NCBI GenBank assembly: GCA_965220565.1 | Contig: CBDCQG010000001.1 | Coordinates: forward strand, 691,473-755,472 | Direction of reading: 5' to 3' | Length of the DNA: 64,000 nucleotides | From: Dehalococcoidia bacterium | Lineage (GTDB): Bacteria > Chloroflexota > Dehalococcoidia > UBA6926 | Part shown: in pieces, positions 1 to 64,000 of the stretch | Layout of the letters: each line of letters opens with the position of its first letter | Position numbering within the stretch: position 1 is the first letter of the stretch | The notes under the pieces: generated by a model | Told to the model about the DNA's origin: nothing | Database searches by the model: none | Seen by the model: the letters and a program-made list of their open reading frames with translations, nothing else | Program-made: the position numbers and the translations under genes

Positions 1-22
1 CCAACCACCGAGGCTGGATGTC

Positions 23-1735
23 GTGGCAATCATCGGCGGGGTCGCGGCGGTCATTGCGCTATTGATTGCAGGCAACCTGAGTGGCGGGATACGGGGGCTG
101 ACGGAGGCGCTGTCGTTGGAGGGGGCGACGGGATTCAGCTTCTGGTGGTGGGATTCCACGCGCATCATCGAGGACCCGGGCGTGCTTTCTCCCATCGATG
201 AGTTCCCCGCGTTCAGCTTCCTGCTGGGCGATCTCCATCCGCATGTGATGTCGCTGCCGTTTGTCCTGCTTGCCCTCACGGTGGCGCTCGCGTGGCTGTG
301 CAAACCGGACGCCCCGGACATGACATGGCCTCGACAGCGCGCCGGTGAACTCTTCCTGACTGCTCTGATTATTGGCGCGCTTGGGTTCATCAACACGTGG
401 GACTGGTTGGCCTACATGTTGCTGCTGGTGGTTGCCATCATGGCGCGGCGGTTCCATGACGAGGGTTTTGGGCAGGCCCTGTTCAGCAAGCAGACGACTC
501 TTGACATCGTCGTACCGGCCGCGGCGATCGCCATCCTTTCGTTGGCTCTTTTCTCCCCGTTCTACCTGACCGTCAGCAGCGGCGTGCAGGGCGTTTTGCC
601 CGTCCATGCTTCGGGAACGGACCTCAGCCACTACGCGCGTATCTGGGGCCCGATGGCGCTGGCCACGCTCCCGCCGGCGGCGTTCGCCGTTATTCGTTTG
701 AGGCAAAAGGACGTTTCGAACTTATATTTGGGCGGCATCACGCTCCTGGCCGCCCTCCCGCTCATCCTCTGGACCCTCGTGGTGATCGGATGGAGCCTCC
801 TGCCTCATGACGCCCCCATCCCGGTCGACCCCCCGACAGTGGCCGATGTCGGCATTCGCTGGATCGTGGCCGTTCCCGCGATGGCGTTTGCCGCAATCGG
901 ATTCCTGGCCGTGCTGCCAACCGGACGGGAAGACGGCCCGCTGCCGCAGGGCGTCCAGTTCGCGTGCCTGCTGGTTGCCACGGCGGCGATGGGCATCGTC
1001 ATCACGGAGGCCTTCTACGTCTGGGACTCATTCGGCGTTCGTATGAACACCGTCTTCAAGGTGCATTACCAGGTGTGGACGCTGCTGGCAGTCGCGACGG
1101 GCATTGGCGCGGCGTGGGTTATTGCGCAGCGTCCGGCTCGCTTCTCTCCTGTGCAGGGTGGCCTCATTGTGACGGGGGCGGGTGGACTGCTCTTGCTGCT
1201 TGTCGGCGCCGCCTACGGCCCTCTTGGGGCTGTGGAGCGTGTCGAAGGCTCGCCGTCAACCAGCATTGCGTTGGACGGACTCACGACGTACCGGGAGCGA
1301 TTCCCCGATGACGCGGCGGCCATTGACTGGTTGCTGAACAATACAGAGCGTGGCGACCACGTTCTCGAAGCGTATGGAGACGACTATTCGGATTACGGCC
1401 GTGTTTCTGCGATTACGGGATTGCCGACGGCCATCGGCTGGCTTGGGCATGAGGATCAGTGGCGCGGTGACAGGGAACTGATTGGGCCGCGAATCGAATA
1501 CACCGAGGAGATCTATCGCGGACAAACCGTCGCCGAGGACGAAGAACTGACTGAGGATGAACTGAAACTCAGGCTGGAGTTCTACAGCATCGACTATATC
1601 TTCGTCGGCTCGCTGGAACGGAACGACTTTGGCGAGGACACGGCGGGCAGGCTGCTGGCCTCCATGCCAAACCGCCTTGAGGTGGCTTTTGAGTCGGGGA
1701 ATACAACAATCCTGCGGTACGTGCCCATCATCTGA
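23..1735 (+). CDS. DUF2298 (chlor_Arch_YYY) family polytopic membrane protein, probably 5'-partial (the frame is open to the window edge; GTG at 23 was called as the start)
   Basis: The 570-aa ORF has many TM segments and a C-terminal soluble region with Y/D-rich motifs (EAYGDDYSDYGRV, GWLGHEDQWRG) typical of DUF2298. There is no in-frame stop upstream back to position 2. Confidence 0.6.
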   Translation: MAIIGGVAAVIALLIAGNLSGGIRGLTEALSLEGATGFSFWWWDSTRIIEDPGVLSPIDEFPAFSFLLGDLHPHVMSLPFVLLALTVALAWLCKPDAPDMTWPRQRAGELFLTALIIGALGFINTWDWLAYMLLLVVAIMARRFHDEGFGQALFSKQTTLDIVVPAAAIAILSLALFSPFYLTVSSGVQGVLPVHASGTDLSHYARIWGPMALATLPPAAFAVIRLRQKDVSNLYLGGITLLAALPLILWTLVVIGWSLLPHDAPIPVDPPTVADVGIRWIVAVPAMAFAAIGFLAVLPTGREDGPLPQGVQFACLLVATAAMGIVITEAFYVWDSFGVRMNTVFKVHYQVWTLLAVATGIGAAWVIAQRPARFSPVQGGLIVTGAGGLLLLLVGAAYGPLGAVERVEGSPSTSIALDGLTTYRERFPDDAAAIDWLLNNTERGDHVLEAYGDDYSDYGRVSAITGLPTAIGWLGHEDQWRGDRELIGPRIEYTEEIYRGQTVAEDEELTEDELKLRLEFYSIDYIFVGSLERNDFGEDTAGRLLASMPNRLEVAFESGNTTILRYVPII

Positions 1736-1758
1736 TACCACTCTCGGTATAGTTAGAT

Positions 1759-4074
1759 TTGACCATGAATAAATCTCAGCGCAGGCGCAACCGTCGCCGT
1801 CGTTCGGCAACCAGCGGCAGCCCGGTAATCGATGCCGGACAGAATACTCAAACAACCGACGAAACGGAAGTTGCCGTATCCACGTCCGCCGACACTCTCG
1901 CCGTGGCGGAGGAGCACAGAACGCTGATACCACGCATAGCGTGGCAACAGACGTTTGACGACGCCAAGGCATGGGCGCGGCGACCTGAAGCCGGCGTTCT
2001 CGTAGCCATCGTGGTTCTTGCCGCCGTCCTGCGCTTCTGGGACCTTGGCACACGGGCCGTTCACCATGATGAGAGCCTGCACGGCTACTACTCCTGGTTC
2101 ATGGCGGAGGGCGGCGGATTCATTCACAACCCGCTCCTGCATGGCACCGTTCAATTCATCGCCACGAGCTTTGTGTTCGAGCTTTTCGGCGCATCGGACG
2201 CAACGCTCCGTCTGCTGCCCGCTCTACTGGGCACAATCGTCGTTGCGCTCCCGTATCTCCTCTTCCGTCACCGGATGGGCACGCTTGGCGCTCTCGCAGC
2301 GTCGGCGCTGCTGGCAATCTCGCCGGGCATCCTGTACTTCAGCCGGTTCGCCCGCAATGACATCTACATGATCCTCATCACGCTCGTCCTCTTCTGGACC
2401 ATGTGGGCATACATGGACTCCCGGAAACTCCGATACCTCGTCATCGCGTCGGCAACATTGGCGATCGGTTTTGCCACCAAGGAGATCATGTATCTTCTCG
2501 TGCTCGTGCCGCTCACATTCCTCTTTATTGCCCACGTGGGCGATGCGAAGCGGCTCATTCGCACGCCGCTGCGTGAATGGCCGCCCGCCGCCGTGTTTGG
2601 CCTGATCCTGACAACCCTCGTGCTGCCGATGGGCGCGGCGGGAGTCTCGCTCTTTCAGAACATCCTCGGTATCCACCTGGCGAATCCCGATTCAGGCGTA
2701 ACCGTTGGGGAAGGCGCGCTCGCGAATCTTCCGGGCCCGGTGGGCGCGCCGATCTCACAAGAACCGGGAGTGACGACGTGGATCATTGAGAGACTCTCCG
2801 GCTTGCCGGGGATCGGATTCGACCTGGCAAACCTGGATGAGATCCGGAATCCTGCTGCGGGCACGCTGTTCGGCATCCAGGCGCTGGACGTCGCCGTGTT
2901 CGTGCTGTTGGCGCTGTTTGGTGTTGGCGCGGGGCTGGGCATCATCTGGCACAGACGGCATTGGCTGATCATCGCCGGCGTGTTCTGGCTCCTCATCGCC
3001 GTGCTCTTTACTACGCTCTTCACGAACGGCATCGGCTTTGGCAGCGGCGTGTGGCAATCGCTGGGCTATTGGGTGGCGCAGCAGGAGGTCGGGCGCGGGA
3101 GTCAGCCCTGGTACTACTACTTCATGGTTCTGCCCGTGTACGAACTCTTGCCGCTTGTGGTGGCGCTCGTCACAGGGTTCTTCATCCTCAGGCGACGGCC
3201 TGCATTCATGACGTTTGACGTCTTTCTCATCTACTGGTTCGTCCTTGTGCTCGCGCTCCTGCTCATAGCCGGCGAGAAGATGCCGTGGCTGTCTATTCAC
3301 CTGACACTGCCGATCATCATGATCGCGGGACGGGGTCTGGGAGAATACCTGCCGCGCGCCGTCAACCGTATCCGTGAGTTGGCACAACGGGCTGATGCGC
3401 GCCATGTTGGTCATGCGGCAGTTGTTGGGGGGCTGGCCGTGCTCCTGATCCTCACGGCTTGGTCCTCGCTCCGCGCCAGTTTTGAGAACGGCGATGTTCC
3501 CGTGGAGATGCTTGTGTACACGCAGACCTCGCCCGCGATCGAGCAGGCCGTTGATGAGATCGACCGCTACGCAGCCGTCACGGGCAATGGACAGCAGCTG
3601 CCACTCACGATCGATACTGCGCACGGATTCTCATGGCCATGGCACTGGTATCTGCGTGACTATACCAACGTTGAATACCGGTGCATGGGCGGCGAGAGCG
3701 TGTGCGGGGAGGGATCGTCTGTCGTGACTGATGAGAATCCTCCGCTCGGCCTCATCATGGCTCTCAACACGGACAGCGCCTCCAACATTCAGACCGCTGA
3801 ATGGGGAGCGGACTCGGCGAACCGCGTTCGCATCCCACTTCGCTGGTGGTTCCCGGAGAGTGTCTACCGCGGCGAACAGTACTACGAAGGGCTGGGTGTC
3901 GGGGACATTGCGCGGGGTGTGATCGACCCGGGCGCGTGGTCGACCATCTGGACCTACTGGACGCTGCGGGAGCCGCCGCGACGGCTTGGCAGGTCTGACA
4001 TCTACGTCTATTTCTCGTCCGACTACACACCGGAGTTGAGCACGCCGCCTGATCCGGTCTACGGGCCCGTCTAG
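1759..4074 (+). CDS. TIGR03663/GT39-like (ArnT/PMT-type) membrane glycosyltransferase family protein
   Basis: The 771-aa polytopic membrane ORF has an HHDE..H.YYSW motif near the first loop and the FSRFARND motif typical of PMT_2/TIGR03663 proteins. It has an Arg-rich N-terminus. It is co-located with the DUF2298 gene, as is conserved in Chloroflexi and Archaea. Confidence 0.6.
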   Translation: MTMNKSQRRRNRRRRSATSGSPVIDAGQNTQTTDETEVAVSTSADTLAVAEEHRTLIPRIAWQQTFDDAKAWARRPEAGVLVAIVVLAAVLRFWDLGTRAVHHDESLHGYYSWFMAEGGGFIHNPLLHGTVQFIATSFVFELFGASDATLRLLPALLGTIVVALPYLLFRHRMGTLGALAASALLAISPGILYFSRFARNDIYMILITLVLFWTMWAYMDSRKLRYLVIASATLAIGFATKEIMYLLVLVPLTFLFIAHVGDAKRLIRTPLREWPPAAVFGLILTTLVLPMGAAGVSLFQNILGIHLANPDSGVTVGEGALANLPGPVGAPISQEPGVTTWIIERLSGLPGIGFDLANLDEIRNPAAGTLFGIQALDVAVFVLLALFGVGAGLGIIWHRRHWLIIAGVFWLLIAVLFTTLFTNGIGFGSGVWQSLGYWVAQQEVGRGSQPWYYYFMVLPVYELLPLVVALVTGFFILRRRPAFMTFDVFLIYWFVLVLALLLIAGEKMPWLSIHLTLPIIMIAGRGLGEYLPRAVNRIRELAQRADARHVGHAAVVGGLAVLLILTAWSSLRASFENGDVPVEMLVYTQTSPAIEQAVDEIDRYAAVTGNGQQLPLTIDTAHGFSWPWHWYLRDYTNVEYRCMGGESVCGEGSSVVTDENPPLGLIMALNTDSASNIQTAEWGADSANRVRIPLRWWFPESVYRGEQYYEGLGVGDIARGVIDPGAWSTIWTYWTLREPPRRLGRSDIYVYFSSDYTPELSTPPDPVYGPV

Positions 4075-4086
4075 GTCCGCGTTCCA

Positions 4087-5118
4087 ATGCTCATCAACAG
4101 GCGCACGCTCTTCGCGCTCGCAGTAAGCGTGGCCTTTCTTGCCCTTGTCTTCTGGAGCATCGATTTCGACGAATTTTTCGATGCGTTCGCGGAGGCGAAC
4201 TACCTCTGGCTGATTCCGGCAGTGATCGTCTACTTTCTCGCATTCACCCTGCGCGCGTGGCGCTGGCAAAGCTTGTTGGCGCACCTGGGCGAGGTGACAC
4301 TGGGGCGCTCGTATTTCGTGGCGACCATCGGCTATGCGGCAAACAACGTCCTGCCGCTCCGGTTGGGCGAATTCGTCAGGGCGTATCTGCTGCGCCGCAA
4401 CCCCGGGCTGGACATGACCGCCGGCCTGGCGACGATCGCCGTGGAACGCATCCTTGACGGCTTGACCCTCCTCCTGTGGCTCGGAATCGGCCTGCTGTTC
4501 TTCGCCTCCACGTGGACGCTCTCACCGCTGCTGACGCTTGCCGCGCAGGCGGCTGCAGTGGTGTTCATCAGCGCCGGTGTGGCCGTCATGCTCGCTGTGC
4601 TGTTCCCGGACGCTGCCCTGCGTGTGAGCCATGCCGTCACACGGCCGCTCCCTGATCGTTATGCCGCGCGCCTGATGGGCATTGCAGAGTCGTTGCTCCA
4701 CGGTTTCGCCGCTCTCAAGGACGCGCGCAAGATACCGTTCTGGTTCGTGGTCTCCAACGCCGTGTGGGCGGGCGAGGCCCTGGTCTATATCCTCGTGGCC
4801 GTGGCAATGGACGTGGACACGCCAATCATCGTGTTGTGTGTCGCGGTCGCCGCCTCCAACCTCGCCACCGCCGTACCGTCGTCATCAGGCGGCATCGGGC
4901 CGTTCGAGCTTCTGGCGAAAGAGACACTCGTCCGCGCCGGCGTGGGGGCAGGGCTGGCCACGGCATATGCGGTCGTCATCCACGCGACACTGTGGGTTCC
5001 CGTTACGATAGCCGGAGCGATCCTGCTCATCCTTGAGGGAGTGCCGCTGCGCGAGTTGCTGCGCCCCACAAGCGGGATGAACGGATCAGACATCGGGCAG
5101 GCAAAGGCAACTGAATGA
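4087..5118 (+). CDS. UPF0104 / flippase-like (lysylphosphatidylglycerol synthase TM region, TIGR00374) membrane protein
   Basis: The 343-aa ORF has about 8 TM segments, including a conserved RAWRWQ..L motif. Its stop overlaps the next start (ATGA at 5115-5118). Confidence 0.6.
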   Translation: MLINRRTLFALAVSVAFLALVFWSIDFDEFFDAFAEANYLWLIPAVIVYFLAFTLRAWRWQSLLAHLGEVTLGRSYFVATIGYAANNVLPLRLGEFVRAYLLRRNPGLDMTAGLATIAVERILDGLTLLLWLGIGLLFFASTWTLSPLLTLAAQAAAVVFISAGVAVMLAVLFPDAALRVSHAVTRPLPDRYAARLMGIAESLLHGFAALKDARKIPFWFVVSNAVWAGEALVYILVAVAMDVDTPIIVLCVAVAASNLATAVPSSSGGIGPFELLAKETLVRAGVGAGLATAYAVVIHATLWVPVTIAGAILLILEGVPLRELLRPTSGMNGSDIGQAKATE

Positions 5119-6431
5119 AGGTCGGAATCATTGGCGGCGGGGTAGGCGGCCTTGCGGCGGGCTATGAGTTCGCCAAGGCCGGTCACACCGTCGAACTCTT
5201 TGAGCGAGCGCCGTTCCTGGGCGGGCTGGCGTCCACGTTCGACGTTGGCGGCGGGCGGCTGGAGCGTTTCTACCACCACCTGTTCCTGTCCGATGTCACG
5301 ATCATCGACCTGCTGGACGAACTCGGCCTGAAGGACCGCCTTATCTGGGAAGACTCGAAAGTCGGCTATTTCACACACGGACGCATCTTCCCGTTCGCCA
5401 CGGCAACCGATCTCCTGCGATTCAGCCCCGTGAGTTTCTTCGACCGTATCCGCATGGGCCTGGTGACCTTGTACATTCAGCGCATCAAGAACTGGAAAAG
5501 GCTGGAGGACACCACGGCTGCGGCGTTCATGCGCAAATGGGCCGGGCGGCGCAACTACGAGGAGATATGGGAACCCTTGTTGCGCGGCAAATTCGGGCGC
5601 TATGCCGAGCAGATCGCCATGCCCTGGATGTGGAGCAAGTTCGCAACGCGCGTCGCCTCCCGCAAGGGGCTTCTTGGACGCGAGCAACTCGGCTATATCG
5701 AGGGCAGTTGGCAAGTGCTGGTCGACGCACTGGAACAGCGCATCAAGGAGATGGGCGGAGAGGTGCGGATGGGTGTCGGCGTGTCGCGCATCGAAACGAC
5801 GGACAACCGGGTGACAGGGCTGACGATTGTGGATGCGGATGGCACAGAAGAAAAGCGCGACTATGATGCCGTCCTCGCCACCGTCCCGAGTTTCCTCCTG
5901 CCGCGCCTTGTGGACTTGCCCGAGGACTATCTCAGCAAGGTGAGCACCATCGAGTACGAGGGCGCGATCGCCGTGATCTGGGTGATGAATCGCAGCCTCT
6001 CGCCCATCTACTGGCTCAACATCGCAGACGCGGACATCCCGTTCCTGCTCGCCCTGGAGCAGACCAACCTCGTCCCGCCGCCCGTCTATGGAGGCAAGCA
6101 CATCCTCTACACGGCGGACTACGTGACGTCCGACGATCCCCGCTGGTCGCTCTCGGATGAGGAGCTCATCGATAGCTACGTCGAGCACCTGCGGAAGATC
6201 AACCCGGAGTTCGACCTGTCATGGGTGGAGCGGACATACGTCCACCGCGAGGGAGCGGCGCAGCCGATCATGACCACGCATTTCAGCGAGAAGATACCGC
6301 CCAACAAGACGCCCGTCGACGGCCTCTGGCTCGCGGCCATGAGCCAGATCTACCCGGAGGATCGGGGAACCAATTACAGCATCCGCCAGGGGCAGGACGT
6401 TGCCCGCGCCATGATGGCGGAGGGGGACTAG
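5115..6431 (+). CDS. FAD/NAD(P)-binding oxidoreductase (amine oxidase / phytoene desaturase-like family)
   Basis: N-terminal Rossmann motif KVGIIGGGVGGLAAGYEFAKAGHTVELFERAPFLGG. 438 aa. Translationally coupled to the upstream UPF0104 gene. Confidence 0.7.
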   Translation: MKVGIIGGGVGGLAAGYEFAKAGHTVELFERAPFLGGLASTFDVGGGRLERFYHHLFLSDVTIIDLLDELGLKDRLIWEDSKVGYFTHGRIFPFATATDLLRFSPVSFFDRIRMGLVTLYIQRIKNWKRLEDTTAAAFMRKWAGRRNYEEIWEPLLRGKFGRYAEQIAMPWMWSKFATRVASRKGLLGREQLGYIEGSWQVLVDALEQRIKEMGGEVRMGVGVSRIETTDNRVTGLTIVDADGTEEKRDYDAVLATVPSFLLPRLVDLPEDYLSKVSTIEYEGAIAVIWVMNRSLSPIYWLNIADADIPFLLALEQTNLVPPPVYGGKHILYTADYVTSDDPRWSLSDEELIDSYVEHLRKINPEFDLSWVERTYVHREGAAQPIMTTHFSEKIPPNKTPVDGLWLAAMSQIYPEDRGTNYSIRQGQDVARAMMAEGD

Positions 6432-6889
6432 CGCACCTTGAAGTTCGTTTCCACCTCGACACAGGAACCGCGGGGCAGGGAGCCCATGCCGATGGCGTTG
6501 CGCGCGTGACGCCCCGCCTCGCCGAGGACCTCTACCAACAGATCAGAGGCCCCGTTCGCCACGACCGAGTGCTGATCGAAATCGGGCACGGCATTCACGA
6601 ACACCGTGATCCGCGTCACTGACTCAACGGCGTCGAGGCCGCCGTCAAGCGCGTTTTCCACCGCCGAAAGCGCATTGAGCGTCGCGATGCGGGCTGCGTT
6701 CGCGGCCTCCTCCACCGTCACCTCTGCTCCAACCTTGCCCGGTGAGATAAGTTCGCCGTCCTGCGTGGGGAGCTGTCCGGCAACGTAGAGGGTGTTGTGG
6801 ACGCGATTGGCGGGGGTGTAGTTGCCGCCGGGTGTGGCGGGTGGGGGAAGAGTGATTCCAAGTTCCTTGAGCCTGTCCGCTACTGTCAT
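6428..6889 (-). CDS. RidA/YjgF (Rid) family protein
   Basis: The 153-aa ORF matches the Rid family in size and sequence pattern (YVAGQLP ... NAR. . . IGM). Its end overlaps 4 nt with the upstream gene. Confidence 0.7.
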   Translation of the reverse strand: MTVADRLKELGITLPPPATPGGNYTPANRVHNTLYVAGQLPTQDGELISPGKVGAEVTVEEAANAARIATLNALSAVENALDGGLDAVESVTRITVFVNAVPDFDQHSVVANGASDLLVEVLGEAGRHARNAIGMGSLPRGSCVEVETNFKVR

Positions 6890-8175
6890 TGTTGATTGCC
6901 TCCTATGCGAATCTGCTGAGCGCTCGGTCGTTGAGTTTCGGGCCAGATGTTGTCAAGTTCAGAATACTGCGGATAGCGTCCGGCGAGCAGTGGCATATGA
7001 TCGGATGTCAGCAGGGCGAGCGGGAGGCCGTCCAACCCACCGCGCGCGCGGCTGATGACGATGTCGTCCACGCCGAACGGCTCGCCTGCCTCTGTGCCCG
7101 TGCTGTGGATGAGGACGCCGAACCCGCCGAACCCGCTCGGCTTGGTGAGCTCAAGGATGGCCATGCGGTTGGCCAGAATATCCTGCGGCGGCAGATCAAG
7201 CTCCCTCAGCGCATCGATGAACGCCTGCGATCCGAGCTTCTTGAGGAAACGTTGCTGTGTCAGCAGTCCCTCCGTTCGCAGCCCCGCCTCTTCCCCGGCC
7301 CATGCCAGCGACGTGAAATCCACGTGCGCCGTGATGTCCTGCTTGCCCAGCCGGATATAGGGGTTGGTGGAGGACGTGTGACGGTGGTAGCAGAGCAGGG
7401 TGCCCTCGCGGCGTGAGCCGTCGTACAGCGTGGCGGCAGGGAAGCCGTAATCAATCGTGAATATGAAACCGCGCCGCAGCCGCGATGCGCTTTCGCTCAG
7501 GTACGCGGTTCCCTCAAGGTCGATCTCCGCCTTGCTGCCATTCGGCAGCGTCACGTCTACCTGCCGCAGTCGCTCCGCCAATGCGGGCGTTGACGGTTCT
7601 GCAATCGTCTCGATGAATCCCGCGTCCGTTGCGTCCACCAGCAACTCGTAGAGCGTCTCGCCCTGTTGAATCACGCGATGACGCGGCATGGCGTCGTACA
7701 ACTCATTGGAGATGATGACGCCCGTTTCAATCTCATCCGGCAGCGCATCAACGTCCCAGTTGATGTCGATCTTCGCGTCATCGTCCTGTGACGGCGTCAC
7801 GCGCCCGTTTCGCCCAAACTCAACCATGCGGTAATCAACGGCCTGACAGAAATCCGTAGCCAGATGACGTACGTAGTTGAAAAAATCTTCGGCGAGGCGG
7901 CCCTTGCCGCCGCCCTCCTCGACAATCGTGAATGTCTGCGGTTTGTCGAGCAGTTCCCAGCATCGCTCAAGCTGTAAGGCGAGCAACGCCCCAAATGCGG
8001 GGTGCGTGGCGGGCGCGGTGTAGAAATCCCCCCCCGGCCCGATGCGCTCATCGAGGCTGCTGTAGTAGCCGCCGTCCGGGTCGTAGAGGACCACGCGCAT
8101 GAAATCGGCGAAGGGGATTGGACCCCTTCGCCGTATTTCGTCTCTAAGCCGGGCCTCCAGTTCCTGTGGGGCCAT
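6886..8175 (-). CDS. Class I SAM-dependent methyltransferase, MidA/NDUFAF7 (DUF185) family
   Basis: The 429-aa ORF begins with RGPIPFADFMRVVLYDPDGGYY and has the GPGGDFYTAP motif characteristic of the MidA family. Confidence 0.7.
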   Translation of the reverse strand: MAPQELEARLRDEIRRRGPIPFADFMRVVLYDPDGGYYSSLDERIGPGGDFYTAPATHPAFGALLALQLERCWELLDKPQTFTIVEEGGGKGRLAEDFFNYVRHLATDFCQAVDYRMVEFGRNGRVTPSQDDDAKIDINWDVDALPDEIETGVIISNELYDAMPRHRVIQQGETLYELLVDATDAGFIETIAEPSTPALAERLRQVDVTLPNGSKAEIDLEGTAYLSESASRLRRGFIFTIDYGFPAATLYDGSRREGTLLCYHRHTSSTNPYIRLGKQDITAHVDFTSLAWAGEEAGLRTEGLLTQQRFLKKLGSQAFIDALRELDLPPQDILANRMAILELTKPSGFGGFGVLIHSTGTEAGEPFGVDDIVISRARGGLDGLPLALLTSDHMPLLAGRYPQYSELDNIWPETQRPSAQQIRIGGNQQ

Positions 8176-8195
8176 GGGCGTATGTGTTTCCGCGT

Positions 8196-9065
8196 CTACT
8201 GGATTGCGAACGACGCGATCATCTCGTCCACGTCCCGGGAGCGCAGTCGGGAATTCAGGCTGCTGTAGCGCTCGTCGAGAGGCTCGGAGTTGTCCGCTGC
8301 GTACAGAACGCCAAGCGGCACGCCGGGATCCTGCGCAATCCTCAACGCCTCGGTGAAGTTGGTCGGATCATGGCTCTCCGGGATGTCATAGGTGAGCGGA
8401 TCGATGCCCTTCTTGGCGTTGCCGCGGAGGATGTCGTAGTTGTCGTTGTAGGTGGTGCAGGGGGACTGCACGTGGACGATGGAGAACCCGGGGTAGTCCA
8501 TGCCCTCGCGGATCATCTGCGCCATCTCGCGCGGCTTGCTGGAGAAGGCTGATGCGACGAACGACGCGCCCAGTGACAGATAGTACTGGAACGGCTTGAC
8601 CTCGCCCTCGATCTTGCCGCCCGGCGTGGTGCTGGTCACGACGCCGAACTGCGTGGTCGGGGAGCTCTGTCCCTTTGTCAGGCCGTAGACGCCGTTGTCC
8701 ATGATCACGCAGGTCACGTTCAGATTGCGCTGGGCGGCGGGGCCGATGTGCTCCGCGCCGATGCTCAGGAAATCGCCGTCGCCGGCGACAACCATGACCT
8801 CAAGGCTCGGGTTGCCGCTCTTGATGCCGAACGCGACCGGCAGGGTGCGCCCGTGAATGCCGTGAAATCCGAACGGCTGCGGGCCGTCCGTCAGGTGAAC
8901 CAGGTTGCCCGAGCAACCGATTCCGGCAACGATCACGTTGTTCTCGAACGGGATGTCCATTTCGGTTGTGCGTGCTGCGATCGTCAACTCGATGGCGCGC
9001 TTGACGCCGAAGTCGCCGCAGCCGGGGCACCACTTGAAATCGTACTCGGGGTTCCGCTTCGTCAT
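8196..9065 (-). CDS. korB: 2-oxoacid:ferredoxin oxidoreductase beta subunit (TPP-binding)
   Basis: The 289-aa ORF has the CPGCGDFG Cys motif and the TPP-binding GDGD...N region. It lies immediately downstream of korA. Confidence 0.85.
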   Translation of the reverse strand: MTKRNPEYDFKWCPGCGDFGVKRAIELTIAARTTEMDIPFENNVIVAGIGCSGNLVHLTDGPQPFGFHGIHGRTLPVAFGIKSGNPSLEVMVVAGDGDFLSIGAEHIGPAAQRNLNVTCVIMDNGVYGLTKGQSSPTTQFGVVTSTTPGGKIEGEVKPFQYYLSLGASFVASAFSSKPREMAQMIREGMDYPGFSIVHVQSPCTTYNDNYDILRGNAKKGIDPLTYDIPESHDPTNFTEALRIAQDPGVPLGVLYAADNSEPLDERYSSLNSRLRSRDVDEMIASFAIQ

Positions 9066-9108
9066 TGTCTGCTACCTCTCTCTTTCGACTTGGTCCGTGC
9101 GCAGGGCG

Positions 9109-10839
9109 CTAGACTCCGACCTTGCTGCCCGCCATGGCCTCGACCTCGGCGGTGATTCTCTCAACCAGGTCTGCCACCTTGAACGGCAGACCCGTGTACT
9201 GGGTAAGGGACTTCGCGTTCACGCCGTGCTGGCGCAGGATGGAGGACAACTGACCAAGGTAGTTGAGCTCCGGTACCAGCACGAGCTTCTTGGATCGCAG
9301 CTCATCCAGCAACTTGGGATTGAGCGGGGAGATGAACATGGTGTAGTACCAGCCCACCGGCACGCCGTTCTCCATCATCTGCTCATACGCCTCATGGGCC
9401 GGGCCCTTTTGGCCACCCCACGGCAGGATTGCGACATCATTTTCCGTGTTGCGCGCCTCGTACGGCGTGTCCTCAAGGAGCTTCAACTTGCCAAACCGGC
9501 GCTCCGTGCCGCGGACGTGATGAATCGGTAGGTGAGTTGTGTCGCCGATCGTATCGTGCTCGCTGGCGTTGGCGACGTATGCGCCGGGGCCGCCGGGCAG
9601 CGGCATGGGTGTAACGGTATCTCCCTCGTAGCGCTTGTACCCGTTCGTGCCAGTGTAAATCTGCCGCGCCTCCACCTCGACGAGGGCCGGATCCGGCTTG
9701 CGGATGTTCTGCACGCGCTCAGAGAGCATGTGGTCCGAAAGAACGATGACAGGGCCCTGGTAGCGCTCCGCCCAATTGAGAGCGTGCATGGCTGCGTAGA
9801 AGCACTCTTCGATGGTGCCGGGCGCAATAACCGGCAGCTGCGAGTCGCCGTGTGCCGGATGCATCGCCATGTACAGGTCGGACTGCTCTGACTTGGTTGG
9901 AAGTCCGGTGGCGGGCCCCCCGCGCTGAACGTCGACGATGACGCACGGAATCTCCATCATCCACGCCATGCCGAGCCCCTCACTCATAAGTGAGAAACCC
10001 GGTCCTGCGGTGGAGGTCATCGCCTTCTTGCCGACAAAGCCCGCGCCGACGATGGTGCTGATGGATTCAATTTCGGAACTTGCCTGGTAGACGAACGTGT
10101 CTTCGCCACGCAGGTTTTGCTCCATGAACACCAGGATGGATGTTGCGGGAGAAATCGGGTATCCAACGAAGAAGTTGACGCCCGCAGCGAGCGCGCCAAG
10201 CCCAAAGCTCTCGTTGCCCTTGATGATGATCTGCTCGTAATCGGGCGGATCGGGGGCGGCCAACTCGCCGAGCGAGAATCCACTGGCCCTTGCAGCATCG
10301 CGCCCAAGCCCGAGGCCCATGCTGTTGGCTGCGACGATCTCGGCGTCGTTTGGGCGCCCGCGCGTGAACCGCTGCACGTTGAAGTCCTCGAGGTATTGTT
10401 CCGGCCACTGAACAAACTGCGCGACGGCGCCGAGGATGACCATGTTGGCGGCTCGCGGGTTGCCGGTTGACTTTCCAAGCTCCTCGTAGGGCAGGGCCAC
10501 GATGTTCATCGAGCCCTTGTCTTCCTCCGGCACTTCAAAGACTGCCGAGTCATAGACGAGGATGCCGCCGTCGCGAAGCTCTTCCTTGTGAACCTGGTAG
10601 GCTTCCTCGTTGAACGCGACGAGCACATCGAGTGTGTCGCCGTTGCTGAGCGCCGGTGTCACGGAAATGCGACACTGGCTCCACGTGGGCCCGCCCATGA
10701 TCTGGGACGGGAAAGTAACGAACGTCATCACGTGGTATCCGACCTGCGCGGCTGCTGCGGCGAGGGCCTCGGATGCGGTCACCATGCCCTGTCCGCCTTC
10801 GCCCGCGAAGCGGATCACAAAGTCTCGTGTGGCTGCCAC
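9109..10839 (-). CDS. korA: 2-oxoacid:ferredoxin oxidoreductase alpha subunit (fused gamma-alpha type)
   Basis: The 576-aa ORF has an N-terminal FAGEGGQGMVTASE (gamma-like) domain followed by the pyrimidine-binding alpha domain. It is in an operon with korB. Confidence 0.85.
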   Translation of the reverse strand: MAATRDFVIRFAGEGGQGMVTASEALAAAAAQVGYHVMTFVTFPSQIMGGPTWSQCRISVTPALSNGDTLDVLVAFNEEAYQVHKEELRDGGILVYDSAVFEVPEEDKGSMNIVALPYEELGKSTGNPRAANMVILGAVAQFVQWPEQYLEDFNVQRFTRGRPNDAEIVAANSMGLGLGRDAARASGFSLGELAAPDPPDYEQIIIKGNESFGLGALAAGVNFFVGYPISPATSILVFMEQNLRGEDTFVYQASSEIESISTIVGAGFVGKKAMTSTAGPGFSLMSEGLGMAWMMEIPCVIVDVQRGGPATGLPTKSEQSDLYMAMHPAHGDSQLPVIAPGTIEECFYAAMHALNWAERYQGPVIVLSDHMLSERVQNIRKPDPALVEVEARQIYTGTNGYKRYEGDTVTPMPLPGGPGAYVANASEHDTIGDTTHLPIHHVRGTERRFGKLKLLEDTPYEARNTENDVAILPWGGQKGPAHEAYEQMMENGVPVGWYYTMFISPLNPKLLDELRSKKLVLVPELNYLGQLSSILRQHGVNAKSLTQYTGLPFKVADLVERITAEVEAMAGSKVGV

Positions 10840-11109
10840 TAATTTCCCCCTTGCGACTTCAATTCTCGGCAGGGCAGAAGTGCATGGCGATTGCTTGAAA
10901 GGCTGTAGTTCCCGAGCCCCCGCAAAGCGTCCGCCATAAACCTGCCCCGTGCATTATGACGCAACGCATTTGAGTATAACAAACGTTTGGATAGCGCGGC
11001 GAATCTATCGGCCAAGATTATGGAACGTTCAGAGACGATTTTAGCAGGGCTAAGGAACACGCCGACTGATATAATCGGCGGCAACATGGCATGAGATGCG
11101 CTCAAGCGC

Positions 11110-12276
11110 ATGAGAGGTACTTACGCAATGTCTGAATCCGTCAATGAAGTAGCCCCCGGTATCTTCCAGATGCGCATTCCCATGCCAGAGAATCCGCTTG
11201 GCTACACCCTCCCGTATCTCGTCACCGGCCCTGACAAACCCATCCTCATTGACACCGGCCTCCGTTCCGAGGATGGCATTGAAGCTCTGGAAGATCAGTT
11301 GGTAGGGCAGTTGGGGATCAAGCCCGGCCAGATCGATTTCATCCTCATTACGCACAACCACCCGGATCACTACGGCCTTGCCATCGACGCCAAGAAGCTC
11401 ACCGGCGGCCGCACGGCTATGCACCGCATCGACTGGGAGCAGAGCCCGTTCCGTGCAGCGATGGAGGCGATCAAGCGTGATCCTAGGGCGGCGCGAACAG
11501 ATGGTGACGACCGCATGAAGGCGTGGTATCGCCGACACGGTGTGCCGGACGAAGAACTGCAAGGCGAAATATTTGGAGGAAGGCGAGGTCGCCGCGCAAT
11601 TGACGAAGAAGAGCGGCGACAGGAGCACCCGGAAGGCATCCCGTCTCATGGCGACTCCGCAGAACGCAGCGCGGGAGAAGAACGCGAGGCGCAGCAGTGG
11701 GCGTTGTTCCGCGAGTTTGAGCCGCCTGATCTGCTGCTGGACGGCTCAGAGGTCTACAAGACCGGCACGTACAATCTGCGCGCGTTCTGGACACCCGGCC
11801 ACACCCCCGGTCACCTCTGCTGGGTGGATGAGGAAGCCCGGATCGTCTTCACCGGCGACCACATCCTGCCCATCATCACGTCCAACGTCTCCGTGCGGAT
11901 GACATCGGATGGGGACCCGTTGGGTGATTATCTTGATTCGGTTGCAAAGGTGGGCGAACTGGACGTTGATCTCGTCCTGCCCGCGCATGAACACCATTTC
12001 ACCGATCTCAAGGGGCGCGTGAATGAACTCCATAAACACCACGACGCTCGCCTGGATGCCGTCCTCAAAGCGGCGGACGGCCCGCCGCGTACCGCCTATG
12101 AGGTCGCGGCAGGCGTGCCGTGGGATGTCGGTTCATGGGAAGAGATGGATGAGTTCCTGCGCCGGGCCGCTGTTGGAGAGACGCTTTCGCACCTTGAACA
12201 CCTGAGCCGCAAGGGAACAACACAGCGTATCCGTGAAGAGGGGTCGCCACTCGTAAAGTGGCAATCACAGACGTAG
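11110..12276 (+). CDS. MBL-fold metallo-hydrolase
   Basis: It has the HxHxDH motif (ITHNHPDHYG) and a downstream His/Asp ligand set. The true start is possibly at MSESVNE (11128). Confidence 0.7.
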   Translation: MRGTYAMSESVNEVAPGIFQMRIPMPENPLGYTLPYLVTGPDKPILIDTGLRSEDGIEALEDQLVGQLGIKPGQIDFILITHNHPDHYGLAIDAKKLTGGRTAMHRIDWEQSPFRAAMEAIKRDPRAARTDGDDRMKAWYRRHGVPDEELQGEIFGGRRGRRAIDEEERRQEHPEGIPSHGDSAERSAGEEREAQQWALFREFEPPDLLLDGSEVYKTGTYNLRAFWTPGHTPGHLCWVDEEARIVFTGDHILPIITSNVSVRMTSDGDPLGDYLDSVAKVGELDVDLVLPAHEHHFTDLKGRVNELHKHHDARLDAVLKAADGPPRTAYEVAAGVPWDVGSWEEMDEFLRRAAVGETLSHLEHLSRKGTTQRIREEGSPLVKWQSQT

Positions 12277-13169
12277 GCGAGCAACGATGTAAACTGGTCG
12301 GACAAGCGCGGGGAGATGACATGGCGGACGTAGCGACTTCCGTACAGGCTCTCAAGGAAACGGCGTCGGCGCATGAAGGGCGCAATATCGTCGACCGCGC
12401 CTTTGCTCGCGAAGTCGAAACCCTTCTTGACGGCTTCTACGCGGATATCACCCAACTAAAACGGATTGAACTGCAGAGCCTGTTTGACCTGTTCCTCCTC
12501 AAGGCGCTGTACATCGACCGCCACAGCACCAGCATCGCCACGCTTGACTATCTTGGGGGCTTGCTCGCGCGCCACGTGCGGATGCGAGAAATCTTTCCGA
12601 TACCGGACCTCGCCGCCCACTTCGGCAACCTGCTGGAAAGCCTCATGGAAGAGGCGGAGCATGGCGCGGCGCGGGAGGCGCAGAATCTCTTTGAGGCCAA
12701 CCGCAACATCGCAGACAGCACCCTGTTCCTTATCGGCATCTTCCCCGCCAGCCTGACCGGTCGCCGCGGCAGGTGGCGCCGTCGCCGCCATCCCGCGATG
12801 CAGGCCATCCCCCGGCTGGACATCAGCTACTACACGCGGCTGGGGCGGAGTCACTATGCGCTCGCATCTGAACATGAGCTGGCGCGGTGGACGGGTCTGG
12901 ACCAAACTCTCTCACGCCTCGCGGCGAATTTTGAGTTGTACGCGGGCGTGCTGTCTGAGGTTGCGCAGACATTCATCCATGGCGTTGACGTGCAGCGTGT
13001 GACGAATCTCATGCTGGACAGCTATAACGCGTGGCGTCGGACGGGCGATCCGCAAAGGATGGAGGAGCTGCGCAAGTACGCGGCTCTGCTCGCCCTGGAT
13101 CCGAGGCGGGCATTCTCACGTTTGCGGCGTCGTCAGCGTTACGTTCTGCTCGATCCCGCCGGTCAATAG
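12258..13169 (+). CDS. Hypothetical protein (start possibly at 12321, MADVATS)
   Basis: The 303-aa ORF has no recognisable motifs. It overlaps the end of the MBL gene. Confidence 0.35.
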   Translation: MAITDVGEQRCKLVGQARGDDMADVATSVQALKETASAHEGRNIVDRAFAREVETLLDGFYADITQLKRIELQSLFDLFLLKALYIDRHSTSIATLDYLGGLLARHVRMREIFPIPDLAAHFGNLLESLMEEAEHGAAREAQNLFEANRNIADSTLFLIGIFPASLTGRRGRWRRRRHPAMQAIPRLDISYYTRLGRSHYALASEHELARWTGLDQTLSRLAANFELYAGVLSEVAQTFIHGVDVQRVTNLMLDSYNAWRRTGDPQRMEELRKYAALLALDPRRAFSRLRRRQRYVLLDPAGQ

Positions 13170-13173
13170 CCTG

Positions 13174-13683
13174 TCAGTCCTGTGACAGGGGCAGCGTAAA
13201 TTCGCGTCGCAGCCGCTCGTCGTTTTCCGGCGTCTCCGGCTTTGCTTCGTCCGCCCACAGACTGCCTGCAATTTCAGTAACAACCAGCACGGGCAGGGGG
13301 CCGCCGGCGGGTCCGGCAATCAGTTCGCCGAGGCGGTTGAAGATCGAAGCGTCGCGGGAACAGTAGAAGCGGCCGATTGAGGACAGGGCGTCCTCGGATT
13401 GATCATCGCCCCGCCACGCGATCAGTGCATCGTCATTTGGGCAGCGCGAACGCAGGGCGAGAATGCCGGTTTCCGTGCGGACGGCGTAGATGTCGGCACG
13501 ACGGGGTGATGCGACAACCTCGCCGACCGCCAGGTCACGCAGGCTTGCGATAGTGCCAAGGAGCACGAGATTCTCAGCGGCTGAAGGGCGTGACGGCTCC
13601 GTGGACGCAGCCGGATCATCCCGCCGCCATGACATGGTGAGGAAGGCGCGGCGGCTCAGTTCGTTCTCGTCGTTGCCAGTCAT
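13174..13683 (-). CDS. Hypothetical protein
   Basis: 169-aa ORF. The call rests on coding potential only. Confidence 0.3.
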   Translation of the reverse strand: MTGNDENELSRRAFLTMSWRRDDPAASTEPSRPSAAENLVLLGTIASLRDLAVGEVVASPRRADIYAVRTETGILALRSRCPNDDALIAWRGDDQSEDALSSIGRFYCSRDASIFNRLGELIAGPAGGPLPVLVVTEIAGSLWADEAKPETPENDERLRREFTLPLSQD

Positions 13684-13794
13684 TTCAAGCTCGTGGGCAT
13701 CATTCCGGCTGTCTCTTTGGCCTTTCCTGCAACCGTTGTATCATGGTGAACGCAGTGTAAACGAGGGTACTGGCCTCAGAACACGGCAATTCGC

Positions 13795-13888
13795 GGAGGG
13801 ATCGCATAGCCAGGTCTAGTGCGGCCGCCTGCTAAGCGGTTTGTCCTTTAATCGGGACACATGGGTTCGAATCCCATTCCCTCCGCCA
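13795..13888 (+). tRNA. tRNA-Ser (anticodon GCT), long variable arm, CCA encoded
   Basis: The acceptor stem GGAGGGA/TCCCTCC pairs, followed by discriminator G and CCA. The anticodon loop CTGCTAA and a long extra arm are visible. The T-loop reads GGTTCGAATCC. Confidence 0.85.
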
Positions 13889-13942
13889 TCGCATATAATC
13901 CGCCCGCAACGGGCAATCAAACGGGGATGGCGAGGGACGGGA

Positions 13943-15280
13943 ATGGCGAGTTATCACCTGTGGACGGTCGGTTGTCAGATGAACACGGCCGACTCAGACC
14001 GTCTCGGTCTCTCCCTTAACGAGTTGGGGTACGAGTCCGTCCAGAAGGCGGAGGATGCCGATATCGTCGTCCTCAATAGCTGCGTCGTGCGGCAGGGCGC
14101 GGAGGACAAGGTCGTCGGCAGGCTGGATTCCCTCAAGTCGTACAAGAAGAAGAACCCGGACGCGACCATTGCCCTGATGGGCTGCATGGTCGGCCCGCGA
14201 ACGGACGCCCTGCGCGAGAGATTCCCTCACGTGGATTTCTTCCTGCGCCCGCAGGACTTCACCGCGCTCGTCGAGTTCGCCGCGGATCGGCAGGGCATCT
14301 CCTGCGACACTGACCAGGCATTCCTCGTCCCGTCGCGGCCCACGGTGAGCACCTTCGTGCCCATCATCCAGGGCTGCGATGAGTTCTGCACCTATTGCAT
14401 CGTGCCCTATCGGCGGGGCAGGGAAACAAGCCGCCCCGTCGATGAACTGGTCAGGGAGGCCGAGATGCTGGCGGCGCGGGGCGCGAAGGAGATCACCCTC
14501 CTCGGTCAGATCGTCGACCGCTACGGCCACGACTTGCCTGACAAGCCTGATCTTGCCGATCTGCTGCGCGCCATCCATCCGGTGGAGGGATTGGAGCGTA
14601 TCCGGTTTCTGACGTCGCATCCGCGGGACATGACGCAGCGCATCCTCGATGCCGTCGCAGAACTCCCAAAGGCGTGTGAACACCTCAATCTGCCGTTCCA
14701 GGCCGGCTCGGACAAGGTCCTGGAGCGAATGCGCCGCCCGTACACCATCGCGCGCTATCTGGAGCTTATTGAGCGCGCGCGGGAAACGATCCCGGGCGTG
14801 GCCGTCAGCACGGACGTGATCGTCGGGTTCTGCGGTGAGACCGACGAAGAGTTCCAGCAGACGATGGACGTTCTGGAGCAGGTGAAGTTCGACATCGTAC
14901 ACGTCGCGCCGTACTCAACGCGCCCCGGAACCATCGCGGATCGCAAACTCGTGGATGATGTTCCGCCCAAGGTGAAGATAGAGCGGCGCAAGGCCGTTGA
15001 AGAATTGCAGGAGCGGATTGTCACGGAGTTGAACGCGCCATTGGCCGGTACTCGCCAGGAGATTCTCATCGAGCGGCGTGTGAAGGATGCGTGGACGGGA
15101 CGGACACGGACCAACAAGATCGTCCACGTGCAGGGCTCCGACGCCGATCTTGAAGGCCACGTTGTGGACGTTGATATCGTGCGCGCCGGCCCGTGGTCCC
15201 TGACGGCAGTCCTCCCGGGCGACAACCATTCCGGTTATGAGCCTGTGCAATCCAGGGAGTTCACGCTAACTCCTGTGTAA
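13943..15280 (+). CDS. miaB: tRNA-i6A37 methylthiotransferase MiaB (radical SAM)
   Basis: It has the MTTase N-terminal domain (YHLWTVGCQMN), the radical-SAM CxxxCxxC motif (CDEFCTYC) and a C-terminal TRAM domain. The ORF track extends the start to 13841, which runs into the tRNA-Ser. The ATG at 13943 is the more plausible start. Confidence 0.85.
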   Translation: MASYHLWTVGCQMNTADSDRLGLSLNELGYESVQKAEDADIVVLNSCVVRQGAEDKVVGRLDSLKSYKKKNPDATIALMGCMVGPRTDALRERFPHVDFFLRPQDFTALVEFAADRQGISCDTDQAFLVPSRPTVSTFVPIIQGCDEFCTYCIVPYRRGRETSRPVDELVREAEMLAARGAKEITLLGQIVDRYGHDLPDKPDLADLLRAIHPVEGLERIRFLTSHPRDMTQRILDAVAELPKACEHLNLPFQAGSDKVLERMRRPYTIARYLELIERARETIPGVAVSTDVIVGFCGETDEEFQQTMDVLEQVKFDIVHVAPYSTRPGTIADRKLVDDVPPKVKIERRKAVEELQERIVTELNAPLAGTRQEILIERRVKDAWTGRTRTNKIVHVQGSDADLEGHVVDVDIVRAGPWSLTAVLPGDNHSGYEPVQSREFTLTPV

Positions 15281-15369
15281 TTCCTCCCTCATTCCGGCGA
15301 ATCCGAAAGAAAAGGGGCGGCCATTTGGCCGCCCCTTCTGCTATCTGGGAAGTGGATCGCTTGGCGCGA

Positions 15370-16113
15370 TTACTCCATGCTCTCGACTTCGATGTCCTTG
15401 ATGGTGATCTCGCCGGCGGTCATATTGCCGGTGAACGTGAATTCCGCACCGAACACGGCGAAGTTGAAGGGCGCTGTACTTGGATCGAAGAACGTTGTGA
15501 ACTCGAAGCTGTCACCGGCGCCTCCGCCGCCCATGCCGCCGTCAACGGCCGTCACGCGGTAGCTGGCCGGTTCGGGGGCCGTGCGGCTGCCATGGACCGC
15601 CTTGAACTCCTCAGGCACCAGCGCATTCTCGGTGAGGTCGACTTCCGTGAAGCAGTCCAGCGTGCCCGTAAGGACGATCTGTGTCGAGCCATCGGCGTTG
15701 GTGGAGATTTCATAGCTGTCGACGCTATTGGAGGCCATGGCCATGTAGAACGTGTGGGCCTCAATCGGGATTTCACCCAGCCCATTCGTCGGCATCACGA
15801 AGTCCGTGAAGTTCGTGTCCACGCGGCACATGGCATATTCGGTGCTGAACGAGAAGACCTCGTCCATGACGTGGACGACGCTGCCGTCCAGCGTGGGCAT
15901 CGGCTTCTCATTGACGCCTCCGCCGAACGCGGTAATGGCCGCCAGTTCCTCAACCTGTCCGGCAAGAGCGCCCTTATCGCTCTCCAGCGCCGCATTGTCG
16001 TCTTCAAGCCCGCTGATTGTTCCCTGCTGCGAGAAATACGCCGCGCCGCCCGCGATGATCGCAAGCACCAATGCCGCAACCGCCGCAATTGAAAGTGGAA
16101 CGTTGTTGTTCAC
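15370..16113 (-). CDS. Hypothetical membrane-anchored protein (N-terminal TM, coiled-coil, Gly-rich C-terminal domain)
   Basis: The 247-aa ORF has the hydrophobic segment IAAVAALVLAIIAGGAAYF. No known motifs were recognised. Confidence 0.4.
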   Translation of the reverse strand: MNNNVPLSIAAVAALVLAIIAGGAAYFSQQGTISGLEDDNAALESDKGALAGQVEELAAITAFGGGVNEKPMPTLDGSVVHVMDEVFSFSTEYAMCRVDTNFTDFVMPTNGLGEIPIEAHTFYMAMASNSVDSYEISTNADGSTQIVLTGTLDCFTEVDLTENALVPEEFKAVHGSRTAPEPASYRVTAVDGGMGGGGAGDSFEFTTFFDPSTAPFNFAVFGAEFTFTGNMTAGEITIKDIEVESME

Positions 16114-16203
16114 GTAAACAGTCCTCCCCGGGAGAAGCCCCTTAACGCATGGCTAACATTGCCGTTTACTGTATCCCACTATTGCAAAACGGGAAAGCAA
16201 ATC

Positions 16204-16229
16204 TATAAATACGCATATGCGTATTTATA
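16204..16229. promoter_or_regulatory. Perfect 26-bp AT-rich palindrome TATAAATACGCATATGCGTATTTATA (candidate operator / factor-binding site)
   Basis: The palindrome is read directly from the sequence. It sits in an AT-rich intergenic region about 90 bp upstream of the start of the minus-strand gene at 16113 and downstream of the zinc-ribbon gene. Confidence 0.5.
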
Positions 16230-16248
16230 TCGGGCAGCGTTTAATCAC

Positions 16249-16434
16249 TTAAGAGTTTTGTATCGGCTCAAGCATCCACGCTGCCCACGCCCGCAACTGC
16301 TCCTCGATGTCATTGCCGCAGCGGGGACATTCGTAGTCGCCGTAGCGGATACGGGTCTTGCACTCGGGGCAGGAGATCGTGGCGGTGCTCATTGCCTGCA
16401 CCACGTGGGTGATCTGTTCTTCGGTGGCACTCAT
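16249..16434 (-). CDS. Small zinc-ribbon protein (CPxC...CPxC)
   Basis: The 61-aa ORF carries the CPECKTRIRYGDYECPRCGN four-Cys zinc-ribbon. Confidence 0.45.
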   Translation of the reverse strand: MSATEEQITHVVQAMSTATISCPECKTRIRYGDYECPRCGNDIEEQLRAWAAWMLEPIQNS

Positions 16435-16534
16435 ATCTGCTGAATCGGCATCATCCCTTCATAATGGTTGCCTACCGATGCTAGCACGGCACAGGCTATG
16501 TCACCGCTAACCCGGTGACAGAACGGGGAAAAGT

Positions 16535-18310
16535 CTAGGCGTCCCGCTCCGGCAGGAACTTCGCTTGCCGGTGTATCCCGGTTGCGCCGCTGGGCCTGTT
16601 GCCCATCTGCGCCTCGATCTGCGGCGTCCCATCGGCCTCGTAGCAGCGAACCCGCATGCTGTGATTGCCCGCGTCAAACGGCCAATCGTATCGCCAGAGC
16701 ACCCACGTTGTGTCCGAAAGCGGCTGGCGAAGCTCCGCCGGCTGCCATGCTCCATTGTCCACGCTGACCTCGACTCGCGAGATTCCGCGCGCGCCTGCAT
16801 AGGCGATGCCGCCAACCGGCACCAGCGTCTGGCCGTCGCGTTCGAATGCCGCCTGGTCCGAGATCGTGTCCACGACGGACGTGGCGCGCACCCGCGCGAC
16901 CTCATCCCACCGCCGTGATACCCAGTACCCCTCCGTGTATTCTTCCTGCACCGTCATATTCGTTATCCACTTCGGCTGCTTCATGCCGTACCGGTCAGGC
17001 AGCCAGATGCGGAGCGGGAAGCCGTGCTCCACGGGTATCGGCCTCTCATCCCACGCATAGGCGAGCATGATGCGCTCGTCCTGGTCGATGAGTTCGAGAT
17101 CAACAATCTCGTGGAAGCCGTCCCCGCTCTCGATGTTCACGTACCGGGCCCCCGGCAGCGGCTGAACATCCGCCAGAATGTCCTTGAAGCTTGCACCCGT
17201 CCATTGCGTCGTGCTGATCAGCGGCCCGCCAACACGATTGGAGATGCACGAGAGCGTGACAAACTGGCTGCGAGGCTCGTAATTGTTGCGGATGTCCTCG
17301 ATCGACAACTCGACGGGATTCCCCACCAGGCCGCTGATGGGCAGCACCCATGATGCCCCGTCGATAACCGTCGGCGTCGTCCGGATGAAGATGCGATAGT
17401 GATCCTCAACGGCAGTGTACTCGGCTCGCGTGCCCGGAGCGGGCATCACCGGATCGCCATCGTTCGGGAACGACGTAATGCCCCCTGCCATCAGCTCCTC
17501 ATCCATCCCCTCAGGCATGGTGACTGAGGACCCGCCGCTGCCCGCGTTGCCGATGAGATTTCCTGTCACTGATCCCGCGACCGTGATAACCGCCGCGGCG
17601 CCTCCCACCCGGACGATGAACTCGCGGCGGTTCATCCCGCCGTCCACACCCCACGTCGGTTGTGCCGAGGCCTCCTGGTATTGCCGTGTGTGAACCACCG
17701 GAGGCGGCTCCTCAACACCCTCCATGTCCTCCGGGACGTCCTCAGGCATAGTGGGCTCAACCGGCGAATCGAGGCCGGCCGCCATCGGTGAGGGCAGGGG
17801 CTCGTCCGCCGTGCGCGGCAGCACACCCTCAAGAACATGACCTGAGGCATAGCCCCACAACGCATATGCTCCTGTGATCCACACCACGCTCACGACTGCC
17901 GGCAGCGTTGATCCGCCAATGGCAAGAGACACGAACGTCAGAGCAAGGCCGTTGACAATGCCCGCGTAGAGGGCAACCCGGCGAAGGTTGAGCGTGAGGG
18001 CAGGGGCAATGACCGCCACGAGTGTGATCAGCGCCACGCCCATGCCGAAGAACTGCAGGAGGGCGATGGCCAACTCGGCCGTCTTCGCCGTATCCGCCAC
18101 GTCCAGCCCGACAAGGATCATCCCGTCGATGAACAGGTCCAGCCCGAATGTGACAAGCGGCCCCGGCAGAACGCGTGTTATCCAGTCGAAGAAGTCATAA
18201 GGGGGGAAGGGAAGTTCAAATAGCTTGTTGGCCAGATAAAACAGCGCCATCAATGGCGCCGTTACCATGGCTCCCGCCGCCGCTCCGCCGATTATCCGTG
18301 ACCAGGGCAT
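16535..18310 (-). CDS. Molybdopterin-dependent oxidoreductase (sulfite-oxidase family) with N-terminal polytopic membrane extension and internal twin-arginine motif
   Basis: The C-terminal two-thirds has the Oxidored_molyb core (FVTLSCISNRVGG, HGFPLRIWLPDRYGMKQPKWI) and a dimerisation/Ig-like end. An RREFIV Tat-like motif lies at about residue 235, after 4-5 TM helices. The translation start is ambiguous. Confidence 0.65.
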   Translation of the reverse strand: MPWSRIIGGAAAGAMVTAPLMALFYLANKLFELPFPPYDFFDWITRVLPGPLVTFGLDLFIDGMILVGLDVADTAKTAELAIALLQFFGMGVALITLVAVIAPALTLNLRRVALYAGIVNGLALTFVSLAIGGSTLPAVVSVVWITGAYALWGYASGHVLEGVLPRTADEPLPSPMAAGLDSPVEPTMPEDVPEDMEGVEEPPPVVHTRQYQEASAQPTWGVDGGMNRREFIVRVGGAAAVITVAGSVTGNLIGNAGSGGSSVTMPEGMDEELMAGGITSFPNDGDPVMPAPGTRAEYTAVEDHYRIFIRTTPTVIDGASWVLPISGLVGNPVELSIEDIRNNYEPRSQFVTLSCISNRVGGPLISTTQWTGASFKDILADVQPLPGARYVNIESGDGFHEIVDLELIDQDERIMLAYAWDERPIPVEHGFPLRIWLPDRYGMKQPKWITNMTVQEEYTEGYWVSRRWDEVARVRATSVVDTISDQAAFERDGQTLVPVGGIAYAGARGISRVEVSVDNGAWQPAELRQPLSDTTWVLWRYDWPFDAGNHSMRVRCYEADGTPQIEAQMGNRPSGATGIHRQAKFLPERDA

Positions 18311-18355
18311 GACAGACTCCTACTACTCACACCCAATAATACTCATTTCGCCAAC

Positions 18356-19276
18356 CTATGCGGCCAGACGCCGGTCCTCCTCCAGCGCTCCTTCCAGTGC
18401 CCTGATTGCCACCTCGATCTGGTCATCGTCCGGTTGGCGCGTCGTCAGGGACTGGAGCAGCAGATTCGGCCAGATGATTGCCTTCACCAGGATGTTATTG
18501 GCATGGAACCCGCTGAATCGGATGATCTCGTAGCTCAACCCCGCAATCAACGGCAGCACCACGACCCGTGAGATCACGCGGTCCACCAACCCGGGCGGCG
18601 TCCAAAACACGTGAACGATGATCGCGACCACCAGCACCACCAGGATGAAGGCCGTCCCGCACCGCGGATGAGCCGTGCCGAATTGTCGAATCGAGCCCAC
18701 GTCAAGCGGCTGCCCGTGTTCCCGCGCATGGATCGTCATATGTTCTGCGCCGTGGTAGGCGAATACGCGCCGTATGTCCGGCATTAGACCGATAAGCCCG
18801 ATGTACCCCACGAACATGAGAAGACGAATCACGCCCTCGATCACGTTGCTCCAGATGTTAGTCGTGTCCAGCCACGAATCAAGCAGCCGTGTCGCGAAGA
18901 CCGGCGTTGCAAAGAAGATTGCGATGGCCAGCAGCAGACTGACCGCCACGGAACTGGCAACCGCCCACGATGACAAGCCCCCGGGCCCTTCGTTCGTGTC
19001 TCCCTTGTTCTCTTCCTCGGAGGCAACGTTGGCGGAGAAGATCAGCGCCCGCGTCCCCACCACGAGCATCTCGCTCAGGACAATCACGCCCCGAACGAAA
19101 GGAATACGGCGAATCGTCCGCGCCCAGCGCCACCCGATGGGCTGTGTTTCGACAAGGATCTCGCCGTTGGGGCGGCGCACCGCCATGCTCACGCACCTCC
19201 GGCCGCGGATCATCACGCCCTCGATGAGCGCCTGACCCCCATACGTGCTTGCCGTCGGTTGGCCCGCCTCAGTCAT
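18356..19276 (-). CDS. DUF1385 domain membrane protein
   Basis: The 306-aa ORF has the YGGQALIEGVMIRG N-terminal motif. It has the conserved synteny next to rpmE. Confidence 0.65.
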   Translation of the reverse strand: MTEAGQPTASTYGGQALIEGVMIRGRRCVSMAVRRPNGEILVETQPIGWRWARTIRRIPFVRGVIVLSEMLVVGTRALIFSANVASEEENKGDTNEGPGGLSSWAVASSVAVSLLLAIAIFFATPVFATRLLDSWLDTTNIWSNVIEGVIRLLMFVGYIGLIGLMPDIRRVFAYHGAEHMTIHAREHGQPLDVGSIRQFGTAHPRCGTAFILVVLVVAIIVHVFWTPPGLVDRVISRVVVLPLIAGLSYEIIRFSGFHANNILVKAIIWPNLLLQSLTTRQPDDDQIEVAIRALEGALEEDRRLAA

Positions 19277-19303
19277 CGCCGTGTGGCGACCGCGTACTGA
19301 AGG

Positions 19304-19537
19304 CTAATCCTGGCCCTCTTGTCGGCCCTGCCGCTGCGACGCCTGCGCGTAGCGGCGGCGCAGCCGCTCAACACGACCAAGCGTATCGACAATGCGCTGC
19401 TGTCCCGTGAAGAACGGATGGCACGTGTTGCACACGTCCACGCGAATCTCGGGCGTCGTTGCGCCCGTTGTCCACGTGGTCCCGCACGCGCAGGTCACCT
19501 GTGTCTGGTAGTACTCAGGATGAATTCCGGGCTTCAT
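19304..19537 (-). CDS. rpmE: 50S ribosomal protein L31
   Basis: MKPGIHPEYY...C..C...C..C with a zinc ribbon. 77 aa. Confidence 0.9.
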   Translation of the reverse strand: MKPGIHPEYYQTQVTCACGTTWTTGATTPEIRVDVCNTCHPFFTGQQRIVDTLGRVERLRRRYAQASQRQGRQEGQD

Positions 19538-19567
19538 GGTTATACTCTCCGCGCGTGAAGGGCGTTG

Positions 19568-19828
19568 CTACGCTTCGACGGGATAGACGCTGACGCGCTT
19601 CTTGGCGCGAGTCTGATGCTCGAATTTGACCGTGCCGTCGATCAGGGAGTAAAGGGTGAAATCACGACCGCGCCCGACGTTGGTTCCCTCGAAGATCCTG
19701 GTCCCGCGCTGCCGCAGGATGATTGTTCCTGCCCGCACGGTCTCGCCGTCGTAGCGCTTCACGCCCAGCCGCTGTCCCTGGCTGTCGCGGCCGTTTCGAG
19801 TGGTTCCGCCGCCCTTCTTATGCGCCAT
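19568..19828 (-). CDS. rpmA: 50S ribosomal protein L27
   Basis: [29 protein letters not shown] is the classic L27 N-terminus. Confidence 0.92.
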
Positions 19829-19867
19829 TGCTGTTTTACCTTTTCTCTTTGCGTCCGGGATGCCGGG

Positions 19868-20224
19868 CTAGGCGGGAACGATCTCCCGCACGAGCAGTTC
19901 CGTGATCGGCTGCCGATGCCCACGCTTGCGTCGATAGCGCACCTTGGACTTGTACTTGAAGACGACGATCTTCTTGTCCTTGCCCTGCTTCTCTACCTCC
20001 GCGATCACCTTCGCCCCCTCGATTGTGGGCGTTCCAACGGCGATGTCGTCATCGTTGGTAATCATCAGAACCTGGTCAAGCTCAATGAGTTCCCCTTCCT
20101 CGGCGTCGAGTTTCTCCACGGAAACCCGCTGGCCGGGGGACACGCGATACTGCTTGCCGCCCGTCTGGACGATTGCGTAATTGATGGAAACACCTCGTGG
20201 ATCGTGTGGCGAAAGTGGCATCAA
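19868..20224 (-). CDS. rplU: 50S ribosomal protein L21 (true start probably downstream of the called ATG)
   Basis: [17 protein letters not shown] is the L21 signature. The called 118-aa ORF carries an approximately 15-aa N-terminal extension. Confidence 0.85.
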
Positions 20225-20272
20225 TCATACGTGCCGCCCCTGCCTGCGGTCAAGGAGACAGCCCGAGTATCC

Positions 20273-20896
20273 CTATCTGACGCTCCACCATTTCACAGGG
20301 TTGTCCATGTCCAGTTCCTCCAGCGTTTCAAGCCGGATGATCCGGATCTTTGGCTCCTCCCCGCGATTCACCTCAAGCAGCCCCACTGTCCCGACAAGAT
20401 GATCAAGGTTGTGGGGCAGGGTAGGGCTTCCCGGGTTCACGCACAGCACGTCCCTGACCGTAACGACCTCCTCCGTGTGCGTGTCTCCGAAGACGATGAT
20501 GTCCACGGCACGTCCGAACTCGTGACCCATCACGGATTCGATGGTGCGATGCGGTGGAAACTCCGGAATCGCCAACCCGTGCGTCAATCCGATGGAGAAT
20601 CCCTCAACCTCCATCACGCGTGTGCGTTCGATGCGCGGGTCCGTGATCTTCCGGAAGAAATCACCATTCCCCTCGCACGCGTACACGGGCGCGGCGCGTT
20701 CCAGATCATCGAGGCATGACGGGCTGTAGATGTCGCCCGCATGGAGGATGAACTCTGCCCCCGCGCCGGAGAAAATCTCCAACGCGCTCTCCGGCAGCGC
20801 CAACGGCGCCTCCGGCACGTGCGTATCGGAAATCAGGCCGATGATCAAAAGGGTGTCTCGGTCACTTCCTGAGGGTGACGCGGGCGTCCTTCTCAC
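20273..20896 (-). CDS. YfcE-like metallophosphoesterase (calcineurin-like phosphodiesterase)
   Basis: It has the GLISDTH and GD...HGH motifs. 207 aa. Confidence 0.7.
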   Translation of the reverse strand: MRRTPASPSGSDRDTLLIIGLISDTHVPEAPLALPESALEIFSGAGAEFILHAGDIYSPSCLDDLERAAPVYACEGNGDFFRKITDPRIERTRVMEVEGFSIGLTHGLAIPEFPPHRTIESVMGHEFGRAVDIIVFGDTHTEEVVTVRDVLCVNPGSPTLPHNLDHLVGTVGLLEVNRGEEPKIRIIRLETLEELDMDNPVKWWSVR

Positions 20897-22103
20897 CGAC
20901 GACTATTCGTGATACCCCCAGCAGCACCACGTCACGCAGAAGGGAATGAAGCGCCATGTCCTCATCCGCCAATTGCAGAAGAGACTCGATTGCTGCCGTT
21001 GCGCTCCCGTGCGTCCGTGTCGCGTCTCGCAGCCGCCCCGCCTCGTGGAAGAGCAGTTGCGCCGCCGACCGAATATCCTGCGCCGGAAGTCGGCCCTTCG
21101 ACGCCTCCCGGGCCAGGCTGCTTATCCGCAGATCCACTGCTGCCTCGATCCGTGAGGCGATCCCGTCGAGGCCGACCCGTGCCAGCACCGCCGCGTCCAA
21201 CTCTCGTGAACGCCGTGTGTGGTACGAGCAGCGCCCCTGGTTCGTCGCAGCCTCGCACTGGTAGTAGCGGTATGTGTTGGACCCTGACGACCCGTCATTT
21301 CGCGTCCATGATTGGCGGCGTGTCACGCCCACCATATTGCTGCCGCATGCGCTGCAGATCGCCGTGCCGGACAGGAGGTACGGCCTTCCTGCGCCGTATC
21401 CTGCGCGTTTTGCCCGCTCGTCAAGCCGATCCTGGATCTCCCTGAACAACGGAGTTGACACGAGGGCAGGATGGTTTCCGGCAACGCGCGCGCCCAACCG
21501 GTTGTAGGCGCCGGTGTAGACGCGGTTTCGCAGCATGTCACGGATCGTGACGATGCTCCACGCGCCTCCCCGGCGTGTTCGCAGCCCGCGGGAATTCAGT
21601 TCCGCCACAATGGCGCGAATGCCTTTGCCCTGTGCCGCAAGCCCAAAGATGATCTTGACGACGGTCGCTTCCTCGGGGTGTTCTTCCAACTGACCGCGGT
21701 CGCCCGTCTTGTATCCATACGGAATCCGGCCCAGAACGACGCCGCGCAACGCCTTGCGCGCCATGCTCTGCCGGATCATCTCTCCCCGGTCTGAAGGCGC
21801 TGTGCCATTTTCGGGCGTCAGGGCGATCTCAAGCGGATGCCCCTGCGCTTCCACGGAGATCAGCTCAACGCCCATCGCTTCCAGGCGCAGCAGCTCTTCA
21901 ATGAGCCGGACCCGGGGAATACGATCCCCCGGTGAGATCATCACGGAGACCCCGGCCGTCTCTTTTTCCTCGATGAGTCGTTGGCGCAGAGCCCAAAAGC
22001 CGTCCTCGGTTGCCGCGTACATCCCGTCGAACGGCGCGTTGCCCTTTTCAGCCGCGCGATCAAGATCGCGGCGGTCTCCCACGCCAAATATGATACTTGC
22101 CAC
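20862..22103 (-). CDS. Large serine recombinase family protein (resolvase domain + recombinase domain + zinc ribbon), N-terminal catalytic motif apparently degenerate
   Basis: It has the resolvase-like VMISPGDRIPR block and a recombinase domain (IPYGYK...GAWS...IRDMLRNRVYTG). A C..C....C zinc-ribbon region is present. The expected N-terminal (Y)ARVST(D/E)Q nucleophile motif is absent, replaced by IIFGVGDRRDL. It overlaps the downstream gene by 35 nt. Confidence 0.6.
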   Translation of the reverse strand: MASIIFGVGDRRDLDRAAEKGNAPFDGMYAATEDGFWALRQRLIEEKETAGVSVMISPGDRIPRVRLIEELLRLEAMGVELISVEAQGHPLEIALTPENGTAPSDRGEMIRQSMARKALRGVVLGRIPYGYKTGDRGQLEEHPEEATVVKIIFGLAAQGKGIRAIVAELNSRGLRTRRGGAWSIVTIRDMLRNRVYTGAYNRLGARVAGNHPALVSTPLFREIQDRLDERAKRAGYGAGRPYLLSGTAICSACGSNMVGVTRRQSWTRNDGSSGSNTYRYYQCEAATNQGRCSYHTRRSRELDAAVLARVGLDGIASRIEAAVDLRISSLAREASKGRLPAQDIRSAAQLLFHEAGRLRDATRTHGSATAAIESLLQLADEDMALHSLLRDVVLLGVSRIVVGEKDARVTLRK

Positions 22104-22230
22104 GGATCGCTGCTCCCCACCTTAATCCGCCGCTTTGTGCTTCGTAAATGTTAGCACACTGTGCCAAGTTCGGCGTCGCCTCCCTTTCCTTGCCCCCCGT
22201 TTATGCGGCCGCTACCCTAATTCCGAGACG

Positions 22231-24252
22231 ATGAAAGCCAGCAGAAAGAAACACCGCCGCTTTCCTCCGCGAAGCGGCAAGACCCCCACTCCTGACAGCC
22301 CGCCGCAGCGACTCACGCTTGAACTTGAGCGCCCAGGCCATCAGGGTGAGGCCGTCGGACGCCGTGACGACGGGAAGATCGTCCTGGCCGCGTATGGCAT
22401 TGCGGGCGAGCGTGTCGTCGTTGACGTACGTGAGGAGCATCCGACGTACATCGTTGCCGAAGTCGTAGAAGTCCTGCGGTCGTCGCCGGAGCGCGTAGAG
22501 CCACGCTGCCCGCACTTCGGCGCGTGCGGCGGGTGCCAGCTCCAGCACATCTCATATGACGAGCAGGGCAGGATCAAGAGACGTGTCGTTGCCGATCAAC
22601 TCCGCCGTATCGGGCATATCGTCGATCCGCCCGTTCGTCCCATCCTTGCCGCTGAAGACCCCTGGAATTACCGCAACAATGCGCGATTTACGGTGCGGAG
22701 AGAAGGCGCAACCGGATTCACTCATTGGCACACCCACCGGTTCGAGCCCATCGATGAGTGCCTGATCATGGACCCGCGCATCAACGATATCAAGCGCAAG
22801 CTGGATGGCGCGCTAACCAACCGCGAGCGTCAGCTTGCCGTCCGCATCGGCCGCAACACGGGAGACACGCTTATCCATCCCGCCCTCAACGGCCGCAGCG
22901 ATGAACGAGGTGTCGAAACCGGCCAGGGTTCGTATGAGGAGCGGCTGTTCAACGTGCCGTTCAGGGTGTCCGCCGCCTCCTTCTTCCAGGTCAACACCGT
23001 CCAGGCAGAGCGCATGATGGCTCTCGTCCGGGATCGCCTCCAACCCACGTCGTCTGGCGTCATCGTTGACGCCTATGCAGGTGTCGGCACGATTGCCGCT
23101 CTTATTGCCCCGATGGTCGGGCGCGTCATCGCCATCGAGGAATCCGCCGCCGCTGTCCGCGATGCCGAAGTCAATCTCGCGCCGTTCCCCAACGTTGAAA
23201 TGGTTCTGGCCAAGACGGAAGAGGCCCTGCCGGAACTTGATGAGCGCGTCGATGCCGTTATCCTCGATCCGCCGCGCGCCGGCTGCTATCCCGAGGTCAT
23301 CGATGCGCTGCGGCGACTCCGACCCCGCCGCGTCGTCTACGTTTCCTGCGACCCCGCCACCCTCGCCCGCGACCTGAACCGCCTGATCCTCTACGGCTAC
23401 ATGCTGACCGACGTCACACCCGTCGATATGTTTCCCCACACCTATCACATCGAGAGCGTTTCGACGCTGGAGCGGATGCCGCCGGACGGCTTCATCCTGG
23501 CCTCCACCTCGGCCCGCCGCCGTGAGATCCTCACCCACCACAACACACCCTTCGCCGCCCTGGCCCCCGCCGCCAACATTGAGCCGGACATTGCGCAACC
23601 GAACCCGGAAACGTTCGCAGACCCCATCTCCTACACCCGGCACCTCGCCCTCAGAAAAGCCCAATCCGTGGCGAGTGAAAGCGCAACTGTCCCAATCGTT
23701 GGCGCGGACACCGTCGTTGTCGCCCCGGATGGCCGCATCCTCAACAAACCACAAGACGCTGATGAGGCCCGCCGGATGCTCCGGACGCTTCGGGAGGGAG
23801 ACCACCAGGTCATCACCGCGATCGCCGTCATCCCACCTCAAATTCTCCGTCATTCCCACATCCCCGCCAGCCATTCCCGCGAAGGCGGGAATCTGAATCC
23901 CGATTTGCCAACCCCACCGCCTATCGTCGACCATCTTGTGACCACAGGCCGGATGCGCGACTACACCGACGCGGAAATCGAGGACTACATCGCCACCGGC
24001 GACCCGTTCGATAAGGCAGGCGCGTACGGCATCCAACACCCGGAATTCCGACCCGTCGCAGAACTCAGCGGCTGCTATCTGAACGTCGTCGGCCTCCCCC
24101 TCTGCCTGCTGGATCGATTACTGACCCAGGCAGGAACCCGCGCATCTTTCCCGCATTCCGGCGAAAGCCGGAATCCATCCGTCCCCGAACCCCGTGATGG
24201 CCACTGCGACTACTGCGCCCAACGCACGCCGCCACATCTCAGGATGCCCTGA
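22231..24252 (+). CDS. In-frame fusion: 23S rRNA (uracil-5)-methyltransferase RlmD/RumA (TRAM + MTase, 4Fe-4S Cys cluster) fused to Maf nucleoside-triphosphate pyrophosphatase
   Basis: The RumA motifs are CPHFGACGGCQ, the SAM site DAYAGVGT, and DPPRAG...VYVSCDP. The Maf motifs follow with no stop: FILASTSARRREIL ... GADTVV ... DKAGAYGIQ. The called ORF starts at 22135. MKAS at 22231 is more plausible. The C-terminal approximately 25 aa are encoded by an interspersed repeat. Confidence 0.7.
   Translation: MKASRKKHRRFPPRSGKTPTPDSPPQRLTLELERPGHQGEAVGRRDDGKIVLAAYGIAGERVVVDVREEHPTYIVAEVVEVLRSSPERVEPRCPHFGACGGCQLQHISYDEQGRIKRRVVADQLRRIGHIVDPPVRPILAAEDPWNYRNNARFTVRREGATGFTHWHTHRFEPIDECLIMDPRINDIKRKLDGALTNRERQLAVRIGRNTGDTLIHPALNGRSDERGVETGQGSYEERLFNVPFRVSAASFFQVNTVQAERMMALVRDRLQPTSSGVIVDAYAGVGTIAALIAPMVGRVIAIEESAAAVRDAEVNLAPFPNVEMVLAKTEEALPELDERVDAVILDPPRAGCYPEVIDALRRLRPRRVVYVSCDPATLARDLNRLILYGYMLTDVTPVDMFPHTYHIESVSTLERMPPDGFILASTSARRREILTHHNTPFAALAPAANIEPDIAQPNPETFADPISYTRHLALRKAQSVASESATVPIVGADTVVVAPDGRILNKPQDADEARRMLRTLREGDHQVITAIAVIPPQILRHSHIPASHSREGGNLNPDLPTPPPIVDHLVTTGRMRDYTDAEIEDYIATGDPFDKAGAYGIQHPEFRPVAELSGCYLNVVGLPLCLLDRLLTQAGTRASFPHSGESRNPSVPEPRDGHCDYCAQRTPPHLRMP
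23848..23902. repeat. Interspersed palindromic repeat (family A: CGTCATTCCCGCGAAAGCGGGAATC-like), in-frame inside the maf coding region
   Basis: ccgtcattcccacatccccgccagccattcccgcgaaggcgggaatc encodes an extra 'SHIPASHSREGGNLNPD' segment, absent from canonical Maf proteins. Confidence 0.7.
24147..24186. repeat. Interspersed palindromic repeat, family A copy (forms the 3' end of the rlmD-maf ORF)
   Basis: tttcccgcattccggcgaaagccggaatccatccgtcc. Confidence 0.6.
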
Positions 24253-24275
24253 TAGAAATCCCCCAGGAACTGTGT

Positions 24276-25163
24276 TTAGCGTCGGGCGCGAGGGCCAAAG
24301 GGCTCCGGCTGGAATGGGGCGTCGCGCGTCTCGATATAGCTGCGGAGTCCGCCCTTTTCGTTTGCATCGTCCAAGTGTCGCTTGAAATCCTCCCGCTGGG
24401 ACGTGTGGGCGAGGGCGGCAAGCTCCGCGTTCAGGCTCCACGCCTTGTCCAGCCCCATCATCTCCAGCCCCATCGTCGCGACATGCAGGTTGATCTTGAC
24501 GGTCTCCGGCGACACAAGCGCGATGCGCTCGCCGATGTAGAAACACTCCTCCAGCAGGTCATCGTGCGGCACAACCTTGTTGACAAGGCCGATGCGCAGC
24601 GCCTCTTGCGCGTCGATGTGGTCGCCGGTGAGGGCGTATCGCAGGGCGTTCTTGTAGCCCGCCAGCAGCACCCAGATGAAGTTGGTGTTGGAGATGTGGC
24701 GCACCTCCGGCTGGCCGAAGACGGCGTTCTCCGATGCGATGGTGATGTGAGTTGTGAGCGCGAGCCATGAGGCCGCGCCGAGCGCCCAGCCGTTGATTGC
24801 GCCGATGATGGGTTTGGGATACTCCCAGCGCCGCATCTGGTCGCGGATGCCGTTGCGGTCGCCATCACGCCACGAATCCAGGAATTCGGCGATGGACTGC
24901 CCCTCGCGCAGGCCATAGGGCCAGACGACCGGCGGCAGTGAGCCGTCACGGGAGCCGCGCATATTCGCGCCGGCGGAGAAGGCTCGCCCCGCGCCGGTTA
25001 GGATGATGTAGCGAACCTCATCATCCTGTTCGGCGTCATCCAGTGCAGCGTTCAGGTCGGCGCGCAGCTCGACGCTGAGCGAGTTCATCGCCTCAGGCCG
25101 GTTCAGGGTGATCAACGCGCCCTTCCGCTGCTTCTCATACAGGATATTTTCGTATGTGGTCAT
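24276..25163 (-). CDS. Enoyl-CoA hydratase/isomerase (crotonase) family protein
   Basis: It has the crotonase fold motifs LTGAGRAFSAGANM and the oxyanion-hole region. 295 aa. Confidence 0.75.
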   Translation of the reverse strand: MTTYENILYEKQRKGALITLNRPEAMNSLSVELRADLNAALDDAEQDDEVRYIILTGAGRAFSAGANMRGSRDGSLPPVVWPYGLREGQSIAEFLDSWRDGDRNGIRDQMRRWEYPKPIIGAINGWALGAASWLALTTHITIASENAVFGQPEVRHISNTNFIWVLLAGYKNALRYALTGDHIDAQEALRIGLVNKVVPHDDLLEECFYIGERIALVSPETVKINLHVATMGLEMMGLDKAWSLNAELAALAHTSQREDFKRHLDDANEKGGLRSYIETRDAPFQPEPFGPRARR

Positions 25164-25193
25164 TGGGTGCCTCCTTGTATTTCCGTTGTCGAT

Positions 25194-26231
25194 TCACCTA
25201 CCCTTAGCCGCTCTGAGAGCGTCCATGAATCGGTCGATTTCTTGTGTGCTAGTGAAATAGCCCTTGTAACCGATTGCTTCCGACTGATGGACACCGATCG
25301 TCTTCCCCCAATCCGTGACCGCCTCAGTGCCTTCGACTTCGTCAGGAAGCAGCTGCTCCACTTCATCCACTTCAATTCCAAAGAACTCTTGGATTCGCGT
25401 GGCGTGGACTATGAAGGGCAGGCCGACTTTGTCTCCATCTCGCGCGGCGTCAACCGTCATTAGACGCCGCCACCGGCCATCATCAGCCTTGAGCTCGCAA
25501 ACCACACCCTTGCGGTAGTTCGTGTGGGTGAATATTCCACTCATTCGTTCGCGGAAATGGTCATATACTTCGCCGATACCATTGTCAATGGCCATCTGAC
25601 GGAGCCCCTCGACCGTCTGTGACGCTCGCTTGGAGGTTCTGCGAGCATTTGCCTCCGCGACTTGGGGCTCGACCAAGTAAACTTGCGCAAGCATCCGCTT
25701 GTCGTCTTTATCTACAAATTGTTGGACTGTAGCGACATTTATCGGAACCCCCAAGTCCGCCAAGTACTTCACGATCCGTTCTGTGCCGTCGTCCATAGAT
25801 TCCGCCACAATGAGACTGCGATGGCTTTCATTCAGGACTGCGGGTAATTCTGTTTCGAATCTGGCTTCAAAGGCGGCCTCAAGGGAGTCCCATCCAGGTA
25901 TCTTGTGGCCGGCATTCTTGAGAAGCTGATCGCGCGAAAGCTTGCTGACCCAAGATGCATAGTCCAGAGCTTGGGCTGTGGCGTCCCGCGGTGTTTGCCC
26001 TTTCTTTAGCTCTATTGCGACTGTATTGCCTTCTCTATCGAGACAAAGAAGATCTATGTAACCCCCGTAATCGGTTCGCACCTGTCTTCCAATGACCAAG
26101 AGGTTCCGCTCTAGGAGATCAATGTCGTCAACGAGCCATTGCTCTAAATCGATTTCCAATGGGATCTCGTGTTGAGGTATGGAAACGGGCCGCCCCTCCC
26201 GTATCTCCCAAAGGCGGATTTTCTGGGTCAA
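25194..26231 (-). CDS. NucS/RecB-like PD-(D/E)xK nuclease domain protein (N-terminal nuclease core, C-terminal domain of unknown function)
   Basis: GYIDLLCLDREGNTVAIELKKG followed by QALDYASW is the D...D/E.K + QxxxY pattern of RecB/NucS-type nucleases. The remaining approximately 230 aa are unrecognised. Confidence 0.5.
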   Translation of the reverse strand: MTQKIRLWEIREGRPVSIPQHEIPLEIDLEQWLVDDIDLLERNLLVIGRQVRTDYGGYIDLLCLDREGNTVAIELKKGQTPRDATAQALDYASWVSKLSRDQLLKNAGHKIPGWDSLEAAFEARFETELPAVLNESHRSLIVAESMDDGTERIVKYLADLGVPINVATVQQFVDKDDKRMLAQVYLVEPQVAEANARRTSKRASQTVEGLRQMAIDNGIGEVYDHFRERMSGIFTHTNYRKGVVCELKADDGRWRRLMTVDAARDGDKVGLPFIVHATRIQEFFGIEVDEVEQLLPDEVEGTEAVTDWGKTIGVHQSEAIGYKGYFTSTQEIDRFMDALRAAKGR

Positions 26232-26278
26232 TTTCGTTGTTTCTCCTTACCTTGCTGTCGAGAGTCTAATGAGTTCTG

Positions 26279-26325
26279 GATTCCCGCTTTCGCGGGAATG
26301 ACGGGTAGGGCGGCGGGAATGACGC
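26279..26325. repeat. Interspersed palindromic repeat, family A copy (inverted orientation), intergenic
   Basis: ggattcccgctttcgcgggaatgacgggtagggcggcgggaatgacg. Confidence 0.65.
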
Positions 26326-26332
26326 TGGTTGG

Positions 26333-28816
26333 TCACACCAGCGCTCCGCTCTCCGTGAGGTTCTTGATTTCGTCGTCGCTCAAACCGATGACGTTGCGGT
26401 AGATGTCGTCACTGTGTTGGCCGGAGGTTGGGGCAGGGATGTCTGACTGCCCGGGAGTGTCGGACAGGCGCGCGCTGAGAGCGGGGTGTGTAAGCGGCGG
26501 CGACGCGTCCCACGGCGCGGGGGGTTGAACGGTGACGACGGAGCCGCGTTCTCGCAGGTGCGGGTCCCACACCAGCTTGTCCGGCCCCTGGTCCATTCCC
26601 GCCGGGACGCCGTGGCGATGGAGCCGGTCGAAGACCTGCTGCGGGTTCATCCCGGCCGTCCATTCACCGATGCGGCTGTCAAGTTCCTCCTTGTTCGCTA
26701 ACCGGCCCTCCAGCGTGTCCCATTTGCTGTCCTGCGCCCATGCGGGCGACTCCATGGCCACAACGAGCCGCCGCCAATCGTCGTCGTCGCGGCAGACGAT
26801 GGCGCACCACGCATCATGGCCGATGCACGCATAGACCTCGTGCGGGGCAAATCGCTCTGAGTTGTTGCCGTTCGCGACGGCGTCCACGCCGTTGATCGTG
26901 TAGTCCATGTAGAGCACACCCAGCGTGGAGGCAAGACCCTCAAGCTGGGCCACTTCGATGAACTGACCCTCGCCGGTCTGCGTCCGGTGTTCAAGCGCGG
27001 TCAGGATCGCGCCAACGGTGGCGGAACCGGCGACGTAGTCGGTATAACCGAGCTTTGGACGGGTGGTCATAGTGCTGTCTTTGTGACCCCAGATGTAACC
27101 GAGCCCGCAGAAGCCGAAGATCATCTGGCCATAGGTGATGTAGTGGTGCGCCGGGCCGGTCAGGCCCAAGCCGGGCATCTGGACGGCGATGATGTCCGAT
27201 TTCACCTTTTGCAGATCATCGTATCCGAGACCCATGCGATCCATGACGCCCGCGCGCCAGTTATCGATGACAACGTCTGATTCGGCAATGAGCCGCTTGA
27301 CGACGTCCAGTCCCTCGGGGTGCTGGGCGTTGATGGTCACGCTGCGCTTGGCGCGATTGAGTTCCGCGAATCCGCCGGTGTCCGGCCTGCGCGGCTGCGG
27401 GTGAGCATCCGTCTCCACCTTGATGACATCCGCGCCCAGGAAGGCGAGGAAACCGGTGGCAACGGGCCCAGCAACGGCCTGCGTGAAATCGACAACGCGG
27501 ACTCCATCCAGAGGCTTGGGAACGTGGGCGTTTGAGACACCGTTCTGTGCGCCGGCGGGGACGGCCGCCTGCTGCCCTCTCTCCTCTTGGGAGAGGGTTG
27601 GGGTGAGGGCCTCCGCCAAAACGTCGTCGGTGTGTTGGCCGACGGAGGGCGCAGGGCGGCGGACGCCCCACGGCGTGCGTGACATGCGGAACGGCGCGCC
27701 GGCAGTGCGATACGTGCCGATAACAGGATGCTCAAGGTTCTCGAACCAGTCGCGAGAGTTCGGGTGCGGATGATTCATGAAGTCGGAAATCTTGTGGATG
27801 GCCGTTGAGGGAATGCCGCGCCGCTGACCTTCGTCCACGAAGTCTTCGGTGTCTAACTGGGCAATGAAGTCCACCATCACGGCGTCGATCAGGTCGATGT
27901 TCTCGCGCCGCCAGACGGGATCGAGCATGTTCTCCGGCGTAACGTCATCCGACTCCATCCAGTCCGCGAGACGCGTGTAATGCCGATCCATATAGGTTGA
28001 GGTCTGGACAAAGCCGCCGTCTTTCGTTTCAAAGATGGACACGCCGGGGTTGCTTGGCGCGGAACCGGCGCGCCTCCTGATGTACTGGGAGAACGAATAA
28101 TCGCCCAGCACGATCATCAGCTGCCACAGGCCCACGTCCTGCAATGAGATGTCCACCTGCTGCCCACGGCCTGTAAGGTGACGGGCGCGCACGGCGGCCA
28201 TAACACCGAGAACCGTATGGAACCCCGCAACGCGGTAGAGCTGCTCCACCGGAACGAGGCATGGGCGCTCCTCGCTGTCGCCGTGGATATACATGACGCC
28301 CGTCATGGCCTGCACGGTCAGCTCCGTGCCGACATGGTCCTTGCGCGGGCCGGTGCGGCCATAGGGACTGATTGCCGCGTGAATCAGGCGGGGATTGGCG
28401 GCTGAGAGGTCTGCGTAGCCGATGCCAAGATCATCGAGGTAGGTCCTGTTGAAGCATTCAACGACCACGTCCGCTGTGGCGGCGAGGCGGCGGAGGGACT
28501 CGCGGCCATCGTCCGTTTCAAGATCGAGGACAACGCTGCGCTTGTTGTGGTTATCGGAAATGAACGGGATGCTCCGCTCAGGATCAGGCGTGTTGCCGGC
28601 AAACGGGGCCCGGTTGCGGAGGGGATCGCCGCCGGGCGGCTCTATCTTGATGACGTCCGCGCCGAGGTCGCCAAGCAGGCGCGTAGCGAACTGCGGCGTT
28701 GGGCCGCCGAGGTCGAGGACCCGCAGGTGTCCAAGCGCTGCGGCGTCGCGTCCATCCTGGTCAGTCATGACAGTCTCCCCCTGTTCTGCCACATCTGCCG
28801 ATTGTGCGCGTATCAT
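26333..28816 (-). CDS. Tandem (duplicated) family III CoA-transferase (CaiB/BaiF-like), two complete domains in one 827-aa polypeptide
   Basis: Domain 1 is LRVLDLGGPTPQFATRLLGDLGADVIKIE. Domain 2 is VRVVDFTQAVAGPVATGFLAFLGADVIKVE. They are joined by the linker ALTPTLSQEERGQQAAVPAG, which is encoded by a family-B interspersed repeat. Confidence 0.75.
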   Translation of the reverse strand: MIRAQSADVAEQGETVMTDQDGRDAAALGHLRVLDLGGPTPQFATRLLGDLGADVIKIEPPGGDPLRNRAPFAGNTPDPERSIPFISDNHNKRSVVLDLETDDGRESLRRLAATADVVVECFNRTYLDDLGIGYADLSAANPRLIHAAISPYGRTGPRKDHVGTELTVQAMTGVMYIHGDSEERPCLVPVEQLYRVAGFHTVLGVMAAVRARHLTGRGQQVDISLQDVGLWQLMIVLGDYSFSQYIRRRAGSAPSNPGVSIFETKDGGFVQTSTYMDRHYTRLADWMESDDVTPENMLDPVWRRENIDLIDAVMVDFIAQLDTEDFVDEGQRRGIPSTAIHKISDFMNHPHPNSRDWFENLEHPVIGTYRTAGAPFRMSRTPWGVRRPAPSVGQHTDDVLAEALTPTLSQEERGQQAAVPAGAQNGVSNAHVPKPLDGVRVVDFTQAVAGPVATGFLAFLGADVIKVETDAHPQPRRPDTGGFAELNRAKRSVTINAQHPEGLDVVKRLIAESDVVIDNWRAGVMDRMGLGYDDLQKVKSDIIAVQMPGLGLTGPAHHYITYGQMIFGFCGLGYIWGHKDSTMTTRPKLGYTDYVAGSATVGAILTALEHRTQTGEGQFIEVAQLEGLASTLGVLYMDYTINGVDAVANGNNSERFAPHEVYACIGHDAWCAIVCRDDDDWRRLVVAMESPAWAQDSKWDTLEGRLANKEELDSRIGEWTAGMNPQQVFDRLHRHGVPAGMDQGPDKLVWDPHLRERGSVVTVQPPAPWDASPPLTHPALSARLSDTPGQSDIPAPTSGQHSDDIYRNVIGLSDDEIKNLTESGALV
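27575..27610. repeat. Interspersed repeat, family B (CTCTTGGGAGAGGGTTGGGGTGAGGGC-like), inside the CoA-transferase inter-domain linker
   Basis: ccctctctcctcttgggagagggttggggtgagggc. A near-identical copy is at 53410-53444, and a related one at 44590-44620. Confidence 0.65.
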
Positions 28817-28852
28817 CCCGCGATGGGAATAATCTGTCTAGTTTTGGGCGAG

Positions 28853-29368
28853 CTACCCACCTACAAACCGCAGCAGCAGGCCGAGCAGGATGACGATCGG
28901 GCCGAGGACGAACAGGATGTTGGTGGGGGAGGCGAGGCGAGCCAGCGATGATCCGGCATCTGCAACGAGCCGTGTGAGAGGCCCGGGCAGGATCTCACTC
29001 CAAAGTCCTTCAACAGGGGACGAGCGACGACGGGGGCCTCTTCTGCTGAGCGAGATGGCGATGAGAAACATGGCTGCGGAGAGGACGAGCTTGACGGCCA
29101 GAATCACCGCGTAACCAAGGCCGATTTCCTGCGTGAGACGGTCATAGATAAGCAGCGCGCCGGTGATGATCAGCACCCACATCGAGAGATCGACAGTCTG
29201 CTTGAATCGTTCTCCAATCAGGCGGGGAAGATCGGGAGAGCCGACCCCGCTCTGCCGCATGGCAGGCCGCAACGCTGCCAGGTAGAAGATGTTGCCGCCC
29301 ACCCACGCGACGGTTGCGATGACGTGCGCCCACCGCGTGACAAGGACGGTCACTTCAAGAAAAGTCAT
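28853..29368 (-). CDS. Small polytopic membrane protein (DUF4149/CopD-like fold)
   Basis: 171-aa ORF with 4 predicted TM helices. Confidence 0.4.
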   Translation of the reverse strand: MTFLEVTVLVTRWAHVIATVAWVGGNIFYLAALRPAMRQSGVGSPDLPRLIGERFKQTVDLSMWVLIITGALLIYDRLTQEIGLGYAVILAVKLVLSAAMFLIAISLSRRGPRRRSSPVEGLWSEILPGPLTRLVADAGSSLARLASPTNILFVLGPIVILLGLLLRFVGG

Positions 29369-29440
29369 GGAGACAGTGTACGGGGAGGCGTGCAGAACCC
29401 GCGGACGGACCGCTAATCGTGTAACGACCGAAGCAGAACC

Positions 29441-30592
29441 CTAGACGCCAAGCGGTCGTCGGGCGTGTTCCAGATGTCCGACGTGGTGGCTTTCCTCATC
29501 GCATAGCTGAGTGGAGCGTTCGAGCTGCACGGTTACGTGGTCAATGCCATATCTTTGCTTGACAATGTCCTGCATCTGCTGAAGAAGTTCCTGATCGGAG
29601 CCCGGGTGCTCAGGTTCGATGAGCACGTGCGCGGTGAGCACCTCGTTGCCGGACGTAATCGTCCACACGTGCACGTCATGAATGACGGTCACCCCCGGCA
29701 GTTCTTCGATATCGGAGCAGAGTTTGTAAACGTCGATGTGCTCCGGCACTCCTTCCAGCAGCACGCGGAAGACCTGCATCACCAGGCTCCATGAGCTATA
29801 GAGAATGAGGAGGCCGATGACCACGCTGAGGATGGGGTCGATCAGCGTCCAGCCCGTCAGGATGATGACGATGCCTGAAATGACGACACCCACGGAACCC
29901 ATCAGGTCTGCCAGCACGTGCTGGAATGCGCCCTCCACGTTGATGCTGTGGCCGGATGAGCGGTGGAGAATCCATGCGGCGACAATGTTGACCAACAGAC
30001 CGCCGATACCGACGAGCAGAACCGGCCAGCCGTCCACATGGTGTTCGTCACGGATGAATCTGTGGTACGCCTCCCAGAAGATCCACCCGACGATCAGCCA
30101 CAGCGCCAGGGCGTTCATCAACGCCGCGAGTATCTCCGTTCGGTAGTAGCCGTACGTGCGCTCGATGGTGGCGCCGCGCTCCGCGATCCACATGGCGAAC
30201 AGCGCCATGCCGATTGCCGCGGCGTCCGTGAGCATGTGCCCGGCATCCGCGATGAGCGCCAGGCTTCCTGAAACGACGCCCCCGATAACCTCCGCGACCA
30301 TATAGGTCGAGATGAGGATCAGCGCAAAGAAGAGATTGCGGCGGCTTGCTCCCCGGAGATCGTGGGCGTGATCGTGGCCCGCGTGGCCGTGTCCATGGTC
30401 ATCATGGTCGTGGTCGTCGTGGCCGTCATGATCGTGGCCATCGTGGGTGTCATGGTCGTGGTCATCATGGGCGTCATGGTCGTGGTCATCATGGGCGTCA
30501 TGGTCGTGGTCATCATGAGCGTCATGATCATGATCTGCGTGTCGATGGTCTTCCTGGTCACTGCGAGCCATGGCGCTTCCGTCCCCTCTCAC
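29441..30592 (-). CDS. Cation diffusion facilitator (CDF) family metal efflux transporter with long His/Asp-rich N-terminal tail
   Basis: It has the CDF TM core (IADAGHMLTD, HVWTITSG) and the C-terminal cytoplasmic domain. The N-terminus carries about 60 aa of (H-D-D-H-D-H-D-A)n. Confidence 0.85.
   Translation of the reverse strand: MRGDGSAMARSDQEDHRHADHDHDAHDDHDHDAHDDHDHDAHDDHDHDTHDGHDHDGHDDHDHDDHGHGHAGHDHAHDLRGASRRNLFFALILISTYMVAEVIGGVVSGSLALIADAGHMLTDAAAIGMALFAMWIAERGATIERTYGYYRTEILAALMNALALWLIVGWIFWEAYHRFIRDEHHVDGWPVLLVGIGGLLVNIVAAWILHRSSGHSINVEGAFQHVLADLMGSVGVVISGIVIILTGWTLIDPILSVVIGLLILYSSWSLVMQVFRVLLEGVPEHIDVYKLCSDIEELPGVTVIHDVHVWTITSGNEVLTAHVLIEPEHPGSDQELLQQMQDIVKQRYGIDHVTVQLERSTQLCDEESHHVGHLEHARRPLGV
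30355..30540. repeat. 24-bp tandem repeat within the CDF gene (catggtcgtggtcatcatgggcgt x3 plus degenerate copies) encoding the HDDHDHDA repeats
   Basis: There are three perfect copies at 30451-30522, with decayed copies on both sides. Confidence 0.8.
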
Positions 30593-30714
30593 AGGACATC
30601 ACGTCCGCACTATAGGATCAACTATGTGTTCCGGAGTCTCTGCCTGGCCGTCCGGCAGCCATTGAACCGGATAGAAAACTCCGTGGCGCTCTGCTGGCGT
30701 GATTGGTCGGGTTG

Positions 30715-30762
30715 AGCCCCCGGGCCAAAAAACGAATAGCCACCGGAATCGGCGGCTATTCA
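30715..30762 (-). terminator. Rho-independent terminator downstream of the small His/Cys-rich peptide gene
   Basis: On the minus strand the hairpin GAATAGCCGCCG-attc-CGGTGGCTATTC is followed by GTTTTTTGG. Confidence 0.6.
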
Positions 30763-30780
30763 CTCAGTCGGCGGATGAAA

Positions 30781-30909
30781 CTAGCTGCCGTCCGCGTGGT
30801 GCTCGTGTTCATCGCACTCGTGCGGGTCATGCACGTGATTCGGCTCGTCTGCATGGTGCTCGTGCTCGTCGCACTCATGCTGATCGTGCTGATGTGCTGC
30901 GCTCGTCAT
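30781..30909 (-). CDS. 42-aa His/Cys/Glu-rich putative metal-binding peptide (internal duplication HECDEHEHHAD x2)
   Basis: The ATG at 30909 has a GGGAGG RBS 7 nt upstream. The product is MTSAAHQHDQHECDEHEHHADEPNHVHDPHECDEHEHHADGS. The gene has its own terminator. The ORF track's 108-aa version extends upstream without a plausible RBS. Confidence 0.6.
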   Translation of the reverse strand: MTSAAHQHDQHECDEHEHHADEPNHVHDPHECDEHEHHADGS

Positions 30910-31100
30910 CGCAACCTCCCATTTCCTTACGGCTGTCGGTTGTTCTGAATCCACTCTGTGCACGATGTAGATATGTGGCAAGGGTTTCGTGATACAAAGT
31001 ATCGCAATAGTCACTGACTGATATGAGGTATCCATAGGACAACCGAGGTTGCCGCAGGCCCCGCAAAGGGCGCGGCCCAGCCTGACTCCCCGCCCCCGTC

Positions 31101-31140
31101 CGCTCACCCTGAGCCTGTCGAAGGGCGAACGGACGGGCAG
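31101..31140. repeat. Interspersed repeat, family C (CTCACCCTGAGCCTGTCGAAGGGCGAACGG-like), intergenic
   Basis: cgctcaccctgagcctgtcgaagggcgaacggacgggcag. It resembles the widespread 'SLSKGE' type of small interspersed element. Confidence 0.5.
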
Positions 31141-31160
31141 GTTTTCTTACGGCTCTCCCG

Positions 31161-32072
31161 CTATGTCCGCGAGAGGCTTTGGACGTATTCCCGCACTGAC
31201 GCGGCGCACTCCTCAGGTCTCTCGAAGATCATGAAGTGGGAAGCTTCGGGCATGAAATCGTAGTTGATGCTGAGGATGTCGCTGAGGTCCATCGTCGGCA
31301 GATACGAGTAGGGCAGAGTGGGGTCGGCTCCCACCACCTTGACCGGACACACGATCTTGTCAAAGTCCACGGACACGGCGAAAACACCGGCATACTCAAC
31401 AACCTGCGCCTCATACTCGCGGGGGCACCGAAGTTCAAAGCCCTGTCCGTCGGCGGACTCGCCAAGAGTGGTCTCGGCCACGAGGGATGCGATTCCCGGG
31501 ACGACATTCTTGAATGTCGGCATAAACGGCAGCACGTCCGCAAAATCGGAACGCGTCTTGTATCGCTCAGTGCGCGTCCTGGTCAGATTGGCGGCGCGAG
31601 TCGCGGCAACCTCAAATTCTTCGTAGGACACACCCGGCCTGCAGACTGGCGGGTCGAACAGGTAGAGGCCGGATAGTCCATCCCCTCTTTGAGCGGATAG
31701 CAGGGCGACCAGCGCCGAGATGGAGTGGAAAACGCCAAAAGTAGGCTTGTCTCCATACTCCTCACGGATCGCGTCCAGCACCCGATCGTAATCACGGATG
31801 AACGTTGGGAGGTTGTGATTTGCAATGTCGCCCACGCTGTTCCAGCCATGATTTCTCAGGTCGTAGATGATGATGTCAAAGTCGTCCAGCAGGTTTGACC
31901 AGAACGGATAGTACAGGTCGATGGCCAGGCCGTTGCCATGGCACAGAATGAGTCGCGGCCCCTGGGGGTTGCCATGGCGTCTCAGCCGGATGACTGTGTT
32001 CTCATCGACCGTCACGTCATGGACGGACGTCGGCTCAGGAACCTGCCAGACAGGCTGGGGCGTTTCGGTCAC
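31161..32072 (-). CDS. Alpha/beta hydrolase (candidate chain-release thioesterase/hydrolase of the PKS operon)
   Basis: It has an HGNG oxyanion region and a GxSxG-like nucleophile elbow (VFHSISALV). 303 aa. It overlaps the PPTase gene by 4 nt. Confidence 0.65.
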   Translation of the reverse strand: MTETPQPVWQVPEPTSVHDVTVDENTVIRLRRHGNPQGPRLILCHGNGLAIDLYYPFWSNLLDDFDIIIYDLRNHGWNSVGDIANHNLPTFIRDYDRVLDAIREEYGDKPTFGVFHSISALVALLSAQRGDGLSGLYLFDPPVCRPGVSYEEFEVAATRAANLTRTRTERYKTRSDFADVLPFMPTFKNVVPGIASLVAETTLGESADGQGFELRCPREYEAQVVEYAGVFAVSVDFDKIVCPVKVVGADPTLPYSYLPTMDLSDILSINYDFMPEASHFMIFERPEECAASVREYVQSLSRT

Positions 32073-32866
32073 GCGAGCGCGTCCTCAATCCGGGACGACG
32101 GCACCGCTTCAATGGCGAGCGCGCCGACGAAATCGCCGGCGCTGAACCTGTGCAGCCGCCAGCACACATCCGGGAACTCCGGCAGTCGGACCTGGCCGGT
32201 GACTGCGCCTCCGCGCATGGCGGCCGGTGTTTCTATGCACTGCAGGTTCGCGGAGAGACCGATGCCGGTGGCCTTGATGATTGCCTCCTTGAGGGTCCAT
32301 ATCTCAAAGAATGCTCGTGCGTCAAAGTCTCTGTCCGTGCTTGAAACCGCAGCCTGCTCCTTCGTACTGAAAGTCGATTCGATGATTGCATCAAATCGGA
32401 ATTCCTGGTTGATCTCTTCGATATCGATGCCAACCTGGTGATCCGGCGAAATGGCTAGGACGCCATGGTCGCCGCTATGACTCACATTAAAGTGGAGCGG
32501 TGCGGGGACCCCGTCGACGTATGCCCGCGGCTTGCCTCGTTCCACCCAGCCAAACTCAAGCTCCTCATTGTCGCAGTTGAGAGTGTCGCAGAGAACCGCT
32601 CGCAGCGCGGCGCGGCTGAGCGCAAAACGCCGCCTCGGAGCCCCGGGGTGATAGCGTGTCCATCGTTCGCGTTCCCAGTCGTTCAGGAACTGCAAAGCCC
32701 CGGACTCTCGCGCCGCGTCCGGCGACAGATCGACATGAGTAACATCGACGCCGTCAAACTGCGCGAAGCAAGACCACCACTGATTGGCTGTGTTGGTGCC
32801 CATCGCTTCAATTGTATGCGGATAATTGCGATTCGGACTAATTGACGCCAAGAGGGAGCAGCCCAT
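32069..32866 (-). CDS. Sfp-type 4'-phosphopantetheinyl transferase
   Basis: It has the FNVSHSGDHGVLAIS and GIDIEEI motifs. 265 aa as called, so the start is uncertain. Confidence 0.75.
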   Translation of the reverse strand: MGCSLLASISPNRNYPHTIEAMGTNTANQWWSCFAQFDGVDVTHVDLSPDAARESGALQFLNDWERERWTRYHPGAPRRRFALSRAALRAVLCDTLNCDNEELEFGWVERGKPRAYVDGVPAPLHFNVSHSGDHGVLAISPDHQVGIDIEEINQEFRFDAIIESTFSTKEQAAVSSTDRDFDARAFFEIWTLKEAIIKATGIGLSANLQCIETPAAMRGGAVTGQVRLPEFPDVCWRLHRFSAGDFVGALAIEAVPSSRIEDALA

Positions 32867-32933
32867 GACTGCTCCCTCTCGCTTTGGCGCCCTTATTTCA
32901 AGTGGCCGCTTCTTGAAAGTGTGGGTGCGTGAA

Positions 32934-33179
32934 TCACGCAGCCTTCGATTCGATATAACCGATCAGATCGCCGACATTGGAGAAATTAGCGAAATCTTCA
33001 GGCGCAAGTGTGATGTTGAATTCGTCAGCCACGAGCTTGGCGAACGCAACCACCTGTGCCGACGCGACACCCGCGTCCGCAAAATTCAGTCCCATATCGA
33101 CGGGGCTGTTGGCTTCGCGCCCCTCGATCTCCAGGTTCTCGTCAATCAGCTTGCGAACCCTCTCTTCGGTTGTTGCCAT
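32934..33179 (-). CDS. Discrete acyl carrier protein (ACP/PCP-like)
   Basis: The 81-aa product starts from the ATG at 33179 with an AAGGAG RBS 8 nt upstream. It has a four-helix carrier-protein pattern. The region around the expected phosphopantetheine Ser is atypical (LNFADAGVAS). Confidence 0.55.
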   Translation of the reverse strand: MATTEERVRKLIDENLEIEGREANSPVDMGLNFADAGVASAQVVAFAKLVADEFNITLAPEDFANFSNVGDLIGYIESKAA

Positions 33180-33240
33180 TTTCAGGCTCCTTTCTCGTAA
33201 GCGAATCGCGACCAATTCTCATCCAATCGTTACGTAGAGT

Positions 33241-36200
33241 TTATCGTTTTACGGCTTTCTTCTCCACCCAGAACCGTCGACGCTGGAACGGGTAGCCGGG
33301 CAGCCTGATCTTTCGTCGTTCCTCCCCGGTGAATAGCCTGCTGAAGTCCACGTCATGCCCCGCCTCATAGGCCCGGGCCATGGCGTCCACCGTGCCAGAA
33401 TCCGTGTCGCCTGTGCTATCCACTGCCGCTGACTCGCTATCCCGGGTACCCGTTTCCTGTCCGGTGTCACCGGACGGAGAACCGGCATCCACAAGGCGTT
33501 CGAGGCCGCTCCGCAGCTCGTCTTGGTCTCTGAAAATCACGCACGCACGATGTGTAAAGTGACTTCGGCCGATGGACGCCGTCCACGCCATGTCTGCGAG
33601 CATGTCCGCAGTTGAGGCGCCGTCTTGGCCGCCATTGTCCAGCCACTCCAGGTAACTCGCTGCGAGGTCGCTCAGCGCGGCAGGATTCTTTGCCGAAAGG
33701 GGCAGAAGGCGTGCCGGCGGCTTTGTGGTCGCTTGCAGGTCGTCGGGGTTCAAACCGTTCTCAGCCGTGTAGCCTTCCACAATGACGTGCGCATTCGCGC
33801 CCGTCATGCCAAAGGTATTGATCCCGGCAATAGGGGCACGCGCGCCGTTGCCCGGCCACTCCTCCGCGTCCAGGGCAATCTGCAAAGGCATCTTCTTCCA
33901 ATCAATCTCCGGGCTTGGCGTGCTGAAATGGAGATGCCTGGGGATGAGATTGCGATTCATGGACAGCACGACCTTGATGAGGCTGGCCATGCCGGAGGCC
34001 GCTTCAAGGTGACCCACGTTCGTCTTGACTGATCCAAGGGTCAGCGGTTGGTCGCCGGGCCTGTCCTTCCCGTACACGTTTGCAATGGCATTCGCCTCAA
34101 TCGAATCGCCAAGTGGCGTCCCGGTCCCGTGAGCCTCAAGGTAATCAACGTCGGACGCAGAGATGCCGGACCTCTCCAGCGCCTCTCGCATAACCTTTTC
34201 CTGCGCCACGCCATTGGGGCTCGTGAAACTGAATCCCGCGCCATTCTGGTTGACTGCGGAACCCCGTACGACGCCCCAGATGCGATCCCCGTCTCTCTCC
34301 GCGTCGCCAAGCCGCTTGAGTATGACGAAACCGCAACCCTCGCCGCGCACGTAACCGTCGCCGGACGCGTCGAAGCTCGCCGTCTTGCCGCTCAGAGACA
34401 GCACGCCCAATTCCGCAAGGAACGTTGACGTTGACTGCGACAGCGCGATGTTCACGCCTCCCGCCAGGGCAAGATCAACCTCTCCGCGCTGCAGGGAGAC
34501 CACGCCCTGGTGCACTGCGGCGAGCGATGACGTGCAGGCAAGGTCGATCGGCACGGCAGGCCCTTGCAGCCCGAACGTGAACGCGATCCGGCCGACGGCC
34601 ATGCTTGGAATGGTTCCAAAGATGTCCTGGCCGCCGTTCATGGCAAGCACACTGCGGTACTCGCTGCCGCTGATGCCGGCATAGACGCCGGTTTGGCTTC
34701 CGCGCAATGCGTCCGGGTCGATCCCCGCATCCTCCAGCGCCTGCCACGCTGTTTCGAGGAGTAGGCGCTGCTGCGGGTCCATGGTGCGGGCCTCGATAGG
34801 CGCAATGCGGAAGAATCGGGCGTCGAATTCGTCAATATGATCCAGGAACGCGCCAAGACGCTCATAGGTGTTCTGCGCGGCGGGATCCCCAAAAACGCCC
34901 CTGTAGTCGCCGCCGTCCGTGCGCCCGTCCGTAACGGCGGACTCGCCGTTCTCAAGCAGACGCCAGAAGGCATCGAGGTTCTCTGACCCCGGGAAACGAC
35001 AGGCCATGCCGACGATGGCGATCGCATCGTCACCCGGACGCGGGCGCGGAGGCGACTCCGGCGTCCGCTCGTCTGCGGCGGCAACAGTTGTCGTGCTGCC
35101 GGCAGCCGCCCCCGGTTCACCGACTTCCTCGGCCAGATAAACTGCCAGCCGCGTGATGCTTGGGTAGTCAAAGACCACGGTGTTGGGCGCGACATAGAGA
35201 CCTTTGAGAGCGCTGTTGATGTTGTTCCTCAAAGCCACCGCCATGAGTGAGTCCATGCCAAGATCGGAGAACTCTGCTCCCGGGTTTGGTTGGGAGGGCA
35301 TGCGCATGATCGCCTGCAATTCATGCTGCAGAAACTCGGTAAACACGCTTTCGCGCTGCTCCAACGGCACGCCGCTGAGGCGGGCAGGCAAGTCATCCAT
35401 GGAGTCACCCGCCGAGGCAGAATCAGACTCGTCGGCAGCCGTGAATCTCTGCAGCATCGCCGGCGGATTCTGCATGTTTGACCGTATTGATTCCCAGTCG
35501 ATGGCGACGGCAACCGAATTGGTCCAGTCCTGCTTGATCAGGAACTCCAGCGTTTCAATGCCGCGTTCCGGCGTGATCCACCGGGAGCCTCTCTCTGCAA
35601 GCAGCTCGCCGATCCTCTCCCGCTGCTCCTCTGCCTCGCCAACCTCCGACCATGCGCCCCACGCGATCGCCTGGCCGGTCAGCCCCAGAGCCCGGCGATG
35701 TCGAACCAACTGGTCAAGGAATGTGTTGGCCGCGGCGTGATTCGACTGCCCCGGGTTCCCGAGGATTCCCGCCGCGCTTGAGAAAAGCACAAAGAGATCG
35801 AGGTCTCGATCCATCGTGGCGCGATGCAGATGCCATGCGCCCAAAACCTTTGGCCGGAGAATCTGCTCGAATCGCTCCCACGTTTGATTGCCGACCACGC
35901 CGTCCGAAAGCACACCAACGCTATGGATGACACCCGCGAGCGGCGGCAGTGATTGGTCGATACGCGTGAGCATTGCGTCGATTGCAGTGCTGTCCGTCAC
36001 GTCTGCAATCTCAACCTGTACGGTGACGCCGCGGGCGCGCAACTCGTCTATCGCATCCTGCGCTTCCGGGTCAGGATCACGCCGGCCGTTGAGCACGATT
36101 GCTCCTGCGCCCTTGTCCGCGAGCCAGCGCGCGACGGTGATGCCAATTCCGCCCAGTCCGCCGGTGATGAGGTATGTGCCGTCTTCTCGCAGGCGTTCAG

Positions 36201-39200
36201 TCTGGAGAGGAGAGTTGGCCAGCGCGATCTTGCCGATGTGCCGGGTATCGCGCATGTACGTGATTGCAGCCGGTGCCTCAGACAATGACCAGCGGGTGTG
36301 CGGGATGGGGGCGAGTGTGCCTGCCTCCATGTCCCGCAGCACCGTCTTCAGTGCCGCGCCGGGTATTTCCGGCTCTTCTCTCTTCAGCCGATCGAGCATG
36401 ATGATGTGGTAATCGACGTCGGGACGCTGTTCGGCCATCTCCTCTTCGGTCAGGATGCCCTCGCGGGCCAACTCGATGAAGCGGCCATTCTGCGCCAGGC
36501 AGGACAGGCTGGCGTCGATGAATCCCTCGCCGGTCAGGCTGTTGAGTACGACGTCGACGCCTTTGCCGCCGGTGTCGCGGAGTATCTCTTCCGCAAACTC
36601 TGTCGAGCGGCTGTTGTAGACGTGCGTGATTCCGAGTGACCTGAGGTACGGCTGCTTGCCGATGCTTGCCGTCGTATAGATCTCCGCGCCTACAGCCTTC
36701 GCCATCTCGATGGCTGCCAGACCCACGCCCCCGGAACCCGCGTGGATGAGCACCGTGTCGCCGGCCTGTAGACGCGCGAGGTCATAGGAAAGGGCGACGG
36801 TCACGAATGCGGTTGGTGCGGAGCCAAGACCCGTCTTCGATATGTTGGGCGGGGCGGAAGCGACAAGTGCCTCCTTGGTGATGATCTCCGGCCCAAACGT
36901 GCTGAACCCGATCCCGGCGACGCGATCCCCAACGGAGACGGAAGAAACGCCATCTCCGATTTCAATGATCTTGCCGACAAATTCCAGTCCGAGGTTGTCT
37001 TCACGTTCGATGCCAATGCTGATGAGCACGTCACGGAAATTGACGCCCACGGCCTCCATTGCGACACGAACCTCATGTGTTTCCAGTTCACGATGTGACT
37101 CAGGCTGCGGATGGACACGGCCGGGGTCGCCTGTTTCATCCGGCATAAGGAACCATTGGCCTTCGTCGGGCAGGGTGAGCCTTTCCGGTACATCGTCTGT
37201 GCGCGCCAACCGGGCAACCAGTCGATAGCCTGATCGGAGCGCGATGTGATTTTCGCCATCGGGCCGCAGCAGTTCATCAACAAGGTCGGCCAGGCGCGGG
37301 CTGTCGCCATCCAGGTCAACAACCTTGGGCTGAAGATCCGCAAGTTCCCTGATGATGACTCTGCCAAATCCCCAGAGGATCGCGCCGGCGGGCTGCGTGA
37401 ACTGCTCCCGTCGGGTGTCTTGCGCGCCTCGTGTCACAAGCCAGGCGCCGCTCTTTGGTTCCGAATTAGAGTCCAGGAGGCCCTGAACCATGGCCAGCGC
37501 GCTCGAACCAACTCGCCGGATGTCATCAGCGAGCCCGTCGGCGTCGATGTCTGACCCGTTCCCGCTCGTGGCAGCCAGGTGGACAACTCCTCGCAGCGGA
37601 ACGTCCTCTGGCAGACTCGCAAAGATCGATCCCCACGCCTCGCGGTCTCCCCTGTCAACGGCTATGCGTGAAACACCGTCAACGGAGCCATCCTCATGTG
37701 GCGCGCCTGCGCCTTTCTCGGTCACAACCAGGACGAGTTGGCTCCGAGACGCCAGTTCAGCCGCCAACTCGTCGGCCATGCCGTCGTCATCCGCGGCGAG
37801 CACCCAGGAACCCGGCTGCTCGACGATCTCGGCAGGGGCAGCGGCGATGATGACGGCGCGGTCAGGACGCTCCGACGAGTCACTCGTCCTGAGGCCGAGA
37901 ACCTGCGGGTCCTCAAAGGCCGTGTCCAGCAGCGCCTGTTCCCAGACGTCAGCGCCCGCAACACCGTGATTGGGCCGATAATGATCGGCAAATCGCCACC
38001 ACCCGTCCAGCGTTCCGAATGTCACGTCCTGCCATCCCTGGCCCTGGATCGACTCAATCGCGACGAGGTGGCCGGACGGCGCGAGAAGTGTCAGACAGTT
38101 CTGCAGGGTCTCGCTGAGAGAGATGGTGTCATGGAGCACGTTGGAGGCGATGACAAGGTCATAGCCGTGAGCGTCAAATCCCTGCTCGGCGGGATCGAGT
38201 TCGATGTTGAGAGGCATGTACGTTATCGCGCCGTCGGCAGTCCCAAATTGTGACTCCGCCTCCGCGAAGAATCCGGCGGAGATATCCGTGTACACGTACT
38301 CAAACCGGCCCTCAGGAAGCTGCGGCAGCACGGACATCGTGGCTGAGCCCGTGCCCGCTCCCACCTCGACAATGCGCAGTGTTCGCGTCTCGGGCAGATT
38401 CTCCAGCAGCGCGGCAATTGTGTCGCGAAGCATGTTGTTGACTGCGCGGGATGCGGGCGTTCGTATGAAGATGTCGGCGGGTGTAGGATCGCCGCTCCCG
38501 AACAACACCGTCAGCGGATCAGCCTGCCCGCGCAGAATATCCGCCAACTCTCCCGCAGCTCGACGGCACAGCGCCACCTCGATGGAGCCGTGAGGATAAC
38601 GCTCCAGCATCTCTGCGGCGAAGGCGTCCGGGTCAGTCGGCAGTTCACCCGGCAGAGAATCCTCTGGGCCAACCAGAACGTGGAAAGCGTCACCGGATTC
38701 TTGCAGGACGCCCGCCCGCGCAAGCAGCTCAAGGATTCTCCTGAACAGCTTGCTGTGCTCGTCCGTGACGCCCAATTCCCGCCTCAGGGTTTCCGGCTCG
38801 ATAACCGCGCCTGCCGTCTGTTGCCAGCCGAGCTTGGTCAGGGTGTCAAGCGCGAATGACCACGAAAGTCGTTCAAGATCGCGCAAAAGCGCGGTTCGAT
38901 CGCTCCAGTCCACGCCTTCCTGCGACAGATACTCCGCGAACGCCGGTGTAGTGGCCTGGATGGAGGACGGTTCCGGCAGGAAATCGGCGGGCTGCACGGG
39001 AGGCAACGGGCAGTCCTCCCAGACGATGTCGTACAGGAGGTCCTGCACGCTCTCCTCCGTCGAGAGCACGCTATCGCGGCTTGCCCGCTTAGCTGTAAAT
39101 CCTGTGATTCCTCCGAGCCGCTCACCTTCCGTCGAATAGATCTCAAGGTCCGCTGCGATGACCTCCGGCACAGTCCGTGCGCCGGAGGCGTCTGCCTGAT

Positions 39201-42200
39201 TGGCGGCTCTCAAGGTTGCGCGGCAGACAACCCTCTCGGGCAAGCCGCCGCTGAGCCACAATCGGTCCCATGCAAAGGGGAGATATGTCGTGCCGCTTGC
39301 CGTCTCATGCGTGGCGCGAGCCGCCGAAACGACCTGCAAGCATGCGTCAAGCAGGATGGGGTGGACGGCCAGGCCGGTGTTGCTCAGTCCCTCCGGCAAG
39401 CTGACCTCTCCGACTGCCATGCCGTTGCCCGTGAATGCCGAATCCACCGTGCGGAACAGGGGACCGAAGTCCAGGTTTGCCTCGCGCTTTGCCCGGTAGA
39501 ACTCTGAAATATCAAGCGATTCCAGGCCGGCCTTCAGGTCGTCAATGGTCACGCGCTCCGCAGCATCAGTGTTATCTGTTGCCGACGACAGCGTGCCCCG
39601 CGCGTGCAGAGTCCACGATTCCTCGCCGCTTCCCTTGCTGTAGATTTCAAACTCGCGAGCGCCTGAGTCGTCCGGAGCCTGCACCATGATTTGCACGGCG
39701 CGCGCACTATCGTCAGGCGAACTCTCCTCATCGGCCTCGCTGAACAGCAGCGGCGCCTGCATCTGCATGTCGTCGATGACGACTCCGCCGGACTCCTCCG
39801 CCCGGAACGCCTCCACAGCCATGACGCCATAGAGGGCCCCTGGCGCGATAACCCGGCCATACACACGGTGGTCGCTCAGCCAGGCGGGATCGTCTGGCAA
39901 CAACTCAGTCTCGAAATAAATCTCTCCGCGCGGCGATTCATGGCGCGTTCCGAGCAGTGGATGATCCGTTGAGGCTCTCTGCCGACGAGGCTCTTCGACC
40001 CAATGGCGATACCGCTGGAACGGATACTCCGGTACGGGAACCCGTCGCCGCGTCTCACCCGCATAGAGGTCACGGAAATCGATAGAAAGCCCGGCCTCGT
40101 ATGCAGCCTTAACCGCGGAGATGAAACCGCGAGTCTGGTCGATTGGCGGCTCGGTTTCATCGTGCGGCGGCCTGACCATGCTGGCAATAACCGGGGGGTC
40201 CTTGGCCGGAGCGCCCGGCGGCCAGCACATGGAGACAATCGCCCCAATGACTGCGCCCGGCCCGATCTCGATGACAAAATCGACTCCAAGTTCTGCCAGC
40301 GATTCAACGCTGGTTCGATACAGGACCTTCTCCCGTGAATGACGCATCCAATAGGCGGCATCGATGGGGACATCCGGATCAACCGGCTTGCCCGTCGCGC
40401 CGCAAATGAACTCGATCTGCGGTGCTCTAGGCTCCTTGACAATTTCACGGACTCTCTCCCCGAGCGGTTCGAGCATCGGCTCCAGCAGACTGCTATGGAA
40501 TGCCGGGCTGGGCGGCATACGCCTAACCCGAACTTCCTTAGCCTCGAATTTCTCGAGGACTGCCTCAACATCCGGTTCAGGCCCGCTGACGACGTGGTTG
40601 ATGCCGTTGTCAACGGCAATCGTCAGCCGGTTGTCGCCGGAGACCTGCTGTTGTTCCGCGATGGCCTCCTGCACGGCGGCCTCTGGAGCGAATACCACGC
40701 CCATTGCCGCACCAAGCGGGAGTCCGCTCATCAACTCTCCGCGCGCAGCAGTGAGGCGGATACCCTCTTCCAGGGTGAACACGCCGGCTGCTTGCGCCGC
40801 CGCGTATTCTCCGAGGCTGTGACCGGCGACCACGGCGGGCGTGACGCCGATGCTCTTCCAGAGGGCAGTGAGCGCGCACTCCACCGCGTAGATAGTGGGC
40901 ATGGCCCATCTCGAATCATCGAGGTCATCTGCCTTGCCGAACATGACATCGAGCAGGGAGACCCCGCGCTCTTTTTTGATGATGCGATCACAGCGGTCGA
41001 GCACGTCTCGCGCAACAGGCTCCGTCTCGTAGAGCGCTTGCGCCATACCCACCCACTGGCTGCCCTGTCCGGTGTAGACAAATCCGATCCTGGCGGGGCT
41101 GCCGACGGGAGATTGAGGAGTCGATTCAATAAGGTTGCTGAGGCCATCCCTCAGTGAGGCGGCTTCGCGGAACGGGATAGCGGCCCGGTAACGGAAATGG
41201 CTGCGGCCGATGCTTGCGGTCCAGGACATATCAGATAGGGCAGGGTCGGATGCCGCAGTCTCCGGAGGCGGGCCTCCCGATGTTTCGTCCAGCGCATTGA
41301 GGTAACGCTCTGCCAGTTCTTGCAGGCTCTCCGGCGACCGTGCGGAAAGCGGCAGCAATCGTGTCGGGCGCTGTGTGACATCCGCAGTGTCGTCAGAAAG
41401 TTGGGTCTCCACCTCGACAGCGGCGCCCACTGGCCACATCGTTGCTGCGCGTGATGCCGGTGCGCTGGCGGGCGCGCCGTACCCCTCGACGATGATGTGC
41501 GCGTTCGTGCCCGACCATCCGAAACCGCTGACACCGGCGCGTGGCGGCCTGCCATCAACTTTCGGCCACTCGGTTGCCTCGGTCGGCACGCGCAGATTGG
41601 CGTTCTCCCAGTCGATCGCCGTTGTGGGGTTCTCAAAATTCAGGTGCTTGGGGATGACGCCGCGCCGCATTCCCAGCACGACCTTCATGACGCCCGCGGC
41701 TCCCGACGCAGGTTCAAGGTGCCCGAAATTCGTCTTGACGGAGCCGATGAACATTGGTTGATCGGCCGGTCGCTGATTTCCATATGCGGCGGTGGCTGCG
41801 CTCAACTCCGCCGGGTCGCCCACCGGCGTGGCGGTTCCGTGCGCCTCCAGGTAGTCCACGTCCACCGGTGTAAGGCCGGCCGAGGACAGCGCATCGCGGA
41901 TGACATTCTCTTGTGACGACGCGCTCGGCACGGTGATGCCCTGGCTCGCGCCGTCCTGGTTGATGGCGGAGCCGCGGATCACACCCCAGATGCGGTCGCC
42001 GTCCCGCTCGGCGTCGCTCAGGCGCTTGAGAACAAGAACCCCGCAGCCCTCGCCGCGGAGGTAGCCGTCCGCGGCCTCGTCAAAGGTGCGGCACACGCCG
42101 TTCGGCGACAGCATCCCTGCTTGCCTGCGCAGATTCATGACCCTCGCGGAAAGGATGGCGTTGACGCCTCCGGCCAGGGCCAGGTTCGCCTCTCCGCGAT

Positions 42201-42813
42201 TCAGGGCGATTACAGCCTGGTGCATGGCAACCAGGGACGATGAGCACGCTGTATCTATGGAAATCGCGGGTCCTTCAAGTCCCAGCGCGTATGACACGCG
42301 GCCAATGGCGGTGTTGAGACTGCTTCCGCTGGCCGCATAGAGGCTGGTGGCAGGATCGTCCGCTTCAATGGACGCGATGGCCGCATACCGGTATTCGGCG
42401 TTGCTTATGCCGCCATAGACGCCGGTGCGCGTTCCCCTGAGACTCTCCGGATCGATGCCCGCGTCTTCAAGGGCACGCCAGCTGGTTTCGAGCATCAGGC
42501 GCTGCTGCGGGTCCAGCAGCTGCGCCTCTACCGGTGAGATTCTGAAGAATTCCGCATCGAACTTGTCGATATCCTCAATGAAAGCCGCGTAGTGCGTGGT
42601 GTCGCTCTGCGTCGGTGGAAGTTCCAGGAACTGACCCATGCGGCCGGGGCTGCCGGAGCCGATCATGCCCTCCGTCCGCACCATCGTCCCGGAGGCCAGC
42701 AAACGCCAGTAAGCGTCGTAGTCCTCGGCTCCGGGAAAGCGGCATGCCATGCCGATGATAGCGATGGGTTCGTTTGCTGCCATACCGCCTCCGAGTTTCA
42801 GGTGGGCTGACAT
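33241..42813 (-). CDS. Type I highly reducing polyketide synthase, 3190 aa: KS-AT-DH-cMT-(psiKR)-ER-KR-ACP-KS(AT-less)
   Basis: KS1 has DTACSSSL / EAHGTAT / NFGHLE. The AT has GHSLGE. The DH has HRVYGRVIAPGA. The C-MT has VEVGAGTGS. The ER has LIHAGSGGVGLAAIEMA. The KR has ITGGLGGIGITVARWL. The ACP has DLGMDSLMAV. KS2 has DLACTSSL / EAHGTGT / NVGHLE. After KS2 come the KS-AT linker and the post-AT YPFQRRRFW linker, but no AT core. Confidence 0.9.
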   Translation of the reverse strand: MSAHLKLGGGMAANEPIAIIGMACRFPGAEDYDAYWRLLASGTMVRTEGMIGSGSPGRMGQFLELPPTQSDTTHYAAFIEDIDKFDAEFFRISPVEAQLLDPQQRLMLETSWRALEDAGIDPESLRGTRTGVYGGISNAEYRYAAIASIEADDPATSLYAASGSSLNTAIGRVSYALGLEGPAISIDTACSSSLVAMHQAVIALNRGEANLALAGGVNAILSARVMNLRRQAGMLSPNGVCRTFDEAADGYLRGEGCGVLVLKRLSDAERDGDRIWGVIRGSAINQDGASQGITVPSASSQENVIRDALSSAGLTPVDVDYLEAHGTATPVGDPAELSAATAAYGNQRPADQPMFIGSVKTNFGHLEPASGAAGVMKVVLGMRRGVIPKHLNFENPTTAIDWENANLRVPTEATEWPKVDGRPPRAGVSGFGWSGTNAHIIVEGYGAPASAPASRAATMWPVGAAVEVETQLSDDTADVTQRPTRLLPLSARSPESLQELAERYLNALDETSGGPPPETAASDPALSDMSWTASIGRSHFRYRAAIPFREAASLRDGLSNLIESTPQSPVGSPARIGFVYTGQGSQWVGMAQALYETEPVARDVLDRCDRIIKKERGVSLLDVMFGKADDLDDSRWAMPTIYAVECALTALWKSIGVTPAVVAGHSLGEYAAAQAAGVFTLEEGIRLTAARGELMSGLPLGAAMGVVFAPEAAVQEAIAEQQQVSGDNRLTIAVDNGINHVVSGPEPDVEAVLEKFEAKEVRVRRMPPSPAFHSSLLEPMLEPLGERVREIVKEPRAPQIEFICGATGKPVDPDVPIDAAYWMRHSREKVLYRTSVESLAELGVDFVIEIGPGAVIGAIVSMCWPPGAPAKDPPVIASMVRPPHDETEPPIDQTRGFISAVKAAYEAGLSIDFRDLYAGETRRRVPVPEYPFQRYRHWVEEPRRQRASTDHPLLGTRHESPRGEIYFETELLPDDPAWLSDHRVYGRVIAPGALYGVMAVEAFRAEESGGVVIDDMQMQAPLLFSEADEESSPDDSARAVQIMVQAPDDSGAREFEIYSKGSGEESWTLHARGTLSSATDNTDAAERVTIDDLKAGLESLDISEFYRAKREANLDFGPLFRTVDSAFTGNGMAVGEVSLPEGLSNTGLAVHPILLDACLQVVSAARATHETASGTTYLPFAWDRLWLSGGLPERVVCRATLRAANQADASGARTVPEVIAADLEIYSTEGERLGGITGFTAKRASRDSVLSTEESVQDLLYDIVWEDCPLPPVQPADFLPEPSSIQATTPAFAEYLSQEGVDWSDRTALLRDLERLSWSFALDTLTKLGWQQTAGAVIEPETLRRELGVTDEHSKLFRRILELLARAGVLQESGDAFHVLVGPEDSLPGELPTDPDAFAAEMLERYPHGSIEVALCRRAAGELADILRGQADPLTVLFGSGDPTPADIFIRTPASRAVNNMLRDTIAALLENLPETRTLRIVEVGAGTGSATMSVLPQLPEGRFEYVYTDISAGFFAEAESQFGTADGAITYMPLNIELDPAEQGFDAHGYDLVIASNVLHDTISLSETLQNCLTLLAPSGHLVAIESIQGQGWQDVTFGTLDGWWRFADHYRPNHGVAGADVWEQALLDTAFEDPQVLGLRTSDSSERPDRAVIIAAAPAEIVEQPGSWVLAADDDGMADELAAELASRSQLVLVVTEKGAGAPHEDGSVDGVSRIAVDRGDREAWGSIFASLPEDVPLRGVVHLAATSGNGSDIDADGLADDIRRVGSSALAMVQGLLDSNSEPKSGAWLVTRGAQDTRREQFTQPAGAILWGFGRVIIRELADLQPKVVDLDGDSPRLADLVDELLRPDGENHIALRSGYRLVARLARTDDVPERLTLPDEGQWFLMPDETGDPGRVHPQPESHRELETHEVRVAMEAVGVNFRDVLISIGIEREDNLGLEFVGKIIEIGDGVSSVSVGDRVAGIGFSTFGPEIITKEALVASAPPNISKTGLGSAPTAFVTVALSYDLARLQAGDTVLIHAGSGGVGLAAIEMAKAVGAEIYTTASIGKQPYLRSLGITHVYNSRSTEFAEEILRDTGGKGVDVVLNSLTGEGFIDASLSCLAQNGRFIELAREGILTEEEMAEQRPDVDYHIIMLDRLKREEPEIPGAALKTVLRDMEAGTLAPIPHTRWSLSEAPAAITYMRDTRHIGKIALANSPLQTERLREDGTYLITGGLGGIGITVARWLADKGAGAIVLNGRRDPDPEAQDAIDELRARGVTVQVEIADVTDSTAIDAMLTRIDQSLPPLAGVIHSVGVLSDGVVGNQTWERFEQILRPKVLGAWHLHRATMDRDLDLFVLFSSAAGILGNPGQSNHAAANTFLDQLVRHRRALGLTGQAIAWGAWSEVGEAEEQRERIGELLAERGSRWITPERGIETLEFLIKQDWTNSVAVAIDWESIRSNMQNPPAMLQRFTAADESDSASAGDSMDDLPARLSGVPLEQRESVFTEFLQHELQAIMRMPSQPNPGAEFSDLGMDSLMAVALRNNINSALKGLYVAPNTVVFDYPSITRLAVYLAEEVGEPGAAAGSTTTVAAADERTPESPPRPRPGDDAIAIVGMACRFPGSENLDAFWRLLENGESAVTDGRTDGGDYRGVFGDPAAQNTYERLGAFLDHIDEFDARFFRIAPIEARTMDPQQRLLLETAWQALEDAGIDPDALRGSQTGVYAGISGSEYRSVLAMNGGQDIFGTIPSMAVGRIAFTFGLQGPAVPIDLACTSSLAAVHQGVVSLQRGEVDLALAGGVNIALSQSTSTFLAELGVLSLSGKTASFDASGDGYVRGEGCGFVILKRLGDAERDGDRIWGVVRGSAVNQNGAGFSFTSPNGVAQEKVMREALERSGISASDVDYLEAHGTGTPLGDSIEANAIANVYGKDRPGDQPLTLGSVKTNVGHLEAASGMASLIKVVLSMNRNLIPRHLHFSTPSPEIDWKKMPLQIALDAEEWPGNGARAPIAGINTFGMTGANAHVIVEGYTAENGLNPDDLQATTKPPARLLPLSAKNPAALSDLAASYLEWLDNGGQDGASTADMLADMAWTASIGRSHFTHRACVIFRDQDELRSGLERLVDAGSPSGDTGQETGTRDSESAAVDSTGDTDSGTVDAMARAYEAGHDVDFSRLFTGEERRKIRLPGYPFQRRRFWVEKKAVKR

Positions 42814-42887
42814 CTCTGGCTACACTATAGTCACTTTAACCTGACGCCTGTGGCCTGAATAAAGCGGGGTACACAATCAGAACACCA

Positions 42888-44504
42888 TTGACCGGCCGGC
42901 TTAGCTACAGTTGGGGACTACTCCGCGGCGATGTTCTTGGCGGCCTGACCTCCGGCAGCATCGTTCTTCCTGCGGCAATAGGCTACGGCGTGATCTCCGG
43001 GCTTGGCCCCGTTGCGGGTCTGTACGGCGCGGTGGCTGTCAGCTTCTTCGGAGCCATCTTTGGCGGAACACGGGGCATGATCTCCGGCCCGAACATCCTG
43101 GTGACGCTGACGATGGCAGTGACCGTATCGCATTACGCGACGAGCCTCGGCGAAGCATTTCTCGCCGCGATCCTGGCGGGGCTCATCCAGATCGGTTTCG
43201 GCGCTCTGAAGATCGGCCGGTACGTGTCCTACATTCCATACTCGCTTATCGCGGGTTTCTTCACGGCCTTCGGCATCATATTGATCCTGAAGCAGTTCCT
43301 GCTTGGGCTTGGCGCATCAGTGGCCGGCAGCGCCCTGGACAACATCCGCGCATTGCCGGATGCGTTTAGAGAGCCCAACGTGGAAGCCGTTATCGTCACC
43401 GTCCTCAGTGTTGCGCTGGGGGTAGCGTGGCGAGGAAGGCTCCTGAAGATCGCTCCCTCCCAATTCGCCGTGTTGGTTTGCGGAACCGTCACGGCGATTC
43501 TCCTCTTCCAGGGAGCGCCGACGATCGGAGAGATCCCCCGAGAACTCCCCGCGCCGCAACTGCCCGCGCCTGACGTGGACACGCTTCTGCGGATTGCCCA
43601 GCCCGCCTTTGCCATGGCGCTGCTCAGTTCCCTGTCCACGCTCATCGTCGCGCTGCCCCTGGACACCATTACCGGCACGCAGCACAAACCAAACAGGGAA
43701 TTGATTGCTCAAGGCATGGGCAATATCGGCGCGGGACTCATCGGCGGCTTGCCGGGCGGCGTATCCTCCGGCACGTTCGCCGGCGCCTTCAGCGGGGCGC
43801 GAACCCAGGTAGCCGGGCTGACCGTCACGGTACTCATCATCTCCATCATCTTCGTCCTTGGGCCGATTGCGGAGCGCATTCCTCTTGCCGTCCTTGCGGG
43901 CATCCTCATCATCAACGGCTGGAGCATCATCGATTGGCGATTCATCAAGCGGCTGCATCGCGTGCCCGTCGACTACACAATCGTCATGGCCCTGACCTGC
44001 CTCCTTGTGCTCTTTGTGGACATCACTCTCGCCGTGTTTGTTGGCTTTGTCGTGTCATCCCTGGCCGGCGCGCGGCGACGTGGAGAACTGGAAACCCAGG
44101 ACCTCATCTCAATCCCGGTCCTTGACAGCGTGCTGCTTGACGGCGACGAGGCAGACCCGTTTGAGGCGCGCGCCGGCATCGTCATCTTCCCAGATCGCGT
44201 CACGGTGGCCTCAACCCGTGAGGTGAGCCGCATCGTCCGCTCCGACATCCTTGGGCATCAGATCGTCATCTTCGATATGTCCCGCACGTACTTCATTGAC
44301 GATTCCGCGGCCGTGGCGATAGGGGACCTGATCAGGATTGCGGCCGTTCGCCGGCCGGGACGTGTTGTCATCACGGGATTGACGAGGCCGGTCACGGAAA
44401 CCCTCGATGCGTTCGGCCTGCGCGCTGCGATGCCGGACGGGTTGATTATTCCGGACATGGACGCCGCGAGAGCCAGGGTGCGCGACCTGCTGACGAGCAA
44501 GTAA
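42888..44504 (+). CDS. SulP family anion (sulfate/bicarbonate) permease with C-terminal STAS domain
   Basis: It has the SulP TM core (GMISGPN...) and a STAS domain at the C-terminus. It is divergent from the PKS gene. Confidence 0.75.
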   Translation: MTGRLSYSWGLLRGDVLGGLTSGSIVLPAAIGYGVISGLGPVAGLYGAVAVSFFGAIFGGTRGMISGPNILVTLTMAVTVSHYATSLGEAFLAAILAGLIQIGFGALKIGRYVSYIPYSLIAGFFTAFGIILILKQFLLGLGASVAGSALDNIRALPDAFREPNVEAVIVTVLSVALGVAWRGRLLKIAPSQFAVLVCGTVTAILLFQGAPTIGEIPRELPAPQLPAPDVDTLLRIAQPAFAMALLSSLSTLIVALPLDTITGTQHKPNRELIAQGMGNIGAGLIGGLPGGVSSGTFAGAFSGARTQVAGLTVTVLIISIIFVLGPIAERIPLAVLAGILIINGWSIIDWRFIKRLHRVPVDYTIVMALTCLLVLFVDITLAVFVGFVVSSLAGARRRGELETQDLISIPVLDSVLLDGDEADPFEARAGIVIFPDRVTVASTREVSRIVRSDILGHQIVIFDMSRTYFIDDSAAVAIGDLIRIAAVRRPGRVVITGLTRPVTETLDAFGLRAAMPDGLIIPDMDAARARVRDLLTSK

Positions 44505-44529
44505 TCCTTCAACTCCGCTCAGCGCGAAC

Positions 44530-44625
44530 CCCACTCCGTCATTCCCGCTCCCACTCCGTCATTCCCGCGAAAGCGGGAATCCAGAATCCCCTCCCCCTTG
44601 ATGGGGGAGGGCTAGGGTAGTGTTA
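44530..44625. repeat. Composite interspersed repeat locus: two family-A half/full copies followed by a family-B-like palindrome (CCCCTCCCCCTTGATGGGGGAGGG)
   Basis: ccactccgtcattcccgctcccactccgtcattcccgcgaaagcgggaatccagaatcccctcccccttgatgggggagggctagggtag. Confidence 0.7.
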
Positions 44626-45735
44626 CCCCCAGACGTTCTGAGCGGTCTCAGCGACTAGCCGGAGTTTTGCGTTCTGCTCTTCGATCGTGAGTCGGTTGCC
44701 GACGATGGACGTGCCGAATCCACACTGGGGGCTGATGGCCAGCTGTTCGTGGGGGAAGTGCTGGGCGGCCTCGGTGATCCTGGCCGCAAGCTCCGGCGGT
44801 GTTTCCGGGCGCGGCGACTTGGTGGTGACCAGCCCAAGCGCCACGGTCTTGTCGTCGGGCACGCCGCGCAAAGGCTCGAATGAGCCTGAGCGCTCGTCGT
44901 CGTACTCCAGCATGAGACGATGCGCGTTGATCTGTTGGAGCACCGGTTCGACGATCCGATCGTAGCCGCCCTCGGCCAGCCAACGGCTGCCCTGGTTGCC
45001 TCGTCAAAGGTGGAACGCGAACGTCGTCTCCGTGAAGCCGTCCATCACTGCGTTGTCCAGTTCAATCCCCTGGGAGATCCAGTCCTCTCCGGACCGGCCC
45101 TGGGACTCATAGAATGCCGCCCACGTCGGATCGAGTATGAGCGGGTAGTGTGGAGCGTCGAGTTGGATGTAGGTCGCGCCAAGCCTGGTTAGCTCTTCGA
45201 TCTCCTCGCGGATGATCTGCGCGACATCCCCCAGGAACGCGTCGAGCGTGGGATAGGCCTCGATGGATCTGCTTGGCGACCAGAAATTGGCGAACAGGCT
45301 TGGACTCGGAAGCGTCACCTTCGGCATGCGTGTTGTTCGGCTGCGGAGGTAGGTGAATTCCTCTGCTGACAGGTGACGTTTGCGCCGGAGCTTGCCGACG
45401 ACGCCAAGGGTTGCCGGGCGCTCCGTCGGCGCGTTTCCTACCCGCTCGTCGCCCCGCCAATCACCCCAGAGGAACGCGTTGATGTCGAACTCGCCGAAGC
45501 CTTCCACTGCCTCAGGCATCTGGCTCTGGAAGGACAACCGCCGCATCTCGCCGTCCGTGAGAACCTCGAATCCGGCATCTTCCTGGGCGGTCACTGCGCT
45601 ATCGACGGCGGCATCCTCAACACGCTTGAACTCCGAGGGCGTGATTCGTCCGGCCGCGATGTCCTCGCGCGCGGCGAGCAACTCGGGCGGCCTGATCAGG
45701 CTCCCAACCACGTCGGCATGCGGCAAGTTCAACAT
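44623..45735 (-). pseudogene. MetE-like (cobalamin-independent methionine synthase family, short form) methyltransferase interrupted by one in-frame TGA (45004-45006) at the Zn-ligand Cys of the H-x-C motif. It is either a nonsense pseudogene or a selenocysteine (U) gene
   Basis: The two ORFs 45004-45735 and 44623-44943 are in the same frame and separated only by TGA: ...TETTFAFHL*RGNQGS.... The downstream ISPQCGFG motif (second Zn Cys) is intact. A hairpin (44974-44991) begins 12 nt after the TGA. Confidence 0.6.
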
Positions 45736-45796
45736 GTTGCAGAGCCTCTCATATCCTCAGTGCGTGGACGCGATGGATCCCGTTGCGCGGCTGTCA

Positions 45797-48370
45797 TCAC
45801 TCCAGGATCGGTTCTCGCGTCACCTCAATCTCTGCGCTGCGAAGCCAAACCCCGGCCGGGATGTTCGTCGACAGGTAGCGGATCTCAGGCACAATTTCCT
45901 CGCCGGTGGCATCCATAAAGCCGATCTCCACGCGCCCGTCATCCAACCGGCGTGATCGGACCCGTCCGATGGGGTTCTCGTTCACCTCAATGTCGCTGCT
46001 GATCTGCCAGACCCCGGCAGGGCTGTCGGCTGAAAGGTGACGCCGGGAAGGCAGTATCTGCTCCCCGCCGGAGATTTCAACGCCGTGCTCGATCCGGCCG
46101 TCCACATCCAGCTTGGCAATGATGCGCAGTCGGTATGGCGGCAGGGCATCCGTCGTGGCCGTCGGCTCTTCGTATCCCAACAGTTCAAGAATGTCGCTGT
46201 TGTCAGAAATTGACAGCCCCTGCAGGAACAGCGTGTTATCGTGATCCGCGCCCACCATGGCGCACAGCACCGCGTCCTTTGCAAAACCGTAGGCCGGCAA
46301 CGCCGCGCGCATCTCGGCATCGAGCAGGAGCATCTGATCGAGGTCTGTCGTTCCCATCTCCTCCAGGACCTCGCGCAGCTCTCCGCCCGGATTGCGACAG
46401 GATGCCTGCATCGCGAGTGAGTCGACCATTTCCTGGACACCGGCATCCTGCCAGCCCATACCGGCTGCCCGGGCTCCCTCAACAACCCGACCGGCCGCTA
46501 CCGCCGGAGAGATAACCCTTTCGGCGTAGACGAGTTCGGTATAGAGGGCAATTGCGTTTTCGAAGGAGAGCGTTTCACCGCCATCGATCCGGCTCTGGAG
46601 CCCACTCCATGAGGATGCCAGAGACACGTACTCCATCGATGCCGTATCAGACAGGACAACGACAACGCTCTCGATGGCCGCTGGGTTCAGGGCCTCCTTC
46701 GCTGCCAGCGCGTCGCTCAAACCGAACGCGGTAATCGTGTCCGTGTACCGGTCTGCAAAGTGCTCTAACAGGACGCGGGATGATGGATTTTCCACGTCGA
46801 CTGATACGGACGCTCCCGTGACTGACAGATCGGCGATTGCCGGCCGCTCGAAGATCCCGTCCAGCACCTGTGTGCGGACGCCTGCCGTGTAGATCGCTTT
46901 CGCGCGGAGCGAGGAATCCACGTCTGCCTCCGGGTCGGCAACGGAACTAACCGTGGTTGTAACCTCCCCTTCGGAATCGGCAACCGCTTCGACCAGGTAG
47001 TCGGCCCCGTCCACGCTTACCGTGACCTCGTCGAACGTCGTGCTGCTCAGCACCATCAGGTTGTGCCACTGACCGTGGAATCCCCTTTCATTTCCGGCCG
47101 CGTCGTCGGTGACGACTCCGACGAAGATCCACGACGGGCCGGGGTTTCTGAGCGTTGCTTCAAATGGCGTGATTGCTCCCAGGGTGACGCTTGTCTCGTT
47201 CGCGGTCTGCGCGCCTGTATGATAGGAGGCTCCGGCTGCCCAGACCTCCTCTGACGCGTATATCGGGGCATTGATGGAGCGCACACGCGGGCCCACCACA
47301 TAGGTCAGCGCGCTTCCACCAATATCCGCCAGATCGCCGCCCCCGAGGTTGCCCACGCGATAGTGAACGTCAAAAGGCTGCCCGGCCACTACCTGATCCG
47401 GTGTCTGAACATCTTCGATCTTTATCAGGAAGCTGGCCTGGTCCGCCTCCTCATCCACAAGATGGACAACAAGAGTAAAGTCGGCCATCAGGGGCTGATA
47501 GTCGCGTTCCAGGTAGGTGGTTGCCTCCAGCAGGTAGGCGCCCGGCGCGAGGTAGCGGTTGATGCGGGCATTGCGCCGCTCACCGCCGTCGTCGTTCGCG
47601 GCGATCAAGCCGTCGGTAATGGAGACGAGCGACAGCACGGAGTCGCCGTTTTCCGACATCAGGTCCACGCGTACGTGGGCGGCCTGCTCCAGGTTGAACA
47701 GGTAGCTGTGGGCCGGGTGTTCAACAACGAAGCGCGAGCCGCATGTGTCGAGCGACCATGACCCGGATGCGGTCAAATCAACGCCGGACCGCAGTGTGCC
47801 CAGGGGAACGGGATCACAACCCGTGACCCGGCTGATGGAAAGGGTGAAGTCGGCCGGGCCGCGGCTGCGCCCGCCGACCGTGGCTGCCTCTACGACATAG
47901 ACGCCCGGCATCAGGTCGCGCTCGATTCGCGCGTCCAGGCCGGCGCCGCCGTCATCGTTGTCCGTCAGGCGGCGCCCATCGTCAGTTAGCAGATAAAGGA
48001 AGGAGTCTCCCTCTGCGGAATCGAGGTCGATCCTGATCCGGCCCGCATCGACCACCTCAAAGCGATAGCTATGGGCATCACTGCCGGCCCGAAAACGAGA
48101 ATCGCAGTCTTCCGTGGTCCAGCGTCCGGTGCCCGTCAATTCCATATCCGGGTCGGCGCTGAGCGTGCCGAGGTCGGTTGCCTCGCACGTTGCCTCTCCC
48201 TGCGCCCATGCTGAGCCGCTCCACCCCAGGGCCAGTAAACCGACGGCCAGCGCAGCGATAACGCCCGCCAGTGTCAATGCTCGCACCCTGAGGCTGACCG
48301 ACGGCAAGGCAAGGGCCTGAACGTACTTGAGATGCTTCACGGGAACCATGTCCTCCTTCCAGCTGACCAA
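45797..48370 (-). CDS. Secreted/anchored protein with two tandem pre-peptidase C-terminal (PPC, bacterial collagenase-type) domains and a large uncharacterised C-terminal region
   Basis: An N-terminal signal/TM segment is followed by two repeats with the pattern Y.F......V.IDL....DS.L.L....G..IA.NDDGG......I...L.PG.Y..EA.T. 857 aa as called. The start is possibly MVPVKHL (48349). Confidence 0.55.
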   Translation of the reverse strand: MVSWKEDMVPVKHLKYVQALALPSVSLRVRALTLAGVIAALAVGLLALGWSGSAWAQGEATCEATDLGTLSADPDMELTGTGRWTTEDCDSRFRAGSDAHSYRFEVVDAGRIRIDLDSAEGDSFLYLLTDDGRRLTDNDDGGAGLDARIERDLMPGVYVVEAATVGGRSRGPADFTLSISRVTGCDPVPLGTLRSGVDLTASGSWSLDTCGSRFVVEHPAHSYLFNLEQAAHVRVDLMSENGDSVLSLVSITDGLIAANDDGGERRNARINRYLAPGAYLLEATTYLERDYQPLMADFTLVVHLVDEEADQASFLIKIEDVQTPDQVVAGQPFDVHYRVGNLGGGDLADIGGSALTYVVGPRVRSINAPIYASEEVWAAGASYHTGAQTANETSVTLGAITPFEATLRNPGPSWIFVGVVTDDAAGNERGFHGQWHNLMVLSSTTFDEVTVSVDGADYLVEAVADSEGEVTTTVSSVADPEADVDSSLRAKAIYTAGVRTQVLDGIFERPAIADLSVTGASVSVDVENPSSRVLLEHFADRYTDTITAFGLSDALAAKEALNPAAIESVVVVLSDTASMEYVSLASSWSGLQSRIDGGETLSFENAIALYTELVYAERVISPAVAAGRVVEGARAAGMGWQDAGVQEMVDSLAMQASCRNPGGELREVLEEMGTTDLDQMLLLDAEMRAALPAYGFAKDAVLCAMVGADHDNTLFLQGLSISDNSDILELLGYEEPTATTDALPPYRLRIIAKLDVDGRIEHGVEISGGEQILPSRRHLSADSPAGVWQISSDIEVNENPIGRVRSRRLDDGRVEIGFMDATGEEIVPEIRYLSTNIPAGVWLRSAEIEVTREPILE

Positions 48371-48460
48371 CTGAGGCAGTGTAGTGATGCCAAGTAGTAG
48401 TTACGTATTTGATAGTGATGACGCAAACGTAACAACTCCGAAGGTCTGTAACACTCGTTA

Positions 48461-48535
48461 TGGTACCCCTGCCGGGACTCGAACCCGGGCCACCAGCTCC
48501 GGAGGCTGGTGCTCTATCCGCTGAGCTACAGGGGC
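48461..48535 (-). tRNA. tRNA-Arg (anticodon CCG), CCA encoded
   Basis: The reverse-complement reads GCCCCTGTAGCTCAGCGGATAGAGCACCAGCCTCCGGAGCTGGTGGCCCGGGTTCGAGTCCCGGCAGGGGTACCA. The cloverleaf folds with anticodon loop CTCCGGA. Confidence 0.85.
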
Positions 48536-48581
48536 ATGATTACGCGTTGCGGCGCCCCTCCATCATACTCTGCTCAGTTCG

Positions 48582-49904
48582 CTAAACCTGGCTCTTCATC
48601 GCCTGCTCCCTGCGCAGGCCCGGGGCGTTGTTGCGGAACGCGCGCACCAGGACGACGGGCGCGACGAGCGTTGTCGCAATTGTCATCAGGATTGCCACGC
48701 CGAAGAGGTCCTGGCCGATCAACCCCTCTGAGACGCCGATTCCCGCCACAATGAGCCCCACCTCGCCGCGCGGCGCCATCCCCACGCCCACGCGCCACGC
48801 GCCGATGCGGCTGAATCCCGCTGCCAGTGCCGGGATGCCCGATCCTGCCACCTTGCCGATGATGGCCAGCACGACGACGACCAAACCGAACCCGAGAGCA
48901 TCAACCATGGCCTGAATGTCGACCATCGCGCCCATCACGACGAAGAAGATTGGCACCATCGCATGGTAGAGGCCGTTCAAGGGCTGATGGAGTTGATTGC
49001 GGAGTTCCGTCTGCGACAGGGCCAGACCCACCGAGTACGCGCCGATGATCATCGCCAGCCCGAACATCTCCGCCAACGCGGCGGCAAACAGGCCAATGCC
49101 GAACACCATCGCGATTGCCGCGCCCTCCACACGGACGCTGTTGATCGCGCGGACGATGTACTTCGCGCCCAGTATTCCGCCCACCGTCAGCACAAGCCAG
49201 AACCCGATCGCCTTGGCGCCAACGATCGCCACCTCGGTCCACTCGAACGAAGCCGCCTCCGTGGCCGCCTCAATGGACTCGCCTGCCGTCACGCCCACAA
49301 CGACCGTTAAAATCAGAATCCCGAGCACGTCGTCCACAACGGCAGCGCCCAGGATGGTCACGCCCTCCGGTGAGTCCAAACGTCGTAAGTCATCCAGCAC
49401 ACGGGCGGTGATGCCGACGGATGTCGCCGTCATGATGGTGCCGACGAACAGGGCAGGGGCCGAGAAGAAGGAATCTGCAAAGCCAAAGAGAACTGTCGCG
49501 TATGCGCCGAGCGCGAATGGGATAACCACCCCGCCGATGGCCACGAGACTTGCTTGCGGCACGAACCGCAGGAATGCCTTGAGATCGGTATTCAGTCCGG
49601 TTTCGAGCAGCAGGATGATTGCCGCCACCTGCCCGAACACAAAAAGCGTCTTGGGGACGGGAATGACCGCCCCCTCCTCAGGTGGCTCAAATATCTCTTC
49701 AAAAAGCCCGATGGGTTCATAGCCGAGCAGCTCGAATCCATGAATCGCCACCGTGCCGATGATGATGCCCGCGACCAACTCCCCAATGACGGCCGGCTGC
49801 CGCAGAAAACGCTCAGTAAACTCACCCGCAAGCTTGGCGGCTACCAGGATGATGCCCACTTGCATAGCAAGAATGACGGCCGAGTGGGTAAAATCTTCGC
49901 CCAA
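48582..49904 (-). CDS. Cation:proton antiporter (CPA family, Na+/H+ or K+/H+ exchanger) membrane protein
   Basis: The 440-aa ORF has about 12 TM segments. Its N-terminus (AVIGELVAGIIIGT) is typical of Na_H_Exchanger family proteins. Confidence 0.7.
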   Translation of the reverse strand: MGEDFTHSAVILAMQVGIILVAAKLAGEFTERFLRQPAVIGELVAGIIIGTVAIHGFELLGYEPIGLFEEIFEPPEEGAVIPVPKTLFVFGQVAAIILLLETGLNTDLKAFLRFVPQASLVAIGGVVIPFALGAYATVLFGFADSFFSAPALFVGTIMTATSVGITARVLDDLRRLDSPEGVTILGAAVVDDVLGILILTVVVGVTAGESIEAATEAASFEWTEVAIVGAKAIGFWLVLTVGGILGAKYIVRAINSVRVEGAAIAMVFGIGLFAAALAEMFGLAMIIGAYSVGLALSQTELRNQLHQPLNGLYHAMVPIFFVVMGAMVDIQAMVDALGFGLVVVVLAIIGKVAGSGIPALAAGFSRIGAWRVGVGMAPRGEVGLIVAGIGVSEGLIGQDLFGVAILMTIATTLVAPVVLVRAFRNNAPGLRREQAMKSQV

Positions 49905-49971
49905 TATCTCCTCCTGGCTGAATATGGCGCGATAGCCACATTAGTATAAGGGATACGCATAGGACGAAACC

Positions 49972-50376
49972 GTGCAGAACAAGGATCGACAGACAGGCCC
50001 AACCACCCGCTCCAGGCGCGGGCTGCATGCCCAAAACCTCGCCCGCCGCCGCCTCGAAACCGAGGGCTTTAACGTCCTGGCGGAGAATGTCCGCTATCGT
50101 GCCGGGGAACTCGATATCGTCGGTGTCATCGACGAGACGCTTGTGGCCGTCGAGGTTCGCAGCCGCTCCACGCCCAACGTCGGCACCCCGGAGGAATCCG
50201 TCACTCCCGCCAAGGCCGCCCGTCTCGCGCGCTTGATTGAGATATACCGGCAGCGCCACGAGGCAGAGGGATTGCCTGAGAACACGCGCATCGACGTGGT
50301 TGCCGTCGTCTTCGACCGGCGGGGCAGGGTGATGCGGCTCACCTGGCACAAGAACGCAATTGAGGATACCAGTTGA
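49972..50376 (+). CDS. YraN (UPF0102) family endonuclease-like protein
   Basis: It has the GELDIVGV...LVAVEVRSR PD-(D/E)xK-like core typical of UPF0102. 134 aa. Confidence 0.7.
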   Translation: MQNKDRQTGPTTRSRRGLHAQNLARRRLETEGFNVLAENVRYRAGELDIVGVIDETLVAVEVRSRSTPNVGTPEESVTPAKAARLARLIEIYRQRHEAEGLPENTRIDVVAVVFDRRGRVMRLTWHKNAIEDTS

Positions 50377-50406
50377 CTACTCTCCCTCTGTTAGACTGAC
50401 CACGCC

Positions 50407-50670
50407 ATGCCGATCTATGAATTCAGGTGCGAGGAGTGTGGGCGGGACACGAGCGTGTTCACGCGCTCCGTCTCCGCGCCCATCGGCGAGCCGACCTGCC
50501 GTCACTGCGACAGCACGTCTCTGCGCCGCAAGGTCTCACGGGTTGCTGTCGTTCGCTCACGGCAGGACCTGTACCGCGACTATGACCGCCTCTCCGCGTT
50601 TGATGACGCGCCAAGCGATGATGATTACGATGGGATGGATGACGGCTACTTCGATGACGGGTACGATTAA
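50407..50670 (+). CDS. FmdB-family zinc-ribbon protein with acidic Tyr/Asp-rich tail
   Basis: MPIYEFRCEECG...CRHCDS is the FmdB CxxC...CxxC ribbon. 87 aa. Confidence 0.75.
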   Translation: MPIYEFRCEECGRDTSVFTRSVSAPIGEPTCRHCDSTSLRRKVSRVAVVRSRQDLYRDYDRLSAFDDAPSDDDYDGMDDGYFDDGYD

Positions 50671-50708
50671 CGGTGTTATGAGGGCACGGCAGAGAGGGCG
50701 GTGACACG

Positions 50709-51065
50709 ATGCCCATTTACGAGTACACGTGCAAGGATTGCGACAAGCGCTCCACCACCTTCTATAAGGTCATCCCGGAGGAACTGCCCACGGAGCAGGA
50801 ATGCGCCCACTGCGGTTCCACCAAGACCGAGAAGGTCATGTCCCGCGCCGCCTACGTTCGCTCAACCGCCTCTCGGCATGAGGCCTCCGGTGATCCCGAC
50901 GCCCCCGGCTACGATTACTGGCGCGACCCCTCGAACATCGGACGATGGGCAGAGAAGCGCATGGACGAGGCGGGCATTGAGATGCCCGACCGCGTCAAGG
51001 AGATGATCGGCCAGGCCCGCGAGGGCGAAGTCGACAAGATCCTCGACAAGCGCGGCCTGGACTAG
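50709..51065 (+). CDS. FmdB-family zinc-ribbon protein (paralog, longer C-terminal tail)
   Basis: MPIYEYTCKDCD...CAHCGS. 118 aa. Confidence 0.75.
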   Translation: MPIYEYTCKDCDKRSTTFYKVIPEELPTEQECAHCGSTKTEKVMSRAAYVRSTASRHEASGDPDAPGYDYWRDPSNIGRWAEKRMDEAGIEMPDRVKEMIGQAREGEVDKILDKRGLD

Positions 51066-51069
51066 CCCC

Positions 51070-51094
51070 CAGTCATTCCCGCGAAAGCGGGAAG
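51070..51094. repeat. Interspersed palindromic repeat, family A copy
   Basis: cagtcattcccgcgaaagcgggaag. Confidence 0.65.
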
Positions 51095-51107
51095 AGGAGA
51101 AACCGGA

Positions 51108-51938
51108 ATGTCCTTGATCCCGCCTACATTCCTGGACAAGGTCGTCGCGCTGGGCACGCCGGACAAGGACGGAAACATACGGTACGCCGCCTCCGGCTTC
51201 TTGTACGGGCAGCCTTCAGGGAACCAGGGTCGATACTACGTTTACCTGGTCACGAATCGGCACGTTGTGAAAGGGATACGCAGCCCGCAGATACGCTTCA
51301 ATGCGCTTGCCGGGACTGCTCCGAAGATACTGCCTTTGCCTCCAAATGATGACGGACCGAACGATCACTGGATCTTTCATCCTGACCCGGATGTCGACGT
51401 TGCCGTTCTGCTGATAGACTCACTTGGTCAAGCCCTGAAAGATGTGAAGATGGCGTTCTTCACGGGAAACGTGCAGACGGAACGCCTGGAGTCCATGAAG
51501 AGCGGTTCCGTTTCAGAGGGAGACGAAGTCTATGTGCTCGGTTTCCCTCTTGGACTGGCCGGCGCTGAACAGAACTATGTGATCGTGCGGCAGGGAGTCA
51601 TCGCCCGGATTCAGGACTGCTATGAGCAGCGCTCCAAGGAATTCCTGATTGATTCGTTTGTCTTTCCGGGCAATAGCGGAGGCCCGGTCATTCTCAAGCC
51701 AACCATGTTCTCGTATGGCCAGACGCGCCCGGACCCCAAGTTGATAGGCGTTGTGGCTGCTTATCAGCCGTTCGTTGACGTCGCTCTCAGTGAGCAGACC
51801 GGAACTCCCAGGCTGATCGTCCAGGAGAACTCCGGACTTGCCACGGTGATTCCCGTCGATCTGATCCAGGAGACCGTTGAATTGGCGGCGGAACGGTATG
51901 GGATTACCCAACCATCCCCGTCCGTCATTCCCGCGTAA
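51108..51938 (+). CDS. Cytoplasmic trypsin-like (S1/Trypsin_2 type) serine peptidase, no signal peptide
   Basis: The catalytic triad context is LVTNRHVV (His), DVAVLLI (Asp) and GNSGGPV (Ser). 276 aa. It is flanked on both sides by family-A repeats. Confidence 0.65.
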   Translation: MSLIPPTFLDKVVALGTPDKDGNIRYAASGFLYGQPSGNQGRYYVYLVTNRHVVKGIRSPQIRFNALAGTAPKILPLPPNDDGPNDHWIFHPDPDVDVAVLLIDSLGQALKDVKMAFFTGNVQTERLESMKSGSVSEGDEVYVLGFPLGLAGAEQNYVIVRQGVIARIQDCYEQRSKEFLIDSFVFPGNSGGPVILKPTMFSYGQTRPDPKLIGVVAAYQPFVDVALSEQTGTPRLIVQENSGLATVIPVDLIQETVELAAERYGITQPSPSVIPA

Positions 51939-51947
51939 GCGGAAACC
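51921..51947. repeat. Interspersed palindromic repeat, family A copy (degenerate)
   Basis: tccgtcattcccgcgtaagcggaaacc, overlapping the protease stop. Confidence 0.55.
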
Positions 51948-52104
51948 TGGCACGGATTAACTAACCCAACCCGCTACACCACCCTCCCTCCTGTATCCTT
52001 ATAGCTGAGCGTCGCTGGCACTCCCGGTGTCGCTTGCCGCGCAGTATTCACCCTGATTGCAATGGAGGCCTCGCCACGTGACCATTGAGCCGACGCTGAC
52101 TGAT

Positions 52105-53400
52105 ATGAACACGATTGTGTCGCTCGCCAAGCGGCGCGGGTTCGTGTTCCCCGCCAGCGAGATCTACGGCGGAATCGGCTCGTCGTGGGACTATGGCCCC
52201 CTCGGCGTGGAACTCAAACGCAACGTGCGGGATGCATGGTGGCGCGCGATGGTGCAGGAGCGCGATGATGTCGTCGGCCTTGACAGCGCCATCATCCAGA
52301 GTCCCCTCGTCTGGGAGGCGAGCGGCCACGTCGCTGGATTCACGGATCCGCTTATCGAGTGCCGTACCTGCCATCGCCGCTATCGCGCCGACCATATTGA
52401 GAACAAGACCTGCCCCGACTGCGGAGATGTGGACGAATTCACGGAACCGCGGCAGTTCAACCTCATGTTCAAGACGTTCCTTGGGCCCGTGGAGGAGGAC
52501 GCAGCAGTCGCTTTCCTGCGGCCGGAGACGGCGCAGGGCATCTTCACAAACTTCGACAACGTGCGGACGGCCACGCGCAAGAAGGTCCCGTTCGGTATTG
52601 CGCAAACAGGAAAATCGTTCCGAAACGAAATCACAACCGGAAACTTCATCTTCCGCACCCGTGAATTTGAACAGATGGAGATGGAGTACTTCGTCCGGCC
52701 TGAGGACGGCTTTGCATCCCTGGAATACTGGCGAAATGAGCGGATGAATTGGTACACGGACCTCGGCATCAACCCGGAGCGGCTGCGCTTCCGCCAGCAT
52801 GAGCAGGATGAACTCGCCCATTACGCCGCCGCCGTTTATGACATTGAGTACCTTTTCCCCATCGGCTGGTCGGAATTGGAGGGCATCGCCTACCGCGGCG
52901 ACTTTGACCTCCGCCAGCACCAGGACAGCTCCGGGCGCAAGCTGGAGTACTTTGATGACGAGCGGCAAGAGCGGTTCATACCCCACGTTGTGGAGCCCGC
53001 CAGCGGCGTCGATCGCTGCCTGCTCGCCTTCCTCGTTGACGGCTACACGGAAGAGGAGGTGAACGGGGAGAGTCGCACCGTGCTCAAGCTGCACCGTGAT
53101 CTTGCTCCGTACAAGATCGCCGTGCTCCCTCTCTCCCGCAACGAGAAGCTTCTGCCCAAGTCGCGGGAGGTCTATGACATCGTCCGCCGCCGCTGGATGA
53201 CCGACTATGATGATTCCCAATCCATCGGCCGCCGCTACCGCCGACAGGACGAGATCGGCACGCCGTACTGCGTCACCATCGATTTCCAGACCGTGGAAGA
53301 GGACGACGCCGTGACCGTTCGTGACCGCGACACGATGGAGCAGGTGCGCGTCCCCATCGCTGAGCTGGGCGCGCTCCTGGAGGAACGCCTTGCCCGCTAG
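52105..53400 (+). CDS. glyQS: Glycine--tRNA ligase (alpha2 dimeric class II type)
   Basis: IVSLAKRRGFVFPASEIYGG ... class II motifs and a C-terminal anticodon-binding domain. The ORF track starts at 52057. The ATG at 52105 (MNTIVSLAK) matches the family's N-termini better. Confidence 0.85.
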   Translation: MNTIVSLAKRRGFVFPASEIYGGIGSSWDYGPLGVELKRNVRDAWWRAMVQERDDVVGLDSAIIQSPLVWEASGHVAGFTDPLIECRTCHRRYRADHIENKTCPDCGDVDEFTEPRQFNLMFKTFLGPVEEDAAVAFLRPETAQGIFTNFDNVRTATRKKVPFGIAQTGKSFRNEITTGNFIFRTREFEQMEMEYFVRPEDGFASLEYWRNERMNWYTDLGINPERLRFRQHEQDELAHYAAAVYDIEYLFPIGWSELEGIAYRGDFDLRQHQDSSGRKLEYFDDERQERFIPHVVEPASGVDRCLLAFLVDGYTEEEVNGESRTVLKLHRDLAPYKIAVLPLSRNEKLLPKSREVYDIVRRRWMTDYDDSQSIGRRYRRQDEIGTPYCVTIDFQTVEEDDAVTVRDRDTMEQVRVPIAELGALLEERLAR

Positions 53401-53409
53401 ACCGATTAT

Positions 53410-53444
53410 CCCCTCTTCTGACGGGAGAGGGTTGGGGTGAGGGC
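53410..53444. repeat. Interspersed repeat, family B copy, intergenic between glyQS and the sbcD-like gene
   Basis: cccctcttctgacgggagagggttggggtgagggc. Confidence 0.65.
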
Positions 53445-53446
53445 AG

Positions 53447-55225
53447 ATGCGAATTATCCACTTTGCCGACGCGCACATCGGCGTTGAGACACACAGTCGC
53501 CCCGTTACGTCGGACGACCTTAGCGCGCTGCCTGAATCTTTCGCTCCGGGCGTCAACCGCGCCGCCACGTATACGGGGATGCCGTCCCGCCTCATTGATT
53601 CTCTGCGCGCTTTCGACGAACTCGTTGAGTTCGCCCTGACTGAACCCCGCGCCGATCTTGTCGTCTTTTCCGGTGACGCCTATCGTTCACGAGACCCTTC
53701 CCAGACCCACCAGCGGGAGTTCGCCCGCCGCGTCAGCCGCCTCGCACTCGCGGGCATCCCTGTGTTTCTCCTCACCGGCAACCATGACGTGCCCAACACG
53801 GAGGGCAGGGCGACTGCGCTGGACATCTTTGACGCGCTCGCGGTGGATAACGTGACGGTTGCCTCCCGCCCCGGTGTTCACCGCATTGAGACGGCGGCCG
53901 GCCCCGTCCAGATGCTGGCCGTCCCGTGGCTGCGGCGCAGTTCCGCCGCGGCGCGCGCTGAATTGCACGGCAAGAGCTCCGCTGAGGTCAACGAGTGGAT
54001 GCAGAGTTTCCTCAGCAATGAGATAACGCGCATGGCGGGTGAACTCGATCAAACTGTGCCGTCCATCCTGTCAGCCCACGCCACCGCCACGACGGCCACC
54101 GTCGGTCACGAACGCAGCATGATGATGGGCAACGACTACCTGCTGCTGCCCAGCGCGTTCCAGACGCATCCCGTCGACTATGCTGCCCTCGGCCACATCC
54201 ACCGCCATCAACTGGTTGCAGACGCCCCGCCCACCGTCTATCCCGGCAGTCTCCACCGCGTTGATTTCTCCGAAGAGAATGACAGCAAGGGATTCTGTGT
54301 GGTGGACATTGATCCTGCTCTGCCCCCGGGACGCCGCGTTGCCTCATGGTCGTTTCGCCCCGTCTGGGCTCGTCCGTTCAGGACGGTCAAGGTCGCCGTC
54401 CATGCAGGCGAGCAGGACGTGATGGGAACGATTACAAGCCGCCTTGCCGCCGCGGATGTGCGCGATGCCGTAGCCCGTGTGGAGATTCAGGCTCCCGCCG
54501 AACTTGCGGGCGACATCGACCGTGTCCGTATTCGAAATGTGTTGCGGCAGGCCGGAGCGCACGTCGTTTCGGGCGTCACGGTGCAGGCCGACTCGTCGGA
54601 TAGAACGCGAACGCGTCTTGACCGCGGCATGGCAATTGAGTCGCTTGAGCCTGAACAAGCCCTTAGCTTGTATATGGAAAAATCATCCGTTGCCACCGAG
54701 CGTCGCGTGGTGCTCCTGCAGGCGGCACGTGAGATTATCAACACGGATCAGATGGGGCAGGGAGCTGGCGTGGATGATGACACGGGCGTGGTAGTCCGCA
54801 TCGCCGGAGAGGCTGACATGGAAGCGATCTTCGCCCTCCGCCGCGTCGTGTTCATCGATGAACAGAATGTTGATGCCGACGAAGAATGGGACGGGCGCGA
54901 TGAGGACGCCGTCCATGCCGTGGCGCTCCTGGAGGATGAGGTTGTTGGCACTGGCCGCCTCCTAACGGACGAGGGCGAGGAAACGTGCCGCATTGGGCGC
55001 ATGGCCGTCCGGCAGGACCTCAGGCGGCACGGAATCGGAGACAGGATTCTGGCACTGCTGGAGGACGCCGCTCAGGAACGGGGTTTTGCACAGGCCCTGC
55101 TCCACGCGCAGACCTACGTCAAAGACTTTTACGCGCAGGCGGGCTACAGGGAGCAGGGCGAGATATTTCTGGAAGCCGGCATCGAGCACGTGGCCATGAC
55201 GAAGGACCTATCCGGCGCCCCGTAG
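53447..55225 (+). CDS. SbcD/Mre11-like DNA-repair exonuclease (calcineurin-like metallophosphoesterase) fused in-frame to a C-terminal GNAT N-acetyltransferase domain
   Basis: The N-terminus MRIIHFADAHIG ... GDAYRS ... LTGNHD ... GHIHRH gives the Mre11/SbcD motifs I-V. The C-terminal approximately 150 aa carry GNAT motifs (RRVVFIDEQ...VHAVALLEDEVVGTGRLL...CRIGRMAVRQDLRRHGIGDRIL). No sbcC is adjacent. Confidence 0.7.
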   Translation: MRIIHFADAHIGVETHSRPVTSDDLSALPESFAPGVNRAATYTGMPSRLIDSLRAFDELVEFALTEPRADLVVFSGDAYRSRDPSQTHQREFARRVSRLALAGIPVFLLTGNHDVPNTEGRATALDIFDALAVDNVTVASRPGVHRIETAAGPVQMLAVPWLRRSSAAARAELHGKSSAEVNEWMQSFLSNEITRMAGELDQTVPSILSAHATATTATVGHERSMMMGNDYLLLPSAFQTHPVDYAALGHIHRHQLVADAPPTVYPGSLHRVDFSEENDSKGFCVVDIDPALPPGRRVASWSFRPVWARPFRTVKVAVHAGEQDVMGTITSRLAAADVRDAVARVEIQAPAELAGDIDRVRIRNVLRQAGAHVVSGVTVQADSSDRTRTRLDRGMAIESLEPEQALSLYMEKSSVATERRVVLLQAAREIINTDQMGQGAGVDDDTGVVVRIAGEADMEAIFALRRVVFIDEQNVDADEEWDGRDEDAVHAVALLEDEVVGTGRLLTDEGEETCRIGRMAVRQDLRRHGIGDRILALLEDAAQERGFAQALLHAQTYVKDFYAQAGYREQGEIFLEAGIEHVAMTKDLSGAP

Positions 55226-55885
55226 CCACTCGGAACCGCCGTCCCACACCTCGCGTTTCCAGACCGGCGCCAGCGCTTTCACCTTCTCCACGGCCTCCCG
55301 GCACGCGTCAAAGGCTGCGCGGCGATGCGGTGAGGCCACAGCAATGACCAGTGAGGTCTCTCCGATCTCAAGCCGTCCCGTTCGGTGCCACAACGCGATG
55401 CTGCCGATGTCGAAATCGTCGAGCGTCTCGCGCCCAATCTTTCGCAGCACACCCTCAGCCATCTCCGGGTACGCCTCGTATTCAAGGAAGAGCACATGCC
55501 GCCCGAGGTTGTTGTCCCGGACGATGCCCTCAAACGTCAGTACGGCCCCATCGGTTGAGGACTTGAGGGACTCCGCGATTCTGTGGGTGTCAAGTGGCTC
55601 AGGCGTCACGCCAACCTGCACGGCCTCCGCCTCAGAGACGGCTCCTCCGCTCACGGGCGGGATCAGCGCAACTTCGTCGCCTGCGGAGATGGTGGTTGAC
55701 TGATCGACGTACTCCTGGTTGATAGCCACAACAACACCCGCGCAGCGATTCGCCAGCGCAGGATGCTGCCGCTGCGCCTCGCCTAACAGGCGTGAAACCG
55801 GCTCACCCTCGGGAATCTCAACGCTGATCTCCGAGGCGCCCACCGCCTCTCGCAGCGCTGCAAACAGTCGTACGCGAACGTCCAT
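55208..55885 (-). CDS. MoaD-MoaE fusion (molybdopterin synthase sulfur-carrier + catalytic subunit, MoaX-like)
   Basis: The MoaD part ends ...IPPVSGG and is directly followed by the MoaE domain (LTFEGIVRDNNLGRHV...). The start is at MDVRVRLF (55885) with a GGGAG RBS upstream. The ORF track's longer N-terminus is unlikely. Confidence 0.75.
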   Translation of the reverse strand: MDVRVRLFAALREAVGASEISVEIPEGEPVSRLLGEAQRQHPALANRCAGVVVAINQEYVDQSTTISAGDEVALIPPVSGGAVSEAEAVQVGVTPEPLDTHRIAESLKSSTDGAVLTFEGIVRDNNLGRHVLFLEYEAYPEMAEGVLRKIGRETLDDFDIGSIALWHRTGRLEIGETSLVIAVASPHRRAAFDACREAVEKVKALAPVWKREVWDGGSEWLRGAG

Positions 55886-56064
55886 GTGGCCATTATAGGC
55901 TCCCCGGTCACTCTTCCTAAATGCAGTAGAGAATCCGGTGATTTCATACTTGCGGCTCCGCTTGTGACGCTTGACACAAATTCGGCCAGACAGATAGACT
56001 CGCACTGTCGCGGCTGCGACCCAACGTTAACTGTTGAGGTATTGCTCTGAACAGGCTCAAGCGC

Positions 56065-57192
56065 ATGGGGAAAGGGACTCAACTCATCGGAGTGCTGACG
56101 GTTTTTATGGCCGTCGTTCTCCTCTCAGGCTGCCAGTTGGCGTTGCCGCAGAGCACGCTCCACCCGGCAGGTGACGTAGCCCAGAGTCAACAGGATCTCT
56201 TCGTCTTTATCTTCTGGATCGCCGTCGTTATCTTTATCGGCGTCCAGGGTTTCCTGATTATCGCGGTGCTCAAGTATCGTGCGAGGCGCGGCCACGAGAA
56301 TGACATCCCTCCGCAGACTCACGGCAACACGCCGCTTGAGATCGGATGGACCATCGCGCCCTCTCTGATTGTTATCGCCATTACTATCCCAACGGTCGCT
56401 GGCATCGGCGCCACGTATGACGCTCCGTCCCAATACGCCGATGACCCGTCACTCACTATTGAGGTCGTCGGCCACCAATGGTGGTGGGAGTACCGCTACC
56501 TCGATGAGAACGGCGACCTTGATTTCATCACCGCCAATGAACTGCACATTCCCATCGATACCGTCATCAACCTCAAACTCTCCTCGAATGACGTTATCCA
56601 CAGCTTCTCCGTTCCGCGCCTTGCAGGCAGCCGTGACGTCGTGCCCGGCCGCGTCAACCGTATGTGGCTGAACGCGACGGAAACCGGTGTGTACGCGGGG
56701 CAGTGCAAGGAGTTCTGTGGAGATTCCCACGCCTTGATGCGAACCGTCGCCTTTGCGCGCGAGCTCGATGATTACGAGGCATGGGCCGCGAATGAGCGCC
56801 AGCCGGCGGTGGACAGAACTGCGGCGATGGAAGCGGGCTGGGTCGTGTTCCAGGAGAATGCCTGCCGCGGCTGCCACACCATTGAGGGCTCAACCGAGGA
56901 CGAGTATGAGTTGGCCATTGGTGTGACCGGCCCCAACCTCTCGCACTTTGGGTCGCGTGTCACCATTGCGGCCAACACACTGCACAAGGGCCCGGCGGAT
57001 ATGAACATGGGCGCTTTCTTCGATGACGTGCCGACTGATCCGGACTTCATGCAGCGCGATCCGGAGGCTGAAAACCTCAAGCGGTGGCTCAACAACGCGC
57101 CGGATGTGAAGCCCGGCACGGAGATGCCTGATCTTAACCTCACTGACCAGCAGCTTGATGATCTCGTATTCTTCCTGGAGAGCCTGAAGTAA
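56065..57192 (+). CDS. ctaC: Cytochrome c oxidase subunit II with C-terminal cytochrome c domain (caa3-type)
   Basis: It has two TM helices, the CuA site H...CKEFCGDSHALM, and the C-terminal heme-c site CRGCH. Confidence 0.9.
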   Translation: MGKGTQLIGVLTVFMAVVLLSGCQLALPQSTLHPAGDVAQSQQDLFVFIFWIAVVIFIGVQGFLIIAVLKYRARRGHENDIPPQTHGNTPLEIGWTIAPSLIVIAITIPTVAGIGATYDAPSQYADDPSLTIEVVGHQWWWEYRYLDENGDLDFITANELHIPIDTVINLKLSSNDVIHSFSVPRLAGSRDVVPGRVNRMWLNATETGVYAGQCKEFCGDSHALMRTVAFARELDDYEAWAANERQPAVDRTAAMEAGWVVFQENACRGCHTIEGSTEDEYELAIGVTGPNLSHFGSRVTIAANTLHKGPADMNMGAFFDDVPTDPDFMQRDPEAENLKRWLNNAPDVKPGTEMPDLNLTDQQLDDLVFFLESLK

Positions 57193-57215
57193 CGGGCGGC
57201 AGGCTGAAGGAGTAG

Positions 57216-59078
57216 ATGACGATGGCTATGCTAGGGGGCTTGCTCGAGAGACCCACCGGGACAACCGGTATCTGGAGTTGGCTGACGACGATCGATCACA
57301 AGAGGATCGGTACGCTCTACCTTGTCACGGCGTTCTTCTTCTTCATTGTCGGCGGCATTGAGGCCAGCCTGATGCGGCTGCAGCTGGCGGTTCCGGATTC
57401 GACCATCATCAGCGCCAATGTGTTCAGCCAGCTGTTCACGATGCATGCGCTGACCATGATCTTCCTGGCCATCATGCCGCTCAGCGTGGCGTTCTTTAAC
57501 TGGATTGTCCCGCTGCAGATTGGCGCGCGGGACGTTGCATTCCCACGCCTGAACGCCCTCAGCTACTGGGTGTTCCTCTTTGGCGCGATCATCCTGAACC
57601 TTGGCTGGTTCACCATGACCGCTCCGGCGGCCGGCTGGTTTGCCTACGCCAACCTGACCAACACCACCTTCTCTCCCACCAGCGGCATGGACTTTTACGT
57701 CCTCGGCCTGCTTGTGCTGGGAACGTCCTCACTGCTGGGCGCGTTCAACTTCGTTGTGACCATCATCAATCTGCGCGCCCCCGGCATGTCGCTTATGCGA
57801 ATGCCGATCTTCACGTGGATGGCGTTCATCACGTCCTTCCTGCTGGCCCTGGCCATGCCCGTCATCACGATCGGCCTGGTCGAGTTGGGCTTCGACCGGT
57901 TCTTTGGCACAAACTTCTTCGTGTTTGAGCGCGGCGGTGATGTGCTTCTCTGGCAGCACCTGTTCTGGGTGTTCGGCCATCCGGAGGTATACATCCTCAT
58001 CCTGCCGGCCATGGGAATCGTTTCCGAGATCCTGCCCACGTTTTCCCGCAAGCCGCTCTTCGGCTTCCCGGTCGTCGTCTTCTCCGGCCTGACCATCGCA
58101 TTCCTTGGATGGTCCGTGTGGGCGCACCACATGTTTGCCGCCGGTCTCGGCCCCGTGCCGGACGCCGTTTTCGCGACGACAACAATGGCGATTGCCATCC
58201 CCACCGGCGTCAAGGTGTTCAACTGGCTGGCAACGTTATGGGGAGGCAACATACAGCTCAAGACGCCGATGTACTTTGCAATCGGGTTCATTGCGCTGTT
58301 CACCATCGGCGGACTGAGCGGCATGACACACGCCGCCGCCCCGTCCGACCTACAACAGACGGATACCTACTACATCGTTGCCCACATTCATTACGTGCTC
58401 TTTGGCGGCTCGATCATGGCTATCCTGGGCGGAATCTTCTACTGGTTCCCGAAGATGTCCGGCCGCATGATGAGCGAATACCTGGGCAAGTGGAGCTTCT
58501 GGCTTGTCTTCATCGGCATGAACATGACGTTTGGTCCGATGCACTACCTGGGCCTCGTCGGGATGCCGCGGCGGAACTTCACGTTCCCTGAAGGCATGGG
58601 CTGGGACGTGTGGAACCTGGTGGCATCGCTTAGCGTGCTGTTCATGATCTTCGGAGTCGGGGTGTTCGTGTACAACGCGCTTCGCAGCGCGCGCAGCGGC
58701 GCGGTTGCCGGGAATGACCCGTGGGATGCCCGCACGCTGGAATGGGCGATGTCATCCCCGCCGCCGCACTATAACTTTGCCGAGATTCCGGTCGTCCATG
58801 GCCGTGACGCCCTCTGGGAGCAGAAGTACCCGGATGAGGAGCATGCCGCTCCGCAACCCGTTCCCGCCGGCGGCGCTGATGAGGCAGATGAGCACCATGA
58901 CATCCACATGCCGAGCCCATCCTACTTCCCGTTGATTGTCGCGCTTGGCATCTTTGCTCTGGGCATCACGATGCTGCTCTATCAGGCCTCTCCCATCGCC
59001 GGTTATGTCGCAGGCGCGATCGGCCTGATCCTCCTGCTCTGGGGCTCATACGGCTGGATCTTCGAGCCAACGGACTGA
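57216..59078 (+). CDS. ctaD: Cytochrome c oxidase subunit I (heme-copper oxidase catalytic subunit)
   Basis: WLTTIDHKRIGTLY, the 12-TM core and the conserved His ligands. 620 aa. Confidence 0.95.
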   Translation: MTMAMLGGLLERPTGTTGIWSWLTTIDHKRIGTLYLVTAFFFFIVGGIEASLMRLQLAVPDSTIISANVFSQLFTMHALTMIFLAIMPLSVAFFNWIVPLQIGARDVAFPRLNALSYWVFLFGAIILNLGWFTMTAPAAGWFAYANLTNTTFSPTSGMDFYVLGLLVLGTSSLLGAFNFVVTIINLRAPGMSLMRMPIFTWMAFITSFLLALAMPVITIGLVELGFDRFFGTNFFVFERGGDVLLWQHLFWVFGHPEVYILILPAMGIVSEILPTFSRKPLFGFPVVVFSGLTIAFLGWSVWAHHMFAAGLGPVPDAVFATTTMAIAIPTGVKVFNWLATLWGGNIQLKTPMYFAIGFIALFTIGGLSGMTHAAAPSDLQQTDTYYIVAHIHYVLFGGSIMAILGGIFYWFPKMSGRMMSEYLGKWSFWLVFIGMNMTFGPMHYLGLVGMPRRNFTFPEGMGWDVWNLVASLSVLFMIFGVGVFVYNALRSARSGAVAGNDPWDARTLEWAMSSPPPHYNFAEIPVVHGRDALWEQKYPDEEHAAPQPVPAGGADEADEHHDIHMPSPSYFPLIVALGIFALGITMLLYQASPIAGYVAGAIGLILLLWGSYGWIFEPTD

Positions 59079-59116
59079 ATAAGAGACCGACCAGGAAACG
59101 CTAAAGGACATCGTAC

Positions 59117-59719
<603 letters not shown>

Positions 59720-59757
59720 GGCGGGCTAAGAGGACACGCAAAGCGAGGAACGGCAAC

Positions 59758-60069
59758 ATGGCGACAGCAGAGCAACAGGCGCACACGGAAGATCACCCAA
59801 CTCCGCGTACCTATGTCCAGGTCGCGATCCTCCTCACGGTCATCACGATCATTGAGGTTGCCATCGTCATCGTTGACGTGCCTGCAGTCATCCTCATTTC
59901 ATCGTTGCTCGCCTTATCCGCCGTCAAATTCGCCTTCGTCGTCGGCTGGTTCATGCATCTCAAGTTCGACGCAAAACTGTACCAGGCCCTTTTCCTCGGC
60001 GGCCTCTTCCTGGCGATAGCCGTCCTGCTGGCATTGGTCGCGCTCTTCGAGAACTTCACCCTCCCATGA
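59758..60069 (+). CDS. ctaF: Cytochrome c oxidase subunit IV (prokaryotic caa3 CtaF-like)
   Basis: The 103-aa ORF has 2-3 TM helices, including the HLKFD motif. Its position is directly after ctaE. Confidence 0.7.
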   Translation: MATAEQQAHTEDHPTPRTYVQVAILLTVITIIEVAIVIVDVPAVILISSLLALSAVKFAFVVGWFMHLKFDAKLYQALFLGGLFLAIAVLLALVALFENFTLP

Positions 60070-60118
60070 GAGACGGAACGAGAGATTAGTAGAGGAACCG
60101 GGAAAAGGTAGGACAAGC

Positions 60119-60400
60119 ATGGCGGCGGACCACGACGAACACACAGGAACGAACAACGTCATGGATCGGCTTATTGTTCCGATCATGTTGCCGGTTGTCG
60201 CCCTCATCGTCACCGTCGTGCTGATTGTTGCAATCGGACAACTCCTCTATGCCGTCGTCCCGCATGACTATGTGAAGCTGGCCGGCGAAAAGGTCTACTA
60301 CTCAGTGCCCGTCGCGCTTGGCCTGGCGCTCATCTTTCTCATCGGATTCGCTTTCCTGGCGGCCCGCGCGCCGGACGACGACGGCGGCGACTCCCAGTAG
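60119..60400 (+). CDS. Small hypothetical membrane protein within the oxidase cluster
   Basis: 93-aa ORF with 2 TM helices. Confidence 0.4.
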   Translation: MAADHDEHTGTNNVMDRLIVPIMLPVVALIVTVVLIVAIGQLLYAVVPHDYVKLAGEKVYYSVPVALGLALIFLIGFAFLAARAPDDDGGDSQ

Positions 60401-60494
60401 CTTGTCGCCGCTGAGTCACGGCGGCCCAACCGCTTTGGCACATTTACAGCGCGTCGGCATCCGCAACGCGCCGGAAAAGGCGTAGGATTGCGGC

Positions 60495-61385
60495 ATGAAT
60501 GACCTCGGTGATTACCTGCTCGTGTGGTCGTGGGAGCCGCTGACGCTGTTCTTCGTCGGCCTCCTTGGACTCGCCTACGTTAGGGGACTGCGCGGGCTGA
60601 ATCCGCTCAAGGTTCGCGTGGTCACCAACTGGCGTGCGGCATCGTTCGCCGTCGGGCTGCTAGTGCTGCTTCTTTCCCTCATCTCGCCGATTGACACGCT
60701 CGGGGGGCGGCTCTTCGCTTTCCACATGGCGCAGCACATGCTCCTCACGCACGTCGCCGTGCCGTTGATTCTCCTCGGCGCGCCGGTTCTCCCCGTCGCG
60801 CGCGGCATGGGATACGGCATCCGCCGCCTGACCGTCATCAAACTTGCCAGGGCGCCGCAAGTGCGCTACGTCTTTCACATCCTCATCCATCCGCTGTTCA
60901 GCCTGGCTGTCTTCGTGACTGCGATCTGGGCGTGGCACGTCCCGGGGGCGTACGCTGCCGCCGTCACCAATGATCTCGCCCACATCGGCCAGCACGCCAG
61001 TTTCATCACCGCCGCAACGATCTTCTGGTGGGCCATCATCGACCCGACGCCCATCCGCGGCAAGGTTCCGTACCTCGGCAGGCTCGTTATCGTCGTTATG
61101 GCGCTTTCCTTGACGTTCCCCTTGGCCGCGATGCTGACATTTGCGGCCGACCCCTGGTACGCGCCCTACATCGGGCAGGAGCCGCTATGGGGCATCGACG
61201 CGATGACCGATCAGCAGATTGGCGGACTCATCATGTGGGTTGGCGGCATCGCGCCGTACTTCCTCGCGATTGCGGGGCTGTTCATCGTTGCGGTTCGCCG
61301 TGATGAAGAGGATACCCGCCGCTCGCGTGCCGCGCTCTACAGGAACCCGCCAAATCATGCCCCGCAGAGTCCGGCGACCACATGA
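60495..61385 (+). CDS. ctaG: Cytochrome c oxidase caa3-type assembly factor CtaG (Caa3_CtaG family)
   Basis: Polytopic ORF with the conserved FHMAQHMLL motif. It has operon context with cta genes. Confidence 0.7.
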   Translation: MNDLGDYLLVWSWEPLTLFFVGLLGLAYVRGLRGLNPLKVRVVTNWRAASFAVGLLVLLLSLISPIDTLGGRLFAFHMAQHMLLTHVAVPLILLGAPVLPVARGMGYGIRRLTVIKLARAPQVRYVFHILIHPLFSLAVFVTAIWAWHVPGAYAAAVTNDLAHIGQHASFITAATIFWWAIIDPTPIRGKVPYLGRLVIVVMALSLTFPLAAMLTFAADPWYAPYIGQEPLWGIDAMTDQQIGGLIMWVGGIAPYFLAIAGLFIVAVRRDEEDTRRSRAALYRNPPNHAPQSPATT

Positions 61386-63286
61386 TGTCCACTACGTCGT
61401 CTAGTGCCGACCTGCGCTACCGCAAATCTCTGTTGGGACTTGCGCTGGCGGCGGCAATCACAACCGTCTTTCTGATCAGCCTTGGCAGCTTCGTGCGCGT
61501 CACGGGCTCCGGCCTCGCGTGCCCGGACTGGCCGCTGTGCCATGGCAGCATCATCCCGCCGTTTGAGTACCACATCCTCATCGAATACTCTCACCGGCTG
61601 ACGGCGGCCATTGTTGGGCTGCTTGTGGCCGCCATGTTCGTCGTGGCTTTCCTCGCCTCACGCGCTGATGAACAGCCAACCCGGCGGGCGCTTATCCCTT
61701 CCGCGATCACCCTCGTCGTCATGCTGACGCAGGCGGGGCTGGGCGGCGTCGCCGTGATCACTGAACTCCCACCGCCAATTGTCACGCTGCACCTCTTCCT
61801 TGCCGAGGCCATCCTCGCGCTGCTCATCGTGACCATGATGGCCGCCGCGCCCGGCCGGACGACGCCCACAGACGGGCAGGGCATCTCTCGCCGGGATGCA
61901 AGACGACTCTACCTCTGGGCTGTCATTGCCGCCGTCATAACATTGGTGATGATCCTCTCCGGCTCATACGTCGTGGCTGAGGAGGCGACGCTTGCCTGTG
62001 GCAGTGGATTCTCCGCGTGGCCGTTGTGCGACGGCGCGATCATGCCGAGTGGATTCGACCCGAATATCCACATGGGGCATCGCTGGATGGTTGTCATCGG
62101 AACCATCACCACCGGCTACGTTGCATTCCTCGCGTGGCGGCAGAAAGAGAATGACCGAATGATCAGCCGGGTGGGGCAGGCCACGCTTCACCTGCTGGCT
62201 GTGCAGATCGTCGTCGGCGCGCTTGTGCCGTGGACGGAGTTCCACCATGCAGCGCGCGTTGCGCACATCACGCTTGCCTCGCTGACGTGGGCTGCCGCCG
62301 TCCTGCTGGTGATTCTCGCCGCGCGGGCGCGTGCTGACGCGACCGACGATGAGGCGGCGAACCGGCAAACACAGATGCCGCCCGCTCCCGCCGGAGGCTC
62401 GGGCATGGCGGCGACCTCGACGCTCAGGGTGACTGCGTCCGATTACTTCTGGCTGACCAAGCCGCGCGTCATGGTGCTGTTGCTGCTGACGGCGCTGGGA
62501 GGAATGGTCCTTGCCGCGCAAGGCTTGCCGACCCTGACCGTTGCCGTGGCGGTCTTGCTGGGCGGCGCGTTGGCATCCGGCGGCGCAGGGGCTATCAATC
62601 AAGGCCTTGAGGGGAACATCGACTCTGCGATGATGAGGACGCGCCATCGCCCCGTCGCAAGCGGCCGCATCAGCCCCCGGATGGCGATCGCCTACGGCAT
62701 CGTCCTCAACGTGATGGCGTTCGTCGTACTGGCAGGCGGAGCGAACGTCCTCGCTGCGTCAATAACCCTCAGTGGATCGCTCTTCTATGTCTTTGTCTAC
62801 ACACTTTGGCTCAAGCAGACCACCGTGCAGAACATCGTCATTGGCGGGGCGGCGGGCGCCGTGCCGCCCCTCGTGGGTTGGGCGGGCGTGACCGGAGACC
62901 TGGGCCTGCCCGCAATCTACCTGTTCCTGATCATCTTCTTCTGGACGCCGCCGCATTTCTGGGCGCTCTCGCTGATGATCAAGGACGATTATGAGCGGGC
63001 CAGCGTGCCGATGATGCCGGTCATCCTCGGGGAAGAAAGCACGCGCATCAGCATCTTCCTCTATACGATCCTGGTGAATATCCTCGCCCTGCTGCTCTAC
63101 ATATCAACGGTGCGGCTCAGCGCCGTCTACCTCGCGGGCGCAATCGCCTTGGGGGGAATGTTCACCTACTACGCGTACCGACTGCTCAAGGAGAAGGATC
63201 GCGCCGCTGCCCTGCGCCTCTACAAGTACTCTCTGCTGTACCTGGCCTTGCTGTTCCTAATGGTGATGGTCGACCAGATCGTCTGA
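61382..63286 (+). CDS. Fused heme A synthase (CtaA/COX15) - protoheme IX farnesyltransferase (CtaB/CyoE)
   Basis: The N-terminal half has FVRVTGSGLACPDWPLCHG and His-pair TM motifs (CtaA). The C-terminal half is the UbiA-family CtaB (YFWLTKPRVMVLLL..., NQGLEGNIDSAM). 634 aa. It overlaps ctaG by 4 nt. Confidence 0.85.
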   Translation: MMSTTSSSADLRYRKSLLGLALAAAITTVFLISLGSFVRVTGSGLACPDWPLCHGSIIPPFEYHILIEYSHRLTAAIVGLLVAAMFVVAFLASRADEQPTRRALIPSAITLVVMLTQAGLGGVAVITELPPPIVTLHLFLAEAILALLIVTMMAAAPGRTTPTDGQGISRRDARRLYLWAVIAAVITLVMILSGSYVVAEEATLACGSGFSAWPLCDGAIMPSGFDPNIHMGHRWMVVIGTITTGYVAFLAWRQKENDRMISRVGQATLHLLAVQIVVGALVPWTEFHHAARVAHITLASLTWAAAVLLVILAARARADATDDEAANRQTQMPPAPAGGSGMAATSTLRVTASDYFWLTKPRVMVLLLLTALGGMVLAAQGLPTLTVAVAVLLGGALASGGAGAINQGLEGNIDSAMMRTRHRPVASGRISPRMAIAYGIVLNVMAFVVLAGGANVLAASITLSGSLFYVFVYTLWLKQTTVQNIVIGGAAGAVPPLVGWAGVTGDLGLPAIYLFLIIFFWTPPHFWALSLMIKDDYERASVPMMPVILGEESTRISIFLYTILVNILALLLYISTVRLSAVYLAGAIALGGMFTYYAYRLLKEKDRAAALRLYKYSLLYLALLFLMVMVDQIV

Positions 63287-63301
63287 ACGTGCTCCGGCAG
63301 C

Positions 63302-63526
63302 CTAGAGTTGTTGTAGGGTCAACACGCCCATCAACCCGACAAGCGCGACCAGGATGGCGATCAACGCGCCAGTGACCCGCCATGCCAATTGGCTTCCCAT
63401 CCGTGCGATGTCCGCCCGCAATTCTCCGCGTAGAGATTCCAGGTCCGCCTTCGTAGCCAGGTGCCTCTGGGATTCTTCGAGCCGCGCAAGGCGGTCATAA
63501 ACATCATCGACAGTTGCCATATACAC
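63302..63526 (-). CDS. Small hypothetical protein with C-terminal TM helix
   Basis: 74-aa ORF. The call is weak. Confidence 0.3.
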   Translation of the reverse strand: MYMATVDDVYDRLARLEESQRHLATKADLESLRGELRADIARMGSQLAWRVTGALIAILVALVGLMGVLTLQQL

Positions 63527-63562
63527 TCTCCAACTACTGCCATTATAGGCAGACCGACCCGG

Positions 63563-63757
63563 CTATTGCTCGCCGGAATCCGATTCGTCTTTTTCGTCTT
63601 GCCCGGCTTCTCTGAGCGCGTCGATCTGGGATCGGATATCGGACTGCCGTCTGGCCATGTAGTAGAGATAACCGAAAAACACAATCCACACCGCGGCGTA
63701 GGCCACGAACACAAAGATTGGGCTGAAGTCCCCGAAATCGTTCTCCACGTCTAACAA
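63563..63757 (-). CDS. Small hypothetical membrane protein
   Basis: 64-aa ORF with one TM helix. The call is weak. Confidence 0.3.
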   Translation of the reverse strand: MLDVENDFGDFSPIFVFVAYAAVWIVFFGYLYYMARRQSDIRSQIDALREAGQDEKDESDSGEQ

Positions 63758-63764
63758 TCCCTCC

Positions 63765-63989
63765 CTACAAGACGTCGTGTTCTGCCCGCAGCTCGTTCAG
63801 TTCACGCTGTGATTCCTCAACGCGCATGCGGAATGACATCAGGTAGGCGTACAGGAGCGTGAATGCCAGCATTCCGAACAGGAACGGCACCAATATCGAG
63901 CCCTCCGGCCTGTCAGTGGACGATTGCAGCGTCGGCACAGGATGGAGGACGTTCGTCCACAGCCAGATGGAGAAATAGGAGAGGGGCAC
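63765..63989 (-). CDS. Hypothetical membrane protein, probably 5'-partial at the window end
   Basis: ORF truncated by the window edge. Confidence 0.3.
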   Translation of the reverse strand: MPLSYFSIWLWTNVLHPVPTLQSSTDRPEGSILVPFLFGMLAFTLLYAYLMSFRMRVEESQRELNELRAEHDVL

Positions 63990-64000
63990 ACTGACGAAGC

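Follow-up and report, generated by a model that had tools for sequence, protein, structure and literature searches.

Mono-modular PKSs of the sup (sponge symbiont ubiquitous PKS) type are small enzymes of sponge symbionts, and methyl-branched fatty acids have been proposed as their product. They occur across many phyla in symbionts of high-microbial-abundance sponges; the type was first ascribed to Poribacteria, an assignment that was later questioned. More than 99% of the KS amplicons were of the sup type in one study. Fieseler et al. in 2007 reportedly described SupA as ending in a second KS, followed by genes for an ACP, a PPTase and a hydrolase; to our knowledge, neither the product of a sup-type PKS nor a function for the terminal KS/ACP pair has been assigned since 2007.

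SupE is listed as a permease (PMC3908369, Table 1), and the primers used in surveys correspond to the KS motifs DPQQR and HGTGT and to AT motifs close to FPGQGSQW and QGEIAAA (PMC3908369). The swf PKSs (SwfA-C, sponge-widespread FAS-like PKS) share the same niche and are likewise mono-modular, with the order KS-AT-DH-ER-KR-ACP, but SwfA contains neither an MT domain nor a second KS, and after it come reductase/sulfotransferase and radical SAM genes (PMC3908369).

The cluster described here lies in a window of 64 kb (the whole stretch of DNA that was analysed, 64,000 nucleotides) from a Dehalococcoidia genome. It is probably of the already known sup type, an assignment that draws on architecture, genomic context, ecology and the reported layout of SupA. 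As in sup, the PKS is a small FAS-like type I enzyme of the order KS-AT-DH-MT-ER-KR-ACP with a methyltransferase domain, and genes for an ACP, a PPTase, a hydrolase and a SulP permease adjoin it, compared by gene kind. The host differs, being a member of the Dehalococcoidia and not of the Poribacteria to which sup was first ascribed. The closest loci belong to Dehalococcoidia MAGs, including SB0661_bin_39, and other KS2 matches to SB0666 and F4Y MAGs; we take the SB0666 and F4Y MAGs to be sponge-derived series. Set against the sup primer motifs, KS1 reads DPQQRL and HGTAT, KS2 reads DPQQRL and HGTGT, and AT1 reads YTGQGSQW and LGEYAAA. No reductase/sulfotransferase or radical SAM genes of the swf kind are found at the present cluster.

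Gene content and domain layout of the cluster

The PKS, SupA-like by its architecture, is encoded on the reverse strand by one open reading frame (33241..42813, read from 42813 to 33241) of 3190 aa. Its order is KS1-LD-AT1-DH-cMT-ER-KR-ACP1-KS2-LD-(spacer)-post-AT linker, which is repeated in the orthologues among loci L001-L020. Pfam delimits a KS (residues 15-445), a linker, an AT (578-861), DH, MT, ER and KR domains, an ACP (2496-2559) and a second KS (2600-2963), with KAsynt_C_assoc and CurL-like/RhiE-like linker matches (3036-3109) C-terminal to the latter. In module 1, KS1 (41479..42771, reverse strand; residues 15-445) carries the active-site motif DTACSSS, and AT1 (40174..41088, reverse strand; residues 576-880) has the malonyl-type motifs GHSLGE, with Ser666, and PAFHS, with His773. 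ACP1 (35137..35328, reverse strand; residues 2496-2559, from Pfam) contains LGMDSL. Catalytic or cofactor motifs are intact in the AT, DH, MT, ER and ACP domains.

The KR (35644..36180, reverse strand; residues 2212-2390, from Pfam) has His2359 (GQSNHAAAN) at the position of the catalytic Tyr. Aligned with the KRs of MAS and AmphB, this residue falls on their catalytic Tyr, and His is invariant at the position in every orthologue examined. The reducing chemistry of module 1 is therefore uncertain. A literature search for KR Tyr-to-His variants gave nothing relevant, and the family-wide change could be a further unrecognised catalytic variant.

MAS-like PKSs and animal FAS have a comparable domain order, KS-AT-DH-(MT position)-ER-KR-ACP, and, as with the PKS here, are presumed to act iteratively and to give fully reduced products. 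MAS is also the best solved match of the KR (174 bits) and a strong match of the KS. It introduces branches from methylmalonyl-CoA, however, whereas the present enzyme combines a malonyl-type AT with a SAM-dependent cMT (VEVGAGTGS). Moreover, MAS has Tyr rather than His in its KR, and has no second KS.

The gene next to the PKS (32934..33179, reverse strand) encodes a discrete ACP of 81 aa, recognised by Pfam as PP-binding, in keeping with what had been read from the sequence; it probably starts at an ATG that has the Shine-Dalgarno sequence AAAGGAG. The Ser of its GVAS motif aligns with the phosphopantetheine-bearing Ser and is invariant in 17 orthologues, where the gene always lies directly 3' of KS2. 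Its best NCBIfam matches are carrier proteins of the AcpP type. It is followed by a 4'-phosphopantetheinyl transferase of the Sfp/HetI type (32069..32866, reverse strand; Pfam ACPS and AASDHPPT_N), which matches NCBIfam HetI weakly, under the cutoff, and is conserved in L001, L015, L016, L018 and L020. The stop of the PPTase gene is overlapped by 4 nt by a gene for an alpha/beta hydrolase of 303 aa (31161..32072, reverse strand; Pfam Abhydrolase_6). The triad motifs HGNG, FHS[IV]S, GADP and A[ST]HF of this hydrolase are conserved, its closest matches of solved structure are to monoglyceride lipases (E=5e-7), and it is present in the cluster at L001, L015, L016, L019 and L020.

Divergent from the PKS, a SulP-family permease of the SupE kind is encoded on the forward strand (42888..44504; Pfam Sulfate_transp and STAS), and permeases adjoin the cluster in L001, L015, L016, L018 and L020. 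The best 120 matches among its homologues are either unnamed or called 'SulP family', and none of them is named SupE. The set of a KS2-ending PKS, an ACP gene directly 3' of it, a PPTase, a hydrolase and a permease recurs at L001, L015, L016, L019 and L020 and in 12 Dehalococcoidia MAGs. At L017, KS2 is accompanied by a dead AT, and the ACP, PPTase and hydrolase genes are not adjacent. A beta-branching (HMG-CoA synthase) cassette was ruled out, as the operon contains no HMGS or ECH genes. Scanning of positions 30500-33400 for promoters and terminators gave nothing above chance.

The terminal KS and its linkers

The second module begins with KS2 (33739..35016, reverse strand; residues 2600-3025) and its KS-AT linker domain, LD2 (33481..33738, reverse strand; residues 3026-3111; Pfam CurL-like_PKS_C and RhiE-like_linker). 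At the former AT site there is a low-complexity spacer (33406..33480, reverse strand; about residues 3112-3136), which appears as an alignment gap against AT1 and the dead AT remnants of relatives. The post-AT linker (33244..33405, reverse strand; residues 3137-3190) includes YPFQRRRFW, and the protein ends 8 residues past this motif.

The sequence-only reading had described the C-terminal 800 aa or so as a repeat of KS1 with its linkers. The repeat is genuine but shorter, about 596 aa (residues 2595-3190, nt 33244-35031); the flagged interval opens with 220 aa or so of KR tail and ACP1, which lie outside it. When residues 1-950 were compared with 2590-3190 by BLASTP, the similarity of the two KS-linker regions was borne out (562 aa aligned at 49% identity, E=0), and the post-AT linkers of both modules pair in a match of their own (47% over 55 aa). 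The absence of an AT core is confirmed as well, since Pfam detects no second Acyl_transf_1 and about 320 AT residues of module 1 are left unmatched by BLASTP. The three linker motif pairs that had been cited for the duplication are all present, but they occur in CurL too. Because LLPLSAK, TA..GRSHF.HR and YPFQRxRxW belong to cis-AT PKS linkers in general, they do not by themselves indicate a specific duplication.

KS2 retains the active-site residues ascribed to it, Cys2760 (LACTSS), His2895 (EAHGTGT) and His2935 (NVGHLE), and also Lys2930. All four vary little or not at all among 20 AT-less homologues and across all the orthologues: in the alignment of the AT-less homologues (A1, n=20), C171 and H346 (His2935) are invariant and H306 (His2895) nearly so, while the window and every orthologue retain EAHGTGT and NVGHLE. 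Neither a frameshift nor an active-site loss of KS2 was seen in 12 orthologues. Its dN/dS is 0.07-0.12, the same as for KS1, AT1, ER and KR, compared with 0.15-0.34 for LD2 and 0.4-0.6 for the spacer, whose amino-acid identity falls to 8-30%. Taken together, KS2 appears to be a conserved, condensation-competent enzyme under strong purifying selection. In the known non-elongating KS domains (KS0) of trans-AT PKSs the HGTGT histidine is gone, and KSQ/CLF domains have Gln or another residue in place of the active-site Cys. KS2 resembles these domains in being a KS with no AT of its own or in an odd position of the assembly line, but differs from them in keeping Cys2760, His2895 and His2935. A loading KSQ or a PUFA-type KS/CLF pair was ruled out by the retained Cys.

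Structural modelling of the linker di-domain, which had been proposed as a check, was carried out with AlphaFold2. The KS2-LD model (pLDDT 70) matches trans-AT KS-LD crystal structures with TM scores of 0.72-0.75, whereas in cis-AT KS-AT didomains the match is confined to the KS-LD half. The predicted fold of LD2 is beta-alpha-alpha-beta-alpha (elements at 446-520 of the KS2 fragment), the post-AT linker is predicted to form a helix at 548-561 of the fragment, and the spacer has a pLDDT below 50. The build KS2-LD-post-AT linker is the same as in the KS-LD units of trans-AT PKSs, such as bacillaene PksJ KS2 (PDB 4NA1) and the MgsE/MgsF KS (4QYR/4TKT); the sequence alignment with KS2 is full length, and the TM scores also refer to both full lengths. 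In sequence, however, KS2 is 30-36% identical to trans-AT KS domains and 38-42% to cis-AT KS-AT didomains. In contrast to trans-AT systems, its sister clade is the KS1 of the same cis-AT family, the cluster contains no discrete trans-AT gene, an intact cis AT1 is present in the same polypeptide, and the AT-less state seems to have arisen recently and repeatedly from a cis-AT ancestor.

Proposed working of the split module

Our explanation as a whole, namely a Sup-type PKS with an ancient duplication, decay of an AT and a split module, has a probability of roughly 0.6 in our estimate. The anatomy and evolutionary history of KS2 are a part in which we are confident, and the mechanism, i.e. ACP loading, condensation by KS2 and release, is a tentative proposal to which we assign slightly less than even odds. 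KS2 and the discrete ACP most likely would constitute a split elongation module fed by AT1, whose product may be released by the hydrolase.

In this scheme, module 1 (KS1-AT1-DH-cMT-ER-KR-ACP1), complete, reducing and presumed to be iterative, would build a methyl-branched acyl chain. The AT of KS2 had lost its catalytic Ser and small subdomain early on in the family, and wholesale deletion of the remnant in the present lineage has left the KS and its linker domain, a disordered spacer of about 25 residues and a post-AT linker that folds back against the KS. The PPTase of the cluster would activate both ACP1 and the discrete ACP, and AT1 would malonylate the discrete ACP as well as ACP1, housekeeping FabD being a less likely source. 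KS2 would then accept the finished chain from ACP1, the presumed donor, and add one C2 unit, and the co-encoded serine hydrolase would be the releasing enzyme. A non-reduced 3-oxoacyl product is one possibility, and the reducing domains of module 1 could also act on the discrete ACP.

As the sequence-only reading had stated, KS2 and the discrete ACP have no AT of their own: tblastn of AT1 finds no second AT in the 64-kb window. Nor was a trans-AT found beside the cluster in the window or in eight sampled contexts. Exactly one AT, the first, keeps both Ser and His in the window, in L016 and L017, in 12 Dehalococcoidia orthologues and in P0310, the nearest outgroup. In P0310, modules 2 and 3 carry DH-KR-ACP behind full-length ATs that read GHGVGE and have no xAFH, and AT1 is the only intact AT. 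This single intact first AT across the fully examined members and P0310 fits a shared cis AT. If KS2 elongates, the discrete ACP might instead be malonylated by housekeeping FabD or by a discrete trans-AT whose gene lies in another part of the genome, which we consider rather unlikely. The resemblance of the ACP to AcpP-type carriers, which are FabD substrates, speaks for such loading, and the AT search covered 64 kb of the genome, out of a contig of 1,605,272 bp that carries the PPTase, hydrolase and permease genes of the window; the lack of an AT gene with the cluster in the sampled contexts and the preservation of Ser and His in the first AT only speak against it.

Alternatively, KS2 might not elongate at all but act as a chain-length gate or transacylase that passes the acyl group from ACP1 to the discrete ACP, on the way to lipid assembly. 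No AT would be needed in that case, so the AT would be free to decay, and its being dead or absent clade-wide is what would be expected of a module that requires no extender. The lack of reducing domains after KS2 and the likeness of the discrete ACP to type II fatty-acid ACPs point in the same direction. Against this stands the retention of Cys, both His and Lys at a dN/dS of about 0.1. Furthermore, P0310 has modules in which DH-KR-ACP accompanies the same dead AT and which must elongate, so that a dead AT is no proof of non-extension in this lineage. We judge a non-elongating KS2 improbable, somewhat more so than loading from outside the cluster. Of the two roles that had been left side by side from the sequence, AT1 acting in trans thus seems to fit better than a non-elongating KS2, because the Cys/His/His/Lys residues are conserved and the domain is under purifying selection.

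Origin of KS2 and decay of its AT

At the amino-acid level KS1 and KS2 are 49.6% identical, with synonymous sites near saturation. KS2 is closer to the KS2 orthologues of other phyla (55-65%) than to its own KS1. Neighbour-joining on one alignment, with 207 generic PKS KS domains as outgroup, recovers clades for KS1 (bootstrap 98%) and for KS2 (99%), which are sisters at 74%. The outgroup pool comprised 727 KS domains from a search of a representative library with KS1, in which giant multimodular PKSs led the ranking, bit scores being summed over domains. Since KS1 and KS2 form separate deep clades that are sisters, the duplication is likely ancient. The dead AT remnants of KS2 relatives are closer to the AT1 of the family than to any AT of 150 other PKSs. 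These sequence comparisons support the descent of KS2 from a KS-AT pair that was duplicated long ago.

That KS2 derives from a duplicate of the module 1 KS-AT with the AT removed, as had been supposed, therefore seems to hold, but not as a single local event; the process was old and multi-step. A recent event, in which the KS-linker region was duplicated within the gene and the AT excised in the same or the next step, leaving KS2 as a young copy of KS1, would agree with the end-to-end alignment of the two regions, both linkers included, and with a KS core identity of 53%, in the top 0.5% of the 684 generic PKS KS domains compared. It conflicts with the higher identity of KS2 to KS2 of other phyla, with a DNA identity of 65%, a longest common exact word of 19 nt and a third-codon-position identity of 48% at identical residues, with the many genomes in each of the two clades, and with the dead AT kept in relatives. 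We regard this young-copy form of the duplication as refuted.

Because relatives retain a dead AT, its loss must have taken several steps. Most KS2 relatives keep an AT remnant whose catalytic Ser is replaced, mostly by Gly. Reading this nucleophile from the alignment columns, we found it replaced in 52 of 57 AT-bearing matches, and four of the five with an intact Ser are KS1-type. The small subdomain is missing from all KS2-type remnants, in which the Pfam AT match spans only profile positions 2-134 of 319. The insert, measured from the linker domain to the post-AT helix, is 320-344 aa long in active ATs, 237-272 aa in KS2-type remnants and 18-39 aa in AT-less relatives, with none between; here it is 36 aa. 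An AT cut out of a live copy is not borne out, since nearly all KS2-type remnants lack the Ser, all of them lack the small subdomain, and deletion came afterwards. A Dollo count on the neighbour-joining tree gives 12 AT loss events (11-14 in bootstraps), the breakpoints differ, and the AT-less P0011 and P0006 group with the AT-bearing P0036. The remnant thus appears to have been lost in about ten or more independent events. That the terminal KS is itself a decaying, non-functional relic of a lost second module, as the decay and deletion of its AT and the almost neutral evolution of its spacer might suggest, is very improbable, given a dN/dS equal to that of essential domains, catalytic residues intact in all orthologues and a partner ACP that is always adjacent with its Ser.

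More speculatively, and at less than even odds, the lineage may be a cis-AT synthase becoming trans-AT-like, in which one N-terminal AT serves every KS/ACP pair. The redundant ATs would then form a series, for which we have only limited confidence, from full-length domains with Ser replaced by Gly, as in modules 2 and 3 of P0310, through loss of the small subdomain to excision down to a loop of 18-39 residues. In the same tentative picture, ten or more independent excisions would each have left both the linker domain and the post-AT linker in place. We found no description of graded AT decay or repeated AT deletion in the accessible sup literature. If correct, the family would be a series of natural experiments on the origin of the AT-less KS-linker units of trans-AT PKSs and would show which parts of the linkers are structurally indispensable.

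Sup-type genes predominate in surveys of PKSs from sponge microbiomes, and the PKS described here is a further member of this widespread, biochemically uncharacterised kind of cluster of sponge-associated bacteria. A terminal KS that is predicted to be condensation-competent, with an AT that seems dispensable family-wide, would narrow the biosynthetic model. For PKS engineers, the graded decay may mark natural boundaries at which an AT can be removed while the KS stays folded, and the family would provide a small and clear case study of how AT-less modules evolve.

Architecture and constraint of the terminal ketosynthase

The PKS is encoded by a single 9.57-kb ORF on the minus strand (42813-33241), and its 3190-residue product has, by Pfam, the order KS-AT-DH-methyltransferase-ER-KR-ACP followed by a second KS (KS2). 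KS2 carries a C-terminal extension and a CurL-like/RhiE-like KS-AT linker, and Pfam finds no second acyltransferase match in the protein. BLASTP of residues 1-950 against 2590-3190 yields 49% identity across 562 residues and a separate match between the two post-AT linkers (47% over 55 residues), while 2590-3190 contains nothing that corresponds to the approximately 320 residues of the module-1 AT. The catalytic residues of KS2 are present as Cys2760, His2895, Lys2930 and His2935. These Pfam, BLASTP and active-site results demonstrate that the sequence-only reading was correct in describing an AT-less terminal KS with both linkers and the Cys/His/His set retained, similar to the N-terminal region except for the missing AT core. 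The repeat, however, comprises about 596 residues rather than the proposed 800 or so, since the start of the flagged interval (33241-35700) consists of the KR tail and the module-1 ACP.

The next gene on the minus strand is indeed a discrete ACP of 81 residues, with a probable ATG at 33179 and an AAAGGAG ribosome-binding site. An Sfp/HetI-type PPTase adjoins the PKS locus, an alpha/beta hydrolase gene overlaps the PPTase stop codon by 4 nt, and a SulP-family permease lies upstream of the PKS in divergent orientation.

We calculated dN/dS for each domain between the window and its close relatives. The value for KS2 (0.07-0.12) is equal to those of KS1, AT1, ER and KR; dN/dS is higher for the linker domain (0.15-0.34), the post-AT linker (0.13-0.44) and the spacer at the former AT site (0.4-0.6), where amino acid identity falls to 8-30%. 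Because of this selection on KS2, its interpretation as a pseudogene is ruled out. All four catalytic residues are intact in all orthologues. Across 20 AT-less homologues, no change is seen at the Cys, the Lys or the second His, and the first His is nearly invariant. In 17 orthologues, the Ser of the partner ACP is retained. The hydrolase, whose nearest solved relatives are monoglyceride lipases, keeps Ser/Asp/His-type motifs.

Several other ORFs of the window deserve mention. A large serine recombinase with Recombinase and zinc-ribbon domains (20862-22103, minus) and a protein with a NucS C-terminal-like nuclease domain (25194-26231, minus) lie 5-10 kb away from the PKS cluster and may be mobile-element remnants. 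A 705-residue ORF (22135-24252, plus) appears to be a fusion of tRNA (uracil-5)-methyltransferase-like (residues 273-447) and Maf-like (residues 453-665) parts, and an ORF at 55208-56005 (minus) with ThiS/MoaD-like and MoaE domains is a fused molybdopterin synthase. An 827-residue protein with tandem family III CoA-transferase domains (26333-28816, minus) is encoded near an enoyl-CoA hydratase gene (24276-25163); no evidence was found linking these two genes to the PKS operon.

Related loci and the sup cluster

Hydrolase relatives of 80-94% identity occur in 13 genomes, every one labelled a Dehalococcoidia MAG. In 12 of these genomes (L002-L013) the PKS orthologue is uninterrupted and likewise terminates in a KS2 without AT. 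Their PKSs are 64-91% identical to that of the window, below the adjoining hydrolase (82-94%), with 64% in L007, L008, L010 and L013. The divergence is uneven across domains (e.g. DH 48-51% vs KS2 79-83%), suggesting faster evolution or exchange of PKS parts.

Remoter KS2 homologues (55-60% identity) share the gene set on unrelated contigs (L001, L015, L016, L019 and L020), with a KS2-ended PKS, an ACP directly 3', PPTase, hydrolase and permease in partly shuffled order. In the long-read metagenome contigs L015, L016, L017 and L001, gene calling breaks the orthologous PKS into 2-4 ORFs that overlap and lie in different frames, probably because of frameshifts in the assembly and not because the gene is split; in the short-read scaffold L019, a 20-nt gap separates the two PKS parts. 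L017 (10001-12745 and flanks) encodes a KS-AT-DH-MT-ER-KR-ACP-KS protein followed by a dead AT. No ACP, PPTase or hydrolase adjoins this PKS, the next gene being a Na+/H+ exchanger on the opposite strand, and the partner genes may reside elsewhere in its genome.

The named KS2 matches belong to Dehalococcoidia, Caldilineaceae, Rhodospirillaceae, Gammaproteobacteria, Acidobacteria, Gemmatimonadetes, Latescibacteria and Acidimicrobiia, and several come from MAG series that we take to be sponge-derived. Fieseler et al. are said to have described, in 2007, SupA as KS-AT-DH-MT-ER-KR-ACP-KS followed by ACP, PPTase and hydrolase genes. The gene set, the taxon spread and the presumed sponge MAGs fit the sup (sponge symbiont ubiquitous PKS) cluster, and the window cluster is a probable member, matched by description. 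The sup PKS is mono-modular and unusually small, and it predominates among KS amplicons of high-microbial-abundance sponges; mid-chain methyl-branched fatty acids are its proposed products, and the adjacent SupE is a permease (PMC3908369).

Duplication of the KS and loss of the AT

Identity between KS2 and KS1 is 49.6% (532 bits), whereas KS2 domains of other phyla reach 55-65% identity to the window KS2. The nucleotide sequences of the KS1 and KS2 regions are 65% identical, with third-position identity of 48% where the residues agree, which is near saturation. KS2 is accordingly not a recent copy of KS1. The linker motifs quoted in the sequence-only reading also occur in CurL and are generic. 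As background, 684 KS domains of a diverse set of 150 modular PKSs have a median identity of 42% to KS1 and 41% to KS2; only 0.4-0.6% of them reach the 53% found between the KS1 and KS2 cores, so that the KS1-KS2 similarity lies above background. A neighbour-joining tree of 112 family and 207 generic KS domains gives bootstrap values of 98% for the KS1-type clade, 99% for the KS2-type clade and 74% for their sister grouping. For AT remnants beside KS2-type domains in other genomes, the best matches are AT1 domains of the same family, with 50-68% identity across the first ~125 residues and higher scores than to any AT of the 150 generic PKSs. The background comparison, the tree and the remnants together support an ancient duplication of a KS-AT pair at the family root. 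The earlier proposal of a duplicated module-1 KS with its AT excised is partly right: the copy is ancient, and excision followed AT death.

We surveyed the AT region in the 120 best KS2 homologues and the window KS2; 22 lack an AT, as the window KS2 does, an AT region is present in 57, and the remainder are cut by contig ends. Of these 57, 52 have another residue, mostly Gly, in place of the GHSxG nucleophile Ser (GQGVGE, GHGLGE and similar); the Ser persists in five, four of which are KS1-type domains. The remnants lack the small subdomain bearing the xAFH His, and Pfam covers only profile positions 2-134 of 319. The length from linker domain to post-AT helix is 320-344 residues with an active AT, 237-272 with a dead remnant and 18-39 without AT (36 in the window), with no intermediates between these three classes. 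P0310, a three-module PKS of 5547 residues and the nearest outgroup, has ATs at residues 558-860, 2449-2745 and 4257-4560; only the first is intact (GHSVGE, HAFHS), and modules 2 and 3, both with DH-KR-ACP, have full-length ATs with GHGVGE and no xAFH. The length classes, the remnants and P0310 make up a graded series from live through full-length dead and shrunken dead AT to clean excision. AT-less tips are scattered among remnant-bearing tips in the KS2 clade with differing breakpoints; for example, AT-less P0011 and P0006 cluster with AT-bearing P0036. Counted on the tree without regain, the AT was deleted 12 times (range 11-14 over 100 bootstraps), and two of these deletions fall outside the KS2 clade.

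Predicted role of KS2 and the KR histidine

In the AlphaFold2 model of residues 2590-3190 (mean pLDDT 70), the KS is followed by a linker domain of beta-alpha-alpha-beta-alpha fold, then by a disordered spacer and a helix that turns back. By Foldseek, the model aligns over both full lengths with the trans-AT KS-linker structures 4NA1, 4TKT and 4QYR (TM 0.72-0.75); in cis-AT didomains, to which its sequence identity is nevertheless higher, the match is confined to the KS-linker half. As modelled, the terminal KS is convergent with trans-AT KS units, sharing their architecture while standing outside that family.

AT1 has malonyl-type motifs (GHSLGE, PAFHS) and the SAM motif of the methyltransferase is intact. 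Module 1 would make a methyl-branched acyl chain, and KS2 with the discrete ACP would form a split minimal module. There is no AT other than AT1 within the 64 kb, and in those family members that were examined in full no other AT is intact; most likely, AT1 puts malonyl onto the discrete ACP, although FabD may load it instead. With AT1 shared, KS2 would carry out one further condensation and the hydrolase would free the product. A KS2 that only transfers the chain is a less likely alternative, given that all the residues needed for condensation are conserved. Of the two functional options in the sequence-only reading, we favour AT sharing.

In the KR (35644-36180, minus strand), the SDR catalytic Tyr position is occupied by His2359 (35737-35739; GQSNHAAAN). 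In an alignment with the MAS and AmphB KRs, this His falls opposite their catalytic Tyr. It is invariant in all orthologues examined (L001-L018 and six database proteins), and the domain as a whole is strongly constrained (dN/dS 0.04-0.09); two KRs of P0310 have His and one has Tyr.

Sup is a kind of PKS already known and biochemically uncharacterised, of which the window PKS is probably a new member. The most interesting leads are the recurrent clean deletions of the AT and the His found throughout the family at the catalytic Tyr position of the KR.

Follow-up and report, generated by a model that had tools for sequence, protein, structure and literature searches.

A gene on the minus strand of the window (the whole 64-kb stretch of DNA that was analysed) very probably encodes a full-length, 370-residue selenoprotein, i.e., a predicted MetE-fold zinc alkyl/methyl-transferase in which selenocysteine (Sec) 244 would be inserted by hairpin-recruited SelB. 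In the proposed mechanism, which is read from the sequence, the UGA at codon 244 would be decoded during translation by Sec-tRNA(Sec), brought in by SelB, which would itself be recruited by a hairpin that starts 12 nt downstream and has the loop G-U-U, 19 nt from the UGA. The product would be a single-domain enzyme whose metal site, His242–Sec244–Glu277–Cys338, would correspond to the canonical MetE site, except that Sec would stand where MetE has its first Cys. The zinc would most likely activate a thiol or selenol substrate, to which a methyl group would then be transferred, and homocysteine would be the default guess for this substrate.

The interrupted reading frame and the predicted zinc site

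The MetE-like coding sequence comprises 370 sense codons at 45735..44623, and direct translation of the minus strand places its ATG start at 45735..45733 and its terminal TAA at 44625..44623. The in-frame TGA (codon 244; 45006..45004) lies in the context FAFHL-TGA-RGNQGSRW, where it replaces the Cys of a His-x-Cys zinc-ligand motif. The initial annotation had treated the two open reading frames (ORFs) flanking this codon as one gene in one frame, divided by the TGA alone and otherwise undamaged. The translation bears this out, with one in-frame stop among the 370 codons, no other stop and no frameshift in the minus-strand ORF, and an intact ISPQCGFG motif downstream. A GC-rich perfect hairpin, CCCTCCCCC-ATCAA-GGGGGAGGG (44589..44611, minus strand), was found by sequence inspection 11 nt past the stop codon and is probably a transcript-end structure, though it has no U-tract. 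The GC content of the window is 61.6%, and a GC3-based scan for more in-frame TGA genes proved too noisy at such a value to be informative.

The protein matches the Pfam profile Meth_synt_2 (PF01717) over residues 9–364 (67.4 bits, cutoff 21; E = 1.8e-18), and the Listeria protein of PDB entry 1YPX over residues 6–370 (E = 3e-47). The scores against the NCBIfam models PRK06520 (230.5 vs. 313) and PRK06233 (214.4 vs. 576) are below the curated cutoffs, which sets the protein apart as a distinct subfamily. The MetE equivalog profiles also miss it (TIGR01371, 48 vs. 930; PRK05222, 52 vs. 541), and the protein falls outside canonical MetE (EC 2.1.1.14), being a single 370-residue domain that lacks the N-terminal folate-binding domain. 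The single domain and the sub-cutoff equivalog scores thus make the name "5-methyl-THF-dependent methionine synthase" unsuitable.

In an alignment with Candida MetE (3PPF) and 1YPX, the TGA coincides with the Cys residue in HFC/HIC, confirming the earlier statement that the stop sits exactly at the Cys of H-x-C. The codon of His242 (45010..45012, minus strand), which is predicted to supply the first zinc ligand in H-x-U, aligns with MetE HFC, and His is found at this position in 120/120 homologues. Cys338, in the ISPQCGFG motif (44724..44722, minus strand), aligns with MetE VNPDCG, i.e., with the second ligand Cys of both 3PPF and 1YPX, so that its previous assignment as a zinc ligand was correct. 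Glu277, in LMLEYD (44905..44907, minus strand), aligns with the Glu of MetE ...SIEF... and would, judging from known MetE structures, be the third zinc ligand. Both L-E-[YF]-D and QCGF are kept in 99/99 full-length TGA forms. All of the predicted ligands of the His-x-Cys...Glu...Cys site are matched if position 244 is taken as Sec, and the bound metal is expected to be zinc.

Spread of the in-frame TGA and selection around it

A protein-database search aligned Cys with the TGA position in 120/120 of the best homologues, and the nearest of these relatives, P0001 (91% identical, locus L001), carries TGC at this codon. TGA-bearing orthologues are absent as full-length proteins from the best 120 protein matches, presumably as a result of gene callers ending the Sec forms at this codon. 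The initial annotation had proposed that orthologues all having Cys would count against Sec. On protein databases alone, this comparison would have given a false negative, and protein-database homology was dropped as a test for a pseudogene since the TGA orthologues are not present there at full length. Cys does align at this position in the best 120 homologues, and TGA orthologues do exist, the latter being reached by DNA-level search only.

A degenerate DNA pattern of about 41 bits was used to scan both strands of a species-representative genome collection (596 billion bases), for which about one match is expected by chance according to our own arithmetic with uniform base composition. The TGA was found at exactly the same codon in at least 119 loci with about 14 phylum-level labels, and all of these matches are in frame within the homologous gene. 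The frame is otherwise open on both sides in all but three of the loci, and in nearly all of them it spans 241 or more codons before the TGA and about 126 after it. The loci derive from many independent projects, both short-read and long-read. Six Dehalococcoidia TGA orthologues are 88.9–92.2% identical to the window protein, whose immediate clade contains seven TGA forms and one Cys form. Among the first 120 family matches listed from a metagenome sample, the codon is TGC in 83, TGT in 18 and TGA in 19, and the family tree implies roughly 22 switches between Cys and Sec. TGA also serves as the terminator in 30/111 of these same genes, which indicates that the recoding is site-specific.

Selection was compared on the two sides of the TGA using 21 pairs with dS of 0.3–0.95. 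The dN/dS ratio is 0.067 downstream and 0.069 upstream, the region 3′ of the TGA shows neither indels nor stops over this range of dS, and the variation in the first four codons past the TGA is almost wholly synonymous. The conserved TGA, together with protein-level purifying selection on both sides of it, shows that the codon is read through.

The SECIS-like hairpin and the alternatives to selenocysteine

The hairpin noted earlier, GGCAGCC-GUU-GGCUGGCC in the mRNA, is confirmed at 44991..44974 on the minus strand. Its stem (nt 16–22 with 26–33, counted past the U of UGA) consists of 5 + 2 bp with one bulged G, as in GGCAGCC-GUU-GGCUG(G)CC, and begins 12 nt after the UGA, with the loop at 19 nt. 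The apical loop G-U-U occupies 44982..44984, and its central base is at the same time the third base in the Arg codon at +7. The published bSECIS consensus comprises a loop of 3–9 nt, an upper stem of at least 4 bp, a minimum free energy (MFE) of −7.5 kcal/mol or lower, a G within loop positions 1–2 that in most cases precedes G/U, and a UGA-to-loop distance of 16–37 nt (PMC13188914, quoting Zhang and Gladyshev). The hairpin agrees with all four published measures, namely loop, stem, spacing (19 nt) and MFE (−12.5 kcal/mol), in keeping with the earlier suggestion that it is sited as a SECIS element.

The mean MFE across 132 TGA forms is −10.4 kcal/mol, the loop is G-G-U in 100 of these 132, and 93.3% of the cells in the stem alignment are paired. 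Pair 18:30 occurs as CG in 100, GC in 6 and AU in 3 sequences, and is present in 89% of TGA forms vs. 57% of Cys forms. The second loop base is G/U in 132/132 TGA forms vs. 28/96 Cys forms (Fisher p = 1e-35), the remaining 68/96 Cys forms having C/A; the two DNA sets come mostly from separate collections, so lineage codon-usage effects are only partly controlled, with the Arg codon at +1 as the internal control. In the same TGA-form genes, CGC makes up 57% of the Arg codons at +1 and 0% at +7. These comparisons show that constraint on a SECIS-like RNA element is confined to the TGA forms. The core of 4–5 bp forms in 94% of Cys forms too, and covariation is confined to one or two pairs because the core stem is largely set by the conserved S-R-W-L codons. 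The single-sequence fold of the window hairpin is not significant (z = −1.23), and no SECIS match was obtained in Rfam at the gathering threshold or at E ≤ 10. The loop and stem bases in the window are typical of the TGA forms of its clade, and the Cys form L001 shares the GUU loop.

The initial annotation had offered selenocysteine and a very recent pseudogene side by side; the former is now strongly supported by the number of loci, the selection and the SECIS fit, and the latter is rejected. A nonsense change from TGC to TGA, recent enough for the sequence 3′ of it to be still undecayed, would agree with the single-base difference from the 91%-identical homologue, which has TGC, and with Cys in all of the best 120 protein-database homologues. 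However, six sister species share this TGA, as do at least 119 loci overall, the downstream region is as constrained as the upstream region, and nonsense mutations would not hit a single codon again and again across about 14 phyla or bring a loop-base constraint with them, which leaves this reading barely credible. A sequencing or assembly error hiding a real TGC or TGT is likewise hardly believable. Extra stops do occur in related long-read MAG loci (L028, L051 and L058), but the nearest relatives carry the same TGA in different assemblies, and the loop and stem of the window fit the TGA forms of the clade, although the GUU loop of L001 weakens this last point.

It is also very unlikely that the UGA is used without Sec, either by near-cognate read-through with Trp, Cys or Arg, or by a stop and restart giving two polypeptides that assemble. 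This reading could draw on the GTG located 21 codons past the TGA and on the Sec machinery, which was not found in the 64-kb window: no selA, selB, selC or selD was detected there among ten scanned ORFs of SelA/SelB/SelD-like size, which proved unrelated (LPG synthase, amine oxidase, CtaA/UbiA, COX1 and others). No tRNA-Sec was detected in the window or in 120 loci, and tblastn gave no matches to SelD, SenA, SenB, EgtD or OsmF in the window. However, the 20 codons from the TGA to the GTG form the best-conserved stretch of the protein and show synonymous variation, indicating that they are translated in frame. The stop also falls exactly on a Cys ligand, like the Cys/Sec pairs of known selenoprotein families, the SECIS-type loop constraint is confined to TGA forms, and the carrier lineages have a Sec-type selD or are known Sec users. 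In Poribacteria, the TGA gene is followed by selD, itself with the classical in-frame TGA, and a relaxed BLAST search for further SelD copies in the loci gave the Poribacteria ones only. In BSepDB, Dehalococcoidia MAGs belong to the bacteria richest in selenoproteins (PMC13326102). The residue inserted at codon 244 is presumably Sec itself.

Gene neighbourhood, significance and comparison with known systems

The selenoneine cluster consists of senA/senB/senC with egtD, and the main text of the preprint describing it names neither a methyltransferase nor a gene related to homocysteine as part of it (Kayrouz et al., bioRxiv 10.1101/2022.04.13.486033). The window has no sen genes, and the MetE-like gene is not adjacent to senA/senB/senC or egtD there. 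In contrast, TGA orthologues in other phyla lie inside such clusters, flanked either by egtD and senA or by an amidohydrolase gene and selD(senC)-senB, and adjacency to sen/egtD was seen in Methylomirabilota, Poribacteria, Planctomycetota, Tectomicrobia, Latescibacterota, Thermoanaerobaculia and others. A claim that this link is specific to Sec forms was dropped, given that the Cys loci L151 and L182 share the context and that the two sets, Sec and Cys, were drawn from different collections. The recurrent placement makes the enzyme a candidate for an unassigned step in selenium small-molecule metabolism. From the position between egtD and senA, or beside selD-senB, a role in selenoneine/hercynine metabolism can be suggested, perhaps the methylation of a selenol or thiol (selenoneine, for example) or the recycling of methyl groups to supply EgtD. 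The broadest form of the proposal, that this is a widespread unrecognised selenoprotein family, the first natural selenolate-zinc enzyme and a selenoneine/hercynine component in many phyla, is offered tentatively and is on balance doubtful.

A Sec-containing MetE or methionine synthase was not found in a literature search, and a MetE-like family is not listed among the more than 110 prokaryotic selenoprotein families tabulated in a 2026 review, so that the MetE-like selenoprotein family is apparently undescribed. Gene callers presumably split or truncate such genes, leaving what would be annotated as a pseudogene or a 243-residue fragment, and recognition of the Sec codon would mend the annotation for well over 100 species and for roughly one in six of the metagenome members sampled. 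Most selenoproteins are redox enzymes in which Sec itself reacts. In the window protein, it would instead coordinate a Lewis-acid zinc that serves methyl transfer, so that nature would provide a test of the effect of selenolate ligation on zinc-thiolate alkylation or resistance to oxidation.

The closest known relatives are the single-domain "cobalamin-independent methionine synthase II" proteins (PRK06520/PRK06233), which like the window protein have about 370 residues, the PF01717 fold and the motifs HxC-RGN...LEYD...QCGF, the difference being that the first Cys ligand is a TGA in the window gene. We take this family to include Listeria 1YPX and B. subtilis YxjG/YxjH, and we know of no member of it with a defined methyl donor. 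The zinc site of the MetE C-terminal catalytic domain, His-x-Cys...Glu...Cys, matches that of the window protein residue for residue; compared with MetE, however, the window protein shows low identity (E ~1e-11), has no N-terminal folate-binding domain and would carry Sec in place of Cys. The zinc-ligand cysteines of MetE and YxjG are targets of oxidation and S-thiolation (PMC4360819), which provides a rationale for Sec, and a selenolate ligand may tune the reactivity of this site or protect it from oxidation.

The recoding resembles that of E. coli fdhF in its UGA, its short hairpin with G then G/U in the loop at 19 nt and its Cys homologues, whereas its loop is very small (3 nt), it has no Rfam match and much of its stem doubles as the conserved S-R-W-L codons. 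The element is thus nearly pre-formed in Cys homologues, which may explain the frequent switching between Cys and Sec and offers a simple model for the origin of SECIS elements. Sec is a metal ligand in [NiFeSe] hydrogenase and in Mo/W formate dehydrogenase, but to our knowledge no natural Zn-selenolate catalytic site has been described. Further metal-binding selenoprotein families, SaoB/SaoC and MbdU, have been predicted (PMC13188914). In the window enzyme, Sec would likewise take the place of a metal-binding Cys; in contrast to these selenoproteins, however, its expected metal is zinc and its expected chemistry is non-redox methyl transfer.

The interrupted gene and its surroundings

The MetE-like gene lies on the minus strand, from an ATG at 45735 to a TAA at 44625..44623 (370 sense codons by sequence and translation), and contains one interruption, a TGA at codon 244 (45006..45004; TTFAFHL-TGA-RGNQGSRWLAEGGY). 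The predicted protein is a single Meth_synt_2 domain (Pfam PF01717, 67.4 bits vs. a cutoff of 21) that resembles the ~370-residue 'methionine synthase II' models PRK06520 and PRK06233, with scores under their curated cutoffs; among solved structures, Listeria 1YPX is the nearest to it (E = 3e-47). In contrast to MetE, it lacks the folate-binding domain and falls under the methionine-synthase equivalog cutoffs, so the name MetE is unsuitable; NCBIfam release 20 holds no dedicated model for its subfamily. When the protein is aligned with Candida MetE, codon 244 matches the Cys of HFC, and ISPQC matches the second ligand Cys; we take these positions to be the zinc ligands His-x-Cys...Glu...Cys of established MetE structures. 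Translation and this alignment agree with the initial annotation, which had placed the TGA at the zinc-ligand Cys of an H-x-C motif.

Neighbouring genes encode a SulP permease, a PPC-domain protein and a PKS. The SulP-family permease (42888-44504, plus strand) is convergent with the gene, an adjacency kept in the homologous loci L084 (96% amino acid identity), L081, L029, L091 and L116 and in the Cys-form locus L001. A single 3190-residue ORF occupies 33241-42813 (minus strand); at the same position, the syntenic L001 carries PKS genes with ketosynthase, acyltransferase, dehydratase, KR and PP-binding domains. Beginning 11 nt past the TAA, CCCTCCCCC-ATCAA-GGGGGAGGG (44589-44611, minus strand) forms a GC-rich hairpin of 9 perfect base pairs, with no U-tract after it. 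The repeat GCGGGAATGACGGRGTG is present in two identical tandem copies immediately past the gene (44532-44568), with degenerate copies at 26292-26308, 51066-51082 and 51918-51934 (5 matches in total vs. 0.05 expected); a similar motif follows the L001 gene in its intergenic region, and the repeat could be an intergenic element of a REP-like type. The region 56065-63286 (plus strand) encodes cytochrome c oxidase subunit I, CtaG (a caa3 assembly factor) and a fusion of CtaA and UbiA (haem A/O synthase); since these include caa3-type oxidase subunits, the organism is probably aerobic.

Recurrence of the TGA and translation beyond it

Among the matches listed from a large protein collection, only full-length homologues appeared (66-91% identity), and all 120 listed have Cys at the TGA-aligned position (motif HLC[RK]GNQ). 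The closest of them, P0001 (91% identity), is encoded at L001, which is syntenic with the window (SulP permease and PKS nearby) and carries TGC at the codon of the window TGA. Taken alone, this result looks like a fresh nonsense mutation. However, the protein list would not show full-length TGA forms, presumably because gene callers stop at the TGA, and a DNA-level pattern search was therefore needed; indeed, none of the TGA-bearing orthologues found by that search is present full-length among the protein homologues listed.

A degenerate pattern with TGA fixed, back-translated from the invariant residues around the site (CAY NTN TGA MRN GGN AAY CAR N6 MGN TGG YT), was scanned in one genome per species. 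It gave at least 119 matches, with about 1 expected by chance (our own arithmetic from pattern information content and collection size), and every listed match lies in frame inside a homologous gene. Reading frames stay open over at least 241 codons ahead of the TGA and ~126 past it, except at contig ends and in three damaged copies (L028, L051, L058). By record title, the TGA loci among the matches listed belong to Poribacteria (17), Binatia (18), Dehalococcoidia (17), other Chloroflexota (11), 'delta proteobacteria' and Desulfobacterota-type (~21), Acidobacteriota (13) and Methylomirabilota/NC10 (7), with further loci in Latescibacterota, Gemmatimonadales, Tectomicrobia, Verrucomicrobiota, Planctomycetota, Nitrospinota, Cytophagia and Gammaproteobacteria. 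One Udaeobacter MAG (isolate SMAG_U10962) has two separate TGA-containing copies (L021 and L107). In metagenome contigs, the same pattern with TGH returned 83 TGC, 18 TGT and 19 TGA among the first 120 matches. Applied to protein databases, the refuting condition of the initial annotation (orthologs that all have Cys) would have been a false negative: the listed proteins have Cys throughout, and TGA recurs at the DNA level.

The initial annotation had offered a very recent pseudogene as one reading, for which the TGC of P0001 and the uniform Cys of the protein homologues speak. That reading does not hold up against the same TGA in six Dehalococcoidia MAG orthologues (L053, L081, L116, L084, L091, L008; 88.9-92.2% identical to the window protein) and in the wider set of loci, nor against the dN/dS among seven close TGA genes, which is 0.067 over 126 downstream codons vs. 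0.069 over 243 upstream codons at a synonymous divergence of 0.3-0.95. Against a sequencing error, the nearest relatives, from different assemblies, carry the same TGA, and the loci as a whole were assembled by many independent projects. Termination with restart at a GTG 21 codons downstream is excluded by the R-G-N-Q codons directly after the TGA, whose variation in 132 distinct TGA sequences is almost wholly synonymous. All 99 full-length TGA forms keep both the Glu (L-E-[YF]-D) and the second Cys (Q-C-G-F), and these comparisons indicate that the part after the TGA is translated. TGA is the ordinary terminal stop in 30 of 111 of the same genes, showing that recoding is local and the genetic code unchanged.

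Sequence relationships likewise indicate that the window TGA is inherited. A protein distance of 0.12 takes in seven TGA forms and a single Cys form, which makes P0001 probably a recent Sec-to-Cys reversion; its gene (L001 10001-11191), the sole Cys (TGC) form in this clade, keeps the GUU loop described below and has AGT for Ser +6 (codons counted after the TGA). Over the adjacent SulP gene, the window and L084 (OZ241912.1) share 94% DNA identity, which assigns the window to a Dehalococcoidia lineage. A rough NJ tree made from 305 proteins requires a minimum of 22 Sec/Cys switches and includes clades of 42, 17, 14 and 6 members that are Sec throughout.

A SECIS-like hairpin after the UGA

The hairpin at 44991..44974, 12 nt past the UGA, was accurately located in the initial annotation. 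Counting from the U of UGA, nt 16-33 of the TGA forms read GGCAGCC-G[G/U]U-GGCUG(N)CC, with an MFE of -12.5 kcal/mol in the window and a mean of -10.4 across TGA forms. Published bSECIS criteria are a loop of 3-9 nt on a stem of at least 4 bp, a G in the first two loop positions, usually followed by G/U, a UGA-to-loop distance of 16-37 nt and an MFE of at most -7.5 kcal/mol (PMC13188914); the window hairpin, with a spacing of 19 nt, agrees with all four. Arg codon +7 supplies the second loop base with its third position; this codon is CGG in 99, CGT in 32 and AGG in 1 of 132 TGA forms, with CGC and CGA at zero, whereas 96 Cys forms have CGC 63, CGT 16, CGG 11 and CGA 4 (Fisher p = 1e-35). Codon bias does not account for this, because at +1 of these TGA genes Arg is most often encoded by CGC (57%). 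The synonymous-site contrast is the sharpest evidence for an RNA element, and together with the four criteria it bears out the hairpin as a SECIS candidate.

Among TGA forms, 89% have pair 18:30, vs. 57% of Cys forms, and this pair covaries (CG 100, GC 6, AU 3). Over the complete helix, pairing reaches 93.3%, and double-change cells number 12 vs. 4.5 in shuffles (0/500 reach the observed value). The inner 4-5 bp also form in 94% of Cys forms, being imposed by the conserved S-R-W-L codons, and such a pre-formed hairpin may be the reason for repeated Cys-to-Sec conversion. The single-sequence fold is not significant (z = -1.23), and Rfam has no match.

TGA 244 is thus very probably read as selenocysteine, the other reading in the initial annotation, which the recurrent TGA, the downstream constraint and the SECIS-like loop bear out. 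Pseudogene, sequencing error and read-through with another amino acid are, even taken together, improbable.

Selenium context, proposed mechanism and comparison with known selenoproteins

Within the 64-kb window, there is no tRNA-Sec, and the ten ORFs tested include no Sec genes; two Dehalococcoidia MAGs are among the ten most selenoprotein-rich bacteria in the database BSepDB (PMC13326102). In Poribacteria, selD and senB come next after the TGA orthologue, on its strand. This selD encodes a SelD of the Sec type: a further in-frame TGA lies in its N-terminal motif LAKTCG-U-AAKVSP (MNLNKLSRKHTLTSLAKTCG-TGA-AAKVSP; L009 about 6830-7884, plus strand; also L066, L104, L059, L034, L049), and ORF callers drop ~35 residues from it. 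The order egtD - metE-like(TGA) - senA - OsmF-type ABC transporter occurs in Methylomirabilota/NC10, Tectomicrobia, Thermoanaerobaculia, a Gammaproteobacteria MAG and others, with senB additionally in Planctomycetota and Latescibacterota loci; a second order is Amidohydro_2 - metE-like(TGA) - selD - senB. Such selenoneine-type clusters include L011 3867-8000, L012 472-6235, L063 3-4093, L061 2038-7999, L009 4081-7884, L066 72-4613 and ~30 further loci; the Methylomirabilota loci have no senB or senC within 8 kb. SenA scored 502-526 bits vs. an NCBIfam cutoff of 420, and under the EgtB cutoff, in 7/7 proteins tested, and SenB, EgtD and SelD representatives exceed their cutoffs. The Binatia/'delta' clade differs, with TauE/SafE, an ICMT-like methyltransferase, a UbiD-family enzyme, isochorismatase and Amidohydro_2.

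Two Cys-form loci (L151, L182) have senA-egtD-ABC-metE-like, and other Cys-form neighbours are an aromatic-amino-acid-lyase (PF00221, HAL-like) at 13 loci (L190 416-1852 and 12 other metagenome loci) and an OsmF-type betaine-binding protein at 14; the sen-type context therefore belongs to the family rather than to Sec forms alone. The lyase and betaine-binding neighbours hint at a role of the family in histidine-derived betaine metabolism. The main text of the sen preprint describes no methyltransferase or homocysteine-related gene in the cluster, and reports a putative selenate transporter near many sen clusters (bioRxiv 10.1101/2022.04.13.486033).

In the proposed mechanism, SelB on the hairpin would bring Sec-tRNA(Sec) to UGA244, and the product would be a zinc methyltransferase of MetE fold whose site is His-Sec-Glu-Cys. 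In MetE and its single-domain homologue YxjG, the zinc-binding Cys residues are targets of oxidative S-thiolation, which leads to methionine starvation (PMC4360819). A selenolate ligand could make the site more oxidation-resistant or more easily repaired; alternatively, it could raise the nucleophilicity of the zinc-bound substrate.

The selenoproteome literature searched does not mention a methionine synthase, and a May 2026 review table of >110 prokaryotic selenoprotein families (Pfam/NCBIfam ids) has no PF01717, MetE, homocysteine or methionine-synthase entry. Within that literature, this appears to be an undescribed selenoprotein family with the standard bacterial recoding mechanism. Like known Cys/Sec selenoprotein families, it would combine Cys and Sec forms with a SECIS; its unusual features are Sec as the presumed zinc ligand of a non-redox enzyme and the recurrent placement of the TGA gene in selenoneine-type clusters.

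Follow-up and report, generated by a model that had tools for sequence, protein, structure and literature searches.

A conserved fusion of an SbcD/Mre11-type nuclease with a GNAT acetyltransferase domain in a group of uncultured Dehalococcoidia

The window, by which we mean the whole stretch of 64,000 nucleotides of Dehalococcoidia DNA that was analysed, carries a genuine SbcD/Mre11-type nuclease gene with a small acetyltransferase at its tail (Table 1). The initial annotation had called an SbcD/Mre11 nuclease joined to a complete GNAT domain without an adjacent sbcC, and this domain call is borne out, with the Pfam and TIGR00619 scores above their cutoffs. The fusion is found in one group of uncultured Dehalococcoidia and is conserved there. 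It represents a modest new domain combination and not a new kind of system. The two neighbours named at the outset, glyQS and moaDE, are also seen with Pfam. In the gap between glyQS and sbcD there is no promoter- or terminator-like site, and the two genes are probably co-transcribed. The fused moaD-moaE gene forms the downstream boundary, and the GNAT domain fills the slot between it and sbcD. In relatives that have no GNAT, moaDE or moaE follows within about 20 bp of the sbcD stop codon.

Table 1. Features of the fusion gene and its immediate neighbours, in window positions
Feature	Position	Strand	Basis or remark
glyQS (glycyl-tRNA synthetase)	52057..53400	+	Pfam tRNA-synt_2b and HGTP_anticodon; co-directional, 46 bp upstream of the fusion
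Complete sbcD-GNAT fusion gene	53447..55225	+	ATG start, 592 aa and stop codon; full-length homologues at 49-100% identity
SbcD/Mre11 phosphoesterase (nuclease) domain, residues 1-290	53447..54316	+	TIGR00619, invariant motif residues, Foldseek
Phosphoesterase motif I	53468-53476	+	
Phosphoesterase motif II	53672-53695	+	
Phosphoesterase motif III	53777-53788	+	
Phosphoesterase motif IV	~54071-54085	+	
Phosphoesterase motif V	54191-54208	+	
Mre11-type capping domain, residues ~298-382	54338..54592	+	AlphaFold model, Foldseek alignments
Two-helix (helix-loop-helix) module, residues 402-434	54650..54748	+	Equivalent of the Rad50/SbcC-binding domain of Mre11/SbcD
Variable, disordered acidic/glycine linker, residues 435-447	54749..54787	+	Contains the non-conserved Met436 (ATG 54752)
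Complete GNAT domain, ElaA/YjcF/SACOL1063 type, residues 448-588	54788..55210	+	Pfam, PDB matches, model topology
GNAT acetyl-CoA motif A (RRHGIG), residues 526-531	55022-55039	+	
Fused moaD-moaE	55208..56005	-	Pfam ThiS and MoaE; convergent, 3' end overlaps the fusion gene by 18 bp

The surrounding gene order is conserved in relatives as a block of a Na/H antiporter, UPF0102, Zn-ribbon genes, glyQS, sbcD, moaDE and the cox operon. Directly upstream of sbcD, glyQS is present at four of four fused or split loci and at 16 of the 46 unfused Chloroflexota loci in which sbcD is not linked to sbcC. Defence systems include nuclease-plus-modifier architectures, and the initial annotation had raised the idea of a conflict-system component. 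In such an anti-phage or conflict system the nuclease would act as effector and the GNAT as sensor, modifier or immunity module; that two other genes of the window match PADLOC candidate families, PDC-S45 and PDC-S11, also speaks for this idea. We regard it as very improbable. A PADLOC search (E<=0.01) returned no match for the fusion protein, the base composition of the gene equals that of its flanks and shows no anomaly, and a variable, island-like occurrence of the gene is not seen. Moreover, the gene has orthologues among the canonical sbcD genes that pair with sbcC, and its housekeeping synteny is stable in relatives down to about 45-50% identity. The two PADLOC candidates are located at 51108-51938 (PDC-S45) and 25194-26231 (PDC-S11).

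The nuclease half matches the Pfam model Metallophos over residues 1-253 with 48.4 bits (cutoff 21.5) and the NCBIfam subfamily model TIGR00619 'sbcd' over residues 1-282 with 135.9 bits (cutoff 77.65). The fusion scores far under the cutoffs of the equivalog models for E. coli, Staphylococcus and Bacillus SbcD and for archaeal Mre11. By profile score, the nuclease half is classed as a member of the SbcD family and not as an equivalog of any of these proteins. All five SbcD/Mre11 phosphoesterase motifs that had been noticed in the initial annotation could be located, with D8-x-H10, G76-D77, G111-N-H-D114, H211 and G249-H-x-H252 invariant across 57 homologues. The AlphaFold model has a pLDDT of 87.5 and shows the nuclease, the cap, a flexible segment, the helix-loop-helix, a disordered linker and the GNAT as distinct parts. 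Foldseek finds Mre11/SbcD structures as top matches with a probability of 1.00 and a target-normalised TM-score (TMt) of 0.7-0.8, and the best of these are full-length Mre11/SbcD chains of the Rad50/SbcC complexes 3tho, 3qg5, 7yzo and 6s6v with about 450 aligned columns. The capping domain is modelled with pLDDT >90 and aligns with the capping domains of T. maritima Mre11, E. coli SbcD and S. aureus SbcD. It is followed in the model by a flexible segment (residues 385-393) and two helices (402-412 and 417-434). The di-metal core with its five motifs, the cap, the flexible segment and the helix-loop-helix are thus all held in common with Thermotoga maritima Mre11-Rad50 and bacterial SbcCD (6s6v, 7yzo, 3qg5, 3tho). 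In contrast to these systems, the window protein has an additional C-terminal GNAT, no sbcC adjoins its gene, and 30-40 residues are inserted between motifs I and II; this insertion is missing from some relatives (e.g. P0111).

The two C-terminal helices are predicted from the model to form the SbcC/Rad50-binding module. Their signature residues R388, P402, L406, Y409, L423 and A427 are equally conserved in sbcC-linked genes and in unlinked or fused genes. The initial annotation had described the nuclease as being without an SbcC partner. It holds that no sbcC adjoins the gene, as no SbcC/Rad50-like ORF is present in the whole 64 kb window. For the genome as a whole, which reaches beyond this finding, the claim is probably wrong, since unlinked sbcC genes occur in the phylum and the binding helices are kept. 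The lack of an adjoining sbcC is not specific to the fusion but is shared by a much larger group of Chloroflexota sbcD genes that are not fused: around the 46 unfused unlinked loci and four GNAT-associated loci, no SbcC is encoded in flanks that span 3 kb or more and in most cases 10 kb, and these unfused genes are often syntenic with glyQS. Two Chloroflexota sbcC genes that are unlinked to sbcD adjoin dnaG-rpoD-ffh. In more distant relatives (<=41% identity), a canonical SbcC with AAA_23, Rad50 zinc hook and SbcC Walker B is encoded directly downstream, with a gene order of glyQS..sbcD-sbcC in the case of L046. Long ORFs 3' of sbcD at three further loci (L026, L028, L042) were rejected as SbcC candidates and are histidine kinases, and those at L035 and L040 gave no Pfam match.

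We also searched for SbcC at the level of contigs, with the L046 SbcC and P0239 as queries and the best 120 matches for each. The contigs with a window-like sbcD comprised about 60, including about 16 of >1 Mb among the matches listed, together with chromosome-scale loci from a genome scan. None of these contigs carries any of the 240 listed Chloroflexota SbcC matches, which end at 37-42% identity. This result, the flanks free of SbcC and the small size of the genomes (1.6-2.1 Mb) would fit a clade that has lost SbcC, in which the SbcD-like protein works alone or with another partner on its C-terminal helices and the GNAT is a regulatory or targeting replacement for ATP-driven control. We consider such an SbcC-independent nuclease improbable. 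Since the listed matches end at 37-42% identity, a more divergent SbcC would be missed, the partner-binding signature is no less conserved in unlinked than in linked genes, and unlinked sbcC is documented in the phylum. In addition, the activity of SbcD/Mre11 on blocked ends requires SbcC/Rad50. An unlinked partner is plausible because Chloroflexota sbcC is found beside dnaG-rpoD-ffh and because the helix-loop-helix signature is equally conserved, and we infer that sbcC lies elsewhere in this genome. For annotation, the lesson is that in Chloroflexota sbcD routinely lies apart from sbcC, often after glyQS, and that a 'solo' sbcD in this phylum is not to be taken as loss of the partner.

The GNAT half was expected to be a complete fold with an acetyl-CoA-binding motif, and both are confirmed. 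The region matches acetyltransferase profiles over residues 473-588 (Acetyltransf_10 with 56.3, Acetyltransf_1 with 49.2 and Acetyltransf_7 with 42.3 bits, all above cutoff), and the profile check suggested at the outset therefore supports the assignment. In the AlphaFold model, residues 448-587 adopt the GNAT alpha/beta topology with the complete order of strands and helices. S. aureus SACOL1063 aligns end to end (GNAT residues 9-145 with 9-144 of 146, E=3.6e-21), as do 3efa and YjcF, and sequence matches in the PDB are 5jq4, 3efa, 1q2y and 5z6n. Motif A is kept in all aligned fused orthologues except P0025, which has RRQQIG. The ElaA equivalog model NF007644 (cutoff 171) gives 45.6 bits and the MSMEG_0567 GNAT model TIGR04045 (cutoff 68.45) gives 45.9 bits. 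By these scores the GNAT is best described as a relative of the ElaA and MSMEG_0567 GNAT families and not as the same protein. With the ElaA/YjcF/SACOL1063 group (5jq4, 5jph, 3efa, 1q2y, 5z6n, 1xeb), the last ~140 residues share full-length similarity including motif A and the same Pfam models. The members of this group are stand-alone proteins of about 145-155 aa, whereas in the window the GNAT is joined to a nuclease. In vitro, its closest characterised homologue transfers acetyl groups to free amino acids and not to proteins (PMC10267138), and overexpression of ElaA inhibits the growth of E. coli (PMC6199490). Most members of this GNAT family stand alone (8781 representatives), and those that are fused have a range of other, unrelated partners: pseudouridine synthase, MFS transporter, alpha/beta-hydrolase and DUF7931.

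The initial annotation had left open how the fusion is distributed and whether a frameshift could have joined two separate genes. The architecture proved to be conserved, with in-frame fusions in about 38 protein clusters at 49-100% identity from many independent assemblies; these were obtained with long-read and short-read technologies and include a circular 1.96-Mb genome. A frameshift from sequencing or assembly would find some backing in the split versions of relatives, one of which lies on a long-read contig of 3x coverage. With the recurrence of the fusion across assemblies and technologies, however, its probability is negligible. The linker is translated in frame into variable yet homologous sequence, the domains flanking the junction are under strong purifying selection, and the split form is independently confirmed, hence both states are real. 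In comparison with the orthologue at L006, the nuclease has an omega of 0.073 and the GNAT one of 0.060, and purifying selection on both halves is, as estimated from the sequences, strong and of equal degree. Linker identity to L006 amounts to 62% versus about 90% in the domains. With pLDDT <50 at residues 434-444, the linker is predicted to be disordered, and it differs in length and sequence between orthologues. In the literature, our search turned up no relevant report on a fusion of SbcD/Mre11 with a GNAT.

The linker contains the in-frame Met436 (MGQGAG) just before the GNAT, as had been noticed initially, and independent translation of the GNAT from this residue had been proposed. This proposal is unsupported. 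No Shine-Dalgarno-like sequence is present upstream of Met436, and orthologues of 87% and 72% identity have V or A in its place; we therefore rejected internal initiation. A separate GNAT polypeptide does occur in sister lineages, where it is made from an overlapping gene.

At two sister loci, L086 and L089 (proteins P0034 and P0035), an orthologous sbcD (65-67% identity) and an orthologous GNAT occupy the same slot between glyQS and moaDE. They encode two polypeptides with an ATGA or TGATG overlap, whereas the window encodes one. Fused and split forms differ by a single frame change at the linker, with the stop-start overlap located exactly at the 'M' of '..LMTDKE..'. A low-coverage error as the cause of the L086 split was rejected, as the short-read assembly L089 shows the same split. 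Unfused SbcDs of 446-447 aa from the same 90% cluster are found on three contigs of about 1.9-2.0 Mb, the downstream genes of which were not read. GNAT is absent in L001 and L090/L091 with otherwise identical synteny. In the tree, split and GNAT-less forms both nest within the fused clade, with bootstraps of 100/100 for both placements, and the clade counts about 38 fused against 5 unfused clusters. In one Dehalococcoidia lineage, the GNAT may have arisen or been inserted in the place between sbcD and moaDE; one sub-branch would later have separated it again into an overlapping gene, and at least two others lack it. We conclude that the GNAT is accessory, because in sister lineages it is either a gene of its own that overlaps sbcD or is missing and because the same family is fused to many unrelated partners.

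The reading that we tentatively prefer, with slightly less than even confidence, is that of an SbcD subunit with a tethered accessory acetyltransferase, acting as the nuclease part of an SbcCD complex whose sbcC is encoded elsewhere in the genome. The protein would most likely still be the nuclease subunit of SbcCD that processes hairpins and blocked DNA ends, and the position of its sbcC would be as usual in Chloroflexota. The helix-loop-helix would grip the base of the SbcC/Rad50 coiled coil as in solved complexes. With the GNAT appended directly behind these helices through a floppy linker of about 13 residues, the tether would place an acetyl-CoA-dependent transferase beside the SbcC head and the base of the coiled coil. 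It could there acetylate a small amine, or else a lysine or the N-terminus of SbcC, of SbcD or of a protein bound to the DNA end. Such a protein could also be the self-regulating repair enzyme that the initial annotation had suggested. Nuclease activity, acetyltransferase activity and the functional coupling of the two halves are each something that we infer.

A close rival, which we consider quite possible, is that a stand-alone ElaA-like GNAT with an unrelated job such as the acetylation of amino acids or small amines came to lie directly downstream of sbcD in a compact genome and was joined to it by a one-nucleotide frame change at the overlapping stop and start codons. This incidental fusion would be tolerated through the flexible linker and have no link to DNA repair. 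Several findings argue for it, and some of them also against our preferred reading. The nesting of split and GNAT-less forms within the fused clade indicates that the physical link is not required and that the GNAT is dispensable or separable. The stop-start overlap is the sole difference between fused and split genes, and the linker shows neither order nor constraint. By far most members of the GNAT family stand alone, the family is promiscuous in its fusion partners, and SACOL1063-type enzymes act on free amino acids in vitro. As the gene order of the whole block is conserved anyway, the functionally unrelated glyQS included, adjacency alone is no proof of coupling. Against our preferred reading also stands that, among the best 120 SbcC matches listed per query, none is tied to a genome that carries the fusion, although a listing of this depth says little on the point. 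Against an incidental fusion, the fused state is kept in lineages that are merely 49-55% identical and in the large majority of the clade, and the split genes remain translationally coupled. Also, the moaD-moaE fusion in the same genomes unites true functional partners, so that fusion in this lineage can reflect function. If the halves are uncoupled, the gene would simply add to the neutral fusions of a compact Dehalococcoidia genome. If they are coupled, it would be the first bacterial Mre11-family nuclease with a built-in acetyltransferase and would link a functionally orphan GNAT family with thousands of stand-alone members to DNA-end processing.

A more specific form of such coupling, which we consider unlikely, is that the GNAT at the SbcC head and coiled-coil base acetylates SbcC, SbcD or a protein bound to the DNA end, so that acetyl-CoA would tune or license end resection. 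Eukaryotic Mre11 complexes interact with acetyltransferases in trans, for which MRE11-TAF1 of Arabidopsis is an example (PMC4949998). The likeness is conceptual, namely an Mre11-family nuclease paired with an acetyltransferase. In eukaryotes, nuclease and acetyltransferase are separate proteins, the substrates are histones or chromatin, and the acetyltransferase is of unrelated lineage; an action of the bacterial GNAT on proteins is putative. If acetylation of SbcC, SbcD or an end-bound protein does occur, the fusion would give bacteria a counterpart, within one polypeptide, of Mre11 complexes under acetylation control, and would serve as a 'Rosetta stone' for the role of the widespread ElaA/YjcF GNAT family.

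We show that the window protein is orthologous to SbcD, that its catalytic and predicted partner-binding modules are intact, and that a flexible tether joins it to a complete ElaA/SACOL1063-type GNAT. As the initial annotation held, all five phosphoesterase motifs are present (D8xH10, G76D77, G111NHD114, H211 and G249HxH252), and they are invariant in 57 homologues. The equivalog models of SbcD from E. coli, Staphylococcus and Bacillus and of archaeal Mre11 also match, with scores far under their cutoffs; the database label of the fusion proteins is simply 'exonuclease subunit SbcD'. The acetyltransferase assignment also holds, as the C-terminal region passes three Pfam GNAT profiles and residues 526-531 (RRHGIG) form GNAT motif A. 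S. aureus SACOL1063 matches the last ~140 residues end to end (E=3.6e-21), followed by the putative acetyltransferase 3efa, PDB 1q2y, E. coli ElaA and PA0115. We take 1q2y to be YjcF, the entry itself being labelled only 'similar to hypothetical proteins'. The base composition of the gene is unremarkable.

The AlphaFold2 model, built from an alignment of 57 sequences, is confident (mean pLDDT 87.5). The top PDB matches in Foldseek are full-length Mre11/SbcD chains from Mre11-Rad50 and SbcCD complexes (3tho_B, 3qg5_C/D, 7yzo_A and 6s6v_A). These alignments span ~450 columns and thus reach past nuclease and cap into the C-terminal helices. In the solved complexes, the C-terminal helix module binds the Rad50/SbcC coiled coil at its base, so the model places the GNAT immediately behind the module equivalent to these partner-binding helices.

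Features of the fusion gene, its predicted protein, the window and related loci
Feature	Position	Strand	Remarks
sbcD-GNAT fusion gene	53447-55225	+	592 aa, ATG start
Metallophos	residues 1-253		Pfam, above gathering score
TIGR00619 'exonuclease subunit SbcD'	residues 1-282		NCBIfam, 135.9 bits, cutoff 77.65
Acetyltransf_10, _1, _7	residues 473-588		Pfam, all above gathering scores
Nuclease core	residues 1-290		AlphaFold2 model
Capping domain	residues ~298-382		AlphaFold2 model
Flexible segment, low confidence	residues 385-393		AlphaFold2 model
Two helices	residues 402-412, 417-434		AlphaFold2 model
Disordered linker	residues 434-444		AlphaFold2 model
Canonical GNAT alpha/beta domain	residues 448-587		AlphaFold2 model
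moaD-moaE fused gene	55208-56005	-	convergent with sbcD-GNAT, 18-bp overlap
glyQS-sbcD gap	53401-53446		short inverted repeat CCCTCT..AGAGGG, no T-run behind
Trypsin-like peptidase (Trypsin_2)	51108-51938	+	PADLOC candidate defence family PDC-S45, E=5.9e-31
Tandem paralogous Zn_ribbon_8 (CxxC) small-protein genes	50407-50670, 50709-51065	+	both start MPIYE(F/Y)
Type I polyketide synthase	33241-42813	-	3190 aa, KS-AT-DH-methyltransferase-ER-KR-ACP plus second KS
4'-phosphopantetheinyl transferase	32069-32866	-	
alpha/beta-hydrolase	31161-32072	-	
CoA-transferase family III protein	26333-28816	-	827 aa, two family III stretches
NucS_C-like endonuclease domain protein	25194-26231	-	345 aa, strong PADLOC candidate PDC-S11 match, E=1.4e-61
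Methyltransferase-Maf ORF	22135-24252	+	705 aa, tRNA (U5) methyltransferase-like domain (residues 273-447), Maf (453-665)
Large serine recombinase	20862-22103	-	Recombinase plus Zn_ribbon_recom
Unlinked sbcC, L087	6001-8667		dnaG-rpoD-ffh(-)-sbcC
Unlinked sbcC, L088	6001-8124		same neighbourhood; metallo-beta-lactamase/RMMBL gene before sbcC, 4-bp overlap
ORF downstream of sbcD, L035	6206-8488		760 aa
ORF downstream of sbcD, L040	11054-13516		820 aa

A frameshift joining two separate genes is excluded as the source of the fusion by its recurrence and by selection on both halves. Among 5.8 billion proteins searched, ~38 clusters (P0001-P0042, 49-100% identity) carry the full-length two-domain architecture, all from Chloroflexota/Dehalococcoidia metagenome-assembled genomes of ~1.6-2.1 Mb. 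Short-read and long-read assemblies both contain them, and one of the long-read contigs with the fusion is circular (1.96 Mb, 43x). Both domains are conserved across the aligned fused orthologues, which differ in the length and sequence of the linker. In the codon comparison of the window gene with that of the relative L006 (89% identity), omega is 0.073 for nuclease and cap together and 0.060 for the GNAT, the linker being just 62% identical; these values indicate that purifying selection maintains both halves.

GNAT homologues adjoin sbcD only in the fusion clade, as found by ORF search of the fetched sbcD loci, and there the GNAT is fused (the large majority), split or absent. In the two split loci (L086, L089), a GNAT gene of 153 or 166 aa and the sbcD stop overlap (ATGA or TGATG). 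The start of the GNAT gene coincides exactly with '...LMTDKE...' in P0029, a fused sister, so a single frame change separates split from fused. Three contigs of ~1.9-2.0 Mb also carry unfused SbcDs from the 90% cluster of the split forms, read as SbcD proteins only. In the GNAT-less loci L001 (P0033, 71% identical) and L090/L091 (P0058), moaDE or moaE follows within ~20 bp of the sbcD stop, with otherwise identical synteny. In a neighbour-joining tree built on the SbcD part (100 bootstraps), the split forms nest with P0029 and P0033 nests inside a shallow fused clade, each at 100/100. Fission and at least one loss are therefore secondary; P0051 and P0058 have a long branch, which makes their position among the deep fused branches uncertain. 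The GNAT is shown to be an evolutionarily separable accessory.

The lack of an SbcC partner, also claimed initially, stands for the 64-kb window, which holds no SbcC/Rad50-like ORF, but it is not peculiar to the fusion. We searched all ORFs of 80 related sbcD loci, taken from species-representative genomes, and of the contexts of selected homologues. A long ORF adjoining sbcD matches the SbcC of L046, a Dehalococcoidia locus with the order glyQS..sbcD-sbcC, in 18 relatives at greater distance (<=41% identity); these are mainly Anaerolineae and other Chloroflexota, and a few records carry the labels of other phyla. All six linked ORFs checked with Pfam are canonical SbcC (AAA_23, Rad50 zinc hook, SbcC Walker B). 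In the fetched flanks (>=3 kb, usually 10 kb), SbcC was found in 0/46 closer or other unlinked relatives and 0/4 GNAT-associated loci. Directly upstream of sbcD lies glyQS in 4/4 GNAT-associated, 16/46 unlinked and 1/18 linked loci. On long contigs, two sbcC genes of Chloroflexota (P0239, P0214) have no linkage to sbcD and share a dnaG-rpoD-ffh-sbcC neighbourhood; separation of the two genes is therefore ordinary in the phylum, and this phylum-wide gene order accounts for the 'orphan' SbcD. None of the 240 SbcC matches listed lies on the ~60 sbcD-bearing contigs; as these matches end at 37-42% identity, a more divergent SbcC would not appear among them. The helix-loop-helix signature (R388, P402, L406, Y409, L423, A427) is conserved in unlinked and fused genes at least as well as in linked ones, which argues that their SbcD still binds a partner. 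The ORFs directly downstream of sbcD in L035 and L040 have no Pfam match and no SbcC similarity, and could be divergent partners or spurious.

Independent translation of the GNAT from Met436 (ATG at 54752), as once considered, is unsupported in this organism. No Shine-Dalgarno-like sequence lies upstream of this codon; the start codon of the gene itself has GGTGAGGG. In orthologues with 87% and 72% identity, V or A replaces the Met. The fusion protein has no PADLOC match, and its gene belongs to a stable block of housekeeping genes: Na/H antiporter, UPF0102, two Zn-ribbon genes, glyQS, sbcD and moaDE, followed by the caa3 oxidase operon. A role in a conflict system is therefore unlikely. The neighbours glyQS and moaDE are as first described. 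With glyQS upstream on the same strand across a 46-bp gap that holds no promoter- or terminator-like site, co-transcription is plausible. The tandem Zn-ribbon genes keep their position in L001, L003 and L090. The Trypsin_2 gene between them and glyQS looks like an insertion particular to the window lineage, because these genes are directly adjacent in L001, L086 and L090. Directly beside the sbcD-GNAT fusion lies a second one: MoaD (ThiS-like) and MoaE form a single ORF in the window, L001, L003 and L086, and separate genes in L090/L091.

We infer that the fusion protein would serve as nuclease subunit in an SbcCD complex whose sbcC gene is unlinked. The tether would hold the GNAT next to the head and coiled-coil base of SbcC, and the predicted enzyme could there acetylate a protein or small amine close by. 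A strong rival explanation is that a one-nucleotide change joined two adjacent genes with unrelated functions and that the fusion is merely tolerated. Yet the adjacent moaD-moaE fusion shows that this lineage also joins true partners, and the evidence on functional coupling therefore cuts both ways. With the GNAT alone as query, an exhaustive HMMER search at E<=0.001 returned 8781 representatives. Among the 150 matches listed, most are stand-alone proteins of ~145-155 aa, the nearest 54% identical to the window GNAT; other family members are fused to pseudouridine synthase, MFS transporter, alpha/beta-hydrolase, DUF7931 or a second GNAT. Fusions are therefore common in this ElaA/SACOL1063-type family; the one with SbcD occurs in a single lineage only. 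Both domains come from well-known families, their combination is lineage-restricted, and our literature search found no paper describing an SbcD/Mre11-GNAT fusion. In E. coli, ElaA overexpression is toxic (PMC6199490).

Elsewhere in the window, the polyketide synthase is followed by the transferase and hydrolase genes, which makes a sizeable biosynthetic locus for a ~1.6-Mb Dehalococcoidia genome. The CoA-transferase protein is apparently a tandem duplication or fusion. The methyltransferase-Maf ORF may represent a further fusion, or an ORF over-extended to a TTG start, and the serine recombinase beside it hints at a mobile element.
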